DNA from: Patescibacteria group bacterium
GTDB taxonomy: Bacteria; Patescibacteriota; Microgenomatia; UBA1400; PJMF01
Direction: 5' to 3'
NCBI GenBank assembly: GCA_049322655.1
Contig: JBMORP010000006.1
Span: 448,410-512,409, forward strand
DNA length: 64,000 nt
Position numbers and translations under genes: made by a program. The notes below the pieces were generated by a model. That model was not told the DNA's origin and made no database searches. It worked only from the letters and a program-made list of their open reading frames with translations. Below are positions 1 to 64,000 of this stretch, one piece after another (position 1 is the first letter of the stretch; every line of letters begins with the position of its first letter).

Positions 1-364
1 CACAACCTAACTGCCAAACTTTATCAACCACTCTTTTTTCAGGAGTACTACTAGCTAATCTTTTTTTGTATAGCTCTTGGCTAATCCAATGTAGATTGAC
101 CGAAAATGGCACTGGGTGGTAATCAGAATTAGCTGTTCCGGGCAATAAAGGTAAAACACTTTTGGCTTTAACCTTAATTGCTGTTTCTTCCCAAAACTCA
201 CGTTCTGCTGCTTGGTGAGGTAGTTCAGCTTTATCTAAATGACCACCAGGAGCTAACCAAATTCCCAGTTTCTTGTGTTTGACCAACAAAACCTTATTGT
301 CATTTACCAAAAAACCAGCTGCTGTTAAACAAACTTTAGGATGAAATTTTGTTGATTCTGGCAC
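1..364 (-). CDS. Nudix hydrolase (partial; 3' end lies outside window; probable GTG start at 364)
   Basis: Reverse-strand translation from 364 gives VPESTKFHPKVCLTAAGFLVNDNKVLLVKHKKLGIWLAPGGHLDKAELPHQAAEREFWEETAIKV..., with a Nudix box (GGHLDx5Ex7REFWEETAI). An in-frame TAA lies just upstream of the GTG. Confidence 0.6.
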   Translation of the reverse strand, partial: MPESTKFHPKVCLTAAGFLVNDNKVLLVKHKKLGIWLAPGGHLDKAELPHQAAEREFWEETAIKVKAKSVLPLLPGTANSDYHPVPFSVNLHWISQELYKKRLASSTPEKRVVDKVWQLGC

Positions 365-384
365 AGGGGAATTGTAACATTACT

Positions 385-420
385 TCAGCCTTACTTCTAA
401 ATAAAAATCGAAGTAAGGCT
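385..420 (-). terminator. Hairpin (AGCCTTACTTC / GAAGTAAGGCT) between the exonuclease and Nudix genes
   Basis: Perfect 11-bp inverted repeat with 12-nt loop directly after stop of 422..1006; A/T-rich flank. Confidence 0.4.
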
Positions 421-421
421 A

Positions 422-1006
422 TTAAATTAAACTCATCTGAACTCCGGCGTTTTTTTGAGGAGTAAAAGAAAAATCAACGGGAGTAGTGATTAATCTATTC
501 CACTTATTACGAAACTTGATTTCGCCTTTACTATAGCCATAGTCCAAAATCTCCTTAGTAACTTTAACATCCTGAAGACAGTACTTTTCAAGTTTATCCC
601 ATTGTTGAGTTTGGTAGTATTTAATTGCATCAAGACCATCTCCTGTTTTACCAATCCCTAGGGTTTCTTTGGCCACTGCATCCAGACCAATCCGATGACC
701 AGTAGAGTCCTTGATTCTTAACATAATATCTAGGGTGGGAATTTGACTAATATCACCAGTGTAATAAGAGGTAAAAGTGGGCATATCAAAGCCATCAACA
801 TTAAAGCCAATGACTACATCAGCTTGCTCCAGTAATGGAAACAACTTGGGTAAATCCTTTTCAAAGTAAGACTGATATTCACCGGCTTCACCAAAACCAT
901 GGCGAACGTTAACTCCAACAAAAGAAATACCTAATCTATCAGGGAAGTAACCACCCACCTCTTCAAAGGTTTTTTTAGTTTCAACATCAAGAATTACCTG
1001 CAACAT
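422..1006 (-). CDS. Stand-alone 3'-5' exonuclease, DEDDy/DnaQ-like fold
   Basis: Exo motifs: ILDVETKK (DxE), GFNVDGFDMP (Exo II), KYCLQDVKVT (YxxxD). 194 aa. Confidence 0.55.
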   Translation of the reverse strand: MLQVILDVETKKTFEEVGGYFPDRLGISFVGVNVRHGFGEAGEYQSYFEKDLPKLFPLLEQADVVIGFNVDGFDMPTFTSYYTGDISQIPTLDIMLRIKDSTGHRIGLDAVAKETLGIGKTGDGLDAIKYYQTQQWDKLEKYCLQDVKVTKEILDYGYSKGEIKFRNKWNRLITTPVDFSFTPQKNAGVQMSLI

Positions 1007-1094
1007 ATAAATAAATCATTTCTATTTAAGAAAATAGTAACAGTAACCTTACAGAATTTTTTGACAGAAATAAAGAGTTGAAGTTATCAAGCTT

Positions 1095-1706
1095 TTAACT
1101 CATGGCTTGTTGGTAAAGCTCAGCCACTTTGGGCCAATTAACTACTTTCCAAAAAGCCTCAATATAATCTGGACGACGATTTTGATACTTCAGATAATAA
1201 GCATGTTCCCACACATCCAAAGCCAAAATTGGGGTTGTGTTTTCCATCCAAGGATTATCTTGATTAGCGGTGCTGGTCACTTTGAGCTTACCATTATCAA
1301 CTACCAACCAAGCCCAACCAGAGCCGAATCTAGTTGCAGCAGCCTCTGAAAAAATTTGTTTAAAACCTTCAACAGACCCAAAAGTTGCTTCCAAATCATC
1401 TTTTAAAACCCTAGGAAGCTCTTGTTTTTGAGGTGAGAGCAGTTGCCAGAAAAGACTATGATTGGCGTGACCACCACCATTATTTCTGACTGCTAGCATG
1501 GTTTTAGGATCATCAATTTCTTTTAGTGACTGCATCAAAGTCTCGATTGGTAAGTCTTGCATATCTGGCAAACCAGTCAGGGCAGCGTTCAATTTATCAA
1601 CATAAGCTTGGTGATGCTTAGTATGATGAATCTCCATAGTCTGAGCATCAATAACTGGCTCCAAGGCATCATAAGCATAGGGTAATTTGGGTAAAGAATG
1701 TGACAT
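1095..1706 (-). CDS. sod: Fe/Mn superoxide dismutase
   Basis: [13 protein letters not shown]...[10 protein letters not shown]...DVWEHAYYL; classic Fe/Mn-SOD metal ligands and length (203 aa). Confidence 0.95.
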
Positions 1707-1796
1707 ATTTAGCTCCTTTTAAATAACTAAAAACTATTTATATAAATCATTATACAGTTGTTTAACCTAATCTCCGTGAAGAGCCTTACAAAAAAG

Positions 1797-2642
1797 CTAG
1801 CTAGCCTTAGACTCATTAACAATTCTCATTAGCTCAATCACTCGATCTTTGCCAATTGTTTTTAAAAACTTTTCAATGGCGGCAAAATCTGGTGATTGGT
1901 CTTCTAATCTCATTGAGTTAAGCTCTTCCCATAAAGTTTGACCAACCAGAAAACCTTCAGCTCCATTTTCCACACTAATTCTGACAAACTCTTTGAATTC
2001 AGCATATTTGAGCCCATCAGAAATCACCACCCAAGGTACATCCAAAGCACTGGTCAAAGTAGCAGTTGCCAAAGGATCTTGAGGATACTGCAAAGCTAAT
2101 AAACTAGCAAAACGCTGCAGTTCCCCCACAGCCTCTAGCTGAGTTTCCTGGAACTCTACTTTATCCAAAGTTTTACCTGGAGGATGATAAATTATTAACT
2201 TTAAAAGAAAATCTATTCCTTCATACTGACAAAAATCAAACAAATCAGCCACTAGTTTTTTTTTCTCAACTGCTAACTCTTCAGCCGGATGATAAAACAA
2301 CTCCAACTTAGCCACCCCATAATTGTTTCTGACATCTTCAATACCCCATTGAGGAATAAATTGAGGCAACCCCATAGGATCTTGTTCTTGTTCACGACCC
2401 AAGCGAATAACTAAACCAGAGTTATTATGTTTATAACTCAAAAAAGGTAATGAATAAGTAGGATCGAGAACTACTCCGGTCGTATATTCTGTATAAAGAA
2501 TCAAAAACCTCACTAACAAGGCATTAAGATTTTCCAAGTTAGTTGGTTCATCCAAGCTTAGGCCCAGCTGCTCAGCAAAAGTATAAGCCTCATCCAAAGC
2601 TAACAAACCAATGCCATTTTTTTGTAGGGCAGAAATTTTCAC
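1797..2642 (-). CDS. Class I aldolase of the LacD/tagatose-1,6-bisphosphate aldolase family
   Basis: Alignable blocks to LacD: GIGLLALDE (ISALAFDQ), GVVLDPTYSLP (SILLDPEYGLP), LLKLIIYHP (VKFLLYYD). Confidence 0.5.
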   Translation of the reverse strand: MKISALQKNGIGLLALDEAYTFAEQLGLSLDEPTNLENLNALLVRFLILYTEYTTGVVLDPTYSLPFLSYKHNNSGLVIRLGREQEQDPMGLPQFIPQWGIEDVRNNYGVAKLELFYHPAEELAVEKKKLVADLFDFCQYEGIDFLLKLIIYHPPGKTLDKVEFQETQLEAVGELQRFASLLALQYPQDPLATATLTSALDVPWVVISDGLKYAEFKEFVRISVENGAEGFLVGQTLWEELNSMRLEDQSPDFAAIEKFLKTIGKDRVIELMRIVNESKAS

Positions 2643-2719
2643 TTAACCAGTATATCGACTAGAAACCTCAAAAAAAAGCCCCGCAGTAAGCAGGGCTTTC
2701 TGGGTTGTCTATTTAGAGT

Positions 2720-5008
2720 TTAACGGAAGCCATCTCTTGATCTAAAACCACCTCTTCTATCTCCACCTCGGTTGTCTCTAGAAAATCTACGACCACCATT
2801 GCCACGATCATTTCGCCTGCCACCTCTGTCTCCACCACCATTACCGTTTTTCTTTTTCTCAGCTGATTGCTCAGCGGTCAACATCGATAGACCAATCTTG
2901 CCGTCTTCTTTGATTTCAGAGATTCTGACATGGGCCTGATCGCCAACCTTGGCCACCAAAGTCACATCTTCGATTCTGTCAGCTGACATTTCTGAAACGT
3001 GAACCAAACCTTCTCTACCTGGAAGATATTCGACAAAAACTCCATAGTTTTCTACTCTGGTAATTTCACCATCAAACTCATCCCCAACCTCAACTACTCT
3101 CACCAAACCAGTGACCTTGGACACCGCTGCTTCGATTTTAGCTTGATCAGATGAAGAAATGTTAACAATGCCGATTTCTTTATCTTTATCTTCATCGACA
3201 TTAACTTCAGCTCCAGTTTCTTCAATAATAGACTTAATCATTTTTCCTCCTGGACCGATCAGTTCACCAATTTTATCAGCTGGAATCTCGATTTGAACCA
3301 CCTTAGGTGCGTATTGAGAAAGACTGGTTCTTGGAGTATCAATTACTTTCATCATTTCAGCCAAGATATGCAATCTACCTTCTTTAGCTTGAGCAAGGGC
3401 TTCTTCCAAAATTTGTCTAGAAACTCCTTTAAGTTTGATGTCCATTTGAATAGCTGTAATACCTTGTTCAGAACCAGCTACTTTGAAATCCATGTCACCA
3501 ACATGATCTTCTAAGCCCTGGATGTCAGATAGCACCACATACTTTTCCCCATCACTCATCAACCCCATGGCAATACCAGAAACTGGACGTTTAATAGGCA
3601 CTCCAGCAGACATTAGAGATAAAGTGGAACCACAAACAGAAGCCTGTGAGGTTGAACCGTTAGAACTCATGATTTCAGAAACCACATGAATCGTATAAGG
3701 GAACTCTGCTTGACTTGGAATCATAGGCAATAAAGCTCTTTCAGCCAAAGCTCCATGACCAATCTCACGACGCTTTGGAAAACCAAATCTACCGACTTCT
3801 CCAGAGGCATAAGGAGGCATATTGTAATGGTGAATGTAATGTCTAGTTTCTTCACCATCGATACTCTCGATTAACTGGCCCAAAGTTGGATCAGCCAAAG
3901 TGGTTACGGTTAAAGCCTGAGTAGCTCCTCGTTTGAACATGGCAGAACCATGAGTTCTGGCAAACAAATCCACTTCACACCAAATTGGTCTAATTTCAGT
4001 GGTTTTACGACCGTCTGGACGAACACCTTCATCCAAGATCATTTTACGAGCCTCTTTTTTGGTCAGTAAATGTAAGGCCTCACTGATTTGTTTTTCAGTC
4101 ACCTGAGCTGCTTCGTCTTCAACTCCAGCATTAAGTTTCTCAAAAATAGCTACTTTTACTTCTGCTTCATTAGTGGGTAATAAGCGACCACTAGTCTCGA
4201 CAATCTCTCTAATTTCTTTAGCAAAGCTCTCATAGATCTTGGCTGCCAACTCTTCAACAGCGAAGGTCTTAGCTCGATCTTCTTCAGAAACTAATTCTAA
4301 TTTATCTTTACCAACTTCAGCGGTAATTTCTTCAATCACCTGACAAACTTCGCCCAATTTTTCCTGAGCTAACACCATTCCTTCGATGACCACAGCTTCA
4401 GAGACTTCATTAGCTCCAGCTTCAACCATCACAATAGTTTTGGCATTACCAGAAACAATTAAATCCAGATCACTAGTCTCTTGTTCTGTTTGAGTTGGAT
4501 TAATCAAAAACTCATTGGTTTCTTTTCTATAACCTACTCTCAAACCAGCCAAAGGACCGTCAAAAGGAATTTCTGAAATAGATAAACCAATCGCACTGCC
4601 AAGTAAACCCAACATGTCTGGATCGTTTTCTTCGTCATAAGAAAGCACCGTGTTAATCACCTGAACCTCATTAGTAATCCCATCTGGGAACATTGGTCTT
4701 AAAGAACGATCAATCACTCTTGCTTTTAAAATCACATCATCTGCAGGACGACCATCTCTCTTGATCCATCTAGAACCTTTAATCGTTCCAGCTGCATAAA
4801 GCTTTTCCGCAAACTCAACAGAGAGTGGAAAATAACCAAGATCAACTTTTCTACCCAAAGCTACGGTGGAATGAACCACTGTTTCACCACAGGTAACTAA
4901 AACAGCAGCGCTAACTTGTTCAGAAAACTTACCGATTTCGACTGTTACTTCTTTGCCTCCTAAAGTGAAGGTCTTTTTATATGTATCTGGATATTTTGGA
5001 TAACCCAT
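2720..5008 (-). CDS. pnp: Polynucleotide phosphorylase (PNPase) with C-terminal Arg/Gly-rich tail
   Basis: Two RNase PH domains (FKRGATQALTVTTLA, GDMDFKVAG), KH (GPGGKMIKSI) and S1 domains; 762 aa. C-terminal ~45 aa are RGG/RG repeats. Confidence 0.95.
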   Translation of the reverse strand: MGYPKYPDTYKKTFTLGGKEVTVEIGKFSEQVSAAVLVTCGETVVHSTVALGRKVDLGYFPLSVEFAEKLYAAGTIKGSRWIKRDGRPADDVILKARVIDRSLRPMFPDGITNEVQVINTVLSYDEENDPDMLGLLGSAIGLSISEIPFDGPLAGLRVGYRKETNEFLINPTQTEQETSDLDLIVSGNAKTIVMVEAGANEVSEAVVIEGMVLAQEKLGEVCQVIEEITAEVGKDKLELVSEEDRAKTFAVEELAAKIYESFAKEIREIVETSGRLLPTNEAEVKVAIFEKLNAGVEDEAAQVTEKQISEALHLLTKKEARKMILDEGVRPDGRKTTEIRPIWCEVDLFARTHGSAMFKRGATQALTVTTLADPTLGQLIESIDGEETRHYIHHYNMPPYASGEVGRFGFPKRREIGHGALAERALLPMIPSQAEFPYTIHVVSEIMSSNGSTSQASVCGSTLSLMSAGVPIKRPVSGIAMGLMSDGEKYVVLSDIQGLEDHVGDMDFKVAGSEQGITAIQMDIKLKGVSRQILEEALAQAKEGRLHILAEMMKVIDTPRTSLSQYAPKVVQIEIPADKIGELIGPGGKMIKSIIEETGAEVNVDEDKDKEIGIVNISSSDQAKIEAAVSKVTGLVRVVEVGDEFDGEITRVENYGVFVEYLPGREGLVHVSEMSADRIEDVTLVAKVGDQAHVRISEIKEDGKIGLSMLTAEQSAEKKKNGNGGGDRGGRRNDRGNGGRRFSRDNRGGDRRGGFRSRDGFR

Positions 5009-5232
5009 TTTGTTCTTTCTGTTAGTTCACCAAACCGACACGATCAAGGTATTCCTTGCGTGTTAATTCAGCTCGAGTGAGAGCTAACCTATTCATAAAT
5101 ACTAAGGGAATGCTTTTGCATCTGATAATAATTCCTCAATAAGCAGGGAGTACCTGTGGTTCAACCACTCCTTGCCAATCGAGGAAACTACACTCCCGAT
5201 GAAAGATATTATACAGGAAAAACAACAAAAAA
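5009..5232 (-). promoter_or_regulatory. Structured pnp 5' leader with its own -10-like element (TATAAT) downstream of the rpsO terminator
   Basis: On the minus strand: TGTATAATATC, then a long stem GGGAGT...ACTCCC enclosing the GTGGTTGAACCAC hairpin, ~200 nt before the pnp ATG. Confidence 0.35.
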
Positions 5233-5262
5233 GCCCCCAAGTTAATGAGGGCTTTTATTTGC
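5228..5262 (-). terminator. Rho-independent terminator after rpsO
   Basis: Minus strand AAGCCCTCATTAACTTGGGGGCTTTTTTG: GC stem followed by T-run. Confidence 0.45.
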
Positions 5263-5274
5263 AAAATAAATTAC

Positions 5275-5544
5275 TTATTTACTCAAGCCTAGTTTTTCAA
5301 TCAACTTAGCATAGCGCTCTTCACTTCTACCTTGCAAGAAACTAAGTAAACGACGTCTTTTGGAGACTTGTTTTAACAAACCTCTTCTGGAGTGATTATC
5401 TTTTTTGTGTTTCTTCAAGTGATCGGTGAGTTCTTGAATAGAAGCGGTCAATAAAGCGACCTGAACTTCTGGAGAACCAGTATCACCCTCGAAGAGTTGA
5501 AAATCTTTAACAAGTTGAGTTTTTTGGACTTTTGATAGTGCCAT
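5275..5544 (-). CDS. rpsO: Ribosomal protein S15
   Basis: 89 aa; [15 protein letters not shown]...[39 protein letters not shown] typical S15. Confidence 0.95.
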
Positions 5545-5647
5545 GGTATTTATTTCCTTCCCTTATAAAGCGAGCCTGAGCCTGCTTAATAAAGTAACCC
5601 TTATACTAGAGAGTGGATTATATCACACTCGATCTTTTTTATTGAGT

Positions 5648-7114
5648 TTACTCCTCATCTTCTTTTTTATAGGCAATAATCACATCGCCTACTTGGAAAT
5701 CTAATTTTTTATTTTTAAAAGTGAGACCACCTTCGTTTTTAGTTTTGATAACCAAAATATCGTCTTTACCATGTTTCATATTAGCAATCACTGGGTTGGC
5801 CACAATTTGATCATTTCGTTTGAGGTGAAGAAGGTCTGGCTTTTTGATTTCACCAGTTTTCACTCTCACGCCAGCAATTTTGTCACCCTTCATCTCAAAA
5901 ATCTGCACAATCTCTGCTTCACCAGTGATTACTTCATCAATCGTTGGTTCCAAAATCTTAAGCATTTGTTTTTGCAAATCTTCGATCAAGTGATAAATAA
6001 TTCCATATTCTTTAACCTTAACACCTAGTGTTTTGGCAAAATTTTTAGTCGCTCTTGGCACTTTCATCCCAAAGGCAATCACTAAAGCCTTACTAGTCTG
6101 AGCTAGTTCAAGTTCCTGTTCAGTTACAGGTCCGACTCCAGCCAAGATTAAATTAACACTATCTGGATCAATGTTCTGTTCAATAGCCTCAAGAGTCCCT
6201 TTGACATCTGCTTTCACAATCAGATTCATTTTGATCTTATCGCCAAAGACCCCATCAATATCAAAACCTGCCCATTCATCAACTTCACTAACAGCAACCT
6301 GTTCCACCACCGCTGGTTGATATTCTCGGCCAAGCTCTTTAACAATTGAACCCACTTCTGGGACATCTTTCAAGCCAATAATCTCTGCTGGATAACCAGG
6401 CTTGACTTCGGTTAGTTGTTGACCGGTTTCATCAGTTAATAATTTAACTCTACCTTGAATAGTGTCATCAATAAAAATATCTTGTCTGGTTGCTAAAGTA
6501 CCTTGTTGAACAATCACACTAACCAAAGGGCCTTTACGAGGATCTTTGGAAGACTCAATCACTACTGCTTCTAAAGGTAGCTCTGGGTCAGCCTTTAATT
6601 CCTGAAGTTCAGCCATTAAAGAAATAGTTTCTAACAATTTGTCTACTCCTTGACCAGTTTTAGCTGAAACCTCAGCCACTTCGATATCGCCACCAAAATC
6701 CTGAACAATAACTTCATGCTCCGCTAATTGAGCTTTAACATTATCTGTTCTGATATCTTGAATATCAATTTTATTGATTGCGATCAAAAAAGGAACATTT
6801 GCTTCTTTTATGTAACGAATTGATTCTATTGTTTGTGGTTTGACACCATCATTAGCAGCTACTACAAGCACCACGATATCAGTAATCTGAGCTCCGCGTT
6901 GTCTCATTTTGTTAAAGGCAGCATGACCAGGAGTATCAATAAAAGTAAGCTGTTTGCCTTGATGTTGAATACTATAAGCACCAATATGTTGAGTAATGCC
7001 TCCTTGCTCTCTGGCTTGAACATTAGTTTTACGAATGTAATCCAACAAACTCGTCTTGCCATGGTCAACATGACCCAAGATTGTAACAATTGGTGGACGA
7101 GCTATTAATGCCAT
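5648..7114 (-). CDS. infB: Translation initiation factor IF-2 (short form lacking N-terminal domains)
   Basis: G-domain GHVDHGKTSLLD, DTPGH, NKID; C-terminal beta-barrel domains; 488 aa. Confidence 0.9.
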   Translation of the reverse strand: MALIARPPIVTILGHVDHGKTSLLDYIRKTNVQAREQGGITQHIGAYSIQHQGKQLTFIDTPGHAAFNKMRQRGAQITDIVVLVVAANDGVKPQTIESIRYIKEANVPFLIAINKIDIQDIRTDNVKAQLAEHEVIVQDFGGDIEVAEVSAKTGQGVDKLLETISLMAELQELKADPELPLEAVVIESSKDPRKGPLVSVIVQQGTLATRQDIFIDDTIQGRVKLLTDETGQQLTEVKPGYPAEIIGLKDVPEVGSIVKELGREYQPAVVEQVAVSEVDEWAGFDIDGVFGDKIKMNLIVKADVKGTLEAIEQNIDPDSVNLILAGVGPVTEQELELAQTSKALVIAFGMKVPRATKNFAKTLGVKVKEYGIIYHLIEDLQKQMLKILEPTIDEVITGEAEIVQIFEMKGDKIAGVRVKTGEIKKPDLLHLKRNDQIVANPVIANMKHGKDDILVIKTKNEGGLTFKNKKLDFQVGDVIIAYKKEDEE

Positions 7115-7128
7115 AGACTAGGATTCCT

Positions 7129-8421
7129 TTATTCAGTAACTTCTTCTTTAAACTCAGCAGCTAAAGTAGCTTTTTCTACTTCTCTCTCTGCTTGAGCTTT
7201 TTTATCTGCTACCACTTTCTTTCTGAGAATTTCTTTTTGTTCATCGGCCAAATCTTCCATAGCCAACCATTTTTCCTCAAAACGAATCAAATCATTAAGG
7301 GTAGTGAGCTTGTGTTCAATCAAAATAGCTCTGGTTTCTTCAGTTAAACCAACAAAAGTATCGATTTCGTACTCTTCTTTACCAGTAGCTTGAGATTGAA
7401 CTTTACCAGTAGCTGACTTAATGGTGATTTTATAGCCCGTTAACTTGGCAGCCAAACGAACATTTTGCCCACCACGACCAATCGCCAAAGATAGTTGGTC
7501 ATCTGGAGCAGTTACAGTCACTAACTGTTTATCCTGATCAACTTCAATCAATAAATTCTCAGCAGGAGCCAAGGCACCCTTGAGGTATAAAACAGGGTCT
7601 TCAAAGAAAGGAATAATATCGATTTTTTCGTTATTTAGTTCTTCAATGACTTTTTGAACACGAACACCACGTTGACCAACACAAGAACCAACTGGATCAA
7701 CGCCTTCTTGAGTGGATCTAACTGACAACTTGGTTCTTACCCCAGCTTCACGAGCCAAAGAAACTATCTCAACAGCTCCAGAAGAAACCTCTGGTACTTC
7801 ACGATCGAATAGTTTGGCCACCAAGTCTTTATCAGCTCTGGAAACAACCACTACTTGACCACGATTAGTCTCACGGATATCTTTAATTAATACCGCCAGA
7901 CGAGAGTTGAGTCGATAGAACTCACCTCGCATTTGTTCTTCTGGTGGCATCCAACCATGACCTCTACCCAAATCCATAATCACATTTCTGCGATCCATTC
8001 TGAGCACCTGACCAGTCATGATTTGACCAACTTTATCTTCAAATTCAGAGATAATCTGATCTTTTTCTGATCGACGAATTTTTTGCAAAATAACTTGCTT
8101 GGCTGTTTGAGCCGCAATTCTGCCAAAACCAGCGGGAGTCACATCTTCTGATTTCTTTTCATCCCACTCGGTTGGTTCTAAAGTCTCTTCATCTCTAGCC
8201 AAAACCGGAGCTTTTAAGATCCGAGCTTCGCCAGTGTCTTCGTTAAGATCTACATAATAATGGAATTCTTCATCCAAAAAACCCATTTGTTTGCGATAAG
8301 CAGATACTAAAGCTTGACGAATTGCTTCATAAATAGAAGCAGGATCGATTTTTCTTTCAGAGGCAATTTGCGCAATAGCAGCCGCGAACTCAGTTCTAGC
8401 TACAGTAGAAATGTTTGGCAT
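7129..8421 (-). CDS. nusA: Transcription termination/antitermination factor NusA
   Basis: N-terminal NusA domain, S1 and two KH domains; 15-nt spacing to infB start (operon). Confidence 0.9.
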   Translation of the reverse strand: MPNISTVARTEFAAAIAQIASERKIDPASIYEAIRQALVSAYRKQMGFLDEEFHYYVDLNEDTGEARILKAPVLARDEETLEPTEWDEKKSEDVTPAGFGRIAAQTAKQVILQKIRRSEKDQIISEFEDKVGQIMTGQVLRMDRRNVIMDLGRGHGWMPPEEQMRGEFYRLNSRLAVLIKDIRETNRGQVVVVSRADKDLVAKLFDREVPEVSSGAVEIVSLAREAGVRTKLSVRSTQEGVDPVGSCVGQRGVRVQKVIEELNNEKIDIIPFFEDPVLYLKGALAPAENLLIEVDQDKQLVTVTAPDDQLSLAIGRGGQNVRLAAKLTGYKITIKSATGKVQSQATGKEEYEIDTFVGLTEETRAILIEHKLTTLNDLIRFEEKWLAMEDLADEQKEILRKKVVADKKAQAEREVEKATLAAEFKEEVTE

Positions 8422-8577
8422 TTTCTTCCTTTTTTATTTTTTATTTCAAATTATTTAATTTTGGCTCTAATATGAAAAAAGACGCGACCAAAAGTGAGTC
8501 CGTCTCTATCAGTATTTCGCCAGAGGCTATTATAACATAAGTCTAGAAAATATTAAAAACCTCAGAGCTAGTCAAAA

Positions 8578-9432
8578 TTAAAGACCTGCTTTCTCTAGCT
8601 CTTTGAAAAGTCTCTTTTGTTCTCTGGAGAGTTTCTCTGGAATCTCGACCACAATCTTGACATAAAGGTCACCATTACCCCTAGATCTAAGTCTAGGTAC
8701 ACCCTCATCTCTCAATCTAATAAGACTATTTGATTGAGTTCCTGGTCTAATCTTCATCTTAAGATGATCTTCCCTCAAGGTAGGAATCTCAATGGTGCCA
8801 CCCAAAACGGCTGTAGAAATCGAGATTTTTTCAGTTAAGAAAACATCATAACCATCTCTTTTGAATCGTTCATGAGGTCTTACCTCGATAGTCACATCAA
8901 AGTTTTCAAAACGAATCCGAGTACCATCATTGGCCCCAGCGGGAATCTTTACTTTTTGTTTTTTACCCTCGATCTCAACCTCTTTAGTCACTCCATGGAC
9001 AGCTTCCATAAACTCAATGGTAAGACCATATCTGGGACGACGCGCGGCCCGACCAAAACCACCACCAAAAAATGACTCAAAAATCTCAAATGGATCATTA
9101 AAATCAAAGTCAGGAGCACCGCCACCAGAAGTCTGATAAGTCCAAGTAAATGGTCCCTGTTGAAAACCGCCAAACGGATTACCACCACCAAAGCCTCCTG
9201 AGGCAGGATCAAACGCAGCATGACCAAATTGATCATAAGCTTGGCGTTTCTTGTCATCAGACAAAATTTGATAAGCTTCATTGATTTCTTTAAACTTGGC
9301 CTCGGCGTCTTTTTCCTTGTTCTTATCTGGATGGTATTTGAGCGCCATCTTCCTATAAGCAGCCTTAATCTCTGGCTGGGAAGCAGTTTTAGTAACTCCT
9401 AAAATCTCGTAATAATCACGTTTGGTTGACAT
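8578..9432 (-). CDS. DnaJ-class co-chaperone lacking the zinc-finger domain (type II/CbpA-like); probable ATG at 9432 (ORF track extends to TTG at 9453)
   Basis: J-domain with HPD (YYEILGV...KYHPDKN), G/F-rich linker (GGFGGGNPFGGF), C-terminal substrate-binding domains; no CxxCxGxG repeats. Confidence 0.8.
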   Translation of the reverse strand: MSTKRDYYEILGVTKTASQPEIKAAYRKMALKYHPDKNKEKDAEAKFKEINEAYQILSDDKKRQAYDQFGHAAFDPASGGFGGGNPFGGFQQGPFTWTYQTSGGGAPDFDFNDPFEIFESFFGGGFGRAARRPRYGLTIEFMEAVHGVTKEVEIEGKKQKVKIPAGANDGTRIRFENFDVTIEVRPHERFKRDGYDVFLTEKISISTAVLGGTIEIPTLREDHLKMKIRPGTQSNSLIRLRDEGVPRLRSRGNGDLYVKIVVEIPEKLSREQKRLFKELEKAGL

Positions 9433-9469
9433 AGAATGTAGTGATTGTAACAAGGAATTTTGAAAAAAT

Positions 9470-9518
9470 TAAGCAGAGAAAATGGTAGAGTGCTAAAGAT
9501 TCAAACTGCAAGTTTGAA
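9470..9518. promoter_or_regulatory. Upstream region of the dnaJ-class gene: perfect CIRCE right half GAGTGCTAA with degenerate left half, plus adjacent 8-bp-arm palindrome TTCAAACTGCAAGTTTGAA
   Basis: GAGTGCTAA at 9488-9496; palindrome at 9500-9518; located 40-90 nt upstream of the ATG at 9432 on the minus strand. Confidence 0.3.
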
Positions 9519-9787
9519 ATAAAAAAATAATCCTATAATATTGACATATTGGATGTATTCTGCTATAATAATCTTCTTCTTTGTGAAGCTACGCCAAAAT
9601 TAGCTTTTGGTAATTAATTTCATAAAGATGTTCTTTAACATCTGAAAGATTATTTGCTTACAAAAAAAAAGACGGGTCTGCCGTTTTCCTCATCAAATTT
9701 GGTGAAGAAGACGGCAGTACCTGTCTTCTTGGACATACAACTGTCCTCGGCAAGGGCTGACTATCAAAATTCATGGAGAAATTCCAA

Positions 9788-11026
9788 ATGAAGAAGAACG
9801 TCCTCTTTGCTATGGCAGTCATGATGATTGCCCCAACGGTGTTGCTTGCTGCCTGCAGTGGCTCAACACCTGAAGATATGTCCCTTGGTACAGCAAGCGG
9901 CGACTACGTTGCCCCAATGCTCCAAACAGTTCGTGTTGGCGGCACAGTTGCTGATGGCATCACCCTCGCTGTGGTTGCCGTGATTGTCGCTCTGATTGCT
10001 TCAGTGGCGGTATTCTTCGCTGTCAGATACTTCCGCGACCAGAACATGGTTAAAGGCGGTGGTATTGCAATGCCGATTTTCCTATCAGTGATGACTTTTG
10101 TGGTGGTGGCTGGGCTGATTTTCGGTCCTGGTTACTTCCGTAATTCTTATGTCGTCATTGACCAAGGCTCGGTGGGTGTGCAACTCAACCAGGGTAAAGC
10201 CGTTGGTACGCTCAACCCCGGTCCCCACTTTATTATTGGCTACCGAGACCAAGTGGTCATCTTCACTACCAGAGAATTCACTTTCTCTACCAACAGTAGC
10301 CCCCATGAACACGGTTCAGAACACTATCGAACCTGGGATATGGATGTCAATACTGCTGATGGTGTTGATGGTGATATTCCCTTCCAGCTCAGGCTGAAAG
10401 TCAACGCTTCTGATGCAATGGCTCTCTACGAAGAGTATGGCACGCTGGAAAATGCCATCGTTGGCGTAATCAAGACGCCAGCTCTCGAAGAAGCCCGCAA
10501 CGTTACCCGGAATAAAACGGCAGAACAGTTGATGACCAACATCGACGCCTACAATTCTACCGTCCAAGACCTGATTACGGCGGAAGCCGATGGCTTCATC
10601 ACCGTGATTTCTTTCGGTTTTCGCCAGCCAGACATGGGCGAATGGCAGGCTGAACGCAGTAAGGCTCAAACCGCACTGCAAACTGCCATCTACGAAGAGA
10701 ACCAAGAACAGGTCGTTCAACACCAGGAAAACCAACGCGTAATCAAAGCCCAAGCCACAGCCGACATCGCAATCATCAACTCGCAACAGGCAGCCGATTC
10801 AGCCGTTATCGCGGCAGAAGGGCAAGCTGAAGCAGACAAGATTGCGGCTGATGCAAAAGCCTACGTTATCCTGACAGAAGCGGCAGCGGAAGCCGAAGCT
10901 AACACCCTGGTCAGTGCCAGCTTGACGCCGGCGCTGATTGAATACATCAAGTGGGGTACAAAGTGGAATGGCGATGTTCCATCCACTGTCCTCGATGATG
11001 GAACAGGCGTGTTCATCACCCCATAA
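9788..11026 (+). CDS. SPFH/band-7 (HflK/C-, prohibitin-like) protein with N-terminal lipoprotein signal and Ala/Glu-rich C-terminal coiled coil; strongly GC-rich foreign gene
   Basis: Lipobox LLAAC; TM helices; SPFH core YVVIDQGSVGVQLNQGKAVGTLNPGPHFI; RBS GGAG 10 nt upstream of ATG 9788 (ORF track starts at 9773). GC and GC3 markedly higher than neighbours. Internal start at 10046 (MVKGGG) also possible. Confidence 0.7.
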   Translation: MKKNVLFAMAVMMIAPTVLLAACSGSTPEDMSLGTASGDYVAPMLQTVRVGGTVADGITLAVVAVIVALIASVAVFFAVRYFRDQNMVKGGGIAMPIFLSVMTFVVVAGLIFGPGYFRNSYVVIDQGSVGVQLNQGKAVGTLNPGPHFIIGYRDQVVIFTTREFTFSTNSSPHEHGSEHYRTWDMDVNTADGVDGDIPFQLRLKVNASDAMALYEEYGTLENAIVGVIKTPALEEARNVTRNKTAEQLMTNIDAYNSTVQDLITAEADGFITVISFGFRQPDMGEWQAERSKAQTALQTAIYEENQEQVVQHQENQRVIKAQATADIAIINSQQAADSAVIAAEGQAEADKIAADAKAYVILTEAAAEAEANTLVSASLTPALIEYIKWGTKWNGDVPSTVLDDGTGVFITP

Positions 11027-11045
11027 GCGAACCAATCTTCAGATG

Positions 11046-11074
11046 GTGGACCGGCGAAAGCCGGTCCACTTTCA
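11046..11074 (+). terminator. GC-rich rho-independent terminator (GTGGACCGGC-GAAA-GCCGGTCCAC + T-run)
   Basis: Perfect 10-bp stem, GNRA-like loop, TTT tail immediately after the SPFH gene stop. Confidence 0.7.
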
Positions 11075-11106
11075 AGAGTTTTTAATTTATTTTGAAAACT
11101 GTTGAG

Positions 11107-11129
11107 AGATTAAAATACCCACCTAACAG
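11107..11129. terminator. Bidirectional hairpin ACCCAC-ctaaca-GTGGGT flanked by A-run and T-run
   Basis: Seen directly; A5 upstream, T6 downstream. Confidence 0.45.
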
Positions 11130-11144
11130 TGGGTTTTTTAGTAC

Positions 11145-11405
11145 CTAATTTGCTAATTCATCTCCTTTAAAAAAGATATCTACTTCATGATCTACGGTGG
11201 TAAAAGCATTCTCGTGGTCTGTTGCACTACTCATAGCTACTCTGGTTGTTACTACATTTTTTGCTGTAGCCTCATACAAAACTTGATTGCACGCCCAACA
11301 CCACACCACCATTTCATGACTAGCTAGGGCTTGCCGAACCTCCTCAGGAACTAGTTGCTCCCAAGTTATTGGTTGACTGATTTCCTCTGTTGCTGCCATA
11401 ACCAA
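11145..11405 (-). CDS. Hypothetical small protein (86 aa), overlaps the 3' end of the yfhO-like gene by 40 nt
   Basis: ORF only; no recognisable motif except a single CWAC; weak support. Confidence 0.25.
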   Translation of the reverse strand: MVMAATEEISQPITWEQLVPEEVRQALASHEMVVWCWACNQVLYEATAKNVVTTRVAMSSATDHENAFTTVDHEVDIFFKGDELAN

Positions 11406-13762
11406 CCTCCCAATCCCAACAAAGTTAAACTACTAATTATTAAACTGACAACAAACAACCTGGGATAGTAAACAAAGCTAATCTGTTCAGCTCCATCACT
11501 CAAGCTAACTCTTCTCATCTGATTAAAATTTTCTATTGGTTGTTCTTGGCCATTTACAAATACTCGCCAGTCTTGATCATAGCGATCGGCCATAATCAAA
11601 TACTGGTGGTCTTGGCTGTTAATGTGCAAATCAATCCTACTGGGATTTTCTGCTTTGATTACAATCCCGTCACTACTGCCATCTTCAAATCTAAACCTAG
11701 ATAAAGCAGTTGGTCTTGCTAAAACTTGCCACCTTGCTTCACTTTTGATCTCTCCAGCTCCTCCTACTAACTCAACTTTACCTACCCCACCAACTCGTTC
11801 AAAGGCACTTAAATCCTCTTCTACTTTGAACCAACTATCTACCAAGTAATATTTCACTGCCCATTCATCCAACAACCGATTGCTGGGCTCAATTTCATCT
11901 ACAAAATTAATTCTTGGGCTAGCAGAAGTTTGCCATAAGTGTGCAAAGTCTTGTGGCAACAAAGTCGTGTAACCATGAATAGTAGAGACCCCAAACACCA
12001 TGTTCCAATTGGGCGTCATGCCATCACGTAAATTCTGAACATGCTTAAACTCTTTCAATTCTTGGTCATCCACAAAAGAATCAGAAAATGGTTTGCGCAC
12101 CACCATCGCTTCCCAATAAGAACCATAATCGGTGTAAGGAGTATTAACATTACGAGTTAAAATTCGGTAGTTAGTTTTAGTTTCTTCCAGTCCCAATTGC
12201 GCCATTAATTGATCGGAGTTGGCTGTAACAGAGTCGTAGATTTTATTGGGTGCAAAATAAAACATTCCTTGAGTGTTAACTAAAATCTCTAATATTAAAA
12301 TCGTGATAACAATTCGGTTTTTTTTCTGGTAAAAAAAGTACAATGATGCAATAAAGAAAATACTGTTAAATAAAATGTTTTTTGCTATTTCGAGTAAAAT
12401 AATTTTATCTCGCTCTAGGGTATGAAAGGGGCTACTAGAAAGCGAAGAAGAAGCGAACTTATCAATGATCTTCCAAGCCGATTCAAACCCGTACTGCCAC
12501 ACTCCCAAACCAACTAATCCAACCACCAGTCCTCCCACTCCCAAACTTAAAAATAAACGATATTGTTGAGTTGTCATTTGCCAGCTCTTTAATGCTTTCA
12601 CTGTCCACAAAATCACCACAACATTGGTCATAATCATTACCATGCTGGGATAACGAGCCACTCTAAATAATGGAAAAATCTGTTGAAAAAAATTAAATCC
12701 TGGTAAGTACTCACCTAGTGAAAAGATTAATGTCACTACGATAAAAATACTAAATAAAATCATTTCGCGATCAAGTTTTTTTAACCAAGTTTTCGATTTG
12801 CTAAATAGACTTTGAATAAAAGTTATCCCAATTGCTAACCAGCCCAACCACGTCACATAAATTCCCACATTAGGTTGGCCATTCCAAGCTGGCCCCCACT
12901 TCATACCCACAGCCGGATTATCAAAAAAGTAAGGTAAGAAAAACTTGATCAACATCGCTGGGTTTAATGAGCCAACTAAAGCTTGCTCTGCTGTTTGCTC
13001 CATCCTGGTGGAGTTTACTAACATCTGGACAAACGGCAACCAGGCGGCTGCAGAAACTAATAACACCAAACCAGCAGTAATACTCCATGCCTTTAGCCAC
13101 TTTATCAAGTTGAGTTTTTTAGCTTGGAAAGATATGAAAGCAGATAATAAAACAGCCAAACCAATGCCATATAAAACATGTTGAGGATAACCACCCCAGA
13201 ATTGTAAGGCCACAATCACACTAAACCAAACTCTGCTCTTTGGTGCTTTAACTAACTGCAACCCCAAATATGACAACCAGGGCAACCAAACAATTGACTG
13301 CAACGTAGAAAAATTATTCATACTGCCACTTACCTGGGTTGAGAACATCCACAGCCCGCCAGCCAAAATTGCCCACCAATGATCTTTGAACCAAAGCTTG
13401 GCTAGTAGATACATGCCACTATAAGCAATTAATGCGTGAGAAATTAACAGTAAATTCAAAGCAACAGCTGGAGAAAAAATTAAAAACAACAACGTACTGG
13501 GATAAAGTACCGATTGATTGATATCTGCCACCCACGGCATCCCAGCAAAAACATACGGGTTCCAGAGTGGTAAAACTCCTTGTTTGAGCCACTCTGCCGT
13601 AAAGATTTTGCCTGGCATCATTAGTGAATAATTGTCGCCAAAAACTAAAGTTTTTCCGAATAAAAAGGGTAAAAATCTGAGAACAATAAATATAAGAAAG
13701 ACCAACCAAAATTGAGATTTTTCTTTTCGAAAATATTTCTGACAACTAGCAAGTAAATTCAT
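11366..13762 (-). CDS. YfhO-family polytopic membrane protein (GT-C-like glycosyltransferase)
   Basis: 798 aa, >10 N-terminal TM helices, large extracytoplasmic C-terminal domain and terminal TM. Adjacent to a CsbB-like GT2, as in the csbB-yfhO arrangement. Confidence 0.55.
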   Translation of the reverse strand: MNLLASCQKYFRKEKSQFWLVFLIFIVLRFLPFLFGKTLVFGDNYSLMMPGKIFTAEWLKQGVLPLWNPYVFAGMPWVADINQSVLYPSTLLFLIFSPAVALNLLLISHALIAYSGMYLLAKLWFKDHWWAILAGGLWMFSTQVSGSMNNFSTLQSIVWLPWLSYLGLQLVKAPKSRVWFSVIVALQFWGGYPQHVLYGIGLAVLLSAFISFQAKKLNLIKWLKAWSITAGLVLLVSAAAWLPFVQMLVNSTRMEQTAEQALVGSLNPAMLIKFFLPYFFDNPAVGMKWGPAWNGQPNVGIYVTWLGWLAIGITFIQSLFSKSKTWLKKLDREMILFSIFIVVTLIFSLGEYLPGFNFFQQIFPLFRVARYPSMVMIMTNVVVILWTVKALKSWQMTTQQYRLFLSLGVGGLVVGLVGLGVWQYGFESAWKIIDKFASSSLSSSPFHTLERDKIILLEIAKNILFNSIFFIASLYFFYQKKNRIVITILILEILVNTQGMFYFAPNKIYDSVTANSDQLMAQLGLEETKTNYRILTRNVNTPYTDYGSYWEAMVVRKPFSDSFVDDQELKEFKHVQNLRDGMTPNWNMVFGVSTIHGYTTLLPQDFAHLWQTSASPRINFVDEIEPSNRLLDEWAVKYYLVDSWFKVEEDLSAFERVGGVGKVELVGGAGEIKSEARWQVLARPTALSRFRFEDGSSDGIVIKAENPSRIDLHINSQDHQYLIMADRYDQDWRVFVNGQEQPIENFNQMRRVSLSDGAEQISFVYYPRLFVVSLIISSLTLLGLGGWLWQQQRKSVNQ

Positions 13763-13777
13763 AATTTTAATTTCTGT

Positions 13778-14473
13778 TTACGGCAAAATCCGCAAACCAA
13801 AAATCACCCGCAAAGCATCAATCCCATCACGCCACGAAATTTTCTTACCTTCAGAAAAATCACGACCGACATAGGTAATCGGTACTTCAAAAATCTTCAC
13901 TCCTCTTTTTAGGAGTTTGCAGGTAATTTCTGGCTCCATATCGAATTTATTGGATTGAATATCTAACTCACGAAAAAGTTTTGTTGGTAAAACTTTATAA
14001 CAAGTCTCCATATCAGTGAGTGTAGTATCGTACAAAATATTAACCAAAAAATTCAGCAAACTATTACCCAACCGATGCCAAAACAACAAATTAGAGTGTG
14101 GCCCAATAAAGCGTGAGCCATAAACTACATCTACTCTTCCTTTGATAATATGTTCTATTAAAGCTGGAATATCACTTGGGTCATACTCCAAATCTGCATC
14201 TTGAATAAGGGTGTAATCACCAGTGACTTTCTTTAAACCAAAACGAATAGCTGAACCCTTGCCACCATTTGTCTTTTTAAGGTAAGAAATCTTCTTTACC
14301 CCTTTTTTCTTTGACTGTAAAAATTTATTGATTTCTTTGTCAGTGTTATCAGAACTACCATCATTAACCACAATTACTTCTTTAACTACTGGCACCACGA
14401 TTAATCTTTTCAAGATCTCTGCTACCGTTGCTTGCTCGTTATAAACTGGGACAATTACCGAAAGTTTCATCAC
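13778..14473 (-). CDS. GT2 polyprenol-phosphate sugar synthase (CsbB/GtrB/DPM1-like)
   Basis: SVIVPVYNE...VVNDGSSDNT...DADLEYDP (DxD) ...GSRF; 231 aa. Confidence 0.7.
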   Translation of the reverse strand: MMKLSVIVPVYNEQATVAEILKRLIVVPVVKEVIVVNDGSSDNTDKEINKFLQSKKKGVKKISYLKKTNGGKGSAIRFGLKKVTGDYTLIQDADLEYDPSDIPALIEHIIKGRVDVVYGSRFIGPHSNLLFWHRLGNSLLNFLVNILYDTTLTDMETCYKVLPTKLFRELDIQSNKFDMEPEITCKLLKRGVKIFEVPITYVGRDFSEGKKISWRDGIDALRVIFGLRILP

Positions 14474-14525
14474 CTGAGCATAGCAAGTTTTTTAAAAATT
14501 GGGGAGATGATTTATTTCTAAAATA

Positions 14526-14556
14526 AAAAAGGCCCCGCTTTCGCGAGGCCATCCAT
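14526..14556 (-). terminator. Rho-independent terminator after dnaK
   Basis: Minus strand GGCCTCGC-GAAA-GCGGGGCC-TTTTTT. Confidence 0.6.
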
Positions 14557-14577
14557 GTTCTGCAAACTTAAAGTTTG

Positions 14578-16503
14578 TTATTCCTCAACTACTTCACCTT
14601 CCTCAGCATCTTTCTTATCACCAGCTTTTTCTGCTTTTTTATTGCCCTTTTCATCTTTGCCAGCCTCTTTATTAGCTTCAGCCGCTTGTGCCTTTTGCAT
14701 CGCTTCGCCTAATTTCTGAGCTGAAGTCAAAGTTTCTTCCGTGGCTTTATCCAAAGCTTCTTTGGTAACATCATCTTTTTCTGCCATCTCTTTGAGTTTT
14801 TTAACATTCTCTTCGATGACTTCTTTATCTTTCTTATCCAACTTATCACCATAATCTTTGAGCTGTTTCTCCATTTCAAAAGCAACACTAGTGGCCTTAT
14901 TTTTGGTTTCAATCAACTCTTTCTTCTTTTTATCTTCTTCAGCGTGTTTCTCAGCATCAGCCTTCATTTTTTCAACTTCATCATCAGATAAATTAGTGCT
15001 GTTCTGAATAGTGATCTTTTGCTCTTTGCCAGAAGTTTTATCTTTAGCAGAAACATTCAAGATGCCACTTGAGTCAATATCAAAAGTGACTTCAACTTGA
15101 GGCACTCCTCTAGGTGCTGGAGGAATTCCATCCAAAACAAATCGACCCAAACTTTTGTTATCAGCAGCCATTTCTCTTTCACCCTGCAAGACATTGATCT
15201 CAACTTGGGTTTGATTATCAGCTGCCGTAGAGAAAACCTGTGATTTACTGGTGGGAATAGTGGTATTTCTTTCAATCAAAGGAGTTCGAATCCCACCCAG
15301 AGTCTCAAGACCCAGGGTTAGCGGGGTAACATCAAGTAATACCACATCAGAAACATCCCCACCAATTACTCCGGCTTGAATAGCAGCCCCAATGGCTACT
15401 ACTTCATCTGGATTTACCCCCTTATGTGGATCTTTACCAAAGAATTTCTTCACTTCCTCCTGAATCCTAGGCATTCTAGTTTGCCCACCAACCAAAATCA
15501 CATCACCAATATCCTTGGCTTCAAGCTTGGCGTCTCTTAAGGCTTTTTTAACCGGCTCAAAAGATTTTTTAACCAAGTCATCAACTAATTCTTCCAGTTT
15601 TGATCTAGTTAAAGTCATAGTTAAATGAAGAGGTTGACCAGCATCACCTTGTGCAATAAAAGGTTGGTTTATTTCTGTTTGTTGGGCAGAAGACAGTTCA
15701 ATTTTAGCTTTTTCGGCACTGTCTTTAATGCGTTGCATCGCTTGAGGATCTTTGGCTAAATCTTTACCATGTTCTTTCTTAAACTCAGCCAAAACATACT
15801 CGATAATAGCATTATCAAAGTCATCACCACCCAAGAAAGTATCACCATTGGTTGATTTGACTTCAAAAACACCATCACCAATCTCCAAAATCGAGATATC
15901 AAAAGTACCACCACCCAAATCATAAACTGCGATGGTCTTACTGCCTTTTTTGTCCAAACCATAAGCTAAAGCCGCTGCGGTTGGCTCATTAACAATCCGT
16001 TCTACCTTCAAACCAGCAATCTCACCAGCTTGTTTGGTAGCTTGGCGTTGAGAATCATCAAAGTAGGCTGGCACAGTAATCACCGCTCTAGTCACAGTTT
16101 CACCTAAATAACTTTCAGCATCAGCCTTAGCTTTAGCCAATACTTTAGCAGAGATTTCTTGAGGAGTTAAAGTTTTACCACTCACCTTAACCACCGCCAT
16201 TCCATCTTTACCATCAGTCACTTCGTAAGCAATATGTTTCAAAGCATTTTTCACTTCTTTATCACCAGCTTTACGACCCATGAAACGTTTCACTGAATGA
16301 ACTGTCGAAGTTGGGTTCATTACCATTTGTCGCTTAGCCGCGTCACCGACAATTACTTCATCACCTTTGAAAGCAATAATTGAAGGAAAAGTATTTCTTC
16401 CTTCTGCGGTTGCGATAATTTTGGGGGAGCCACCTTCCATCACTGCCACTGCAGAGTTGGTGGTTCCAAGATCAATACCAATGATTTTTCCAGAGTCTGC
16501 CAT
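14578..16503 (-). CDS. dnaK: Molecular chaperone DnaK (Hsp70)
   Basis: [18 protein letters not shown], full Hsp70 architecture with acidic/Lys-rich tail; 641 aa. Confidence 0.97.
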
Positions 16504-16569
16504 ATTTCCTCCTTATGTTTATTTTTTTGCAAATATTTACTAATTAATAATTGTTATTTGTACTATATT

Positions 16570-16596
16570 TTAGCAAACAAGTCAAATGACTGCTAG
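16570..16596. promoter_or_regulatory. CIRCE-like inverted repeat TTAGCAAAC-N9-GACTGCTAG between grpE and dnaK
   Basis: 6-bp arms TTAGCA/TGCTAA-type with 15-nt spacer; same architecture as sites upstream of hrcA and groES. Confidence 0.45.
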
Positions 16597-16622
16597 CATA
16601 AGTTTGATATTGGTGCTGAGAG

Positions 16623-17075
16623 TTATGCCAAGGTTACTTTAGCGTGCTGAATCACTACTCCGTTAAGTTTGTAACCTTTGCGCACCACTTCAATCACTTT
16701 ATTGCCTTGACCTTTTTTTTCAACTGCCTCCATTAAATTAACATCAAAATCTTTTCCCATCACTTCAATTTCTTCCAAGCCAGCATTGACTAAAACTTTC
16801 TTTAACTGGTCTAAAACCATATTCAAACCTGGATCGTTAAGTTGAGCAGCTGCCATTTCCAAATGTTCTAAAGGTTGAATTAGATCTTCCATTAATGATT
16901 GATTTGCTAATTTAATACCTTTCAACCGTTCTTCTTGAGTACGTCTCAATAAATTCTGATAATCAGCCAAAGATCTTTTTTCTTTTTCTGAAGCAACCTT
17001 AAGCTGTTCTTCCAAAGCAAGAAGCTTAACTTCAAGTTTCTTATCTTGGTTGGTTGGTGATGTTGTTTTTTTCAT
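16623..17075 (-). CDS. grpE: Nucleotide exchange factor GrpE
   Basis: Coiled-coil N-terminus plus C-terminal beta domain (RRTQEE...LMEDLIQPLE); 150 aa; between hrcA and dnaK. Confidence 0.9.
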   Translation of the reverse strand: MKKTTSPTNQDKKLEVKLLALEEQLKVASEKEKRSLADYQNLLRRTQEERLKGIKLANQSLMEDLIQPLEHLEMAAAQLNDPGLNMVLDQLKKVLVNAGLEEIEVMGKDFDVNLMEAVEKKGQGNKVIEVVRKGYKLNGVVIQHAKVTLA

Positions 17076-17160
17076 AATTTCAAAGTAAAAGAAAAATGCC
17101 CCAGCCCCTAATGGGGTTACCTCATACTAACCTGACACTTTTCGTAACAAATTTGTTAAT

Positions 17161-17886
17161 TTACCCTGCTATTTCTTCAATTAACCCTTTAAAGTACTTT
17201 AACATTGGAATGACATATGGATAGTCAAAACGGTGAGAACCAAGCACCCCTAGTTTGCAAGGTCTACCTGCAGCATTGACATTAGTGTAAATAACACTAA
17301 TTGGTTCTAAGTTTTTATTTCCCAACTCTTTGCCATAGACCAAGTGAACTAGGTTTTCACTTTGACCAAGACCAAAAACTTCCTTAATCATATCAACTTC
17401 TTCAATTAGGTTAAGCACATTCCTAGTCACTCTAATGTCAAAAAACTCTGGCATATTAAGTAAGTTGGCATAACCAGAGTGGTAAATTCGATGATCAGTA
17501 TCAGACATAGCCAAACCAACCGCTCCAGATTTATCAGCCAATAACTTCGCTGCCTCATAAAGTAAAGCATCTGTTTCTTGGCGATGTTTCCAGATCTTTT
17601 CTTTGGCGCTGACTTCATCAGCGACTGATAACTCTTTTTCTTTCATTAATTCATTAACATAAAGACGTAAAGCCAGAGGAGTAGGAATTCTGCCAGCAGA
17701 AATATGTGATTTTCTAAGATAACCCTGTTTAGTCAAGTAAACCATTTCATTACGAATCGTAGCTGGAGAAACACCAATATTGTATTTTTTATCAATCGTC
17801 TCAGAACCAACTGGCTTAGCAGTTTCGATAAATTCCTCGATAATAGCCCGTAAAATTTGTATCTGGCGCGCGACGAGATCGATCAT
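17161..17886 (-). CDS. hrcA: Heat-inducible transcription repressor HrcA (short, 241 aa)
   Basis: N-terminal wHTH: ILRAIIEEFIETAKPVGSETI...ISPATIRNEM; first gene of hrcA-grpE-dnaK. Confidence 0.85.
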   Translation of the reverse strand: MIDLVARQIQILRAIIEEFIETAKPVGSETIDKKYNIGVSPATIRNEMVYLTKQGYLRKSHISAGRIPTPLALRLYVNELMKEKELSVADEVSAKEKIWKHRQETDALLYEAAKLLADKSGAVGLAMSDTDHRIYHSGYANLLNMPEFFDIRVTRNVLNLIEEVDMIKEVFGLGQSENLVHLVYGKELGNKNLEPISVIYTNVNAAGRPCKLGVLGSHRFDYPYVIPMLKYFKGLIEEIAG

Positions 17887-17889
17887 ATA

Positions 17890-17916
17890 TTAGCAATAAT
17901 AAGGGCTGAGTGCTAG
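17890..17916. promoter_or_regulatory. CIRCE-like operator TTAGCAATA-N9-GAGTGCTAG immediately upstream of the hrcA start
   Basis: Right half matches CIRCE consensus GAGTGCTAA 8/9; abuts the hrcA ATG (3 nt). Confidence 0.55.
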
Positions 17917-17934
17917 GAAGTCAATAGTTTGCAG

Positions 17935-19059
17935 CTATTTGGCCAAAATAGAGTCAATAGCCTGCTTAATTCCCCGATTGAATTGTTCTTTACCAAAGTT
18001 CTTTGCCCATTCTTTGATTTTTGAACTAGAAAACTGACTATTATTGAAATCTTTAACTGCTGCTTTTAAGCCTGAGACCGTTAAATCTGTAAAAACAATT
18101 CCTGTTTTACCATTCACTACCGTTTCTCTGGGACCACCAGAATCATGAGCAATGACTGGTGTGCCATAAAGCATTGCCTCTACCGGCACCATTCCAAAAT
18201 CCTCATACTCAACCGGGTAAAGCAGAGCTTTTGCTTCCTGATACAACTTGGTTAAAGTTTCATCAGAAACTGCACCTAAAAACTCAACATTATCACCGGC
18301 GATTTGCTGTAATTTATTAAGCATTTTACCTGTTCCCACAACCTTAAGAGGTAGCTTTAACTCAGTACAAGCTTGTACTGCCAATTCTGGATGCTTAGCT
18401 AAAGCCAAGCGATTAACATATAAAAAATAATCACCTTTTTTAGTTTGAACTGGCTGCTGAACTGTTAAAAAAACAGGTGGATAGACAATTTCTGCATTTA
18501 GACGATAAAATTTTTTAATTCTACTGGCAGTTTCTTGGGAATTAGCTATGAACAAATCGACTCTTTCTCTAGAAATCTTAACATCAACTATTCTCATAAA
18601 ATGATTAAGAAGCTGGCCAGCAAACTTCATCAAGGGATTACTTTGCCAATCACTCATTGCCGAATAACCATAAAGAACTCGAGGAGGTGTGTGACAGTAA
18701 CAAATGTGCTTGCCATTTTTGACTTTTACTGCCTTAGCAAAGTAAGCATTAGAAGAAGAAATCACCAAATCATAAGCGGATAAATCTAATGATGCAAAAG
18801 CCCATGGAGCCAAAAATCTGAGCGGAGAATAAAGCTTTTTGAATAGTGGCAATTTGGCTAACCAAGTTTCTCTAACATCCCAATCAACAAACCGCCCGGC
18901 ATGGACTCCCAAAGCTTTTCGATCAAAAAATGCTGTATAAACTGGAGCCTCAGGATAAAGTTGATGTAAGGCTTCAAGCACTCTTTCTGCACCTCCAAAT
19001 TCACGCAAATAATCGTGAACCAAAGCGACTTTAAGAGATTGATTAGTTACTGAACTCAT
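17935..19059 (-). CDS. GT4-family glycosyltransferase
   Basis: GT-B fold pattern: N-terminal VALVHDYLREFGGAERV and C-terminal EDFGMVPVEAMLYGTPVIAHDSGGPRE (EX7E). Confidence 0.7.
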   Translation of the reverse strand: MSSVTNQSLKVALVHDYLREFGGAERVLEALHQLYPEAPVYTAFFDRKALGVHAGRFVDWDVRETWLAKLPLFKKLYSPLRFLAPWAFASLDLSAYDLVISSSNAYFAKAVKVKNGKHICYCHTPPRVLYGYSAMSDWQSNPLMKFAGQLLNHFMRIVDVKISRERVDLFIANSQETASRIKKFYRLNAEIVYPPVFLTVQQPVQTKKGDYFLYVNRLALAKHPELAVQACTELKLPLKVVGTGKMLNKLQQIAGDNVEFLGAVSDETLTKLYQEAKALLYPVEYEDFGMVPVEAMLYGTPVIAHDSGGPRETVVNGKTGIVFTDLTVSGLKAAVKDFNNSQFSSSKIKEWAKNFGKEQFNRGIKQAIDSILAK

Positions 19060-19988
19060 TAAAACAAGGCCTCCTGTACCGATGTCTCAAAAGTATCTTG
19101 AGGTAATATTCTAATAAGTGATTTAAAATCCAAATCAATAAATAACTGAGCAACTTTTTCCTTGTCATAAGAATTCACCAAGCAATCATTCAGGGCAAAC
19201 TCAATTGGTGCCGCTGTCACAATCGTGGCTAAACTTTTACTAGCGAAGGCATTGCTTTTGTCTGCTAGTAATTTTTTCTTAACTAATGGAGTAAAGACTG
19301 GATCCTCAACTCCAGTTTCTAAAGCTTGATAAACTCCTTCAACTGTTCCAAACCTTTGAATCAACGCACTCGCTGTTTTGGGACCAATTCCTTTTACACC
19401 AGGAATATTATCTGAACTGTCACCCATTAATCCCTTTAAGTCTGGAACTTGTGCCGGCATCACACCGAGTTTCTCCGTTACTGCTTGAATATCATACTCC
19501 TTATCCTGTTGAAACTTACCTCTAGCTGGTAAATAAACATGAGTATCATTATCAACTAGTTGCAACATATCTTTATCGCCAGTTAAAATTACTGTTAGCA
19601 ACTTTTTATCTAGTGTTTCTACCTTACGATTGATTGTACCGATCAAATCATCCGCCTCGAAACCTTCAACTTCAAATTGGGGAATATTCAAAGCCTTAAC
19701 CACTTCTTTAATCATTTCTACCTGAGGTTGGAGCTCTTCTGGCATCGTTGGTCGATTTGCTTTGTAATCAGCAAACTCTTTGTGTCTGTTGGTAGGTTTA
19801 GGATGGTCAAAAGCCACCGCAATATGAGTTGGTTCTTGTTTATTGATCACTGTTAATAAAATTCTGGAAAAGCCATAAACGGCGTTAATTAATTGACCAG
19901 TCTTAGTGGTTAATTCTTTAGGAAAACCATAAAACGAGCGATAAATCAAAGCATGACCATCAACTAATAAAAAAGTCTTTCGTTCCAT
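19059..19988 (-). CDS. Stand-alone 5'-3' exonuclease / flap endonuclease (Pol I N-terminal domain homologue)
   Basis: LLVDGHALIYRSFY, carboxylate clusters, H3TH region (GIGPKTA); 309 aa with no polymerase domain. Confidence 0.8.
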   Translation of the reverse strand: MERKTFLLVDGHALIYRSFYGFPKELTTKTGQLINAVYGFSRILLTVINKQEPTHIAVAFDHPKPTNRHKEFADYKANRPTMPEELQPQVEMIKEVVKALNIPQFEVEGFEADDLIGTINRKVETLDKKLLTVILTGDKDMLQLVDNDTHVYLPARGKFQQDKEYDIQAVTEKLGVMPAQVPDLKGLMGDSSDNIPGVKGIGPKTASALIQRFGTVEGVYQALETGVEDPVFTPLVKKKLLADKSNAFASKSLATIVTAAPIEFALNDCLVNSYDKEKVAQLFIDLDFKSLIRILPQDTFETSVQEALF

Positions 19989-20021
19989 AGTAATTAACTA
20001 TTTTACCAGGTTGGGTTTTTT

Positions 20022-20471
20022 TTAGATCCTCCATCTTTGCGGAGTTGGTGGAGTTTTATCTTTATTTTTAATCAAAAAATCAAGCTTATGTTTAACAGCA
20101 AGCAATTCATCTTCTGTTCTATCTAGTTTTTCGTGAACTCGACGCCACTCATAATCTTCTTGAACTTGGTTTAAATAAACAGTAATCGTACCAACTAAAG
20201 TACCAAACATTACTGCCCCAGAAAGTTGTAAAACAGCCCCAATAATTCTTCCACCAATTGTGATCGGAACCACATCACCGTAACCAACCGTCGTCACTGT
20301 AGTGATCGCCCACCATAACCCATCAACAGCCGTCTTGATTTGTGAGTTTTCGGCATTTATTTCAAAGGGAATAACTGTCATTCCCGCAAAAATAGTTAAA
20401 CTGAAAATAACTATCAAGATTCGACATAACCGACGAGCCAAAGGAAAACGACGCACAATTGGAGCAGACAT
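20022..20471 (-). CDS. Minimal 2-TM potassium channel (KcsA-like) with C-terminal coiled coil
   Basis: Pore helix plus selectivity filter WWAITTVTTVGYGDVVP; two TM helices; 149 aa. Confidence 0.7.
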   Translation of the reverse strand: MSAPIVRRFPLARRLCRILIVIFSLTIFAGMTVIPFEINAENSQIKTAVDGLWWAITTVTTVGYGDVVPITIGGRIIGAVLQLSGAVMFGTLVGTITVYLNQVQEDYEWRRVHEKLDRTEDELLAVKHKLDFLIKNKDKTPPTPQRWRI

Positions 20472-20514
20472 ACCTTAAATATACTGAAAAACTCAAACGA
20501 GAACAATCTCTGGT

Positions 20515-22461
20515 TTAAGATCTTGTTAGCTCTTTTCTGGCTTTTTTCATTGCCATGACTTTTTCAAACTCATCGCTATCCAAGGTCTCAACTTCCAAAA
20601 GTCTCTTTGTGACAGCATCTAGTTGCTTACGATGTTTTTTCAACAAAGTACTAGCTTTTTGTTGAGCTTGATCAATATATTTTTGAATTTCGGTATCAAC
20701 CTTTTCTTGAAGTTTGGTAGAAATCTTGTGAGGTTCACCCCAAATTCTAGAATAGCTTTTGTCATACTGAGGAGCAAAATTCATTGGACCTAAGTCGCTC
20801 ATACCATACTCCACTACCATGGCTCTAGCCACTCTAGTAGCTCGTTCAATGTCATTGCTCGCTCCAGCTGTCTGCTCGTTATAAACCAACATTTCAGCGG
20901 CTCGACCACCCATCATTACCACCAAGTCATCTAGCATTTCTGATTTGAGTAGCTGAACTTTATCTTTTTCTGGTGGAGTGAAGGTATAACCAAGGGCATG
21001 ACCTCTAGACACAATCGAAATTCGATGTACCGGATCGGCATATGGCAAAACGTGAGCCAACACCGCATGCCCCGCTTCGTGATAAGCAGTCATTTCCCGT
21101 TCATATTCATCATGAAGTCGTTTTTTACTTGGTCCATACTTGACCTTCATCGAGGCTTCTTCGATATCTTCCATATTGATCTCAGCTCTATTTTCTCGAG
21201 CAATGGCAATCGCTGCCTCATTCATCATGTTTTCCAAATCAGCACCAGAAAAACCGACTGTTCGTTTGGCAATTTTTTCCCAAGTTAAATCTTTTGACAA
21301 AGGTTTGCCTTTGGCATGAATCTTTAAGATAAATTTACGTTCTTCCAAGTCTGGTAGAGATACAGTGACCCGACGATCGAATCTACCTGGTCTAACTAAA
21401 GCAGGATCAAGCATATCGCCTCGGTTAGTGGCCGCCATCACAATCACATTTTCATTCCTGGCGAAACCATCCATCTCAACCAAGATTTGGTTAAGAGTTT
21501 GTTCTCGTTCATCATGTCCTCCCATGCTACCTTGACCTCTAACTCGGCCAATTGCGTCAATCTCATCAATAAAAATAATTGCTGGAGCAAGCTTTTTAGC
21601 TGTCTCAAATAAATCACGAACCCGAGAAGCTCCTACGCCAACCAACATTTCCATAAACTCAGAACCGGCAATTGATAAAAACTGCACATTAGCCTCGCCA
21701 GCCACTGCTCTAGCTAATAAAGTTTTACCTGTTCCAGAAGGACCAACCAATAACACTCCTTTAGGAGTTCTCGCCCCAACCTTAATGTATTTTTTGGGAT
21801 GTTTCAAGAAATCAACGATTTCCTGTAACTCTTTCTTGGCTTCATCCATCCCCCCAACATCAGCAAAAGTAACGTTTTGTTTACCTTTAATAAAGACTTT
21901 AGCTTTACTACGACCAATCCCCATAATTCCATCTTGAGTTCCTCTCGCCTGACGAAACATAAACAAGAAAAAGAAAATCATTAACCCAATTGGTAAAAAG
22001 TTAATCACTAACTCCCAAAAAAGCTGTCTGAAAGAAACATTTTCAACTGTGACATCAACAGTAGCAATATCAATGTCAGCTCGATCTAAAACCGACAAAG
22101 CTTCTTGACCTTCTTCTTTGATAGCATATTTTCTGGAATCATCCTTATAAATTCCCCTTAATTCTGTGCTAGAAACTTGAATTTTCTCGACTTTGTCATC
22201 CCTGATATCACGCACTAACTGACTAATCGAGATGTATTCTGCAGGGCTAAAACCAAACAAACTCTTGAGTGATGGCCAGAAGATTAAAAATAAAATCAAG
22301 AAAATGAAACCTTTATTCAAAAGGTTATTTAAATTCATATTAAATTGAAAAACTTTAATATCTTTTGGTAATTTTTGCTTGTTTTGATCTGGTGTAGGTT
22401 TTTTATTAACCTGTTTATTGCCTGGCTTTTCAGTCATAGTGACAGGTATTGTAGCATGCAA
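20515..22461 (-). CDS. ftsH: ATP-dependent zinc metalloprotease FtsH
   Basis: Walker [18 protein letters not shown] zinc motif, N-terminal TM; 648 aa (the true start may be internal). Confidence 0.95.
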
Positions 22462-22500
22462 AACAGCTCAAAAAAGTACGACAAACAAAAATAAACAAAA

Positions 22501-22995
22501 TTAACGACTGGGTAATTCTTTACCTAACTTTGAAAAAAGAGCTTCGATTTTTACTTGATGTTTTTCATAAAGTAGCCAAAACTTTGGTGCTGAAAAATAA
22601 TATAAACTCATCAAGTTTCCAATCGAAGATGAATAATTATCTTTTTCTGATAAACCGATATCTCTGGCTCTCCCAATATGTTGAAGATGCCACTCAGCTT
22701 CACAAGAGTAACAATGGAAACGCAAATTATTTAAAGTGTTATAGCGATTAGAACGATGCCCATTTTTTGCCAAAATCTTTGTATGATCCAAATGCCCAAC
22801 CACTCCAGCTGACCCAACCTGCTCGCCACAATTTTCGCACCGACCCCCAGCTCGTTCTCTCACTCCTCTTTTAGCACTATCTGAGGCAGCAGCCAAAGAT
22901 AAACCAACGATAGCACTAACTCCAACCAACCACCACCAGAGTTGATTGGGCGTTTTTTCTTGATTGTTAATAACTGGTAAAAGCTCTTTTCTCAA
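22501..22995 (-). CDS. HNH endonuclease-domain protein with N-terminal transmembrane anchor
   Basis: TM LWWWLVGVSAIVGLSLAAA; HNH core CENCG...GHLDH...NTLNN...HCYSCEAEWH. Confidence 0.6.
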   Translation of the reverse strand: MRKELLPVINNQEKTPNQLWWWLVGVSAIVGLSLAAASDSAKRGVRERAGGRCENCGEQVGSAGVVGHLDHTKILAKNGHRSNRYNTLNNLRFHCYSCEAEWHLQHIGRARDIGLSEKDNYSSSIGNLMSLYYFSAPKFWLLYEKHQVKIEALFSKLGKELPSR

Positions 22996-23024
22996 ACTAG
23001 CTTAACTAGGGCAGTTAGGCATTT

Positions 23025-23360
23025 TTAACGAACAACCGTTCCTGGTTCTACTGTTGGAGTAAGAGCAAAGGGCACTGGTTGGCCCTCTCCATCAGCCATA
23101 ATCATCATCCCTTGACTAACACCCTCGCCCATTTTTCTTTCAGCCAGATTAACAATAAACATATAACTGTTATTGACAAAATCAGCTGGAGAGTACCATT
23201 CTTTGATTCCAGACAAAATCGTTTTAGTCCCGATTTCCGCCCCAAAATCGACCGTAAATTGTAATAACTTTTTACTCCATTCTGGAGCTGTAGCTTCAAC
23301 AACTTTGCCGACTCTAATATCTAATTTTTCAAAATCACTATATTCAATGATTGGTTTCAT
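23025..23360 (-). CDS. tRNA-binding OB-fold protein (Trbp111/CsaA family)
   Basis: 111 aa; KLDIRVGKVVEA...MIMA core resembles the MetRS-C/Trbp111 tRNA-binding domain. Confidence 0.6.
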   Translation of the reverse strand: MKPIIEYSDFEKLDIRVGKVVEATAPEWSKKLLQFTVDFGAEIGTKTILSGIKEWYSPADFVNNSYMFIVNLAERKMGEGVSQGMMIMADGEGQPVPFALTPTVEPGTVVR

Positions 23361-23369
23361 GCTTACTTT

Positions 23370-24392
23370 CTAATTTAATTTATTTTTAATACCAATTACT
23401 TGATAAACTTCTTGCAAAGTTGCTGCCGCTAATTGATTAGCTCTTTGAGCTCCACCAAGCAAAATAGTTTTGACTTGCTCTAGGTTATTAACTAGTTCAA
23501 TTCTTTTTTCACGAGCCTGAGCAAAGGTTCTTTGATGAGCCAAAAACAATTTTTCTTTGACTTCCACATCACCCACCGTCCCAGCCCTATATCTGGCTTT
23601 AAGCTCTTCAACTTCGGCCGCGTTGTCATTTAGCAAATCATGGTAGATAAAGATCGGATTCCCCTCAACCCTACCAGGATCGGTGGCTTTTTTACGATTT
23701 GGATCAGTAAAACAACTCATAATTTGTTGACGAATGATTGCTTCATCCTCAAAAATACCAATTGTGTTTCCAAGAGACTTGCTCATTTTTCTCTGACCAT
23801 CGGTACCAATAATCTTGCCTGATTCTTTACCAATGATCGGTTCTGGTAAAGGAAAAACTTCCTGGTTGTAAGTACGGTTGAAGTTTTCTGCAATATCTCT
23901 GGTCAACTCAATATGTTGTCGTTGATCTTCACCAACTGGGATACCAGTCGGTTTATACAACAAAATATCAGCCGCCATTAAGATTGGATAGTTAAATAAG
24001 CCCATGTTAATCGAACCAACCTTAGTATCCTTTTGCAACTTGTCTTTGAAAGCATGCATCCGTTGCATTTGACCATAAGAAATATAGTTGGCCAAAACTA
24101 CGGCTAACTCACTATGAGCCGAAACCTGAGACTGACGAAAAAAAGCTGATTTTTCTGGATCTAAACCAAGCGCTAAATAATCCAACACTACTCCAGTAAT
24201 ATTGGCTTCTAAAGTTTTCTGGTTGTGAACCGTAGTTAAAGCATGCAAATCTGCCAAAAAATAATAAGTCTCTAACTCTTGGTTATTTTGTAGCTCAATG
24301 TGAGGTTTAACTGCACCAAAATAGTTACCAATATGGAGTGAATTGCCACTAGGCGTGATTCCGGCCAAAATTCTTTGTTTAGTTGTTTTCAT
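23370..24392 (-). CDS. trpS: Tryptophanyl-tRNA synthetase
   Basis: Class I motifs: PSGNSLHIGNY (HIGH variant) and KMSKS; 340 aa. Confidence 0.9.
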   Translation of the reverse strand: MKTTKQRILAGITPSGNSLHIGNYFGAVKPHIELQNNQELETYYFLADLHALTTVHNQKTLEANITGVVLDYLALGLDPEKSAFFRQSQVSAHSELAVVLANYISYGQMQRMHAFKDKLQKDTKVGSINMGLFNYPILMAADILLYKPTGIPVGEDQRQHIELTRDIAENFNRTYNQEVFPLPEPIIGKESGKIIGTDGQRKMSKSLGNTIGIFEDEAIIRQQIMSCFTDPNRKKATDPGRVEGNPIFIYHDLLNDNAAEVEELKARYRAGTVGDVEVKEKLFLAHQRTFAQAREKRIELVNNLEQVKTILLGGAQRANQLAAATLQEVYQVIGIKNKLN

Positions 24393-24439
24393 AAATATTT
24401 TTATCCTAAAAGTTACTAGTCACTAGGCAGCATTATAAA

Positions 24440-25666
24440 TCAAGAATGAAGTAAATTCTCATAAACATTTTCCACATCTTTATCACCTCTGCCTGAGAGA
24501 TTAATTACTACCATTTGGTTTTTACTCAGTTTACTGGCTAGCTTCAAACCATAAGCTATAGCATGAGCTGACTCTAAAGCGGGAATAATACCTTCTTCTC
24601 TAGCCAAAGTTCTGAAAGCCTTGACCGCTTGTTTGTCAGTAATCCCCACTACCTTTAATCTGCCTGCAGATGACAAATGACTTAGCTCTGGGCCAACACC
24701 GGGGTAGTCTAAGCCAGAGGCAGCACTATATGACTCAGCAATCTCACCAGCTTGGTTTTGCAATACATTACAAATAAAACCATGCACAGTCCCTTTCTTA
24801 CCTTTTAATAAAGATAGACCGTGTTTGCCAGATTTAACTCCTTTACCAGCTGGTTCTACTGCCACCAAAGAAACTTTTTCCTCTCGGATAAAATCATAAA
24901 AAGCACCTATTGCATTGGAACCTCCGCCAACACAAGCTACTACATAGTCAGGCAATCTCTTTTCACTAGCCAAAAGTTGAGCTCTAATCTCTTCACCGAC
25001 GATTTTTTGAAAATCTCGTACCATTACTGGGTAGGGATGTGGCCCAACCGCAGAACCCAACATATAGTAAGCAGCTGCCTCTTGTGCATAAGCTTGTAAG
25101 GCCACATCAACTGCATCCTTCAAAGTGCCTTGACCGGAATTAACTGGCACTACTCGGGCACCAAGTAACTTCATTCTAAAAACATTGACTTTTTGATTAT
25201 CAATATCTCTAGCACCCATGTAAACATCACACTTCATACCAAATAAAGCGGCAACCGTAGCTACCGCTACCCCGTGCTGACCAGCTCCAGTCTCAGCAAT
25301 AAGTTTAGTTTTACCCAAACGCTGGGCTAATAATGCTTGGCCAACCGTATTGTTAATTTTGTGAGCACCAGTGTGATTTAAATCTTCACGTTTTAAATAG
25401 ATCTTAGCCCCACCCCTTTTTTGAGTTAGTTTGTGAGCAAAATATAATTTGCTAGGTCGACCCACAAACTCACGATATAGTTTTTTTAACTCTGCTAAAA
25501 AACTTGGATCTTTACTGGCTTGTAGATAAGCCTGTTCCAACTCTTTCAAAACTTGCTCCAAAACCGGTGGTACAAACCGACCACCATAGGCACCAAAAAA
25601 GCCATCACTAGTGGGTTGTTGATAGTGTTTAAAATTAAATTTTGGTTGTTGATTATTTTTTTTCAT
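24440..25666 (-). CDS. trpB: Tryptophan synthase beta chain (orphan: no trpA in window)
   Basis: PLP-enzyme motifs: GAYGGRFVPP, LNHTGAHKINN (PLP lysine), GGGSNAIG; 408 aa. Confidence 0.9.
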   Translation of the reverse strand: MKKNNQQPKFNFKHYQQPTSDGFFGAYGGRFVPPVLEQVLKELEQAYLQASKDPSFLAELKKLYREFVGRPSKLYFAHKLTQKRGGAKIYLKREDLNHTGAHKINNTVGQALLAQRLGKTKLIAETGAGQHGVAVATVAALFGMKCDVYMGARDIDNQKVNVFRMKLLGARVVPVNSGQGTLKDAVDVALQAYAQEAAAYYMLGSAVGPHPYPVMVRDFQKIVGEEIRAQLLASEKRLPDYVVACVGGGSNAIGAFYDFIREEKVSLVAVEPAGKGVKSGKHGLSLLKGKKGTVHGFICNVLQNQAGEIAESYSAASGLDYPGVGPELSHLSSAGRLKVVGITDKQAVKAFRTLAREEGIIPALESAHAIAYGLKLASKLSKNQMVVINLSGRGDKDVENVYENLLHS

Positions 25667-25715
25667 AGTTTCTTTCTTATTCTTATTTTTTATTAATAGT
25701 TTTTTAAAACAAAAA

Positions 25716-25745
25716 ATCCCGGTGAAAACCGGGATTTAAACCTGA
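25716..25745 (-). terminator. Rho-independent terminator (ATCCCGGT-TTTC-ACCGGGAT + T6), bidirectional
   Basis: Perfect 8-bp stem; A-run on one side and T-run on the other. Confidence 0.6.
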
Positions 25746-25845
25746 CAAATCCTCCCTGTTTCACCACAAGTATTTACTGCTCCACCAATTTAAATAATTA
25801 TTTACTTTCATTTTTTATTTTTTCCTTCTTAAAACACAAATACAA

Positions 25846-25874
25846 AAAAACCCCTTTATATGGGGGTCTTCATG
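25846..25874 (-). terminator. Second terminator-like hairpin (ACCCC...GGGGT + T7) downstream of the recombinase gene
   Basis: Seen directly on the minus strand. Confidence 0.4.
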
Positions 25875-25992
25875 TAGTAATAACTTTAATAAACAAAAAA
25901 TCCTACCCCCAATTTATTTGGAGTTTAGCCAACAAGCTAAAGTAAGATTTTGATTAAACATTATTTTTTAATTCTAACTAAAGATTTAGCTT

Positions 25993-26880
25993 TTACAACT
26001 CCTCAATTTGAACATTAGGGTTCAAATCTGGAGATTCAATTAATTCTAAGTATTTTTCAGTAGTGGTGATTCTTTTGTGACCAACTAATTGAGAAACATA
26101 AACCAAAGGAGTGCTAGCTTTTAATTGCTCGACAATAAAAGTATGGCGTAAATCATTCACCTTGGCATCTTTAATCCCAGCTAATCTAAAGTAACGATCA
26201 ATAGCGGTACGAATGTTTCTCACCAAAAATGGTCTGCAGGTTTTAGTCAAGAATACAGTTTTTTCTTTAGCTCTTGGACGAACTTTTAGATAATCTATCA
26301 AGGCTTTTTTGGCAGCCTTGTTCAAAGGTACTTTTCTCTCTTCTCTGGAGTTTTGAGCTCTAATCAATAAAATACCTCTTTCAAGATCTACATCTTCTTG
26401 GGATAAAGCAGCTAACTCACTAATTCTCATGCCAGTTTGAAGTAATAGTTCAACAATCGCAAAAATACGCATATCACCTCGACAAGCATCACGAAGAGCT
26501 CGGTATTCCAATTTAGTTAAAACTCGAGGAGGAGCTTGATCTATCTTAGGATGGGAAACTGACCCTGCTGGATTAACCTCAACGATTCCTTCGCCAATCA
26601 AATAACGAAAAAATGATTTGATAGAGTTAATTTTTCTAGAGACAGATTTACTGGTATATCTTTTTTGTTTCAAGTCGCTTTTAAAAGCATCAATATCATC
26701 AGTCGTAACTTCAGCTACCAAAGTTTTACCTTTATCACCTACAAATTGAACTAATTGCTCGATGTCTTTGCTATAAGCAATCACAGTAGCATTAGCCTTA
26801 CCTTTTTCTCGAAGGCTTTTTTCAAATTTGGCATGGGCATCAACTAACACTGTTTGTTGCATATTTTTTTCTTTCCTCAC
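25993..26880 (-). CDS. Tyrosine recombinase, XerC/XerD-like
   Basis: N-terminal SAM-like core-binding domain; catalytic R (GMRISELAAL), H-x-x-R (LRHTF), Y (GHKRITTTEKY); 295 aa. Confidence 0.8.
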   Translation of the reverse strand: MRKEKNMQQTVLVDAHAKFEKSLREKGKANATVIAYSKDIEQLVQFVGDKGKTLVAEVTTDDIDAFKSDLKQKRYTSKSVSRKINSIKSFFRYLIGEGIVEVNPAGSVSHPKIDQAPPRVLTKLEYRALRDACRGDMRIFAIVELLLQTGMRISELAALSQEDVDLERGILLIRAQNSREERKVPLNKAAKKALIDYLKVRPRAKEKTVFLTKTCRPFLVRNIRTAIDRYFRLAGIKDAKVNDLRHTFIVEQLKASTPLVYVSQLVGHKRITTTEKYLELIESPDLNPNVQIEEL

Positions 26881-26992
26881 ATCTAGTGGAAAACTTAATT
26901 CTCACCAGTGTATGATGTGGGGCAGCTATTTATTTAATTTTCGAATAACTAGCGTCTTATAATATCATATTTAAGGATTTTTAGCAACCATC

Positions 26993-27352
26993 ATGAGAGA
27001 GATATTACAAAAACCGCTAATAATCATTATTGTGACGATTATAGCATTATTTTTCTTGATCTCTCTAAGAAAAACAGCATCAAAGAGTATCGTTTCACAA
27101 AAAAATATAGAGTTGCTGGAACAAAAGCTCCAGGATATAAATAACCAAGTTATAAATGAAGAAAAAGCTCTGAATATTGCGTCCTCAGAGTTTGAAAAAG
27201 AAAAAATTATTAGAGATGAATTATTACTGCAAAAACCTGGGGAATACATTCTTCAAATTCCTCTGGAAACAAATACTTACTCAAGTAATAATAACCCCAA
27301 TCAAGAGACACCTTTAGAAGCCTGGAAAGAACTATTTACCAATGAAAAATAA
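26993..27352 (+). CDS. FtsB/DivIC-like septum formation initiator (TM plus coiled coil)
   Basis: N-terminal TM; coiled coil; EKIIRDELLLQKPGEYILQIP resembles the FtsB [21 protein letters not shown]. Confidence 0.5.
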   Translation: MREILQKPLIIIIVTIIALFFLISLRKTASKSIVSQKNIELLEQKLQDINNQVINEEKALNIASSEFEKEKIIRDELLLQKPGEYILQIPLETNTYSSNNNPNQETPLEAWKELFTNEK

Positions 27353-28277
27353 ACCTCCCAAATTAACCGGTAAAACTGCATTTTTAACTTATTATCAGCA
27401 ATTTTTTAATGATGAAAAAGAATTCTCTGATTGGCAAAAAGCCTTAGAAACACCAACCTTACCTATCTTAAGATTTAACCCAAATGATGAACAACTACTA
27501 AAAGAATTGTGGCAGCAAGCTGGCTTAACTTGGAAAACTCTATCTTGGTATAACTATGCTCTAATCTGGCCTAAAGAAGCTCCAGTCAAAACGATTTTAC
27601 CAGGTTTTAAAGGAAAACTTTTTTATCCGATGAATGCAGCTTCTTTGCTACCTGTTTTGGCTTTGGGAGCTGGACCAGGAGATCTCGTCTTGGACGCCTG
27701 TGCTGCCCCAGGTGGCAAAGCGATGGTCATTGATGATTTTCTCGACAGAAAAGGACACCTAATAGCTAATGATTTATCGAGTGGTCGCCGAGGTACTATG
27801 AGACAAATTTTTGCTGATTACCATAAAGAACATATTGAGGTATGGGGACAAAAAGCAGAAACTTTATTTTATAAATATCCCAATTACTTTGATAAAGTTT
27901 TAATTGACGCTCCCTGTAGTAGTGAAAAACACATCCTTAACGAGGAAAAAGAACTTAAAAAATGGAGTGAAAACAGAGTTAAAACTCTGGCCAAACGTCA
28001 AAAAAATCTACTCAAAGCTGTTTGGCAAACACTTAAGCCTGAAGGAGTAATGGTTTATTCTACTTGTGCCGTTACTCCAGAGGAAAATGAAGAGGTCGTG
28101 AGCGATTTCTTGCAAAATAACCGTGATGCTCAACTGCAACCAATTACCTTAGATATTGGCCAGGCTGGTTTAAAAAACTATGTCCATGGTTTTGATGAAA
28201 AACTAGTGAAAAGAATTCAACCTCAGTTGGATAATTTAGATCCAATGTTTGTAGCTAAATTTAAAAAAATTAAGTAA
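27342..28277 (+). CDS. RsmB/RsmF (NOP2/Sun)-family rRNA cytosine-C5 methyltransferase
   Basis: SAM motif DACAAPGGK; catalytic DAPCSSE and YSTCA (two Cys motifs). Confidence 0.8.
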   Translation: MKNKPPKLTGKTAFLTYYQQFFNDEKEFSDWQKALETPTLPILRFNPNDEQLLKELWQQAGLTWKTLSWYNYALIWPKEAPVKTILPGFKGKLFYPMNAASLLPVLALGAGPGDLVLDACAAPGGKAMVIDDFLDRKGHLIANDLSSGRRGTMRQIFADYHKEHIEVWGQKAETLFYKYPNYFDKVLIDAPCSSEKHILNEEKELKKWSENRVKTLAKRQKNLLKAVWQTLKPEGVMVYSTCAVTPEENEEVVSDFLQNNRDAQLQPITLDIGQAGLKNYVHGFDEKLVKRIQPQLDNLDPMFVAKFKKIK

Positions 28278-28290
28278 AATTCAGAGTAAG

Positions 28291-28533
28291 TTATTTATTA
28301 ACATCTGTAGCATCCAAATCAGCAATAAACTTTTCTAGTTTGGGTAAATTTTCCTCATAAAACTGTTCAGCATTCTTCACTTCCAAAGCTAAGAATTGAC
28401 CTAAATTGTTAATGTCTTCCTCTGACATCTGAGGAATTTTATAAACTAATTCTGGTTTTTTGGCCTCATCAAGCAAAATACTTTGACGGATTAAAACCTC
28501 TAAAGCTTGTTTTTTTTCTTCTAAAGTCGGCAT
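28291..28533 (-). CDS. Hypothetical protein (80 aa)
   Basis: ORF with typical codon usage; no recognisable motif. Confidence 0.35.
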   Translation of the reverse strand: MPTLEEKKQALEVLIRQSILLDEAKKPELVYKIPQMSEEDINNLGQFLALEVKNAEQFYEENLPKLEKFIADLDATDVNK

Positions 28534-28541
28534 ACTCCTCC

Positions 28542-29162
28542 TTAAGCGGTTGCTGGTAAAAACATTGAAGCCGCTTTTTGTACTTGTTCAGACTTAACTA
28601 CTGCTTGATGAGTTCGCCAAATTTCCTGAGCCCGTTTTAGTCCTTCTTTCATTCTAGGTAAATCTTTAACAAATTGAAAACCAGTTTCAATAATATGAGA
28701 AGGCATGACCCCACCAGTAAATAATTCCAAAATTTCTGATCCCCAAGCGATCCCTTTACTCACGTCAGGGGTCAAATCAAATTTTGTTAATTTAGCCAAA
28801 TCAACCCCCAAAGAAACTACTTCTCCAATTCCAGGAATAGCATCAACTACAGAAACTCCCAAATTTAATAAAGTCCTAGTAAAAGCCAAGAGTGATTCTT
28901 TAACTTTTTCATCTTTGAGCATTTTGCTTAATAAAAAATTGCTCTCTTGTTTAGTTTGAAAAAGTTCACCAAAGTGGTTAGCTAATTCTTTAAGACCAGT
29001 TTTGACAAATTCAGGAATTTTTTTAAAGGTAGCAGATTCCTGACTAATAACTCGTTCTGATTCTTTCATAAAAACATCATTATCATACCTCAAAAAGAGG
29101 TAACCATGCCAACTTAAAGCTTGGTCAGATTCGATTTGATTAAAATCAAACACTATCCTCAT
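28542..29162 (-). CDS. Hypothetical protein (206 aa)
   Basis: ORF; no recognisable motif; 8-nt spacing to the downstream ORF. Confidence 0.45.
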   Translation of the reverse strand: MRIVFDFNQIESDQALSWHGYLFLRYDNDVFMKESERVISQESATFKKIPEFVKTGLKELANHFGELFQTKQESNFLLSKMLKDEKVKESLLAFTRTLLNLGVSVVDAIPGIGEVVSLGVDLAKLTKFDLTPDVSKGIAWGSEILELFTGGVMPSHIIETGFQFVKDLPRMKEGLKRAQEIWRTHQAVVKSEQVQKAASMFLPATA

Positions 29163-29184
29163 CAGTCACAAGCTATTAAAACAG

Positions 29185-29211
29185 AAAAATCTCCAAGTGG
29201 AGATTTTTTTG
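29185..29211. terminator. Bidirectional terminator hairpin ATCTCCA-agt-GGAGAT with T7
   Basis: Perfect 7-bp stem flanked by A-run/T-run; lies between the minus-strand tRNA and the ORF at 29162. Confidence 0.55.
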
Positions 29212-29220
29212 TTTTAAATG

Positions 29221-29289
29221 TTGCGGGACTAGGAGTCGAACCTAGCCTGTAAGATTATGAGCCTCACGTGCACCGTACACTATCCCGCG
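29221..29289 (-). tRNA. tRNA with CAT anticodon (Met/fMet/Ile2-type); atypical: short D-loop, C1.A72 mismatch under the best-fitting fold
   Basis: Minus strand CGCGGGA-TA-GTGT-ACGGT-GCAC-G-TGAGG-CTCATAA-TCTTA-CAGG-CTAGG-TTCGACT-CCTAG-TCCCGCA-A. T-loop TTCGACT, U8, GG in the D-loop, anticodon loop CTCATAA. The anticodon stem has two G.U pairs. No encoded CCA. Confidence 0.6.
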
Positions 29290-29361
29290 ATGATAAGACT
29301 GACATTATAAATCAAGATTGACTTAATTGCAAAATAGATGAAATTGTTATTAGATTAGTAG

Positions 29362-30717
29362 GTGAAAAAAATAAAAAATAAGTTGCTGGAGACATTCAGT
29401 ATAAATTCAGTTTTTCCCTGGTTAATTATTTTCGGAGTCCTAACTAGATTATTCCTAATTTATAAACTACCACTCTGGGGAGACGAAGCTTACTCTATTT
29501 GGGCAACAGAACAAGCTTGGTTAGGAATCATTAATAACTCTGTAGATCCAGTTCACCCGCCTGGCTATTACTTATTTATTAAAGTTTGGGGCCTAATTAG
29601 TGATCATTTATTCTGGCTAAGATTGTCCAGTTTTGGTGCTTTTTTAATTAATCTTAAATTAATCAAAAAAATATTTGAAAATAATCAAGATTTACAAAAA
29701 ATAATAACTTTTCTTTATGTTTTTTCAGGTTACTTCTTGGTTTTTGACTGGCAACTTAGAATGTACACTCCTAGTTTGACCTTGATATTAGCCTCTTTAC
29801 TATTACAGAAACAAAATAAAAATATACCTCTTCTGTTCATCAACACCCTTGGTTATTTTTTTGACTATGCTTTTTTCTGGTATGGAGCAAGTTTTACTTT
29901 TTTTAGAATTATCAGTGAATTATTCAAAGAGAAAAAAGTATCAACAACCAGCAAAATCAACTTAAGCTCGTTTTTAATTTTCTTAACTTGGCTAGGTTTT
30001 AATCCTGGTTTAATCTTTTCTGGAGAAGAAGGTATCGGCTGGGCAGTTAAATATTACGATCCTCTTTTTCACTTGCCTTATTTTTTGGGTACTCATGCTT
30101 TTCCTTGGCTGAGCATCTTTTTCATCATCTTATTAAGCCACGGAGTGATAACTTTTTTTAAAAAAGAGAAAACTGACTTAATCACAGAAATAATTTTTAT
30201 CAGCACTTGTTTTCTTTATTCAAGCACTCTTTTAGTATCTGTTTTACAAATCTTTAAAATTTTTCACTTCAGAAGTTTAAATATTATTCCTTTAATGTTT
30301 TTACTAGCAATTGCCTGGTCATTAAGATTTTTTAAGAAAAAAAACAAAAAAATATTTTTTTTAATTTTGCTTATTTATTTTATTAATTTTATTGGAGCAG
30401 TCATTGTGCATCTCAGCTATAAAGATGACAATGCCGGTAAACTAATCGTTCATTTTTTTCCATGGAAATACTCTTTTTCACAGATATTAAAAACCAATGA
30501 TGTCAATCAAAAATATATTTCAATTAAAGAAATACCCACAGAAAATATTGAATATCTATATATCTGGAGTTTTTTCTATACTGCGAGAGGTAAAGAGACT
30601 CTAGGAGAAAAATCAATCGAGGTTAAAATAGAACCAGCCAAAGATTATCAAGACTGTCAAAAAATAGAAAATATTGAATATTATTGGCAATCTTACCTTT
30701 GCCCAAAAAATTATTAA
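29362..30717 (+). CDS. GT-C-fold glycosyltransferase-like membrane protein (ArnT/PMT, GT39/83-like); very AT-rich
   Basis: ~11 TM helices; first extracytoplasmic loop carries PLWGDEAYS (DE motif typical of ArnT/PMT); 451 aa. Confidence 0.5.
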   Translation: MKKIKNKLLETFSINSVFPWLIIFGVLTRLFLIYKLPLWGDEAYSIWATEQAWLGIINNSVDPVHPPGYYLFIKVWGLISDHLFWLRLSSFGAFLINLKLIKKIFENNQDLQKIITFLYVFSGYFLVFDWQLRMYTPSLTLILASLLLQKQNKNIPLLFINTLGYFFDYAFFWYGASFTFFRIISELFKEKKVSTTSKINLSSFLIFLTWLGFNPGLIFSGEEGIGWAVKYYDPLFHLPYFLGTHAFPWLSIFFIILLSHGVITFFKKEKTDLITEIIFISTCFLYSSTLLVSVLQIFKIFHFRSLNIIPLMFLLAIAWSLRFFKKKNKKIFFLILLIYFINFIGAVIVHLSYKDDNAGKLIVHFFPWKYSFSQILKTNDVNQKYISIKEIPTENIEYLYIWSFFYTARGKETLGEKSIEVKIEPAKDYQDCQKIENIEYYWQSYLCPKNY

Positions 30718-30759
30718 CTCGTCAAAAAAACAATCTCTTGATATAATTCTTGCTTATAA

Positions 30760-30833
30760 GCCAGGGTAGCTCAGTTGGTTAGAGCATCGGATTCATAAAC
30801 CGAAGGTCGTGAGTTCAACTCTCACCCCTGGTA
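30760..30833 (+). tRNA. tRNA-Met (anticodon CAT)
   Basis: GCCAGGG-TA-GCTC-AGTTGGTTA-GAGC-A-TCGGA-TTCATAA-ACCGA-AGGTC-GTGAG-TTCAACT-CTCAC-CCCTGGT-A; canonical cloverleaf, G1.U72 wobble, A31.A39 mismatch. Confidence 0.85.
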
Positions 30834-30869
30834 CAAAATCACTTTTTCTCGTCATTTCATTCCTCGAAT

Positions 30870-30906
30870 GTGAGTTCACCCTAAAGGGTATAAACAACTC
30901 TCACCC
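30870..30906 (+). repeat. Partial direct duplicate of the tRNA-Met 3' end (T-arm/acceptor) interrupted by a 16-17 nt insertion
   Basis: GTGAGTTCA[ccctaaagggtataaa]CAACTCTCACCC versus the tRNA's GTGAGTTCAACTCTCACCC (30809-30827); 20/20 identity in two blocks. Confidence 0.5.
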
Positions 30907-30924
30907 ATGATAAAAAACGGCAAA

Positions 30925-30960
30925 GACCCGCCATTTAGGCGGGCCTTTTATTCGATTGTC
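30925..30960. terminator. GC hairpin CCCGCC-attta-GGCGGG followed by CCTTTTATT
   Basis: Seen directly; positioned between the tRNA/repeat and the convergent lipoprotein gene. Confidence 0.45.
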
Positions 30961-30975
30961 TTGGTGATTTTTCTG

Positions 30976-31458
30976 TTATGGATTTCGGTAATCTATTACC
31001 TCCAAGCTAGGGTACATTTCAGAGATGGTGAAGCGATGAGCGTCGCAAACCACATCTCCTGGTTGCAGGGTTGTATTGAAAACCGTTAGCAGGGTTTCCC
31101 AGTCATATCTCTCGATACGGCTTGGATTCCCATCTGCATAAACAAGAATCTCAATAACCTGACCGAAAATGCTTCCCATTTCGTGAGGCTCAGTCCCAGA
31201 CTCCCTCCTCAAAGCAGCAATCGGTCCTTCATCAGGACCAATCACCGCGCAAACACACCAATCAGTGCTCATATTACCTTTAGGGCAATACAAATCACCA
31301 ATGGTGGGCTCTGGGATTAGAGGAGTGGTCGGTTCGGGCATTGCCGTTGCAGTGGCTGTTGCCACAACCTGAGGAGTTACCTCCGGCGTTGGACTACAAG
31401 CCGCAACAAAGAAAACCATTACCCCCAAGACAAGCAAAACAAACTTGTGACTTTTCAT
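30976..31458 (-). CDS. Hypothetical secreted lipoprotein (GC-rich relative to neighbours); start at ATG 31458 with a strong GGAGGTG RBS
   Basis: MKSHKFVLLVLGVMVFFVAAC: signal peptide plus lipobox; Thr/Pro-rich linker; Cys-containing C-terminal domain; GC about 48%. Confidence 0.55.
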   Translation of the reverse strand: MKSHKFVLLVLGVMVFFVAACSPTPEVTPQVVATATATAMPEPTTPLIPEPTIGDLYCPKGNMSTDWCVCAVIGPDEGPIAALRRESGTEPHEMGSIFGQVIEILVYADGNPSRIERYDWETLLTVFNTTLQPGDVVCDAHRFTISEMYPSLEVIDYRNP

Positions 31459-31656
31459 AATAGTCACCTCCATAAAGTCTTGGCGAAAATTCTCCAGCAA
31501 CAATCTTAAAGAGCGAGTTATCTTTCCTAGCCAGGAAAGACAGCCAGCGTCTCTAAGGCATCGGAAAATTACTCACCAGACTTCTAGTATAACAAAATAT
31601 ATCAAAATAGTCAATGTTATAGGATACAAATCACCTTTCACAAAATAACTAAAAAA

Positions 31657-31678
31657 GCCCCTTATCAGGGGCTTTTTT
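31657..31678. terminator. Bidirectional terminator AGCCCCT-tatc-AGGGGCT flanked by A6/T6 (after groEL)
   Basis: Perfect 7-bp stem with poly-A/poly-T flanks. Confidence 0.7.
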
Positions 31679-31697
31679 AATTTTAAAACAATGTTTT

Positions 31698-33314
31698 TTA
31701 CATCATTCCAGGCATACCACCAGTTGGCATAGCTGGTTCTTCTTTTGGCACATCAGTAACTAAACACTCTGTAGTTAAAATCATTGAAGCTACAGAAGCA
31801 GCATTTTCCAAAGAAGAGATTGCTACTTTGGCTGGTTCAATCACCCCTGCCTCCACTAAGTCTTCCAACTTGTTGGTCACGGCGTTGAATCCATAAGTAT
31901 TACTGTTTTTTTGTAATACCTGACCAACTACCCAACCAGCATCTTCACCAGAGTTGGTAGCCAACATTCTCAGTGGCTCAGCCAAAACTGATTTGACTAG
32001 ATCCACTCCAGCTTTTTCATCTTCGCTGGTAGTTTTAAGTTCTTCTAGAACTTTAGTTGTTCTAAGTAAAGTCACTCCACCACCTGGAATAATGCCATCT
32101 TCAATCGCAGCTTTGGTGGCTTCTTTGGCGTCTTTAACTCGTTCTTGAAGATTTTTCATCTCAAGCTCGGTGCTAGCACCTACTTGGATTACTGCTACCC
32201 CACCAGTGAGCCGAGCTTTTCTCTCCTGAAGTTTTTCAATATCAAACTCAGAAGTAGAACTTTTAATCTCAGCCTCGATTTGAGCAACTCTAGCTGTGAT
32301 ATCGTTTTTACTACCTTTACCACCAACAATTCTGGTGGTGTCTTTGGTACATCTGACACTATCAGCTCGACCTAGAGACTCAATCGTAACATCTTTAAGT
32401 GCTCGACCGGTTTCACTACTAATAAAGTCAGCCCCGGTTAACACAGCAATATCTTGCAACATCGCTTTTCTTCTATCACCAAAGCCAGGAGCTTTGACTG
32501 GCAAAGCCTTGAAAGAACCACGAAGCTTGTTAACTACTAAAGTAGTCAAGGCTTCACCTTCAATATCATCAGCAATCATCACCAAACCTTTACCAGCATT
32601 CACCACTTGCTCTAAGACTGGCAAGATTTCTTTAATATTAGTGATTTTTTGGTCGGTCACCAAAATAAATGGATCTTCAATAACTGCCTCCATGTTTTCA
32701 GAATCAGTGACAAAGTAAGGAGAAGCATAACCTTTATCAAACTCCATTCCTTCTTTGTGTTGAATCTCGATTTCCATGGTTTTGCCTTCTTCGACCTCAA
32801 CCACTCCATCTTTGCCTACTAACTTAAGAGCTTCAGCGATTTTTTTACCGATCTCTTCATTTTGGGCAGAAATGGTGGCCACTTTTTCCCAATCACTTTC
32901 TTTGACTGGTTTAGCCACCTTGCGGATTTCTTTGACCACAGTCGCCACTGCTTTATCAATCCCTCGTTTCATAATCATTGGATTGGAACCAGCAGTGATG
33001 TATTTCATCCCTATTTCACTCATCTTCCAGGCTAGAAGGGTAGCCGTGGTGGTACCATCACCAGCTACATCATTAGTCTTAGAAGCAGCTTCTTTGACTA
33101 ATTGAGCACCCATGTTTTCAAATTTGTCTTCTAGTTCAATCTCTTTAGCCACAGACACGCCATCATGGATCACATTAGGAGCTCCCCAAGCTTTATCCAA
33201 AGCCACATTGCGCCCTTTGGGACCCAAGGTCGTAGTCACTGCTTGAGCTAACTGTGTAATTCCAGACAACATTTTTTGTCTAGCTTGATCACCAAATAAA
33301 AGTTGTTTTGCCAT
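31698..33314 (-). CDS. groEL: Chaperonin GroEL; start at ATG 33314 preceded by AGGAGG
   Basis: [12 protein letters not shown]...[10 protein letters not shown]...C-terminal GGM tail ([10 protein letters not shown]). Confidence 0.97.
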
Positions 33315-33351
33315 AATTGTTTCCTCCTTATTGTTCTTATTTATCAAAAAT

Positions 33352-33699
33352 TTATTTAACTATTGCTAAAATATCTTCAAATTTTAAGAATTGATACTCG
33401 ATGTCATCAATCATCACTTCGTTACCACCCCATTTCTTGTAAACTACCATATCGCCTTTTTTTAGCTCTACTTCACAACAGTCAGGAGCTTTTTCATTAC
33501 AGCAACCACCACCACAACACTGGTCCTCACAACAACCACGATCAGCTTCACCCACAGCAAGCACCTTACCATATTGAGGTTTTTCACTATCATTTTCTGG
33601 CAAGATAATTCCAGCTACTGTTTTTTGTTCACTTTTGGCTGGTTCTACCAAAACATAACCTGCCATCGGTTTTAATTGAGCGACTGAAAGACTTTTCAT
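33352..33699 (-). CDS. groES: Co-chaperonin GroES carrying an 8-Cys insertion in the roof hairpin
   Basis: GroES fold (YVLVEP...GKVLAVG...GDMVVYKKWGG...ILAIVK). Insert DRGCCEDQCCGGGCCNEKAPDCCEVE replaces the usual ~13-aa roof loop; 115 aa versus typical ~95. Confidence 0.85.
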   Translation of the reverse strand: MKSLSVAQLKPMAGYVLVEPAKSEQKTVAGIILPENDSEKPQYGKVLAVGEADRGCCEDQCCGGGCCNEKAPDCCEVELKKGDMVVYKKWGGNEVMIDDIEYQFLKFEDILAIVK

Positions 33700-33787
33700 G
33701 TTTTAACTCCTTTTCCCTCAGTTTTAAAACTGAGTACTAGAATAAATTACTTTATACTTGGGCAAACTGACAAAACCTGTCAGTCAA

Positions 33788-33814
33788 TTAGCAATTATAA
33801 TAATCGACTGCTAA
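33788..33814. promoter_or_regulatory. CIRCE-like operator TTAGCAATT-N9-GACTGCTAA upstream of groES
   Basis: Same variant architecture as the hrcA and dnaK sites; about 90 nt upstream of the groES ATG. Confidence 0.5.
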
Positions 33815-33845
33815 AAACTTGTCAACTACTTTTTATTGAGGAAAT

Positions 33846-34490
33846 TTATTCCTGAGGCACTGGCTTTTCTAACGTATCTTTTAAAGGCTGAGTTGGTTCT
33901 TTTTCCAAAACGGTTTGTTCTTTACCACTTGAAGAAATCATTTTTACCTCTGAAAGCAAGAAGCCTTCACAGTTTAAGCCTCTATCTTGGAAGTGTTTAT
34001 TAAGGTCATCTCTGATAATTGCCTCTATTTGTGATCGATTGTTTTTAATTTCATTCAAAGTATATTCACTCACCAATGAAGAGATTCTACTTCTAGAAAA
34101 CGGTCTCACTACCTTGGACACAACATTTTCACCAATGTTTTCCCAAATTTCTGGGGCATTACCTCGATCAATTCTAAACAACACCGACCCTTCAACCGAG
34201 ATATCTCGTCCATCTTTGGTCGAAGTCAAGATTGGAGTATCACCTAAGGCTTCCTTATTAGCTGATAAATCAAAATTTTTGTCAATTGAATATTCCAAAA
34301 CCTGGGCATTAAATAACTTAGCTACTTGCCAAAAAGGAATTTTAAGATGTAAACCAGGACCCCAAACTTTGGGTAAGACTCCACGACCGCGATCATACAC
34401 ACAGGCGACTTGTCCTGGTGGCACAGAAATAAAAAAGCCACCTACTACTTCATCTACTAAAAAAGAAACAACTAGTCTATCGAATTCCAT
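33846..34490 (-). CDS. SPFH/band-7 (prohibitin/HflC-like) domain protein
   Basis: N-terminal TM; ISVPPGQVACVYDRGRGV...GLHLKIPFWQV SPFH core; 214 aa. Confidence 0.65.
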   Translation of the reverse strand: MEFDRLVVSFLVDEVVGGFFISVPPGQVACVYDRGRGVLPKVWGPGLHLKIPFWQVAKLFNAQVLEYSIDKNFDLSANKEALGDTPILTSTKDGRDISVEGSVLFRIDRGNAPEIWENIGENVVSKVVRPFSRSRISSLVSEYTLNEIKNNRSQIEAIIRDDLNKHFQDRGLNCEGFLLSEVKMISSSGKEQTVLEKEPTQPLKDTLEKPVPQE

Positions 34491-34532
34491 AGAATATTAT
34501 TCTACCTTAAAAATTTATTATTTGGGAGTTGA

Positions 34533-34907
34533 CTAAGCCTCAAGATTATCTTCTCCAGATACAATTGTCTGAAAAAGACTCAATGTTTCCTTAAGTTCTG
34601 TCATAACTTGTACTGACAACTCCAAAGTTTTATTATCTAATTTAACTCCATCCAATTGAAAAAGAGATTCGTCAACAAAATTTTCCGCTAACTCACTAAC
34701 AAATTCCTCGTTTTCTCTAAGCCACTCTGTTTGTTCGGTTTGACCTTTAGCAGATAATTTTTTTAAAATTTGGGAGATTTCTTTGATTTGTTGTTGACGT
34801 TGATACAGATCAAATCTAACTTTGGCTGAAACTTGATCATTAGCATTATCTAGTTCGCTTGAAAAGTCATCATCAATAAAAACTTTTATTTTTCTACTTC
34901 TTGGCAT
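34533..34907 (-). CDS. Hypothetical protein (124 aa)
   Basis: ORF only. Confidence 0.35.
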   Translation of the reverse strand: MPRSRKIKVFIDDDFSSELDNANDQVSAKVRFDLYQRQQQIKEISQILKKLSAKGQTEQTEWLRENEEFVSELAENFVDESLFQLDGVKLDNKTLELSVQVMTELKETLSLFQTIVSGEDNLEA

Positions 34908-34997
34908 CTGCTGGCATTATACTGCAGATTTATCTGAAAAAAAGCTAAAACTAGTAAATTCATAGTTACTAGCCAAACCTGGTAAAATACACTCCTG

Positions 34998-36074
34998 GTG
35001 CAAATACTTAAATTAGATAAAAATAACCAACCACAAATTATTGACCAAGCTTGTCAAGTTTTGGCCAACGGTGGAATCGTCATTTACCCAACTGAAACAG
35101 TTTATGGCGTGGGCGTTGATGCCACTAACTTTCAAGCTGTAGAAAAATTATTAGCTTATAAAAGTCGTCGAGAGGGTAAACCATTATCGGTCGCTGTAAC
35201 CAGTCAAGAAATGGCAGAACAATACGTGATTTTGACTGAGCAAGCTAAAAAATTTTATCAACGGTTTTTACCTGGCCCTTATACCATTGTTTCTCAAGGT
35301 AAAAACCAAGTTGCGCCGGCTGTTGAATCAGAGTTTGGCACCTTGGGAATTAGAATTCCTGATTATCCACTGATCACTAACCTAGTCAAAGAATTTGGTA
35401 AACCAATTACTTCTACTTCAGCTAACGGCTCTGACAAAAAAAGACCTTACCAAATTCAAGACATTTTTGATAATTTATCTAAAAAACAAAAAAATCTAAT
35501 TGATTTAGTGATTGATGCTGGAGTTTTACCTCCCAACGAGCCCTCCATCGTCATTGATACTACCCTATCTACTCCTTTAGAAGTAAGAGGCCAATTATCA
35601 ACTCAACCAGCCGACAAAAAATTTTTGACCAAATCAGAGCAAGAAACCAAAAATCTAGCGGGCAAACTTCTCCTTAAATACTGGAACCAACTAAAAAACC
35701 AAGGTCTAATCATCGGTCTTAACGGGAAATTAGGCACAGGTAAAACCATCTTTACTCAAGGAATGGCTCAATTTCTCCAAATTGACCAACCCCTTTCATC
35801 GCCCACTTATAACTACCTAAATCAATATGACTTTACTAGACACAATACCAAAGGTATTCTTTACCACTTAGATGTTTGGAAAATAGACTCTGAACCATCC
35901 TTTAAACTGTTAAATATTCCCAGTTTAGTCGCTCCAAATACCGTAACTGTAATCGAGTGGTGGCAACAAATTGAACCATATTGGCCCACAAACCTGCCAC
36001 TTACTTTTCAAGCTTCGATTAGTGAGGTCGCTGGAGATATTGAAGCCAGAGAAATTAGGATTTTTGAATCATGA
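34998..36074 (+). CDS. Fused TsaC(YrdC/Sua5)-TsaE(YjeE) t6A biosynthesis protein
   Basis: N-terminal YrdC domain (IVIYPTETVYGVGVDATN...KSRREGKPLSVAV); C-terminal TsaE motifs GLNGKLGTGKT (P-loop), SSPTYNY, LYHLDVWKI. Confidence 0.75.
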   Translation: MQILKLDKNNQPQIIDQACQVLANGGIVIYPTETVYGVGVDATNFQAVEKLLAYKSRREGKPLSVAVTSQEMAEQYVILTEQAKKFYQRFLPGPYTIVSQGKNQVAPAVESEFGTLGIRIPDYPLITNLVKEFGKPITSTSANGSDKKRPYQIQDIFDNLSKKQKNLIDLVIDAGVLPPNEPSIVIDTTLSTPLEVRGQLSTQPADKKFLTKSEQETKNLAGKLLLKYWNQLKNQGLIIGLNGKLGTGKTIFTQGMAQFLQIDQPLSSPTYNYLNQYDFTRHNTKGILYHLDVWKIDSEPSFKLLNIPSLVAPNTVTVIEWWQQIEPYWPTNLPLTFQASISEVAGDIEAREIRIFES

Positions 36075-37132
36075 CCAAAATACCAACTATTCTAGCGATT
36101 GATACTTCCTGTGATGAAACTTCTGTAGCTGTAATTCAAGGTCAAAAAGTTCTAAGCAACACCATTGCTTCTCAAATAAATCTCCATAAACAATATGGAG
36201 GAGTTTTTCCCACTGTAGCCAAACAAGCCCATCAAGAAAATATCGATCCAACAATTACCGCTAGTTTAAGACAAGCCAAGCTTACTAAAAAAGAGATTGA
36301 TTATCTGGCCGTTACCCAGGGTCCTGGTCTAGCACCGGCTTTGGAGATAGGTATTCAAAAAGCTCTATCTCTAGGTAAAAACTGGCAAAAAAAGGTTATC
36401 CCAGTCAATCATATTGAAGGACATATCTTGTCTGTTTTAGCCCAACCCAACCCAATTAAAAAAAACTTCACTACCATCAAACCAAAACTTCCTGTTTTGG
36501 CCGTAGTGGTTTCTGGTGGTCACACTGAGTTTATTTTGGTTGAAAAAATCGGAACTTATAAAAAACTCGGGACAACCATCGATGATGCAGCTGGAGAATG
36601 TTTAGATAAAGTAGGTAGGCTCTTAGGTTTAGGCTACCCTGCTGGCCCAGTAGTGGAAAAATTAGCCAAAAAAGGTGATCCCAAATCATTTGCTTTCCCT
36701 TTACCAATGACTACCACTCACGATTACAATCTAAGTTTTTCTGGTATTAAAACCCACTCTCGAAATGCTATTGATAAACTTGAAAAAAACAACCAACTTG
36801 ATAAACAAGCAATTGCTAATTTTTGTGCTTCTTTGCAGTTTGGAGTCTTTCGACACATTACTTATAAACTGGAAAAACTCCTAACAGACCAACCAGTTAA
36901 AGAGTTGTGGCTCGGAGGCGGTGTGGCCGCGAATCTAGAGCTGAGAAAAGCTCTGAAAAAAGTAGCCAAAAAGTATCAATTGAAACTTAGAACCCCATAT
37001 AATAATAAACTTTGTGGTGATAATGCTGCCATGATTGGTCTAGCCGCCTACTATAAAATCAATCAAAACCAAGAATTGCCAACAAATATAGACCGTCGTC
37101 CTCAGTGGCAGATTGACAAGACTTATTTTTAA
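36071..37132 (+). CDS. tsaD: tRNA N6-adenosine threonylcarbamoyltransferase TsaD (Kae1/YgjD family)
   Basis: LAIDTSCDETSVAV, metal-binding VNHIEGH, GGVAAN; ATGA overlap with the upstream gene. Confidence 0.9.
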   Translation: MTKIPTILAIDTSCDETSVAVIQGQKVLSNTIASQINLHKQYGGVFPTVAKQAHQENIDPTITASLRQAKLTKKEIDYLAVTQGPGLAPALEIGIQKALSLGKNWQKKVIPVNHIEGHILSVLAQPNPIKKNFTTIKPKLPVLAVVVSGGHTEFILVEKIGTYKKLGTTIDDAAGECLDKVGRLLGLGYPAGPVVEKLAKKGDPKSFAFPLPMTTTHDYNLSFSGIKTHSRNAIDKLEKNNQLDKQAIANFCASLQFGVFRHITYKLEKLLTDQPVKELWLGGGVAANLELRKALKKVAKKYQLKLRTPYNNKLCGDNAAMIGLAAYYKINQNQELPTNIDRRPQWQIDKTYF

Positions 37133-37152
37133 AATAAGGATATAATGGAAAC

Positions 37153-38976
37153 GTGTCAAAATTTCAACTGACACCAGTTACCGGCCTGCCTCAAGTCGAT
37201 GGTTGGGCTCAAGTGATTTCTCATCCCTCTGGCTCATTCTTTTGTGTGTTGGCTGTTCAAGGTCAAAATGCTAACTCAATTGGTAAAAACTTAACTGAGT
37301 TCTTGCTCTCTCAAGAAATTAATACTAGCGCGTCTCTTCACCACGTTTTACTAGATTTATTACAAAAAGCCAGAGCCGAGCTTTGTAAAATTCAACTAGC
37401 TTGTCTAACCATAGGTGAAAAAAACAAAGTGATTGCAGCCACCCACAGTGGTTCTGTGCTACTCAAAAGAAATGGAAAGATCGGCGAAATTCTTTTTTCA
37501 ACTGGAGAACTAAAAATTATTGAAGGTGTTCTTCAAGATGGAGATCTCTTCAGCATCGCCACTGAAGAAGCCAAAGATACTTTTTCAAATCTCAAAGAAA
37601 AACTAGCTAATAAAACTGAAGAAATTGCCACCAAACTAGTTTCGGAATTACAAGATAATCAAACTTCCTCCTTGGTTGCTGTGGGACTACTAGAAGAAAC
37701 AATAATCGAAGTAGATTCAACCACTAAAAAAGTTAATAGAAAAGTTTTTAAAGAAAAACTAGCTAACTTAATTAACTATTCCAGAAAAGTTAATCTAAAA
37801 AACTTGTTCTTAGTTCCCAAAAAAATCAGTACTAAAATTAATTTTTCTAAAGAAAAAGTTACCTTAGAACAACAAAATAATCTGCAGTTGTTTTTGAAAA
37901 TAGCCTTTTTCTTGATTACTGTTTTTGTAGCAATTATTTTTTGGAAACAACAAGCCATTAAAAAAGAACTTGAGCCAATTACTCCTGTTTTAGAAAATAT
38001 TGACCAAAGATTTGAACAACTAAAAAACAACGATCGAACCAGTCAGCTTGAACTAAGAACAGAATCTAGAAACTTACTTAAAGAACTAGAAGATCTCATT
38101 ACCCAAAATAAAGATAACAAATACAGTTTAGAAGCTATTAAAAAACAATATCAAGAAATTCAAGCATTCAGTGAAACTATCTCTGGAGTAGAAACCCAAG
38201 GACCTCTAGATCCATTTTTTGACTTAAGGCTGGCTGAACCAGAATTTATTGAAAAACAAACCAGCCTTGACGGGCAACAACTTTTTGCATTAGATGCTGC
38301 TGGTGAATATGGTATTTATTTAGATTTAACTAACAAACAAACCACCAAATTTGATTTAGGAAAAGTTGAAGTTAGTACCAAAGCTATTGCTATTGGAGAA
38401 AACTCTTTATTTGCTCTAGGCAATGGGATCCATGTTTTCAACCTTACAGACCCTGAAAAACACCAACAACTCAAGGAAGAAGGAGACTCAGACCGTGGCG
38501 GTACAATTATTAAGGCTTACGGTCCATATATTTATATCTTTAACCCTGAAAAAAGAAATATTTATCGCTACCTACTTAAAGATGAAGAACTTAGTGAGCC
38601 AATTGGCTGGTTAATAGATAAACAAGATTTAGATTTTTCTGCAGTTGAATCAATGGCTGTTGATGGAGATCTATGGTTAACAGATAACAACGGTCAAATC
38701 TTCAAATATACTCAAGGGCAAAAACAAGACTTCACTATTAAGGATTTACCCACAACCTTAGGTAAAACTATCAAAATTGCGGCCTCTGAAAACAATGACT
38801 ACTTATACATTTTGGACAAAGACCAACAAAAAGTCGTGATTCTACAAAAAGATGGCCAGTTTGTTAAAGAAATTAGCAGTGAATCGCTCTCTTCTGGTGG
38901 AAATATCGTTGCTTTAACTGATAAACCAGGCGCTCTAGTTATTAGTGGTTCACTTATCTATCAGCTATTCCCTTAA
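37153..38976 (+). CDS. Hypothetical membrane protein with central TM/coiled-coil and C-terminal beta-propeller-like repeats
   Basis: TM FLKIAFFLITVFVAIIFW; C-terminal repeats (DGDLWLTDNNGQIFKY, YLYILDKDQQKVVILQKDGQFV); no confident family. Confidence 0.45.
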   Translation: MSKFQLTPVTGLPQVDGWAQVISHPSGSFFCVLAVQGQNANSIGKNLTEFLLSQEINTSASLHHVLLDLLQKARAELCKIQLACLTIGEKNKVIAATHSGSVLLKRNGKIGEILFSTGELKIIEGVLQDGDLFSIATEEAKDTFSNLKEKLANKTEEIATKLVSELQDNQTSSLVAVGLLEETIIEVDSTTKKVNRKVFKEKLANLINYSRKVNLKNLFLVPKKISTKINFSKEKVTLEQQNNLQLFLKIAFFLITVFVAIIFWKQQAIKKELEPITPVLENIDQRFEQLKNNDRTSQLELRTESRNLLKELEDLITQNKDNKYSLEAIKKQYQEIQAFSETISGVETQGPLDPFFDLRLAEPEFIEKQTSLDGQQLFALDAAGEYGIYLDLTNKQTTKFDLGKVEVSTKAIAIGENSLFALGNGIHVFNLTDPEKHQQLKEEGDSDRGGTIIKAYGPYIYIFNPEKRNIYRYLLKDEELSEPIGWLIDKQDLDFSAVESMAVDGDLWLTDNNGQIFKYTQGQKQDFTIKDLPTTLGKTIKIAASENNDYLYILDKDQQKVVILQKDGQFVKEISSESLSSGGNIVALTDKPGALVISGSLIYQLFP

Positions 38977-39001
38977 CCTCTGGTATACTACCAGATATAG
39001 T

Positions 39002-39454
39002 ATGCTGTTGCTAAAAAATAAAAAAGCTTTCCATCAGTATGAGATCAAAGAGAAAATTCAAGCAGGAATTGTTCTCACTGGTCCTGAAGTTAAAAGTCTC
39101 CGCAATAAAAGTGGCAGTTTAACTGGTAGTTACGTCAAAGTTTTAAATAATGAATTATTTTTACTTGGCACCCAAATTACTCCTTATAAATTTGCTGATA
39201 ATAGTAATTACGACCCCAAAAGAACTAGAAAGTTACTAGTTAAAAAAAGACAAATTTTTCACATCATGACTGTTACTGACAAAAAAGGTTGGGCCGCTGT
39301 GCCACTATCGATTGAATTAGAAGGAAAAAATATCAAGTTAGTTATTGGACTAGGTCGTGGTAAACAAGAATTTGAAAAAAGAGAAGTTTTGAAAAATAGA
39401 GCGCTAAAAAGAGCAATGCAAAAAGAAATTAAGCAAGCACATCTAAAGTTCTAA
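39002..39454 (+). CDS. smpB: SsrA-binding protein SmpB (start at ATG 39002; ORF track starts at 38945)
   Basis: LLKNKKAFHQYEIKEKIQAGIVLTGPEVKS aligns with E. coli SmpB; Lys/Arg-rich C-terminal tail. Confidence 0.85.
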   Translation: MLLLKNKKAFHQYEIKEKIQAGIVLTGPEVKSLRNKSGSLTGSYVKVLNNELFLLGTQITPYKFADNSNYDPKRTRKLLVKKRQIFHIMTVTDKKGWAAVPLSIELEGKNIKLVIGLGRGKQEFEKREVLKNRALKRAMQKEIKQAHLKF

Positions 39455-39515
39455 ACTGTAAAAACATTACCTAATACCCAATTCCTACCCAACACCCCTT
39501 TCCCCCCGTGGGTAA

Positions 39516-41150
39516 GTGTCTCACCACAACCTGACAATTTTCGGTTGTTTTGCTGCTGGTGCCTTTTTGATAAAAAAAGTAAGATTATTTTTAATGACGC
39601 TAAAGAAAAAAATTACCAAGTTAATACCATGGTTACTTTTCTTAGTTCTTGCTTTCACTTATACCTTCATCTTAGCCAAACCGATTGATTTAACTATCAC
39701 CGATATTGGTCGTCATTTAGTTAATGGTCGAGAAATTATCAATCAACACTGGCAAGTAGTCTTCACAAACACCTACTCATATACCATGCCAGATCAAAAC
39801 TTCATCAATCATCATTGGTTAACTGGTGTAATATTTTGGCTAATTTTTTCAGTTGGAGATTTTTTTTACTTACATCTTTTTCATACTGTTATCTTGTTAA
39901 GTTTTCTAGGTTGTTTTTTTTACTTACTGAGAAGTAAAAGCTCCACTAGTGTTGGCTTTTTTGTCAGTCTATTAGCTTTAGTTTTTTTGGCAACTAGAAC
40001 AGAAATTAGACCAGAAAGTTTTGGTTACTTATTAAGCTCAATTTATCTGATTATCATCAACCACATTCAAAAAACTAAAAAAATTAGTTTTAAAACCATA
40101 GCTGGAGTTTTTTTGTTACAACTGATTTGGGTAAACCTGCATATTTCTTTTGTCTTTGGTTTGTTTGTTTTTGGACTGTTTGGCTTATTAGAACTAGGCT
40201 CTCAACACACTTTAAAAAAAGAAAACAAAAGAAATTTAATTATCCTGCTCATCGTTATTGTTTTAACTGCTCTTTTTAATCCCAATACCATTCAAGGAGC
40301 CCTGACTCCATTCACAATTTTTCAAGATTATGGCTACAAAGTTTTTGAAAACCAAAATCTATGGTTTCTCAGGTCTTTTTATCCTGGCCCAATTATTCCC
40401 CTGTTTTACTTGACTGCAATCACAACTATTGTGTTTCTTTTTGTTTTTTCAGAAGCGCCGCTCTTTGACAAAGCCTTGGCTGTAACTGGTATTTTTTTGG
40501 GTTGGACAGCTTTGAGAAATATGCCAATCTTTGTAATTTTTGCTTTTCCTTTTTTGGCTATCGCTCTACAAGAACTAATTAAAAATTTAAAAAATAACTT
40601 CACCTTTGAAGAACCAAAACTTGCTCGATTTTTATTTTTAATTATCCCTTTGATTATGTTCTGGTTAACTTTAGCCTTTCATCCTTTTTTCAAAAAAAAT
40701 AGCAAAGCTTTTGAGTTTGGTTTAATTAATGGTCAACAAGAAACGATCGAATTTTTACAAAAACTTCCAGAAGGAAGTCGTATTTTCAATAATTATGATG
40801 TTGGCAGTGCCTTGGTTTTCTCTCTCTATCCCAAACAAAAAGTATTTGTCGATAATCGACCAGAAGCCTACTCTTCTTCATTCTTTCAAAACCTCTATAT
40901 TCCAGCTCAAAGCAGTGAAACCACCTGGGAAAAAGCCGTTTTAACTTACCAGTTTGACTTTATCATTTTTGGTCATAGAGATATTACTCCCTGGGCTCAA
41001 ATCTTTATCAAAAATAGATTAAGAGATAGCAACTGGAAAATGATCTATATTGACGATTTTATTTTCATTTTTGCCAAGGACACTCCAGATAATAAAACAC
41101 TAATTGAACAGTATTCAGTAGAAGTCCCCTTGTCTCGACTTAAAATTTAA
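39516..41150 (+). CDS. Polytopic membrane protein, possibly GT-C-like glycosyltransferase (AT-rich)
   Basis: ~12 TM helices, first loop ITDIGRHLVNGREII; architecture similar to the gene at 29362..30717; start may be at ATG 39594. Confidence 0.45.
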   Translation: MSHHNLTIFGCFAAGAFLIKKVRLFLMTLKKKITKLIPWLLFLVLAFTYTFILAKPIDLTITDIGRHLVNGREIINQHWQVVFTNTYSYTMPDQNFINHHWLTGVIFWLIFSVGDFFYLHLFHTVILLSFLGCFFYLLRSKSSTSVGFFVSLLALVFLATRTEIRPESFGYLLSSIYLIIINHIQKTKKISFKTIAGVFLLQLIWVNLHISFVFGLFVFGLFGLLELGSQHTLKKENKRNLIILLIVIVLTALFNPNTIQGALTPFTIFQDYGYKVFENQNLWFLRSFYPGPIIPLFYLTAITTIVFLFVFSEAPLFDKALAVTGIFLGWTALRNMPIFVIFAFPFLAIALQELIKNLKNNFTFEEPKLARFLFLIIPLIMFWLTLAFHPFFKKNSKAFEFGLINGQQETIEFLQKLPEGSRIFNNYDVGSALVFSLYPKQKVFVDNRPEAYSSSFFQNLYIPAQSSETTWEKAVLTYQFDFIIFGHRDITPWAQIFIKNRLRDSNWKMIYIDDFIFIFAKDTPDNKTLIEQYSVEVPLSRLKI

Positions 41151-41229
41151 TTTACTATCAATAGTACAGGTTATCTGCCTCTTCTCATTAATTAGTACTA
41201 GTTAGAGAAGCTTAACCTCAAAGGAAATT

Positions 41230-41448
41230 ATGCCTAAAAAAGTATTTTGGCCAGTAAGTTTAGTCATTATGGGTTTAATTTTTTTAGCCTCTAATATGGG
41301 CTATTTACCAGCTAGATTTTGGAATCTTTGGCCAATTATTTTGATCGTAGTTGGTTTGGGTGGTTTGCTCACTTCAGATAGAGATGAATGGATAGAAGAA
41401 CCAAAGAAAAAAACTGCCAAAAAAAGAACTACTAAGAAAAGAAAATAA
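41230..41448 (+). CDS. Small membrane protein (72 aa) with Lys-rich tail
   Basis: Two predicted TM helices; ORF only. Confidence 0.3.
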   Translation: MPKKVFWPVSLVIMGLIFLASNMGYLPARFWNLWPIILIVVGLGGLLTSDRDEWIEEPKKKTAKKRTTKKRK

Positions 41449-41461
41449 AAATTAAAGTAAA

Positions 41462-41497
41462 GAAGAAGGGGTCAAATTTACCCCTTCTTTTTTTACC
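41462..41497 (+). terminator. Rho-independent terminator AGAAGGGGT-caaattt-ACCCCTTCT + T8
   Basis: 9-bp stem and T-run. Confidence 0.7.
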
Positions 41498-41509
41498 TAG
41501 AAAGATCAT

Positions 41510-42211
41510 ATGGGCAGTAATTACTTTCATATAGCTATCGATGGACCAGTTGCAGCTGGTAAAGGAACTGTTTCTAGATTAGTTGCCCAAAGACTAAATT
41601 TCTTATATGTCGATACCGGTGCCATGTATCGCATGACAGCCTATCTGGCTTTTACTCATAACGTGCCCTATTCCAACGAACAAACAATTGTTGAATTAAT
41701 TAAAAAATCAAAAATGGAGATGAGAAATCCCAATGATAAAGAAAAAGATGGCCGATTAACAACCGTGTTCTTGGACGATGATGACGTTTCCTGGAAAATT
41801 AGAACCGAAGAAATCAGCCAAGGCTCATCAAAAGTAGCTGTTCTACCAGCGGTCAGAAAAGTATTAGTTGAAAAACAACAACAAATAGCCAAAGGCCAGA
41901 ATGTCATTATGGAAGGACGTGATATCACTCACACGGTTCTACCCGAAGCAGAATTAAAAATCTATTTAACAGCCAAAACCAAAGAAAGAGCTGAAAGAAG
42001 ATTACTCCAACTTCAACAAAAAGGCATCGATACCACTTTACAACAAGTGATGAGTGATATTGAACAAAGAGATGAAAGAGATATGAATCGAGCCACTGAT
42101 CCACTCAAAAAAATACCTGAAGCTTGGGAAATAGATACTTCTAATTTATCAATCGAAAAAGTAGTTGATAAAATTGTCGCTAAAGTAGAAGCAATGAGAA
42201 TAAAAAAATGA
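41510..42211 (+). CDS. cmk: Cytidylate kinase
   Basis: IAIDGPVAAGKGTVSRLVAQRL...YVDTGAMYR; 233 aa. Confidence 0.9.
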   Translation: MGSNYFHIAIDGPVAAGKGTVSRLVAQRLNFLYVDTGAMYRMTAYLAFTHNVPYSNEQTIVELIKKSKMEMRNPNDKEKDGRLTTVFLDDDDVSWKIRTEEISQGSSKVAVLPAVRKVLVEKQQQIAKGQNVIMEGRDITHTVLPEAELKIYLTAKTKERAERRLLQLQQKGIDTTLQQVMSDIEQRDERDMNRATDPLKKIPEAWEIDTSNLSIEKVVDKIVAKVEAMRIKK

Positions 42212-42405
42212 CCAAAGATCCTGAAGAAATTAAAGATATCCAAGAAAAAACTATTAAAACAGAAGAAAAACTGCTCAAAAAGAAAAAAGAACGAGACAGT
42301 AAAAATCCAAAAGAAGAAACTTCTGCTCAAGAAAAACTAATCGCTCCAACTTTACTAGTGATTACTCTGTTGTTGTCTTACCTTATTTATCTTTTTAAAA
42401 ACTAG
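42208..42405 (+). CDS. Small Lys/Glu-rich protein with C-terminal TM (65 aa)
   Basis: ORF overlapping the cmk stop by 4 nt; weak. Confidence 0.3.
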   Translation: MTKDPEEIKDIQEKTIKTEEKLLKKKKERDSKNPKEETSAQEKLIAPTLLVITLLLSYLIYLFKN

Positions 42406-44813
42406 TTACTAATCATTGCTCCTCCACCCAATTGGTCTCGTGGTTGTTCTTTATCTTTTGGCAGAAATGAATTTTCATTACAAGCAAATCTTGGTTCTTG
42501 CCCCTTGATAAAAATTTCTTTGCTTATATAAGGACATTGTTGACAGGGTAAAGTCCCAGTGGCTTTACAAATCGACACCTCAACCAAACCTTCAGGTAAA
42601 ACAAATTGATGGGGCTCATTATCATCAAGTAATAACCTCATTACTTTGTTCCAGATTGGTGAAGCTCCAGTAATACCAGAAGCAACATAGCTCATTGGTG
42701 TATTGTCGTTGTTACCCACCCAAACAGCCACTAAGCGGTCAGTAGTATAACCAACTGCCCAGTTATCTCGCAAACTATTAGTTGTCCCGGTTTTAACCGC
42801 AACTTGTTGGTTTGGGATATTTAAAACCGAGTAAGGACCAAAGGCAGGAGTTCGAGCTGTGTTGTCTGCCAAGATATCACTGATCAAAAACGATGCTTCT
42901 GGAGAAAAAACCTGGTTATCAAAACAATCTCTTTGCTCAAAAACACACTTGTTTTCATACCAAGTTTGACCATCGTTAGTGTGCACTTCTAATAAAGGAT
43001 TTAATTTCGCCAAATTACCTTGATTAGCAAAAACACCATAAACCTGTGACAACTCAAACATCGTCACTTCACCACCGCCTAAAGTTAAAGATAAACCAAA
43101 ACGACTTCTGTCTTTCCAAGTAGTAATACCAGCTTCTTCTGCTTTGTCTAAAAATTGATTAAGACCAATCTCTGCTAACGTTTTTACAGCTGGAATATTG
43201 TAAGAAGAAGCTAACGCTTCTCTTAAAGTAACCAAACCATGAAACTTTCCATCATAGTTTTGTGGAGCATAAGGTGGACTACCAACTGTCTGATAAACAA
43301 TCGGCGAATCATCAATAATCGTTGATGGGCTCTTACCATTTTCTAGAGCAATAGCATAAGTTAAAGGTTTGATTGACGAACCTGGTTGTCTAGGTCTTAA
43401 AACGACATTGACTTGGCCATCATGGGCAAAATCAAAGTAGTCTTTAGAACCCACCATAGCCAAGATTTCACCGGTTTCTGGCTTGGTTACCAAGACTGCT
43501 CCATTGCCCACTTTTAGCGCTTCTAATCTAAGCAGTTCTTGAGCTAAAATCTGCTCGACCTCTTTTTGTAAATCTAGGTCCAAAGTCGTTCTAACCTCAA
43601 AACCGGCTGTTTGTAGAACATCTTCCCCATATTTTTCAGCCAAAAGTTTTTTAACGTACATGACAAAATGTGGTGCCTGAATATCGATTTTATCTTCAGC
43701 AAAAACTATTTTGGTTTGCTGTGCTTCAACTAACTGTTGGTGAGAAATATAGCCATCTTCAAACATTCTTCTCAAAACTTCTTCCTGTCTAGCAAAAGCC
43801 AATTCAGGATTAGAACCAAAAGGTGAATAAATCGAAGGAGCAGCCGGCAAACCAGCCAATAAAGCTGCTTCTGCTAAGTTCAAATCTCTCGCTGATTTAT
43901 TAAAGTAACGCCAAGCAGCCTCTTCAACTCCATAAGTTGAACCTCCATAAGAAACTTGATTTAAATACATTTCCAAAATCTCATCCTTGTTATAAACCCC
44001 CTCTGTTAAAACCGCCAAAACTAATTCTCTAATTTTTCTTTGAACAGTTCTTTCTGGACTAAGTAAGCGATTTTTGATTAATTGCTGAGTAATAGTTGAG
44101 CCTCCTTGTTTAATCGTTTCTTCTTTTGAATTAGCAACCAAAGCTCTCGTAATTCCAGTTAAAGAAAAGCCATGATGGTGATAAAAATCTTTGTCTTCGA
44201 TAGCAATCGTCGCGTTAATCAAGTATGGAGAAACAGCTGCTAAAGGAACTAAAGTTCTATTTTCGTCTTCATAGATTCTAAATAAAACTTTACCATTTCT
44301 ATCCAAAATTCTAGTTGTCTGCAGTGGCTTTTTTTGAGTTAAATCTAAAACAGAAGGTAATCCTTTAAAAACATAATCATAGCTAAACCAAGAAAAGCTA
44401 AGAATTAACACTGTAAAAAAAGCAGACCAGAAATTAACCCAAGCAATTCTGGGTAAAAAATAAACTTTAGTTATTTTTTTAGGTCGGCCTCTTTTTCTTT
44501 TAGCGCCAAAAAAAATTAATAACTTCTTTTGCAAAAAATAATATTTTTTAAAAAAAATTAAATAATTTTGTTCTATTTTTTTGAAAAATATTTTTTTTCT
44601 AGCTGAATAATCTTGAAAAAATTTAGAAGTTTTTCTTGGACGACCTTTTTTACGGTAAAAACCAAGCTTAACTAAAACTGCATAACCTCTGGAATATGTT
44701 TCATCTAAGTATTTATTCCAGTTTTTTTTCTTTTTTTTAAAATAAACAATAATATTTTTTCTGAAGTGATAAAAAAAAGATTTTTTTGGTCGTCCTCTTT
44801 TCCTGCTGGCCAT
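42402..44813 (-). CDS. Class A penicillin-binding protein (PBP1A: GT51 transglycosylase + transpeptidase) with AT-hook-like repeats in the cytoplasmic N-tail; probable ATG at 44813
   Basis: GT51 motifs (AIEDKDFYHHHG, GGSTITQQL); TPase SSIKP (SxxK), SYN, KTGTT; N-tail has RKRGRPKK, KKGRPRK, KRKRGRPKK before the TM helix. Confidence 0.9.
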   Translation of the reverse strand: MASRKRGRPKKSFFYHFRKNIIVYFKKKKKNWNKYLDETYSRGYAVLVKLGFYRKKGRPRKTSKFFQDYSARKKIFFKKIEQNYLIFFKKYYFLQKKLLIFFGAKRKRGRPKKITKVYFLPRIAWVNFWSAFFTVLILSFSWFSYDYVFKGLPSVLDLTQKKPLQTTRILDRNGKVLFRIYEDENRTLVPLAAVSPYLINATIAIEDKDFYHHHGFSLTGITRALVANSKEETIKQGGSTITQQLIKNRLLSPERTVQRKIRELVLAVLTEGVYNKDEILEMYLNQVSYGGSTYGVEEAAWRYFNKSARDLNLAEAALLAGLPAAPSIYSPFGSNPELAFARQEEVLRRMFEDGYISHQQLVEAQQTKIVFAEDKIDIQAPHFVMYVKKLLAEKYGEDVLQTAGFEVRTTLDLDLQKEVEQILAQELLRLEALKVGNGAVLVTKPETGEILAMVGSKDYFDFAHDGQVNVVLRPRQPGSSIKPLTYAIALENGKSPSTIIDDSPIVYQTVGSPPYAPQNYDGKFHGLVTLREALASSYNIPAVKTLAEIGLNQFLDKAEEAGITTWKDRSRFGLSLTLGGGEVTMFELSQVYGVFANQGNLAKLNPLLEVHTNDGQTWYENKCVFEQRDCFDNQVFSPEASFLISDILADNTARTPAFGPYSVLNIPNQQVAVKTGTTNSLRDNWAVGYTTDRLVAVWVGNNDNTPMSYVASGITGASPIWNKVMRLLLDDNEPHQFVLPEGLVEVSICKATGTLPCQQCPYISKEIFIKGQEPRFACNENSFLPKDKEQPRDQLGGGAMISN

Positions 44814-44882
44814 GCTAGGCGAGATTATAACAAAACTCCCCACTAAATAGTGGGGAGAAATAAGCAATAAAAATTTTATTTT

Positions 44883-47054
44883 TTAGATTGGGCAAGCACC
44901 ACTTTCACATTTGAGATGGTCCAAGTTAATGTCTTCCAGCAAGCCATCTTCATCACTAATTTCACGAATAACTTTCATAAATTCATTGATATTAATTGCT
45001 TCTTCTGGTTGATATTCATAAGCTGTTGCATCAATCTTGGGCATCACACTACAAGTTCTAATTTGTGGCTGATATTTGGTTACCATCGCTTTGAATTTTT
45101 GATAGGAAACTTTATCTGGATCATATTTCAAAGTATAAGAAACTTGGTTACCAGTATCAGGTTCTAATGGTTTGCCAGCTTCATCGATACCTCTAATCCA
45201 ATATTTTTCTAGTAACATCAACCATTTATATTGTTCTTCAGGAGTAGCTTCAGCGGCAGTAACTAATTGGCCATTCATTCCCAATTTACAGATTTCTGGT
45301 TGAGTGGGAAAACCAACGACCGTAGTCCCTGGATAGCTTTTTAGTTCTCTAACTGGGTAACCCATTTTCTTATATTTCTTAACTAGTGGATCATCCTCTC
45401 TAAACTGCACCCAACGAATATATTCCCTCATGGCTGGTAAATGAGCTCCTTCAGAAAGACCAAAAAGTTTTGATGTAGTACCAGCTGGTTTAATCGTGGT
45501 ATTAGTATGAGGCAAATTAACTCCCAATTTTTTGGAGTATTTTTCAGCTTCATCAACCACTGCTCTTTTAAATCTAGCAATAGTTAACCAAAAGTCTTTA
45601 GCTTTTTTTTCATCAATTAAATCTCTAAAGCTGTAACCAAAAGCATTCCAAGCATACTCGTGAATACCAGTCATCCCCACTCCAATTCGGTTAGTTCTTT
45701 TAACCTCCCTGGTGTAAAGAGAATCCATGGTGTTAGTTCTAATCAAAGCTCTGGTAGCAACTCTGAAAGCTTCTTCAGCTGCTTCAACATCTGGAGCATG
45801 ATATGGCACCACATCAGCAATCACACAATAACCACCCAACATGTTAAGAGTAATCTCTCCACAAGGGTTGGGAATCTGCGTATAGTATTTAGCACCAGCT
45901 TTTTTAGCTACCTTGGCTAGTAATTTTCGAGCATTATTAGTTGGTTGATATTTTTTACTATCAGCATATTTACCATCAACATAACCGTTAAAACCTTTGT
46001 CATTTTGCACATACTTATGTTGATTAACAAAACCTGGCTCTCCAGTTTTGTCGTAGTAAGCTGCTTTCAAGATAGCATCCAAAACTTTCTTTGAATGTTT
46101 GGTTTTTTGTTTCCAAAACTTGTCATCAACAGCAACACTATTGTTAGCAGACCACAAAAAGCCACCTTTCTTGATCGAGATAAAATCAAAAATACCAGCA
46201 TCAGTCCAAGTTTTAACCGCAATTCTAGCGGCTCTTCTAGCGCCACCCACCAATACACACTCTGACAAATAGTGATCGACAAAAATAGTTTGTCGCCATG
46301 GTTCCATACCAGAATTTTTCACTGTCGCCACTTTCTGAATTGCTTTCATTAAAGGTCTGGGACCAGAAGCTGGTCTGTTCTGCATTCCTTTAATCTTGGC
46401 GCCTTTAGGTCTAACTTTGGAAAAATCAATAATTAACAAATCATCTTTGTATTTTTTCTCAAAGGCCATGGTTTCAATCTTCTCAATTGCTTGAGCCCAA
46501 CCTTCGCGCGTATCTGGTACCTCAAACCAAAAAACTTTACCATATTTATGCTTGGCATCTCGCACACTCTCATCTTCACCCCAAATAAAGTCTGGATGAT
46601 TCTCGTCTAAAACACAACGAATGATGGGCATCTGGTCCCAATCAACCACCATTAAATCATCATCATAGGCTCTACCCACACCAGAGCCATTCAACAATAA
46701 GTAAAATAACAAGAAAGAACTAGAAGCAGTACTACAGTTCGTAAAAACCTCCATATTTCTGCTGGGTTGAGTCTCATCACCATGTTGAAGGTGGCGACCA
46801 CTCATTAATAAAGAAGCATTAGCAATGTGTTTTTTTAATAATTCGTACTCAGCTTGTTGGTGTTTTTTGTCATTCTTAACCAACAAAGAATTGCCCAAGG
46901 CAACTCGGTCAGCTACTTCACTCCAAGTCTCAAGGTTGCCTTTTTCATCAGTACGCAAAATAGTTCTCTTAGCAACAGCTTCACCCAAGCCCTTAGCCAA
47001 TCTTCTATCGGTAAATTTCATTTTTTTCTTTGGTAGTGCTCCCGCTTGGGTCAT
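44883..47054 (-). CDS. nrdJ: Class II (adenosylcobalamin-dependent) ribonucleotide reductase
   Basis: 723 aa monomeric type; active-site NPCGEI motif, C-terminal Cys pair (CESGACPI); 21 nt downstream of nrdR. Confidence 0.7.
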   Translation of the reverse strand: MTQAGALPKKKMKFTDRRLAKGLGEAVAKRTILRTDEKGNLETWSEVADRVALGNSLLVKNDKKHQQAEYELLKKHIANASLLMSGRHLQHGDETQPSRNMEVFTNCSTASSSFLLFYLLLNGSGVGRAYDDDLMVVDWDQMPIIRCVLDENHPDFIWGEDESVRDAKHKYGKVFWFEVPDTREGWAQAIEKIETMAFEKKYKDDLLIIDFSKVRPKGAKIKGMQNRPASGPRPLMKAIQKVATVKNSGMEPWRQTIFVDHYLSECVLVGGARRAARIAVKTWTDAGIFDFISIKKGGFLWSANNSVAVDDKFWKQKTKHSKKVLDAILKAAYYDKTGEPGFVNQHKYVQNDKGFNGYVDGKYADSKKYQPTNNARKLLAKVAKKAGAKYYTQIPNPCGEITLNMLGGYCVIADVVPYHAPDVEAAEEAFRVATRALIRTNTMDSLYTREVKRTNRIGVGMTGIHEYAWNAFGYSFRDLIDEKKAKDFWLTIARFKRAVVDEAEKYSKKLGVNLPHTNTTIKPAGTTSKLFGLSEGAHLPAMREYIRWVQFREDDPLVKKYKKMGYPVRELKSYPGTTVVGFPTQPEICKLGMNGQLVTAAEATPEEQYKWLMLLEKYWIRGIDEAGKPLEPDTGNQVSYTLKYDPDKVSYQKFKAMVTKYQPQIRTCSVMPKIDATAYEYQPEEAININEFMKVIREISDEDGLLEDINLDHLKCESGACPI

Positions 47055-47075
47055 TGCTCCCTTTCCGTTTGATTA

Positions 47076-47525
47076 TTATTTTTCTAATTTGCTAATCTCA
47101 CCCTTAAAGTCTTCTAGACTGTCAAAATCTCGATAAACAGTCGCAAATAACAAGTAAGCCAAAGGATCTAGTTTTTTTAGTCTATTAATGACTAAATTAC
47201 CTATCTCCCAACTTTTGATCTCGGTAACATGCTTATCTCTAATTTTCGATTCAACCTCATTAATTAAAGTATCAATTTCTGCCACGGAGACAGGCCTTTT
47301 CCAAGTTGCTTTGATTAAACCTCTTTTGATTTTTTCCCGACTAAAGAACTCTTTAGAACCATTTTTTTTGATTACTTTTAAATCAATTCCTTCTGCACGT
47401 TCATAAGTAGTGAAACGACGTTTGCAACTTTCACATTCACGTCTCCTGCGAGTAGCCTCACCACCCTCGGCATCTCTGGAGTCAATGACTGCTAAATTGC
47501 TTTCTTTACAAAAAGGACACAACAT
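47076..47525 (-). CDS. nrdR: Transcriptional repressor NrdR (zinc ribbon + ATP-cone); start at ATG 47525
   Basis: MLCPFCK...CESCKRRFTTYE plus ATP-cone. Confidence 0.9.
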   Translation of the reverse strand: MLCPFCKESNLAVIDSRDAEGGEATRRRRECESCKRRFTTYERAEGIDLKVIKKNGSKEFFSREKIKRGLIKATWKRPVSVAEIDTLINEVESKIRDKHVTEIKSWEIGNLVINRLKKLDPLAYLLFATVYRDFDSLEDFKGEISKLEK

Positions 47526-47540
47526 ATTCTCTTCCCAATA

Positions 47541-47556
47541 CCACAATATATTGTGG
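47541..47556. promoter_or_regulatory. NrdR box 1 (CCACAATATATTGTGG)
   Basis: Perfect 16-bp palindrome matching the NrdR-box consensus acaCwAtATaTwGtgt; 16 nt upstream of the nrdR ATG. Confidence 0.6.
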
Positions 47557-47573
47557 TTTAGACAAATTTTCTG

Positions 47574-47589
47574 CACAACAAGTTGTACA
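47574..47589. promoter_or_regulatory. NrdR box 2 (degenerate: CACAACAAGTTGTACA), ~33 bp from box 1
   Basis: ACAAC-aa-GTTGT palindrome; spacing consistent with the tandem NrdR boxes described for nrd operons. Confidence 0.4.
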
Positions 47590-47667
47590 GAAAATTCTTA
47601 GGGTATAAAGAATCTCATATCGAACGGAATAGAGTCAATAGATAAAAAAAGATCAAAGATAATCAGC

Positions 47668-48192
47668 TTATTTGAGTTTTGTTAATAATAAGCTCTGCTC
47701 TTGAATTAAGCGGTCAAGCAACTGTTGTTGTTCATCATCAAAACTTGGTTTTAAAGCTAACACTTTTTCTCTAAATTGATCTGCCTGAAAAACCAGTTCT
47801 GACTTGGTTGCCTCATCAAGCCCTTCAGCTTCAATTAAACCCGTGTTTTGGTACTTATAAGCCTTAGTTAAAGTAGAAAAAGAAAGACTTTGATAACCTT
47901 TTTTCAATAGCTGTTCTGTAGCAACCAACCTTTGCCAACCATAAGAGATATTAAGCTCTGATTTTTTTTCTTCACTAGCTAAAGTCAGCCTAACTCGATC
48001 AAAAACCATAAAAACTGGATACAAAATATGATCAGGTAAAATCTCTTTTTCTAAATACATTTTTTTTTCAGTTAGTTGCAAAGATTTTCCTTGAGAAAAA
48101 ATTCTATTGGCAGAGAAAAAAGATAGAAAAACAATCAATAAACCAAAAACCAAAAAAATAAACTGAGGAGCTGTTTTAACAATAAATTTCAT
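47668..48192 (-). CDS. Hypothetical membrane-anchored protein (174 aa)
   Basis: N-terminal TM; ORF only. Confidence 0.4.
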   Translation of the reverse strand: MKFIVKTAPQFIFLVFGLLIVFLSFFSANRIFSQGKSLQLTEKKMYLEKEILPDHILYPVFMVFDRVRLTLASEEKKSELNISYGWQRLVATEQLLKKGYQSLSFSTLTKAYKYQNTGLIEAEGLDEATKSELVFQADQFREKVLALKPSFDDEQQQLLDRLIQEQSLLLTKLK

Positions 48193-48229
48193 AATTAGCT
48201 ACAAAAAAGGAGATTATATAATCTCCTGG

Positions 48230-48910
48230 TTAAAAGTGAAGTAACAACACCATTCCCCAAAGAGCTTGAGAAATTACTAAGGTATAACCATTTTCCTCAA
48301 CATAAAAAAGCAAAGCTTGACCCAAACCAAATAAACTCAGTAAAAATACTTGATAAGCAATTCCCAAGCCTTCAAAACGTAAAATAATATTGGGCAAGTG
48401 AAAAAGCAAAAAAATCGCAGTCACAAACAGCACCTGTTTAATTAATGACCACTTGGGAAATTGGGCTTTGGTTGCCAAAAAAACAAAGCTAAAAAAGAAT
48501 AAGGTCTCCCAAAAACCAGTTACTAGAGCCCAAAAAAACTCATACCAAAAAACTCCTGATTCAAAAGGATAAGCAGGCACCACTGTTCCTTTTTGCCAAA
48601 CCGCCAAAGTTGCCGCCAAAAAACCATATAAACCACCAATGGCGATTCCCATCATCAAACCACGCTTAACTTTATAGGAAGCAAAAGTATCGACAATTTC
48701 TCTTTGTTTGCTCACCAAAATATAAAGCCAAACAGGCAAACCAAAAAAAATTGTTTTACCAATTGATTCATCGAACCACACTGGAAAATCAAACAAACCT
48801 CGATAAAGAAACCAAAAAACAAAACTTAAAAAAAGTAATGGTAAAAAAGCCACCGTCGAAATACGTGGTTTGACAACTGTATGCTTAGTCTTTTTTCTTC
48901 TTGAGGGCAT
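48230..48910 (-). CDS. Polytopic membrane protein, possibly CPBP/Abi (CAAX-protease-like) family
   Basis: 6-7 TM helices; conserved-looking E/H positions (FWETLFF, LLFHLPN, LLLHF); weak. Confidence 0.4.
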   Translation of the reverse strand: MPSRRKKTKHTVVKPRISTVAFLPLLFLSFVFWFLYRGLFDFPVWFDESIGKTIFFGLPVWLYILVSKQREIVDTFASYKVKRGLMMGIAIGGLYGFLAATLAVWQKGTVVPAYPFESGVFWYEFFWALVTGFWETLFFFSFVFLATKAQFPKWSLIKQVLFVTAIFLLFHLPNIILRFEGLGIAYQVFLLSLFGLGQALLFYVEENGYTLVISQALWGMVLLLHF

Positions 48911-49550
48911 TCAAGACCTTGTTGAGTGACTGTTCTTTACTTAATGAGTAAGTATCTAACACTACATCGTAAAGATCTGGATGCCAAAAATCAATCGGAG
49001 CATCAGCTTTTAGAGTTCCAGCTTTCACGACCCACTCTTTCCATTCTTTAGCATACATTTTGGACCATTTTTGAAGATTCTCAATGTATCTTTGGTGCAT
49101 ATTGTCTTTGGCTTCTTCAACAGTTACCGAGTCCCTATTCACCACTCGGTCAATTCTGATAGATTCTTCACTACAAATCATTAAAACTTTTAAAGTTCCC
49201 TCAACCCCTTGAGCCATAAAACCAGACAACCAAGACTCAATAATCCAGCGACGTTCTGTTGATAGTTTTTCTCTAATCCCCATATCTACTTTTCTGTCAA
49301 AATCTTCGCCATAGGCCATCGAAGAATGGTGGAGTTTTAACTTTGGATCAAACAAATTATTTTCAGCAGCATAAGCTCTCATGAATTCTCCACCACTGAA
49401 ACCAGACCATTTGTCGAATTTTAGGGCTTCTTTCAACATTGACAGCAAAGTTGTAGAACCAGCTCCAGGCAAACCAGAAATAGTAATATTTTTATAAGCA
49501 AAAGAATGATCCATTTGCATGTTTTTTCTTTCTAATAATTGGTTGCACAA
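48885..49550 (-). CDS. P-loop nucleotide kinase, archaeal-type cytidylate-kinase-like family
   Basis: ITISGLPGAGSTTL...GGEFMRAYAAENNL resembles the archaeal CMP kinase family (ITISGLPGSGKTT...AGEIFRELA). Confidence 0.55.
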   Translation of the reverse strand: MCNQLLERKNMQMDHSFAYKNITISGLPGAGSTTLLSMLKEALKFDKWSGFSGGEFMRAYAAENNLFDPKLKLHHSSMAYGEDFDRKVDMGIREKLSTERRWIIESWLSGFMAQGVEGTLKVLMICSEESIRIDRVVNRDSVTVEEAKDNMHQRYIENLQKWSKMYAKEWKEWVVKAGTLKADAPIDFWHPDLYDVVLDTYSLSKEQSLNKVLNALKKKKD

Positions 49551-50017
49551 GACTGTGCTAAATCCATAGCTGCTACAATCAGAGAAATTCTCTTTTTCAT
49601 TTTTTCATAAGAATACAAGGTTTCTTCTCCCGGGAAAGAATGAACCACTCTATTCCTCCCCTCTAACCAAGCTTGCCAAAGAGCATCGCCAACCGCTTCT
49701 CCACAATGTTGAACCACATCATCGTATAACCACCATTCATCACGATGATTATTTCTAATATCTGGGTTAAGGGCTCGACCGATTCTAAAGCGCTTGCTAT
49801 GATAAAGCTTATCATCAATCAAACCAGCATCTAGTAAATATTTTTTAATAAACGCTTCGTAAACCTTGGCCATTAAGAAAACAATAAAAGAATAATCTTC
49901 AAGGTTTGACATTAGTTCTTTATCTTCAGCCAACCTAACTGCTGTCCTGACCAAAGCTTGGTGCTCAGCATCCAAGTAACTAAACCAATTGCTAGAAAGA
50001 AAACCTTGCCAATTCAT
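49532..50017 (-). CDS. Alpha-helical protein with HEPN-like RNRVVHSF (Rx4HxF) motif (HepT/DUF86-like?)
   Basis: 161 aa; motif GRNRVVHSF near the C-terminus; 19-nt overlap with the downstream kinase-like gene. Confidence 0.4.
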   Translation of the reverse strand: MNWQGFLSSNWFSYLDAEHQALVRTAVRLAEDKELMSNLEDYSFIVFLMAKVYEAFIKKYLLDAGLIDDKLYHSKRFRIGRALNPDIRNNHRDEWWLYDDVVQHCGEAVGDALWQAWLEGRNRVVHSFPGEETLYSYEKMKKRISLIVAAMDLAQSCATNY

Positions 50018-50119
50018 AGATTAATAAGCCATAATTCAATACTACTTGTCCATCCTAGATGATAGGATACAAAAACTATAACATAAGATTATATTTAATT
50101 CCTCTGAAATAGCCTCACC

Positions 50120-52441
50120 ATGAATAAAAAGAAAAAAAACAACCATCTTAAAGAAATCTCCAAAAAAGCCTTACTAGGAAAAACTGAACCAAAACAAAAA
50201 AAAACTAAAGCAAATAGTTTTTTAAAAGAAATCATTACTGATCCCTTGACGAAATATGTTATTTTGGGCGTTTTTACGGTTGCGCTAGCGCTCTTTGCTT
50301 TTTTTATTAAAGACTTACCATCTCCTAAAAACCTAACTTCCCAAGAAAATTTTTCCGTTAGCACCCAAATTTTTGATCGCCACGGCAAACTACTTTATGA
50401 AATTTATGCAGACGAAAATAGAATTCCTATTAAGATTGAAGATCTCCCTCCCCATGTTCTCCAAGCAACTATTGCTATCGAAGATAAAAATTTTTATAAA
50501 CATTTTGGTTTTGATCTTGAAGGTATAGCTAGAGCTTTAAAAAATAATTTAACTGGAGATAAACTTGAAGGTGGTTCTACCATTACTCAACAGTTAGTCA
50601 AAAATGCTTTATTAACTCCAGAAAAATCACTACAAAGAAAAGTCAAAGAGGCAACTTTGTCAGTTTTGACCGAAATAATTTATACCAAAGAAGAAATCTT
50701 AGAGATGTATCTCAACTACATCTCCTACGGTGGAACAGCCGTAGGGATTGAATCAGCAGCCAAAAAATACTTTGATAAAAGCGCTAAAGATTTAACTTTG
50801 GCAGAAGCTACCATGCTAGTTGGACTTCCTCAAGCTCCGAGTCTCTATTCTCCTTTTGGTTCAGATCCAGAAAGAGCAAAAAATAGACAAGCCGAGGTTT
50901 TGAGAAGGATGGTAGAGGAAGGATATATCTCTCCACTGGAAGCAGAGGATGCTAAAGCTGAAACTTTGCAATTTGCCCTTAAGAAAACCGACATTAAAGC
51001 TCCTCATTTCGTTTTTTATGTCAAAGATATACTTTATGAAAAATATGGAGAAGAAACTGTTGAAAAAGGAGGCTTGAGAGTCACTACAACTCTAGATTTA
51101 GATTTACAAGAAGCAGCCCAAGCGTCTTTATCTGCTGAAATAGACAGTCTACAAAGACTTAAAGTTGGTAATGGGGCTGCAATGGTAACAAAGCCTAATA
51201 CTGGTGAAATCCTAGCCATGGTTGGCTCCAAAAATTACTTCAATTCTGAAGAAGATGGTCAAGTCAATGTTGCCATAGCCTATCGTCAACCAGGTTCCTC
51301 TATCAAACCAATTGTCTATGCCACTGCCTTCCAAGAAAAAACCCTTAATCCAGGAACTATTCTGCTAGATATTCCCACCTGTTTTAAGCTACCCAACCAA
51401 GCTGACTATTGTCCAAATAACTACACTGGAGACTTCAAAGGACCAATCTCTGTCAGACAATCATTAGGCAACTCACTTAATATTCCAGCTGTTAAAGCTA
51501 TTAGTACCATCGATGTGCCAACTTTTATCAATCAGGCCCAAAAAATGGGGATTACTGGTTGGAACGATCCTAGTAATTACGGCCCCTCGATTGCCCTAGG
51601 TGGTGGTGAAGTGAGGATGATCGACATGGCCCAAGCTTTTGGTTCTTTAGCTAACCTGGGGATTAAGGTTCCCCTAACTCCGATCTTAAAAATCGAAAAC
51701 TATAAAGGTGAAACTTTAGAAGAGTTTGATCGAGAAAAAACAAAACAAACTTTAAAAGAGCTACAAGCTGATGAGTTTTCATCTAGACAAGGGGATTTAG
51801 AAAGAGTCTTAGAGGCTGGCCCAGCCTATTTAGTCAGTCATATTATGCAAGATAATACAGCTAGAACTTTAGCTTTTGGTTCAAATTCTCAGTTAGTTAT
51901 TCCTGGTCAAGTAGTCAGTGCTAAAACTGGCACCACCAATGATTTAAAAGATAACTGGACAATTGGATTTACCCCCGAATTTTTGACTGTTACTTGGGTG
52001 GGTAACAATGATGGCTCATCGATGAGCTACGTTGCTTCTGGCGTAACTGGAGCAGCTCCAATTTTCAACGACATTATGAGCTATGCTTTGAGAGACCAAG
52101 AGTCACTTTGGCCAGAAAAACCAGAAAGTGTTATCAAAGGACCAATTTGTTCTTCTGGCTTTCCACCCCAACTGGACGAAAATAACTGCAGTGTGATCGG
52201 TGAAGACTACTACTGGAAAGAAAGCCAACCTTCCTTGTCAACAAAGATGGAAAAAGAGGTTTGGATCAAACCAGAAACAGGCTTGCCCCCAGAATATGGG
52301 GAGCAAGCAGAAGGCTTAGTTTTGGAAAAACACACTCTATACCAAGACCCAGTCACTGAACTCTACTGTGCTGATTGTAATCGTCCCGTGGATGAACAAG
52401 GAAAGGTTGTTTACGAAAAACATTATGTTGAACAACGCTAA
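50120..52441 (+). CDS. Second class A penicillin-binding protein (PBP1A-like)
   Basis: AIEDKNFYKHFG, GGSTITQQL, SSIKP, SLGN, KTGTT; 773 aa. Confidence 0.9.
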   Translation: MNKKKKNNHLKEISKKALLGKTEPKQKKTKANSFLKEIITDPLTKYVILGVFTVALALFAFFIKDLPSPKNLTSQENFSVSTQIFDRHGKLLYEIYADENRIPIKIEDLPPHVLQATIAIEDKNFYKHFGFDLEGIARALKNNLTGDKLEGGSTITQQLVKNALLTPEKSLQRKVKEATLSVLTEIIYTKEEILEMYLNYISYGGTAVGIESAAKKYFDKSAKDLTLAEATMLVGLPQAPSLYSPFGSDPERAKNRQAEVLRRMVEEGYISPLEAEDAKAETLQFALKKTDIKAPHFVFYVKDILYEKYGEETVEKGGLRVTTTLDLDLQEAAQASLSAEIDSLQRLKVGNGAAMVTKPNTGEILAMVGSKNYFNSEEDGQVNVAIAYRQPGSSIKPIVYATAFQEKTLNPGTILLDIPTCFKLPNQADYCPNNYTGDFKGPISVRQSLGNSLNIPAVKAISTIDVPTFINQAQKMGITGWNDPSNYGPSIALGGGEVRMIDMAQAFGSLANLGIKVPLTPILKIENYKGETLEEFDREKTKQTLKELQADEFSSRQGDLERVLEAGPAYLVSHIMQDNTARTLAFGSNSQLVIPGQVVSAKTGTTNDLKDNWTIGFTPEFLTVTWVGNNDGSSMSYVASGVTGAAPIFNDIMSYALRDQESLWPEKPESVIKGPICSSGFPPQLDENNCSVIGEDYYWKESQPSLSTKMEKEVWIKPETGLPPEYGEQAEGLVLEKHTLYQDPVTELYCADCNRPVDEQGKVVYEKHYVEQR

Positions 52442-52473
52442 GGCTGTTACAATCTGATATACTTTGTGAAAGT

Positions 52474-53670
52474 GTGAAAAAAATAATTAACGGCATTTTA
52501 CTTTTAAGTTTTTTTACTTTAATAGCTATCTGGCTTTTTGTTGAGATTCCTTTATTTTCACCCTTTTCACCTGATATAAATAAACTAACCAAATCATCTC
52601 AAACCAATAAAAAAATCTATGGTTTTCTTCCATATTGGAATCTAAACGATGTTGTTTTGCAAGACGAACTAACCGATCTTGCCTACTTTTCTCTGACAAT
52701 TAATGACGATGGCACTATTAAAACCAATGATGAAGAAAATCTAGATCCAGGATTCTATAAACTTCAATCAGAAGAATTTTCCCAACTCCAAAACCATACA
52801 ATTAACCAAGGAAAAAAAACCCATGTGGTCTTAACCCTTTTTGAAAATAAAAAAATCACTGCTTTCCTCGACTCGCCAAAAGCCATGGCCAAGTTTTATG
52901 AGTCAATAGATTCTCTCCTGCTAGCTTACCCTTTTGACGGCCTAAACTTAGATATTGAGTACACTGGTGAAGCCAGTGATGAACTAAGAAATAAATATAC
53001 TCAATTTGTACAAAACCTCTCCATCCATCTCAAAACAAAATACCCAACTATTGAATTCAGTCTGGATACCTATGCAGCTGCAGCCAGTAAAAAAATGCTT
53101 TGGGATATTAAAAATCTTCATCAACACGTGGATTATATTGTAGTGATGGCCTATGACTTCAGTCAAAGCCACTCAGCTCAAGCTGGTCCAGTTGCGCCAT
53201 TATTTAATAAAGAAAATTCCTGGCAAGAAAGTATTCATTCTTACCTATCAGATTTTGCCAAACAAGTACCAACCAACAAAATTTTATTGGGCATCCCTTT
53301 TTATGGATATGAATGGCAGACAACTACCAGAGAACCACAGGCTTTTACCTTTCCCAAAACTGGGGCCACAGCCAGTTACAAACGAGTTAAAGAGATAATC
53401 GCTAGAAAAGATGAACTGCAACTAGAACAACATTGGGATGAAGCAGCTCTGGAACCATACCTAACTTACTCAGAAAACGGGAACTTTTTTACAATTTACT
53501 ATGAAAATCCAGAATCACTAAAATACAAACTTGAATATGTTAACCAACTCAATTTAGGTGGAATTGCTATCTGGTCACTTGGCTACGAAGGAAGTTCAAG
53601 AGAGCTCTGGGATGTTATTCATCAGCAGCTTCTACCTCCTGAGCCAACCACCAACTCCATAAGCCAGTAA
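52474..53670 (+). CDS. Membrane-anchored glycoside hydrolase family 18 protein
   Basis: Signal-anchor TM; GH18 catalytic motif FDGLNLDIEY (DxxDxDxE); MAYDF. Confidence 0.75.
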   Translation: MKKIINGILLLSFFTLIAIWLFVEIPLFSPFSPDINKLTKSSQTNKKIYGFLPYWNLNDVVLQDELTDLAYFSLTINDDGTIKTNDEENLDPGFYKLQSEEFSQLQNHTINQGKKTHVVLTLFENKKITAFLDSPKAMAKFYESIDSLLLAYPFDGLNLDIEYTGEASDELRNKYTQFVQNLSIHLKTKYPTIEFSLDTYAAAASKKMLWDIKNLHQHVDYIVVMAYDFSQSHSAQAGPVAPLFNKENSWQESIHSYLSDFAKQVPTNKILLGIPFYGYEWQTTTREPQAFTFPKTGATASYKRVKEIIARKDELQLEQHWDEAALEPYLTYSENGNFFTIYYENPESLKYKLEYVNQLNLGGIAIWSLGYEGSSRELWDVIHQQLLPPEPTTNSISQ

Positions 53671-55150
53671 ACATAAAAAACAATCCACCAATCACCAAAG
53701 CAATCGTGTTACCTACAGAACCAGCTGTATAGGTACCACTATCTGTAGAAACAATGGCTGATCTAGTTGATGGCTCTACTGGAGAGGATGCTACTGGACT
53801 AGTGGGAGCAATTGTTGGAGTTTCGATGGGGAAAGGATTACCAGAACCGAATGGTGAAGTGTTTTCTGCAAAAGGATCAGTAGCCTGAACAATAAAAGAC
53901 TGAGTCTCAGTAATAGTTTGACCTGTTGTTGGATTGGTATAACTGTAAGTTACCGTATGATTACCTGGCTCAAGAATTTTTTGTAACTCAATAATATTTA
54001 AAACAAAATCACCAGTACTATCAGCTTTAACAGTTTGGTTAATCACCGCTTCAGAATGTACTTCTATTTTTACCTCTACGTTGGGGGCTGCCTTCCCTTT
54101 AATAATCGGTTGGTTAATTAAAACTGGAGTATCTGTTTTGGCAACGGTAGTTAAGTCTAAAACCTCTGCTGCCACTTGTTCAGCAATAGTTTCGAGCGTT
54201 TGAGCACCCTGTTGAGTAGTAGTTGATTCTGAGCTCGTGTCTTCATCAGCAAAATCTATTAAGTCTGTTAGGGAAGCCAACTTTTTATCGCCACTAATAC
54301 TTACATCTACCACCAAATCTTCTTGATTCAAAACGGCTTCTTCAGCAACTTCATTGGTTGCTTCTTGGATTTGAGGAACTTGGCCCAGAATTACTTCAGG
54401 AACAGGCTGAGCAGCATTGATACCAACAGAGAAATTAGAAACTTTGGTTGGCTCAACTCCCTGAACAATTACATTCACTGAGTCGGTGTCAGTTAGCTCA
54501 GCATAACCAGAACCATCTTTTTTCCTAGCATTAGAAAGAGCTAAAGCCCAACTCCCGGAAGATTTAACCAAGGTAGACATTTCACCAACATCGACCGTAG
54601 AAACAAAAACAATACTTCCCTCTGCGGGAGCGCCTGATTCCGTCACAATAGTTCCATAAATAGTTTTATTAGTGGGCGGAGCGCTGGTTGGTGGAGGGAG
54701 AGTTTTAATAGCAAATGGTACTCCATTATTATCAAAGTTAGATCCAGAAGCAGTCCCCAAGACATAATTATAGTTAGTGTTGGGAGTCAATCCTCTAACC
54801 GTCACATGGTGCAATCTATAATTGCCAATCGAACCTGATAACTGATCACGATCATCGGTGGCTTGGGACTTTAGTGAATTAGCCTCGGTACCATACTTCA
54901 CAAAGCCATTAGTACTTTCATCTGTATAAAAAACCACAGTAAAAGACTTATCTGTAAGATTAGTCACTTTAACATTTTTGGGGGTAGTTTGAGGGGTAGC
55001 CCTTGGAGCAAAGACACCAGTGCCTTCACCAAACATCATTAAACCAGCTACCAAAGAGATAATTAAGATTCCCAAACCAAGTAAAGTGGGAATTTGTTTT
55101 TTGGCTAGTGGTGTTTTTCGTTGATTGGCAGGTACTTGCATACAAAACAC
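53615..55150 (-). CDS. Large surface protein with FN3-like and Ig-like domains, N-terminal signal anchor and C-terminal TM
   Basis: VKVTNLTDKSFTVVFYTDE...YRLHHVTVRGLTPNTNYNY (FN3-like); Thr/Pro-rich linkers; C-terminal IALVIGGLFFMFTGLWSWWL; overlaps the GH18 gene 3' end by 56 nt. Confidence 0.5.
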   Translation of the reverse strand: MFCMQVPANQRKTPLAKKQIPTLLGLGILIISLVAGLMMFGEGTGVFAPRATPQTTPKNVKVTNLTDKSFTVVFYTDESTNGFVKYGTEANSLKSQATDDRDQLSGSIGNYRLHHVTVRGLTPNTNYNYVLGTASGSNFDNNGVPFAIKTLPPPTSAPPTNKTIYGTIVTESGAPAEGSIVFVSTVDVGEMSTLVKSSGSWALALSNARKKDGSGYAELTDTDSVNVIVQGVEPTKVSNFSVGINAAQPVPEVILGQVPQIQEATNEVAEEAVLNQEDLVVDVSISGDKKLASLTDLIDFADEDTSSESTTTQQGAQTLETIAEQVAAEVLDLTTVAKTDTPVLINQPIIKGKAAPNVEVKIEVHSEAVINQTVKADSTGDFVLNIIELQKILEPGNHTVTYSYTNPTTGQTITETQSFIVQATDPFAENTSPFGSGNPFPIETPTIAPTSPVASSPVEPSTRSAIVSTDSGTYTAGSVGNTIALVIGGLFFMFTGLWSWWLAQEVEAADE

Positions 55151-55269
55151 TGGAGCTAAAACACTCCTGTTAATACTCTAGAGAAATCTAAGTAAAACCA
55201 CAAGGCGAAAAAAACATGAAACTTTTTTGATTATTACTCAAGTAAAGGCCTCTCCTAAAATTCCAAAGT

Positions 55270-55665
55270 TTAATTACCAATGGGTGACAGCTCTTCCGCT
55301 GCAGTAGTTGATTCAGCAACATCACTTTTAATAATCAGATCTTCATCTGGTAGTCCATCTCTAACATCGATTACTTTAGTTGTCCCCCCATCTTGGTAAA
55401 GAGCATAGATCGGAAAATCTTGTAGTTCAAACTCAGAAAAAACTCTTTTTTGTTCTACTTTTTCCAAAACGCTAACATTAATATTTGGTGTTAAAGGTTG
55501 AGCTAATTTTTTTTGTTCAGGAGTAATTCCTAGTTTTTGCTGAGAAGTAAATAAACTCAAACCAATCCAAAAAATAATAATTACAAATAAAAACAATAAA
55601 ATAATCAATAACTCTTTTCTCTTTTGTAAGCTTTTTAATTGATCTTGAAAAGAATTTTCTACCAT
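55270..55665 (-). CDS. Hypothetical single-TM protein in the pilus-like cluster (131 aa)
   Basis: TM LLIILLFLFVIIIFWIGLSLF; start overlaps the PilO-like stop. Confidence 0.35.
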   Translation of the reverse strand: MVENSFQDQLKSLQKRKELLIILLFLFVIIIFWIGLSLFTSQQKLGITPEQKKLAQPLTPNINVSVLEKVEQKRVFSEFELQDFPIYALYQDGGTTKVIDVRDGLPDEDLIIKSDVAESTTAAEELSPIGN

Positions 55666-56285
55666 TATTCCTTTTCTCCAAAATAAGGAGCAGCAATTAA
55701 AATAGTTGCCTCCAATGACTTCTGGCCTCGATTATCTTCCGTAGAGAAAGTAATTCTCTCTGTCGTAAAACTTCTACGAGAATTTCTCAGACCTTCCACA
55801 AAACCTCTGATAGAACTATAAGAACCAACGACCGACATTTGAATCGGCATAGCCTTTCTCTCTAAATCAACCAAAGCTTTATCAACTGAAGGATCTTCAG
55901 GAATATCCAATAAAGTCATGTTGGTAATAGCTAAATTCTGCTCACTAGCAATTCTTTCAATGATTTTTAAGGTCTGAGTCACGTTTGCCCCTCTAGGCAA
56001 CGCTTCTTCTAACACGCCAATTCTATCTTGAATTGTCAGGTATTGAGCTTGAGCTGTTCCCAAAGCAGCTACTTTTTGAGCCATTTGAGTATCTAATTTG
56101 CGCTTATCCTCGATTTCTTTAACTAGCTCAGACATCGTTAATAAAGTTGGTCTGATGGCAAAAACAGCAAAAAAGATCACCACTACTATTGATAAAAATA
56201 ATTCAAAAGAAACTACTGCCACTGGATTGTGGTAAAAATTATCAAGAAGTTTAGTAATTTGTTCTTGTCGAGTTGTTTGTGCCAT
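55665..56285 (-). CDS. PilO-like type IV pilus assembly protein
   Basis: Short N-terminus, TM, coiled coil, C-terminal domain; order after the PilN-like gene. Confidence 0.4.
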   Translation of the reverse strand: MAQTTRQEQITKLLDNFYHNPVAVVSFELFLSIVVVIFFAVFAIRPTLLTMSELVKEIEDKRKLDTQMAQKVAALGTAQAQYLTIQDRIGVLEEALPRGANVTQTLKIIERIASEQNLAITNMTLLDIPEDPSVDKALVDLERKAMPIQMSVVGSYSSIRGFVEGLRNSRRSFTTERITFSTEDNRGQKSLEATILIAAPYFGEKE

Positions 56286-56305
56286 TTTTTAGATCACTAA
56301 ATTAA

Positions 56306-56884
56306 TTATTTTTTTACTGCCTTTTGGGTCACTGCTTCCTGAGTTTGGGCTGTTAATTGAAACGAAAAACCAGATGACTTTATGCCTTCAGATTCAATCG
56401 TACTAACAACAATATTATGAAACTTGGGTGAAATTTGAAGATTATTAATCAAAATATTTAGTGATTTCTGAGATAAGACCGTTCCTTTTAAGGCAACTCT
56501 ATCAGGGTAAATCACTAACTCATCCAACTTAATTCCAGTTGGCACAACCTCAGCCAACGAAGGAAAAGTATCGGCAATATTGGCGCTTTGTTCTATCTCT
56601 TCATATTGGGCAATTCTTGTTTGAATCGCTCTTACCTCTTGTTCAAAATTACCATAAGAATTAATCACTGATTCTTTCTGAAAAATTGCTCTATTTAAAT
56701 CAGTAATTTGTCGATCAAGATAAAAACGAGTCACAAAACTCAAAACTACAATCAACTCAGTAAACATCACAATATATCGACCAGCAGACAATGCCCACTT
56801 CAAACCTCTCCCTAGTAAAGTCTCAAAAAAGGGGTCTTTGGGAACAAGGTTAATATCGATTGTCGCGGTTTTTTCAGTTGGCAT
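56306..56884 (-). CDS. PilN-like type IV pilus assembly protein
   Basis: N-terminal IDINLVP (INLLP-type motif) followed by a TM helix and coiled coil; 192 aa. Confidence 0.5.
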   Translation of the reverse strand: MPTEKTATIDINLVPKDPFFETLLGRGLKWALSAGRYIVMFTELIVVLSFVTRFYLDRQITDLNRAIFQKESVINSYGNFEQEVRAIQTRIAQYEEIEQSANIADTFPSLAEVVPTGIKLDELVIYPDRVALKGTVLSQKSLNILINNLQISPKFHNIVVSTIESEGIKSSGFSFQLTAQTQEAVTQKAVKK

Positions 56885-56940
56885 AAGGGCAGTACTAAAC
56901 TCATTGTAAGCTGTTTTTACTCAAGCTACAAGGAAAACAA

Positions 56941-58632
56941 CTAAACTTCATTCCCTTCCACCTTGGTATCAACCAAAATTTCTTTAGAACTAGACAACAA
57001 GCCTTGCCATTTACCACTCACCATTGAAAATATCTTAGATATATAACTCAGTTCTTTGACATCGAAGAGGTATGAAAAATAAATATAAACTAACATCCCT
57101 ACCGTTCCAGTAGAAAAGGTCAACGCAATTAATTCTAAAGTTCTGGAAGTATCAAACACCACTTCATCCAAAATTCTAAAAGGCAAATACAAGAACACCG
57201 CCATTAAAAAACTAGACATAATCATTTTAAGTTGTGGCCACCAAAAATCTGAGCTGGTAAAACACTTGGCCCTTGGCTGAAGAAAAATAAAAAATAAAGC
57301 CAATTCTAGATAAGCACTAATGGTGGTAGCCCAAGCTAAACCCAGGACTCCCCAGTTAGTGACATAAACAAAAAATACACTGATCAAAAAATACACTGCA
57401 ACTGTAATCGAAGTAATCAAAAATGGAGTTTTAGTATTTTTTAAAGCATAAAAAGCCCGCACTAATAACTGCACCATAGCTTGAGCTGCCACTGAAATAG
57501 CCAAGATTGCAACGACTTTTCCAGTTAAAACTGTAGTTTTCCAAGGAAAGTTTTCTGCTCCAAAAACCAAACGAACAATAGGAATTCTTAAGATTAATAG
57601 TAGTACCGAAGCTGGTAGAGCAAAAAAAGAGATTTGATGCAAAGACTGAACCACCAATGAAGCAAACCTTTTTCTTTCTTCTTCTTGAGTTTCTTGAGAA
57701 AAAAAAGGTAAAGATGCCTGGCTAATAGGAACTCCAAATAATCTAATTGGAATCGTCATCAGTCGCAAACCCAACCGAATCACCACAAAACTTAATCCCC
57801 CAATAGTAGTCGCAAAAAATCCCAAACCCAAATTCTGTAATTCAGAAACACTCAAAGCTAAAACTCTCGGAGGCATTAAAGAAAACAATCGTCTTACTGA
57901 CCAATCTTTAATATCAAAAACAAAACGATGCCTGAAACCCAATCTTTTAACTGAAGGAAGTTGTACCAACATATGTAAAAAAGCACCAATAATTACCCCC
58001 AAACCAGCTGAGTAAATTCCAAACACATCTTTAAACAGAAACACACCAAGAATAATGCCAAAATTATAAAAAACTGGAGCAACAGCCGAGACGATAAATC
58101 TTTGATAAGACTGCAACATACCAGTCAAAAAATTAGAAATAGCAAAAAAGAGTTGACTAAAAAGCATTAGTCTAGTCAAACCAACGGCCAACTCAACCTG
58201 AGTAGCCGTAAACTCTATTCCCGTTCTCCATTTAGTGATCGGTTCAGCAAAAACCGCCACCACGATTGCCACTACCAAAAACACCAGCACTAATAAGTTC
58301 ATCACTGAAGAAGTAAACCGAAAAGCCTGTTGTTCATCTTTTTTTCTTAAATCAGTAAAAAGTGGAATAAAGGCTGCAGAGACAGCTCCTAGCACGATTA
58401 ATTGGAAAAGCATGTCTGGAATCTGAAAAGCAATCTGGAAAGCTTCGTAAGCTTGTTGCGTAGCTACTGAATCAAAAAATGAAGAGATCAACAATCTTTC
58501 TCTCAATAATCCCGCCACTGAAGAAGCAATATTAGCCAAAGTGATAATCAAAGCAGCCGACAAAATAGAGGTTTGTTGTTTCTCTAGCCATTTAGTATTT
58601 TGACTGAAAAATCTTGAAAGTTTAAAAAACAT
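56941..58632 (-). CDS. murJ: Lipid II flippase MurJ (MviN)
   Basis: 563 aa, 14 TM MOP-superfamily pattern; SSVAGLLRERLLISSF typical MurJ N-terminus. Confidence 0.85.
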   Translation of the reverse strand: MFFKLSRFFSQNTKWLEKQQTSILSAALIITLANIASSVAGLLRERLLISSFFDSVATQQAYEAFQIAFQIPDMLFQLIVLGAVSAAFIPLFTDLRKKDEQQAFRFTSSVMNLLVLVFLVVAIVVAVFAEPITKWRTGIEFTATQVELAVGLTRLMLFSQLFFAISNFLTGMLQSYQRFIVSAVAPVFYNFGIILGVFLFKDVFGIYSAGLGVIIGAFLHMLVQLPSVKRLGFRHRFVFDIKDWSVRRLFSLMPPRVLALSVSELQNLGLGFFATTIGGLSFVVIRLGLRLMTIPIRLFGVPISQASLPFFSQETQEEERKRFASLVVQSLHQISFFALPASVLLLILRIPIVRLVFGAENFPWKTTVLTGKVVAILAISVAAQAMVQLLVRAFYALKNTKTPFLITSITVAVYFLISVFFVYVTNWGVLGLAWATTISAYLELALFFIFLQPRAKCFTSSDFWWPQLKMIMSSFLMAVFLYLPFRILDEVVFDTSRTLELIALTFSTGTVGMLVYIYFSYLFDVKELSYISKIFSMVSGKWQGLLSSSKEILVDTKVEGNEV

Positions 58633-58745
58633 TACTTATAGATTATAGGGATTGTCTGGAGAAAAAAAAGAGTTTGATCTGCATTTCTCATTCTTGAGAA
58701 CAGTCCATTGCGAAAACTAGATCTAGGCTGTATAATTCTCGATCT

Positions 58746-59060
58746 ATGCCAATCTTATCTAATGCAAAAAAAGCCTTAAGAGTTAGCAAGAAAAAAACTA
58801 CTCGCAATAAGGTCACCAAAAGCAAAACTAAAACATCTATAGATAAAGTCAAAAAGAACCCAACTATGGAAGTTTTGGCTGGGGCTTACTCTTCTATCGA
58901 TAAAGCTGTTAAGAAAAATATTTTTCATGCAAATAAAGCTGCTCGTTTGAAAAAACAACTTGCTAAGCTAGTAAAACCAACTAAAATTGACAAAAAAGTT
59001 GCTAATAAAAAAACCTCCACAGCAAAGAAAAAAACCACAAAAAAACCCACAAAAAAATAA
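58746..59060 (+). CDS. rpsT: Ribosomal protein S20 with Lys-rich C-terminal extension
   Basis: SNAKKALRVSKKK...FHANKAARLKKQLAKL matches the S20 pattern (SAKKRA...HKNKAARHK). Confidence 0.85.
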   Translation: MPILSNAKKALRVSKKKTTRNKVTKSKTKTSIDKVKKNPTMEVLAGAYSSIDKAVKKNIFHANKAARLKKQLAKLVKPTKIDKKVANKKTSTAKKKTTKKPTKK

Positions 59061-59147
59061 GTTGTTCCGTGGTTAATTGTGAAAACTTTAATTTATCAAT
59101 AAATTGGTATTATATTCATATATCAATCTATTAGTTAATGGTAAAAA

Positions 59148-60941
59148 ATGGAAAACAAGCTTGCTCACATCAGAAATTTTTCAATTATTGCTCACATTGA
59201 TCATGGGAAAACTACTCTCACTGACTCATTTTTAAAAGCAACTAATACGATTTCCAAAAATGAAACTCGACAAAGAGTGATGGACTCAAATCCAATCGAA
59301 CAAGAAAAAGGCGTAACCATCAAACTTGCTCCAGTCATGATGAACTATGAGCTAAATGGTAAAAACTACCAACTCAACTTGATTGATACACCAGGTCATG
59401 TCGACTTTGGCTATGAAGTTAGTAGATCACTGGCTGCTTGTGAAGGAGCCCTCTTACTAATTGATGCAACTCAAGGTGTACAGGCACAGACACTAGCCAA
59501 CTTTGAAAAAGCTAAAGCCTTAGGCCTTAAAATTATTCCTGTGATCAATAAAATTGACTTGCCTTCGGCAGATATTGACCAAGTCACTCTTGAAATCATG
59601 GAGCTGCTTGGAGTAACAGAACAAGAAATTTATAAAACATCAGCCAAAAATAACCTCGGCATTGAAGAAGTTCTCCAAGCTATTGTAGAAAAAATCCCAG
59701 CTCCAACTGGAGATTTAACTAAACCAACTAAAGCAATGGTGATAACTTCTTTATTCGATAGTCATCAAGGGGTTATTGCTTATCTAAGAGTAATTGACGG
59801 CAAACTAACCAAAGCACCCATGCATTTACTCTCAACAGAAACTACTTTTCAACCCATTAGTTTGGGAATTTTTAGACCTGAAAGAGTTGCAAAAAATGAG
59901 TTGGCGGCCGGTGATGTGGGTTATGTAGCCACCGGTTTAAAGGATATCTCTCTCGTTAAGGTGGGTGACACTTTAACACTGCACCAGGATAAAGATAAAG
60001 TTACTAGATTGGCAGGCTATAAAGAGCCTACCCCAATGGTTTTTATGGAGCTTTATCCAATTGATGCTAATGATTTTACTGCTTTAAAAGACGCTTTTGA
60101 AAAGCTGTCATTACATGACTCAGCTTTACAAAGCAAACCAACCCACTCAACAGCTTTGGGCAATGGTTTAAGAGTTGGGTTTTTGGGGATTTTTCATGCC
60201 GAAATTGTACGAGAACGTTTAACTAGAGAATTTGACTTGGATTTAATTGCCACGGCACCATCAGTGAGTTATCAAATCACCAACAAACAAGGAAACAAAA
60301 TTATCGTTAACACTCCAGCAGAGTTCCCTGATCCAAGTTTAATCCAAACCATTGAAGAACCAATGGTTAAAGCAACGATTTTTACTCCAGAAGATTATGT
60401 TGGCACTGTTTATAAACTAGCCAGAGAAAAAAGAGGTGTTTTAACTAATACCATTGGAGCTGGTACTAGAGTTAGATTGGAGTACCAAATTCCCCTAGCA
60501 GAGCTTATCACTGATTTTCATGATCTACTCAAATCGGCTACTTCTGGTTTTGCTTCTTTGGAATATGAGCTAGATGGTTATCAACTAGTGAATGCCATTA
60601 AAGTCGATATTATGATCAACAAAGAATCGATCGAGGCGCTTAGTTTTATTACTGTCAAAGAAAAGGCTGAACAAAAAGGCAGAGACTTAGTCAAAAAACT
60701 TAAAGAAGTTGTGCCCCGCCAAATGTTTGAAGTGCCAATTCAAGCTGCTATTGGTGGCAAAATCATTGCTCGTGAAACTATTAAAGCCTACCGCAAAGAT
60801 GTCACTGCCAAACTTTATGGGGGTGATGTAACTAGAAGAATGAAGCTCTTACGAAAACAAAGTAAGGGTAAGAAAAAAATGAAATCTATCGGCAAGGTTG
60901 AACTAAATCAAGAAACATTTTTGGCAGTATTAAAGACCTAA
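59148..60941 (+). CDS. lepA: Elongation factor 4 (LepA)
   Basis: IRNFSIIAHIDHGKTTL, DTPGHVDF, NKIDL; LepA-specific C-terminal domain; 597 aa. Confidence 0.95.
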   Translation: MENKLAHIRNFSIIAHIDHGKTTLTDSFLKATNTISKNETRQRVMDSNPIEQEKGVTIKLAPVMMNYELNGKNYQLNLIDTPGHVDFGYEVSRSLAACEGALLLIDATQGVQAQTLANFEKAKALGLKIIPVINKIDLPSADIDQVTLEIMELLGVTEQEIYKTSAKNNLGIEEVLQAIVEKIPAPTGDLTKPTKAMVITSLFDSHQGVIAYLRVIDGKLTKAPMHLLSTETTFQPISLGIFRPERVAKNELAAGDVGYVATGLKDISLVKVGDTLTLHQDKDKVTRLAGYKEPTPMVFMELYPIDANDFTALKDAFEKLSLHDSALQSKPTHSTALGNGLRVGFLGIFHAEIVRERLTREFDLDLIATAPSVSYQITNKQGNKIIVNTPAEFPDPSLIQTIEEPMVKATIFTPEDYVGTVYKLAREKRGVLTNTIGAGTRVRLEYQIPLAELITDFHDLLKSATSGFASLEYELDGYQLVNAIKVDIMINKESIEALSFITVKEKAEQKGRDLVKKLKEVVPRQMFEVPIQAAIGGKIIARETIKAYRKDVTAKLYGGDVTRRMKLLRKQSKGKKKMKSIGKVELNQETFLAVLKT

Positions 60942-60956
60942 AGTTGTAATAAAAAA

Positions 60957-60979
60957 CCCCTCAGCTAAGAGGGGTTTTT
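60957..60979. terminator. Bidirectional terminator ACCCCTC-agctaa-GAGGGGT with A6/T5 flanks
   Basis: Perfect 7-bp stem. Confidence 0.7.
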
Positions 60980-61004
60980 AAGTTATTTCAAATAAATTAA
61001 TTTT

Positions 61005-61805
61005 TTATAAAGCTGCGGAGTATTCTTTGAGATAAATAATCTTTGCTTCATCTTGAATTCCTTGAACCCAATTTTGAATTTCTTCATTAATTTTTGAAGA
61101 TTTCAGTTGTTCTTTGACTAGTTCTCTCATCGAATCAAGATCGGAACCCTCTGGGAAAAACTCCTTGTTTTCTTCCATATAGGCATCAACTTCTTCTTCG
61201 GTAATCTCAATTTTGTCAGCAACAATTTTTTCGGCACTCTTTTGCAACACAATATCTTCAATTAATTGATCTTTAGTCATACCTTGATCTGCCAAGGCTT
61301 GGTCTAAAGACATCCCCTGAGCCAGGATTCTATCCTCAATCTCTTTAATCGCAGCATCAATTTCGGCTTGTTCTACTTTGATTCCAGAGCTATCGATTGC
61401 TTGCTTAACTAGTTTTTCAGTAATAATCGAATCAAGAATTTGTCGACCACCTTGTTCTTCCAACCGTTGAATCACTGTCCAACGATAAACTGGCTTACCA
61501 TTAACCATGGCTACAACAAATATATCTTTCAACAAATAACCAACTCCCAAAAACAATAACGCAGCGACCAAAATAACTACATTTTTTTGGTTAGCAAAGA
61601 ACTTTTTCACATTATCTAGTCCTGGTGATAATGGTGTTGCTGCTGTTACAACGGGTTTAACTACCTTTTTTGGAGCTGTTTCAGTAATTTTCTTAGTTAC
61701 TGCTACTGATTTTTTGCCACTAGTCTTAGTTGTTTTTTTGGCAACTGTAGACTTATTTGTACGAGTAGGAGTTTTTTTGCTCTTTTTTGTGGTTGTTTTT
61801 GACAT
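61005..61805 (-). CDS. Membrane-anchored SurA-N-domain-like periplasmic chaperone (PpiD/PrsA-like, no obvious PPIase domain)
   Basis: Lys/Thr-rich N-tail, TM, then a helical domain resembling the SurA N-terminal chaperone module. Confidence 0.45.
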   Translation of the reverse strand: MSKTTTKKSKKTPTRTNKSTVAKKTTKTSGKKSVAVTKKITETAPKKVVKPVVTAATPLSPGLDNVKKFFANQKNVVILVAALLFLGVGYLLKDIFVVAMVNGKPVYRWTVIQRLEEQGGRQILDSIITEKLVKQAIDSSGIKVEQAEIDAAIKEIEDRILAQGMSLDQALADQGMTKDQLIEDIVLQKSAEKIVADKIEITEEEVDAYMEENKEFFPEGSDLDSMRELVKEQLKSSKINEEIQNWVQGIQDEAKIIYLKEYSAAL

Positions 61806-61877
61806 TCCTTGAATGTATCAAACCTTCTGCAAAATGCCTAGACCTGATTTAAAAATGCTATAATAAGGTTTATTGCT

Positions 61878-62576
61878 ATGCCTGAAATATTTAATGCTTC
61901 TAACCAGGCTAAAAAGAAAGACCAAGTGACTCAAAACTCTGCTGATGCTCCATCAACTACTAAAAAACGTCATTCTGTTGATGAGTATTCAGAAATCATG
62001 AGACAAGAAAAACCACAAAAAAATTATCTTGCCTCTTTTTTGCCCAAACCATTTAAAATCGGTTTTGATACCCAAATGGATGGAGAGCAAATCGTTTTGG
62101 TTCTCAGACAACACCCTATTACCTTGATTAAAAAAGTAGCAACTATTCTAGTAATGTTGCTAATGCCAATTATATTGCCCAAGGTATCATTTGTTGATTT
62201 TTTCCCACTTTCCTACCAATCAGCTATGGTTTTGGGTTGGTATACCATTACTTTAGGCTTTGCTCTAGAAACATTTTTAGTGTGGTTCTTTAGTGTTTTT
62301 ATTATTACTGATGAACGAATTATTGATGTGGATTTTTTGTCATTATTATTCAAAGATATTTCCTCAGCCAAAATAGATGCTATCCAAGACATTAGCTCAA
62401 AGACTGGAGGAATGTTGGCCACAGTAGTAGATTATGGCACTGTTTATATCCAAACAGCTGGAGAAAAAACCGAGATCCAGTTTGAAAATGTGCCCCAACC
62501 AGCCAAAGTAGCCGCTATTTTAAATGAATTGCTTTTAGAAGAAGAAAAAGAAAAGATAGAAGGAAGAGTAAGATAA
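61878..62576 (+). CDS. Membrane protein with bacterial PH (bPH_2/YdbS-YdbT-like) domain
   Basis: Two TM helices followed by the ~80-aa pattern typical of DUF304/bPH_2. Confidence 0.5.
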   Translation: MPEIFNASNQAKKKDQVTQNSADAPSTTKKRHSVDEYSEIMRQEKPQKNYLASFLPKPFKIGFDTQMDGEQIVLVLRQHPITLIKKVATILVMLLMPIILPKVSFVDFFPLSYQSAMVLGWYTITLGFALETFLVWFFSVFIITDERIIDVDFLSLLFKDISSAKIDAIQDISSKTGGMLATVVDYGTVYIQTAGEKTEIQFENVPQPAKVAAILNELLLEEEKEKIEGRVR

Positions 62577-62800
62577 TGACAACAAATTTTAGTTTTCCCT
62601 TATTAATGATCTTTAAATATCTACTTATTTCAGCTTCTTTCTTTTACTTAATCTTTGCTTTTGTCGTGATCAGACAAATCTCAATCATGAAGAGAACTTT
62701 AATCACCCCTGTTTCTGGGAAAATTACGTTGCTTGGTTGGATCCACTTTGGCTTTGCCCTAACCGTTTTATTTTCATTTTTGTTTTTCGTTCAACCATAA
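62576..62800 (+). CDS. Small 2-TM membrane protein (74 aa)
   Basis: ATGA overlap with the upstream gene; hydrophobic. Confidence 0.3.
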   Translation: MTTNFSFPLLMIFKYLLISASFFYLIFAFVVIRQISIMKRTLITPVSGKITLLGWIHFGFALTVLFSFLFFVQP

Positions 62801-63028
62801 ATAAAAAGCTTAAAGTTGAGTGTTCTAATCTAGTTTTAAACATAATAGGATTTGTCTTGTGGAAATAAATAACTATCAACAAAAGCCTCATTTCCAACCC
62901 AAAAAAATGGGTAAGCTTAAAAATAAAAAAACACCACCACCTACGACAACAAATTTCCCTAGTTAAACAAGCCAAATTTGATTTTTCAGGAATTAATTTT
63001 AACAACTAGACGTAAAAAAAGCGCTTTA

Positions 63029-63146
63029 TTCTGGCCTCGACCTATCTTCGCATTCCAACGAGGGAAAACTATTGTCAGCGCTGAGGCGTTTCAAGACTCT
63101 GTTCGGGATGGGAAGAGTTGGTACCACCTCGCTCTAGAGACCAGAA
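63029..63146 (-). rRNA. rrf: 5S ribosomal RNA
   Basis: Minus strand ...GGTGGTACCAACTCTTCCCATCCCGAACAGAGTCTTGAAACGCCTCAGCGCTGACAATAGT... matches conserved 5S loop B/C and helix regions; terminal helix CTGGTCTC/GAGGCCAG. Confidence 0.85.
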
Positions 63147-63259
63147 TAAAACGCTTTTATGTTAATTTAGAGTATTGTACTCTAAAAGGTGAAGAGAAAT
63201 TGTCATCTGACAGCTTATTGTCGCGAATTCATAATGTAAATTTTTAATACTAATTATGT

Positions 63260-64000
<741 letters not shown>

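Follow-up and report, generated by a model that had tools for sequence, protein, structure and literature searches.

The penicillin-binding protein gene and its product

We analysed a 64-kb stretch of DNA (37% GC; here called the window) from an uncultured, tiny-celled member of Candidatus Pacebacteria (Patescibacteria). On its minus strand the window carries a gene for a class A (bifunctional) penicillin-binding protein (PBP), an ORF of 803 aa plus stop codon at 42402..44813, which we refer to, together with its orthologues, as hook-PBP. The gene order is GH18, second PBP1A, NrdR, ribonucleotide reductase (RNR), hook-PBP, a 65-aa ORF, cytidylate kinase and a LiaF-like gene. Few bacterial enzymes have been studied as thoroughly as class A PBPs, though their short cytoplasmic ends have mostly been ignored.

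Pfam searches identified a GT51 glycosyltransferase domain (PF00912 Transgly, E 1e-62) at residues 174-350 (43764..44294, minus strand) and a transpeptidase domain (PF00905, E 1.1e-26) at residues 438-725 (42639..43502, minus strand). The protein scored 515 bits against the NCBIfam model TIGR02074 PBP_1a_fam (cut-off 508.75), and the best PDB matches of its predicted fold in Foldseek were E. coli PBP1b and S. aureus PBP2 (E 1e-34 to 1e-33). The GT51 motifs EDKDFYHHHG (residue 206) and GGSTITQQ (residue 237) are present, as are the transpeptidase motifs S479-S-I-K (SxxK), S537-Y-N (SxN) and K674-T-G (KTG), whose SxxK, SxN and KTG residues are invariant across 41 orthologues. A single transmembrane anchor at residues 121-149 (44367..44453, minus strand) was given both by an AF2 helix over these residues and by Kyte-Doolittle analysis; when 19-residue windows were scored over the first ~190 residues, the best eight all fell inside 119-149, the top one being 123-141. 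The gene product is a normal bifunctional class A PBP with one membrane helix and both catalytic domains extracellular. From the topology of class A PBPs and the positive-inside rule, applied to a tail with a net charge of +37, we infer that the N-terminus is cytoplasmic.

The translation start of hook-PBP is the ATG at 44813. An alternative TTG start at 44867 was excluded because a terminator-like hairpin (44836..44857, minus strand) falls inside that extension; this hairpin, which follows the upstream RNR gene, has 9 bp, 6 of them G-C, and is followed by a T-run. Among the orthologues, either similarity ends or a stop codon is met 5' of a common MA..KRGRP start. An extended -10-like sequence read from the DNA, TGTTATAAT (44824..44832, minus strand), ends 10 nt before the ATG, so a very short leader is implied. 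The consensus scan called no full promoter upstream of hook-PBP because a -35 match was absent.

The N-terminal tail and its three motifs

The tail that precedes the anchor (residues 1-120; 44454..44813, minus strand) is polycationic and consists of three hooks and two amphipathic helices. A motif search placed hook 1, RKRGRPKK, at R4-K11 (44781..44804), hook 2, RKKGRPRK, at R54-K61 (44631..44654) and hook 3, KRKRGRPKK, at K105-K113 (44475..44501), all on the minus strand, with GRP at residues 7, 57 and 109 (window positions 44787-44795, 44637-44645 and 44481-44489, respectively). These three hooks were the sole matches to [KR]GRP[KR] in the six frames of the 64-kb window, and when the tail was shuffled with its composition kept, at least three GRP were obtained in only 1 of 2,000,000 shuffles (P ~5e-7). 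The core of the AT-hook, G-R-P after R with K/R flanks, is found in all three motifs, except that K, not R, precedes G in hook 2. Against the Pfam AT_hook model (PF02178, cut-off 17.4) the excised tail scored 21.0-21.3 bits and the whole hook-PBP 11.7 bits. Judged by sequence, the three motifs are of the AT-hook type, and their binding to the A/T-rich minor groove is putative.

A sequence-only reading of this DNA had described a class A PBP with three RGRP-type motifs in a cytoplasmic Lys-rich tail, and Pfam, TIGR02074 and the motif search all agree with that description. Its assignment of the motifs to the AT-hook type is supported by the score of the excised tail, and its remark that RGRP is missing from the Lys-rich tail of the second PBP1A (50120..52441) was correct, no GRP being found there. 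Its claim that the DNA contains three direct repeats of GGTCGNCC did not hold: on the plus strand hook 3 reads GGTCGGCC and hook 1 reads GGTCGTCC, but hook 2 reads GGACGACC, with GGTCGTCC occurring on the opposite strand, and the supposed repeats are no more than the GRP codons. On the coding strand these are GGA CGA CCA, GGT CGT CCA and GGC CGA CCT, the codons of one hook differing at both wobble bases. Because the codons differ, the similarity at the DNA level is only what the peptide motif imposes. That the three hooks arose by a recent duplication of DNA was also considered and rejected, since the codons differ and the units are only ~26% identical to each other.

A polycationic tail rich in aromatic residues might bind RNA or ribosomes instead of DNA, acting as an extended AT-hook or as an Arg-rich RNA-binding tail; it could, for instance, hold mRNA or its translation close to the membrane. 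Precedents are extended AT-hooks, which bind RNA, and the basic tails of YidC/Oxa1-type insertases, which bind ribosomes. However, the hooks of hook-PBP are of the short canonical type, with K/R immediately adjacent, and there is no specific pointer to RNA; we regard this explanation as very improbable.

Conservation among homologues

Across the 41 orthologues, the only invariant columns of the tail are R6 G7 R8 P9, G57 R58 and G109 R110 P111; K113 is conserved in at least 90% of them. Apart from this core, tail identity ranges from 18 to 62% in an alignment of 27 tails. K and R are freely exchanged in the flanks of the hooks, so charge alone does not account for the G-R-P core. The dN/dS of the tail is 0.22-0.42, which indicates that it is under purifying selection, and synonymous changes are present within the GRP codons. 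The earlier reading had argued that the tail is really translated; the ATG at 44813, upstream of all the hooks, and a dN/dS below 1 bear this out, and in relatives the repeats are present in frame.

Not every hook is canonical. In one large clade hook 3 is KKVGRPKK or KPGRPKK, so that G follows V or P and not the canonical R, and hook 2 is GRGRKK, its proline replaced by K with the spacing retained. Three orthologues, L006, L014 and L020, have the same gene neighbourhood and long basic tails, and their hooks are absent. The existence of these hook-less orthologues implies that the hooks are dispensable for the core role of the enzyme, and because their neighbourhood is identical, the gene order says nothing about the hooks. 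The GC content is 35-48% in hook-bearing loci versus 33-54% in hook-less loci, and since these ranges overlap the comparison is uninformative on A/T targeting.

Organisation of the tail

In the sequence-only reading the hooks appeared as free motifs within a Lys-rich tail, a view that has to be revised. They are part of a defined module with a 50-residue period, in which a hook, an amphipathic helix of ~38 residues, a second hook, a second amphipathic helix and a third hook are followed by the membrane helix. AF2 predicted amphipathic helix 1 at residues 13-49 (44667..44777, minus strand; pLDDT 82-87) and amphipathic helix 2 at residues 62-101 (44511..44630, minus strand; pLDDT ~81). The pLDDT fell below 50 at residues 1-8 (hook 1), 53-62 (hook 2) and 105-120 (hook 3), and the same pattern of hooks below 50 and adjoining helices at 78-87 was found in both the window protein and the homologue P0074, whose tail is ~24% identical. 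The hooks are predicted to be unstructured when free, which matches the behaviour of AT-hooks. Of 145 intervals between hooks among the homologues, 116 measure 50 residues, and the module has a constant length (117, 115, 111 or 102 residues), whereas the position of hook 1 (7-217) and the distance from the hooks to the membrane helix (6-91 residues) both vary freely. The placement of hooks between long conserved amphipathic helices at this period differs from the setting of eukaryotic AT-hooks, which is free and disordered. The 50-residue pattern of hook and helix could instead represent a folded helical repeat or an array on the membrane surface.

If the tail were a membrane-surface module, its helices, with their Lys/Arg and Trp/Phe/Tyr residues, would lie in the interface of the inner leaflet and bind anionic lipids, with GRP serving as hinges; its role would be topology enforcement, lipid-domain clustering or curvature sensing, and nucleic acid would not be involved. 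Such a role would suit the composition of residues 1-122, which contain 28 K, 13 R and 4 acidic residues (net charge +37; K+R 34%) and 27 F/Y/W residues (22% aromatic), as well as the strikingly Trp-rich tails (WWYH...) of the higher-GC homologues, which are typical of interfacial peptides. It would also suit the retention of long basic tails in the hook-less orthologues, and both inter-hook segments are confident AF2 helices with a conserved hydrophobic face, the conserved hydrophobic columns showing a 100-degree periodicity at 7.3x (helix 1) and 6.5x (helix 2) the mean power. Yet electrostatic binding to lipids needs no invariant Gly-Arg-Pro in a tail where K and R exchange elsewhere, the window protein has only moderate hydrophobic moments (0.2-0.45), and hook 1, being at the free N-terminus, would need no hinge. 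Weighing these points, we think it distinctly unlikely that the tail is such a module.

The other structural explanation is that GRP marks the helix caps or loops of a small domain of helical repeats, with Gly as C-cap and Pro as N-cap; GRP would then have no role of its own in ligand binding, and its likeness to AT-hooks would be convergent. The constant length of the module fits this explanation, and so does the PDB entry that the tail profile matches best, a designed helical-repeat protein (E 0.002) with units of ~50 residues whose L-G-D-P loops align with G-R-P. We rejected homology to this protein, since it is a design and the match follows from periodicity and composition. Further, AF2 gives 10-16 disordered residues per hook, not tight turns, and the K/R runs in the flanks are not needed for a turn. 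In the window clade no helix precedes hook 1, which begins at residue 4, and it must thus be more than a turn between helices. We regard a helix-capping role on its own as very improbable.

Distribution of the hook module

A profile of the module, searched locally with hmmsearch, matched 72 of the 120 nearest homologues, in every case at the N-terminus. The motif was present in 11 proteins encoded by 1.36 Mb of related Patescibacteria loci (1228 ORFs, 424,000 aa), and 10 of these were hook-PBP; a profile of the repeat unit had no match outside hook-PBP. AT_hook was the only Pfam family that recurred in the tails of homologues (8 of 27 members at E <=0.01; best E 2e-6). The tail profile was also searched exhaustively against 1.84 billion representative proteins. 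Beyond fragments of hook-PBP this yielded 23 matches, and all of those inspected (13/13) were multi-AT-hook proteins of eukaryotic type, which have acidic, Ser-rich linkers and of which 5 of 7 exceed the Pfam AT_hook cut-off. No full-length PBPs were listed in the exhaustive search of representatives, which makes it unfit for counting the size of the family; the 50%-identity clusters are presumably represented by members with differing tails.

In a word-indexed search of a 5.8-billion-protein index, the full tail profile found one fragment only, P0121. Since the same profile at the same Z matches 72 of 120 homologues by hmmsearch, this result reflects the limit of the word index and not absence. 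The profile of a single 50-residue unit had no match in that index because it is too short for a database of this size, and a 24-residue hook peptide had no match among PDB sequences. As far as these searches go, the hook module is confined to the hook-PBP orthologue group of Pacebacteria-like Patescibacteria. The literature and family models searched describe no PBP whose tail has AT-hooks or a hook-helix repeat of 50 residues, and literature searches for AT-hooks with penicillin-binding proteins or Patescibacteria, or for PBPs and the nucleoid in the Candidate Phyla Radiation (CPR), found nothing relevant.

These data bear on a further explanation, in which the RGRP motifs are short linear sites where a cytoplasmic protein docks; this partner could be an adaptor, a cytoskeletal filament or a scaffold for division or elongation. 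With three copies at a fixed spacing, binding to an oligomer or filament would gain avidity, as with GpsB and the class A PBPs of Firmicutes. An invariant G-R-P with variable flanks resembles a peptide-recognition site, and the strict 50-residue spacing, set against the variable distances to the N-terminus and the membrane helix, suggests a periodic partner. There is also a precedent for Arg-rich motifs in PBP tails: GpsB binds SRxxR(R/K), TRxxYR and RSxxxR motifs there, and it is hexameric, with avidity contributing to binding (PMC6335420). However, residues 1-125 contain no match to [ST]Rxx[RY][RK], a pattern that takes in both SRxxR(R/K) and TRxxYR, and the literature found describes GpsB as a protein of Firmicutes. 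No candidate partner was found; the neighbourhood is unchanged in hook-less orthologues, so no co-inherited neighbour points to one. In addition, the motif sequence is indistinguishable from a DNA-binding hook, and the other profile matches inspected were AT-hook proteins. We consider docking unlikely.

Discussion

The reading that we favour, tentatively and at somewhat less than even confidence, is that the tail is a multivalent nucleic-acid tether. Each hook, disordered when alone, would bind short A/T tracts of the chromosome by inserting its R-G-R core into their minor groove. The basic amphipathic helices would serve as spacers of fixed length, lying on the inner leaflet of the membrane and/or along the DNA backbone. 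As an outcome, chromosomal DNA would be pinned to the membrane at the enzyme or, put the other way round, the enzyme would be kept in place over the nucleoid.

Elements of such an arrangement have been described in other bacteria. Myxococcus CarD binds DNA via an HMGA-type domain (PMC2919716), the basic N-terminal tail of FrzCD directly binds the nucleoid (PMC5716589), and a transmembrane helix anchors Rv3852, which is a nucleoid-associated protein (PMC8233713). In the literature searched, CarD was the only bacterial AT-hook protein (HMGA-type) that we met.

The sequences point to a conserved, selected array of three AT-hook-type motifs with fixed geometry on a class A PBP. If this array binds DNA, it would provide a direct physical link from the chromosome to cell-wall synthesis, and a new kind of membrane-nucleoid tether in the CPR. 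In its boldest form, which we consider improbable, the proposal is that ultra-small bacteria bolt a peptidoglycan synthase to the chromosome via an AT-hook array, so that wall growth and chromosome position are mechanically coupled. Were this true, the bolted synthase would be a minimal one-protein system for membrane-attached chromosome segregation or nucleoid occlusion, recalling the old idea of the replicon model, in a lineage with a reduced division toolkit. AT-hooks are known almost solely from eukaryotic chromatin proteins. If the module docks a protein or binds the membrane instead, it would still be a new accessory module in a major family of antibiotic targets.

With respect to known systems, hook-PBP is like the class A PBPs (the PBP1A family, TIGR02074; PBP1b and PBP2) in its single N-terminal anchor, its GT51 and transpeptidase domains and all its catalytic motifs, but the class A PBPs that have been solved or studied have short or unrelated cytoplasmic ends. 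It is like AT-hook proteins (PF02178; HMGA and CarD) in having the R-G-R-P core, K/R flanks, several copies and hooks predicted to be disordered, and some homologues carry KRGRGRPRK, which we take to be identical to the first hook of human HMGA1. Unlike those proteins, hook-PBP bears its hooks on a membrane enzyme and not on a soluble chromatin or transcription protein, its linkers are conserved amphipathic helices at a fixed 50-residue period whereas those of AT-hook proteins are variable, acidic or Ser-rich, and some copies in its family are VGRP or GRGRKK and not the canonical AT-hook. The GpsB-binding mini-domains of Firmicutes class A PBPs offer a possible analogy, in that conserved Arg-containing motifs in the cytoplasmic N-terminus may have a positioning role. 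However, the hook motif is predicted to be non-helical, is not SRxxR, and occurs in three copies in a different phylum; the tail has ~120 residues compared with ~17-32 in the GpsB-binding peptides that have been tested, and the helical SRxxR(R/K)/TRxxYR motif near the membrane that is typical of the GpsB type (PMC6335420) was not found in hook-PBP.

If the tail is a chromosome tether, hook-PBP would resemble Noc of Bacillus subtilis, Rv3852 of M. tuberculosis and FrzCD in joining DNA to the membrane through a DNA-binding element combined with one that binds or spans the membrane, and FrzCD also in using a positively charged N-terminal tail. Noc has a ParB-like DNA-binding domain and an N-terminal amphipathic helix that targets the membrane. 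No ParB-family Pfam match was found in hook-PBP, and its likeness to Noc is a functional analogy only. It has no homology to Noc, Rv3852 or FrzCD and would differ from all three in that a peptidoglycan synthase carries the tether and an AT-hook array serves as the DNA element.

An ordinary class A PBP with an additional cytoplasmic module

The gene whose product carries AT-hook-like motifs (hook-PBP; 42402..44813, minus strand) encodes 803 residues, with a Transgly domain at residues 174-350 (Pfam, E 1e-62) and a Transpeptidase domain at 438-725 (E 1e-26). Its score against TIGR02074, the NCBI PBP1A family model, was 515 bits, above the cut-off of 508.75; the catalytic motifs EDKDFYHHHG, GGSTITQQ, SxxK, SxN and KTG were present, and the structures closest to its AlphaFold2 model were E. 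coli PBP1b and S. aureus PBP2 (E about 1e-34). In class A PBPs, the segment N-terminal of the membrane anchor is cytoplasmic. Near the N-terminus of hook-PBP, the eight most hydrophobic windows of 19 residues all lay within a single stretch, residues 119-149, so that residues 1 to ~120 should, by this topology and the positive-inside rule, be cytoplasmic. Pfam and NCBIfam have no model for this tail, and no relevant paper came up in full-text searches for AT-hook in combination with either penicillin-binding protein or Patescibacteria. We conclude that hook-PBP is an ordinary class A PBP joined to a cytoplasmic module previously undescribed.

Formal extension of the ORF reaches a TTG at 44867, so that the start proposed in the sequence-only reading, 44813, had to be weighed against an upstream one. 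A terminator-like hairpin (44857-44836, minus strand) lies inside this extension, past the stop codon (44883) of the ribonucleotide reductase gene upstream; immediately upstream of the MA..KRGRP start shared by close relatives, similarity is gone or a stop codon occurs. Both observations favour the ATG at 44813. An extended -10-like element, TGTTATAAT (44832-44824, minus strand), ends 10 nt ahead of this ATG, which suggests a very short leader, and since no obvious Shine-Dalgarno sequence was seen in the 69-nt gap between the reductase and PBP genes, the mRNA may be nearly leaderless. The tail gave dN/dS values of 0.22, 0.40 and 0.42 against three orthologues (Nei-Gojobori), compared with 0.03-0.12 for the rest of the protein, and the orthologues compared differed synonymously within the GRP codons. 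These substitution patterns bear out the earlier claim that the tail is really translated, and indicate purifying selection, looser than that on the catalytic part.

Gene neighbourhood

NrdR and a class II-like ribonucleotide reductase are encoded between two class A PBP genes in the interval 42402-53670, and a GH18 gene lies on the far side of the second PBP. Pacebacteria-like genomes (L002-L058) keep this order, both those with hooks and those without. A domain of purple-acid-phosphatase N-terminal / fn3-like type occurs in the adjoining 511-aa protein (53615-55150), and PilO-like and PilN-like proteins and the lipid II flippase MurJ are encoded at 55665-58632 on the minus strand, about 11-14 kb from hook-PBP. 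The product of a 65-aa ORF on the plus strand (42208-42405) is rich in Lys and Glu and has a hydrophobic helix at its C-terminus. The ORF overlaps the stop codon of the cytidylate kinase gene and is convergent with hook-PBP, the 3' ends overlapping by 4 nt. Its product is probably a genuine small membrane protein, since tblastn matches were obtained in the corresponding place in L002, L004, L005, L033 and L058, and also in L027. Many GTDB species-representative MAGs, among them L002 and L005-L009, are titled 'uncultured Pseudomonadales bacterium' or 'uncultured Gammaproteobacteria bacterium'. Their PBP orthologues are up to 96% identical to hook-PBP and many have the gene order of named Pacebacteria, so that these titles look like taxonomic mislabels.

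The tail carries three AT-hook motifs

The three RGRP-type motifs described earlier were recovered as RKRGRPKK (hook 1, residues 4-11), RKKGRPRK (hook 2, residues 54-61) and KRKRGRPKK (hook 3, residues 105-113), and a six-frame scan of the 64-kb window gave no further [KR]GRP[KR] match. When the tail was shuffled 2,000,000 times with its composition preserved, at least three GRP arose once. The tail is as extremely Lys-rich as had been stated, with 28 Lys and 13 Arg per 122 residues (net charge +37), and contains 27 aromatic residues; the neighbouring second PBP1A (50120..52441) indeed has a Lys-rich tail without GRP, shorter than that of hook-PBP. The motifs had also been described as three direct DNA repeats of GGTCGNCC, and this did not hold: hook 2, whose site reads GGACGACC on the plus strand, fits the pattern on the opposite strand only. 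GRP is encoded as GGA CGA CCA, GGT CGT CCA and GGC CGA CCT on the coding strand, so the peptide is what is kept, by differing codons, and the DNA likeness follows from it.

The Pfam AT_hook model scored 21.0-21.3 bits on the excised tail (cut-off 17.4) and 11.7 bits, under the cut-off, on the whole protein; it was the sole recurrent Pfam family among homologue tails (8 of 27). An exhaustive HMMER search of 1.84 billion representative proteins with the tail profile gave 27 hits, four of them N-terminal fragments of the hook-PBP family. All 13 inspected of the other 23 were multi-AT-hook proteins with acidic, Ser-rich linkers of eukaryotic type, five of the seven tested passing the AT_hook cut-off, and no other bacterial protein family appeared among the hits so inspected. 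Judged by sequence, as far as a motif of 9 residues allows, the hooks are AT-hooks. We regard this motif-level finding as solid and unusual; the function of the tail is a proposal.

Specificity and conservation of the hook array

We sampled 1.36 Mb around 79 related PBP genes (1228 ORFs, 424,000 residues). Eleven proteins contained [KR]GRP[KR], and ten of these were hook-PBP orthologues. The eleventh, a 794-aa ribonucleotide reductase-like protein of Candidatus Amesbacteria (L025:1912-4296, minus strand), begins MPEKKIQQLHKQKGRPRKV and has a single N-terminal AT-hook-like motif, KQKGRPRKV; with a rough composition-based expectation of about 0.75, this one occurrence is consistent with chance. 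A repeat-unit profile matched PBP orthologues only. A profile of the whole module (hook, helix 1, hook, helix 2, hook, ahead of the membrane helix) matched 72 of the 120 nearest homologues in a local hmmsearch, each at the N-terminus (E <= 1e-3, scaled to a 5.8-billion-sequence database), whereas a word-indexed search with the same low-complexity profile returned one fragment; negatives from this word index should not be trusted for Lys-rich queries.

The closest homologues come from Patescibacteria, and the few named ones among them from Candidatus Pacebacteria. The RGRP repeats are kept in relatives: among the 120 best homologues, 89 of 119 scorable proteins have at least one GRP ahead of the catalytic domain, with one GRP in total elsewhere, and the only invariant tail columns in a 41-sequence full-length alignment were R6 G7 R8 P9, G57 R58 and G109 R110 P111. 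In a few more distant Microgenomates PBPs, whose tails differ in other respects, there is a lone PPGRPRK or LPGRPKK. Orthologues at L006, L014 and L020 share the gene neighbourhood and have a different tail, long and basic and without hooks, so a long cationic tail has been elaborated with the hook array in a clade-specific manner.

The repeat unit is a basic hook, about 38 residues and a hydrophobic-Gly-hydrophobic end. Of 145 intervals between successive hooks, 116 measure 50 residues and a further 14 measure 52, while the first hook lies anywhere from residue 7 to 217 and the last 6 to 91 residues from the membrane helix. In one large clade (P0023-P0056), the middle hook is GRGRKK, with proline replaced by lysine (e.g. 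P0023, residues 80-90), and the third is KKVGRPKK, and the spacing is still 50 residues; either geometry outweighs canonical hook chemistry or two good hooks suffice. Invariance and fixed spacing would also fit a partner protein, oligomeric or filamentous, that docks on the three hooks, much as GpsB recognises Arg motifs in Firmicutes PBP tails (PMC6335420), but the GpsB motif is absent from the hook-PBP tail and no candidate partner is in sight, and we consider docking unlikely.

A putative nucleic-acid tether

AlphaFold2 models of hook-PBP and P0074, a homologue with a tail ~24% identical, gave pLDDT below 50 for the hooks and predicted each of the two inter-hook segments as a single long helix (pLDDT 78-87). 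Conserved hydrophobic columns in both recurred at 100 degrees with 6.5-7.3 times the mean power, indicating that the predicted helices are amphipathic with a conserved face. Being amphipathic and rich in Lys/Arg plus Trp/Phe/Tyr, the two helices taken alone resemble peptides that bind at the membrane interface, and a membrane-surface module is a rival reading that we consider unlikely. With the tail profile, the top PDB match was a designed helical repeat whose LGDP loops aligned to GRP (E 0.002), which suggests a purely structural reading of GRP, as a loop signature of a helical repeat, that we think improbable. The designed protein was rejected as a homologue of the tail, the likeness being in periodicity only. 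There is a similarly small chance that the tail binds RNA or ribosomes.

We tentatively favour, as the most likely reading, that the tail tethers nucleic acid in a multivalent way. The three hooks would occupy minor grooves at A/T tracts of this 37%-GC genome, and the two basic amphipathic helices would serve as fixed spacers along the membrane surface and/or the DNA backbone. By rough inference, a 38-residue helix of about 57 Å plus a bound hook would span approximately two B-DNA turns, which could explain the fixed hook spacing. A tether is suggested because the core Gly-Arg-Pro is invariant while flanking Lys and Arg interchange, because hook 1, being at the free N-terminus, needs no structural turn, and because the hooks are predicted to be disordered and the motif is exclusive to hook-PBP. 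There are also bacterial precedents: CarD has HMGA-type DNA binding (PMC2919716), FrzCD binds the nucleoid by a basic N-terminal tail (PMC5716589), and Rv3852 is a nucleoid protein with a membrane-helix anchor (PMC8233713).
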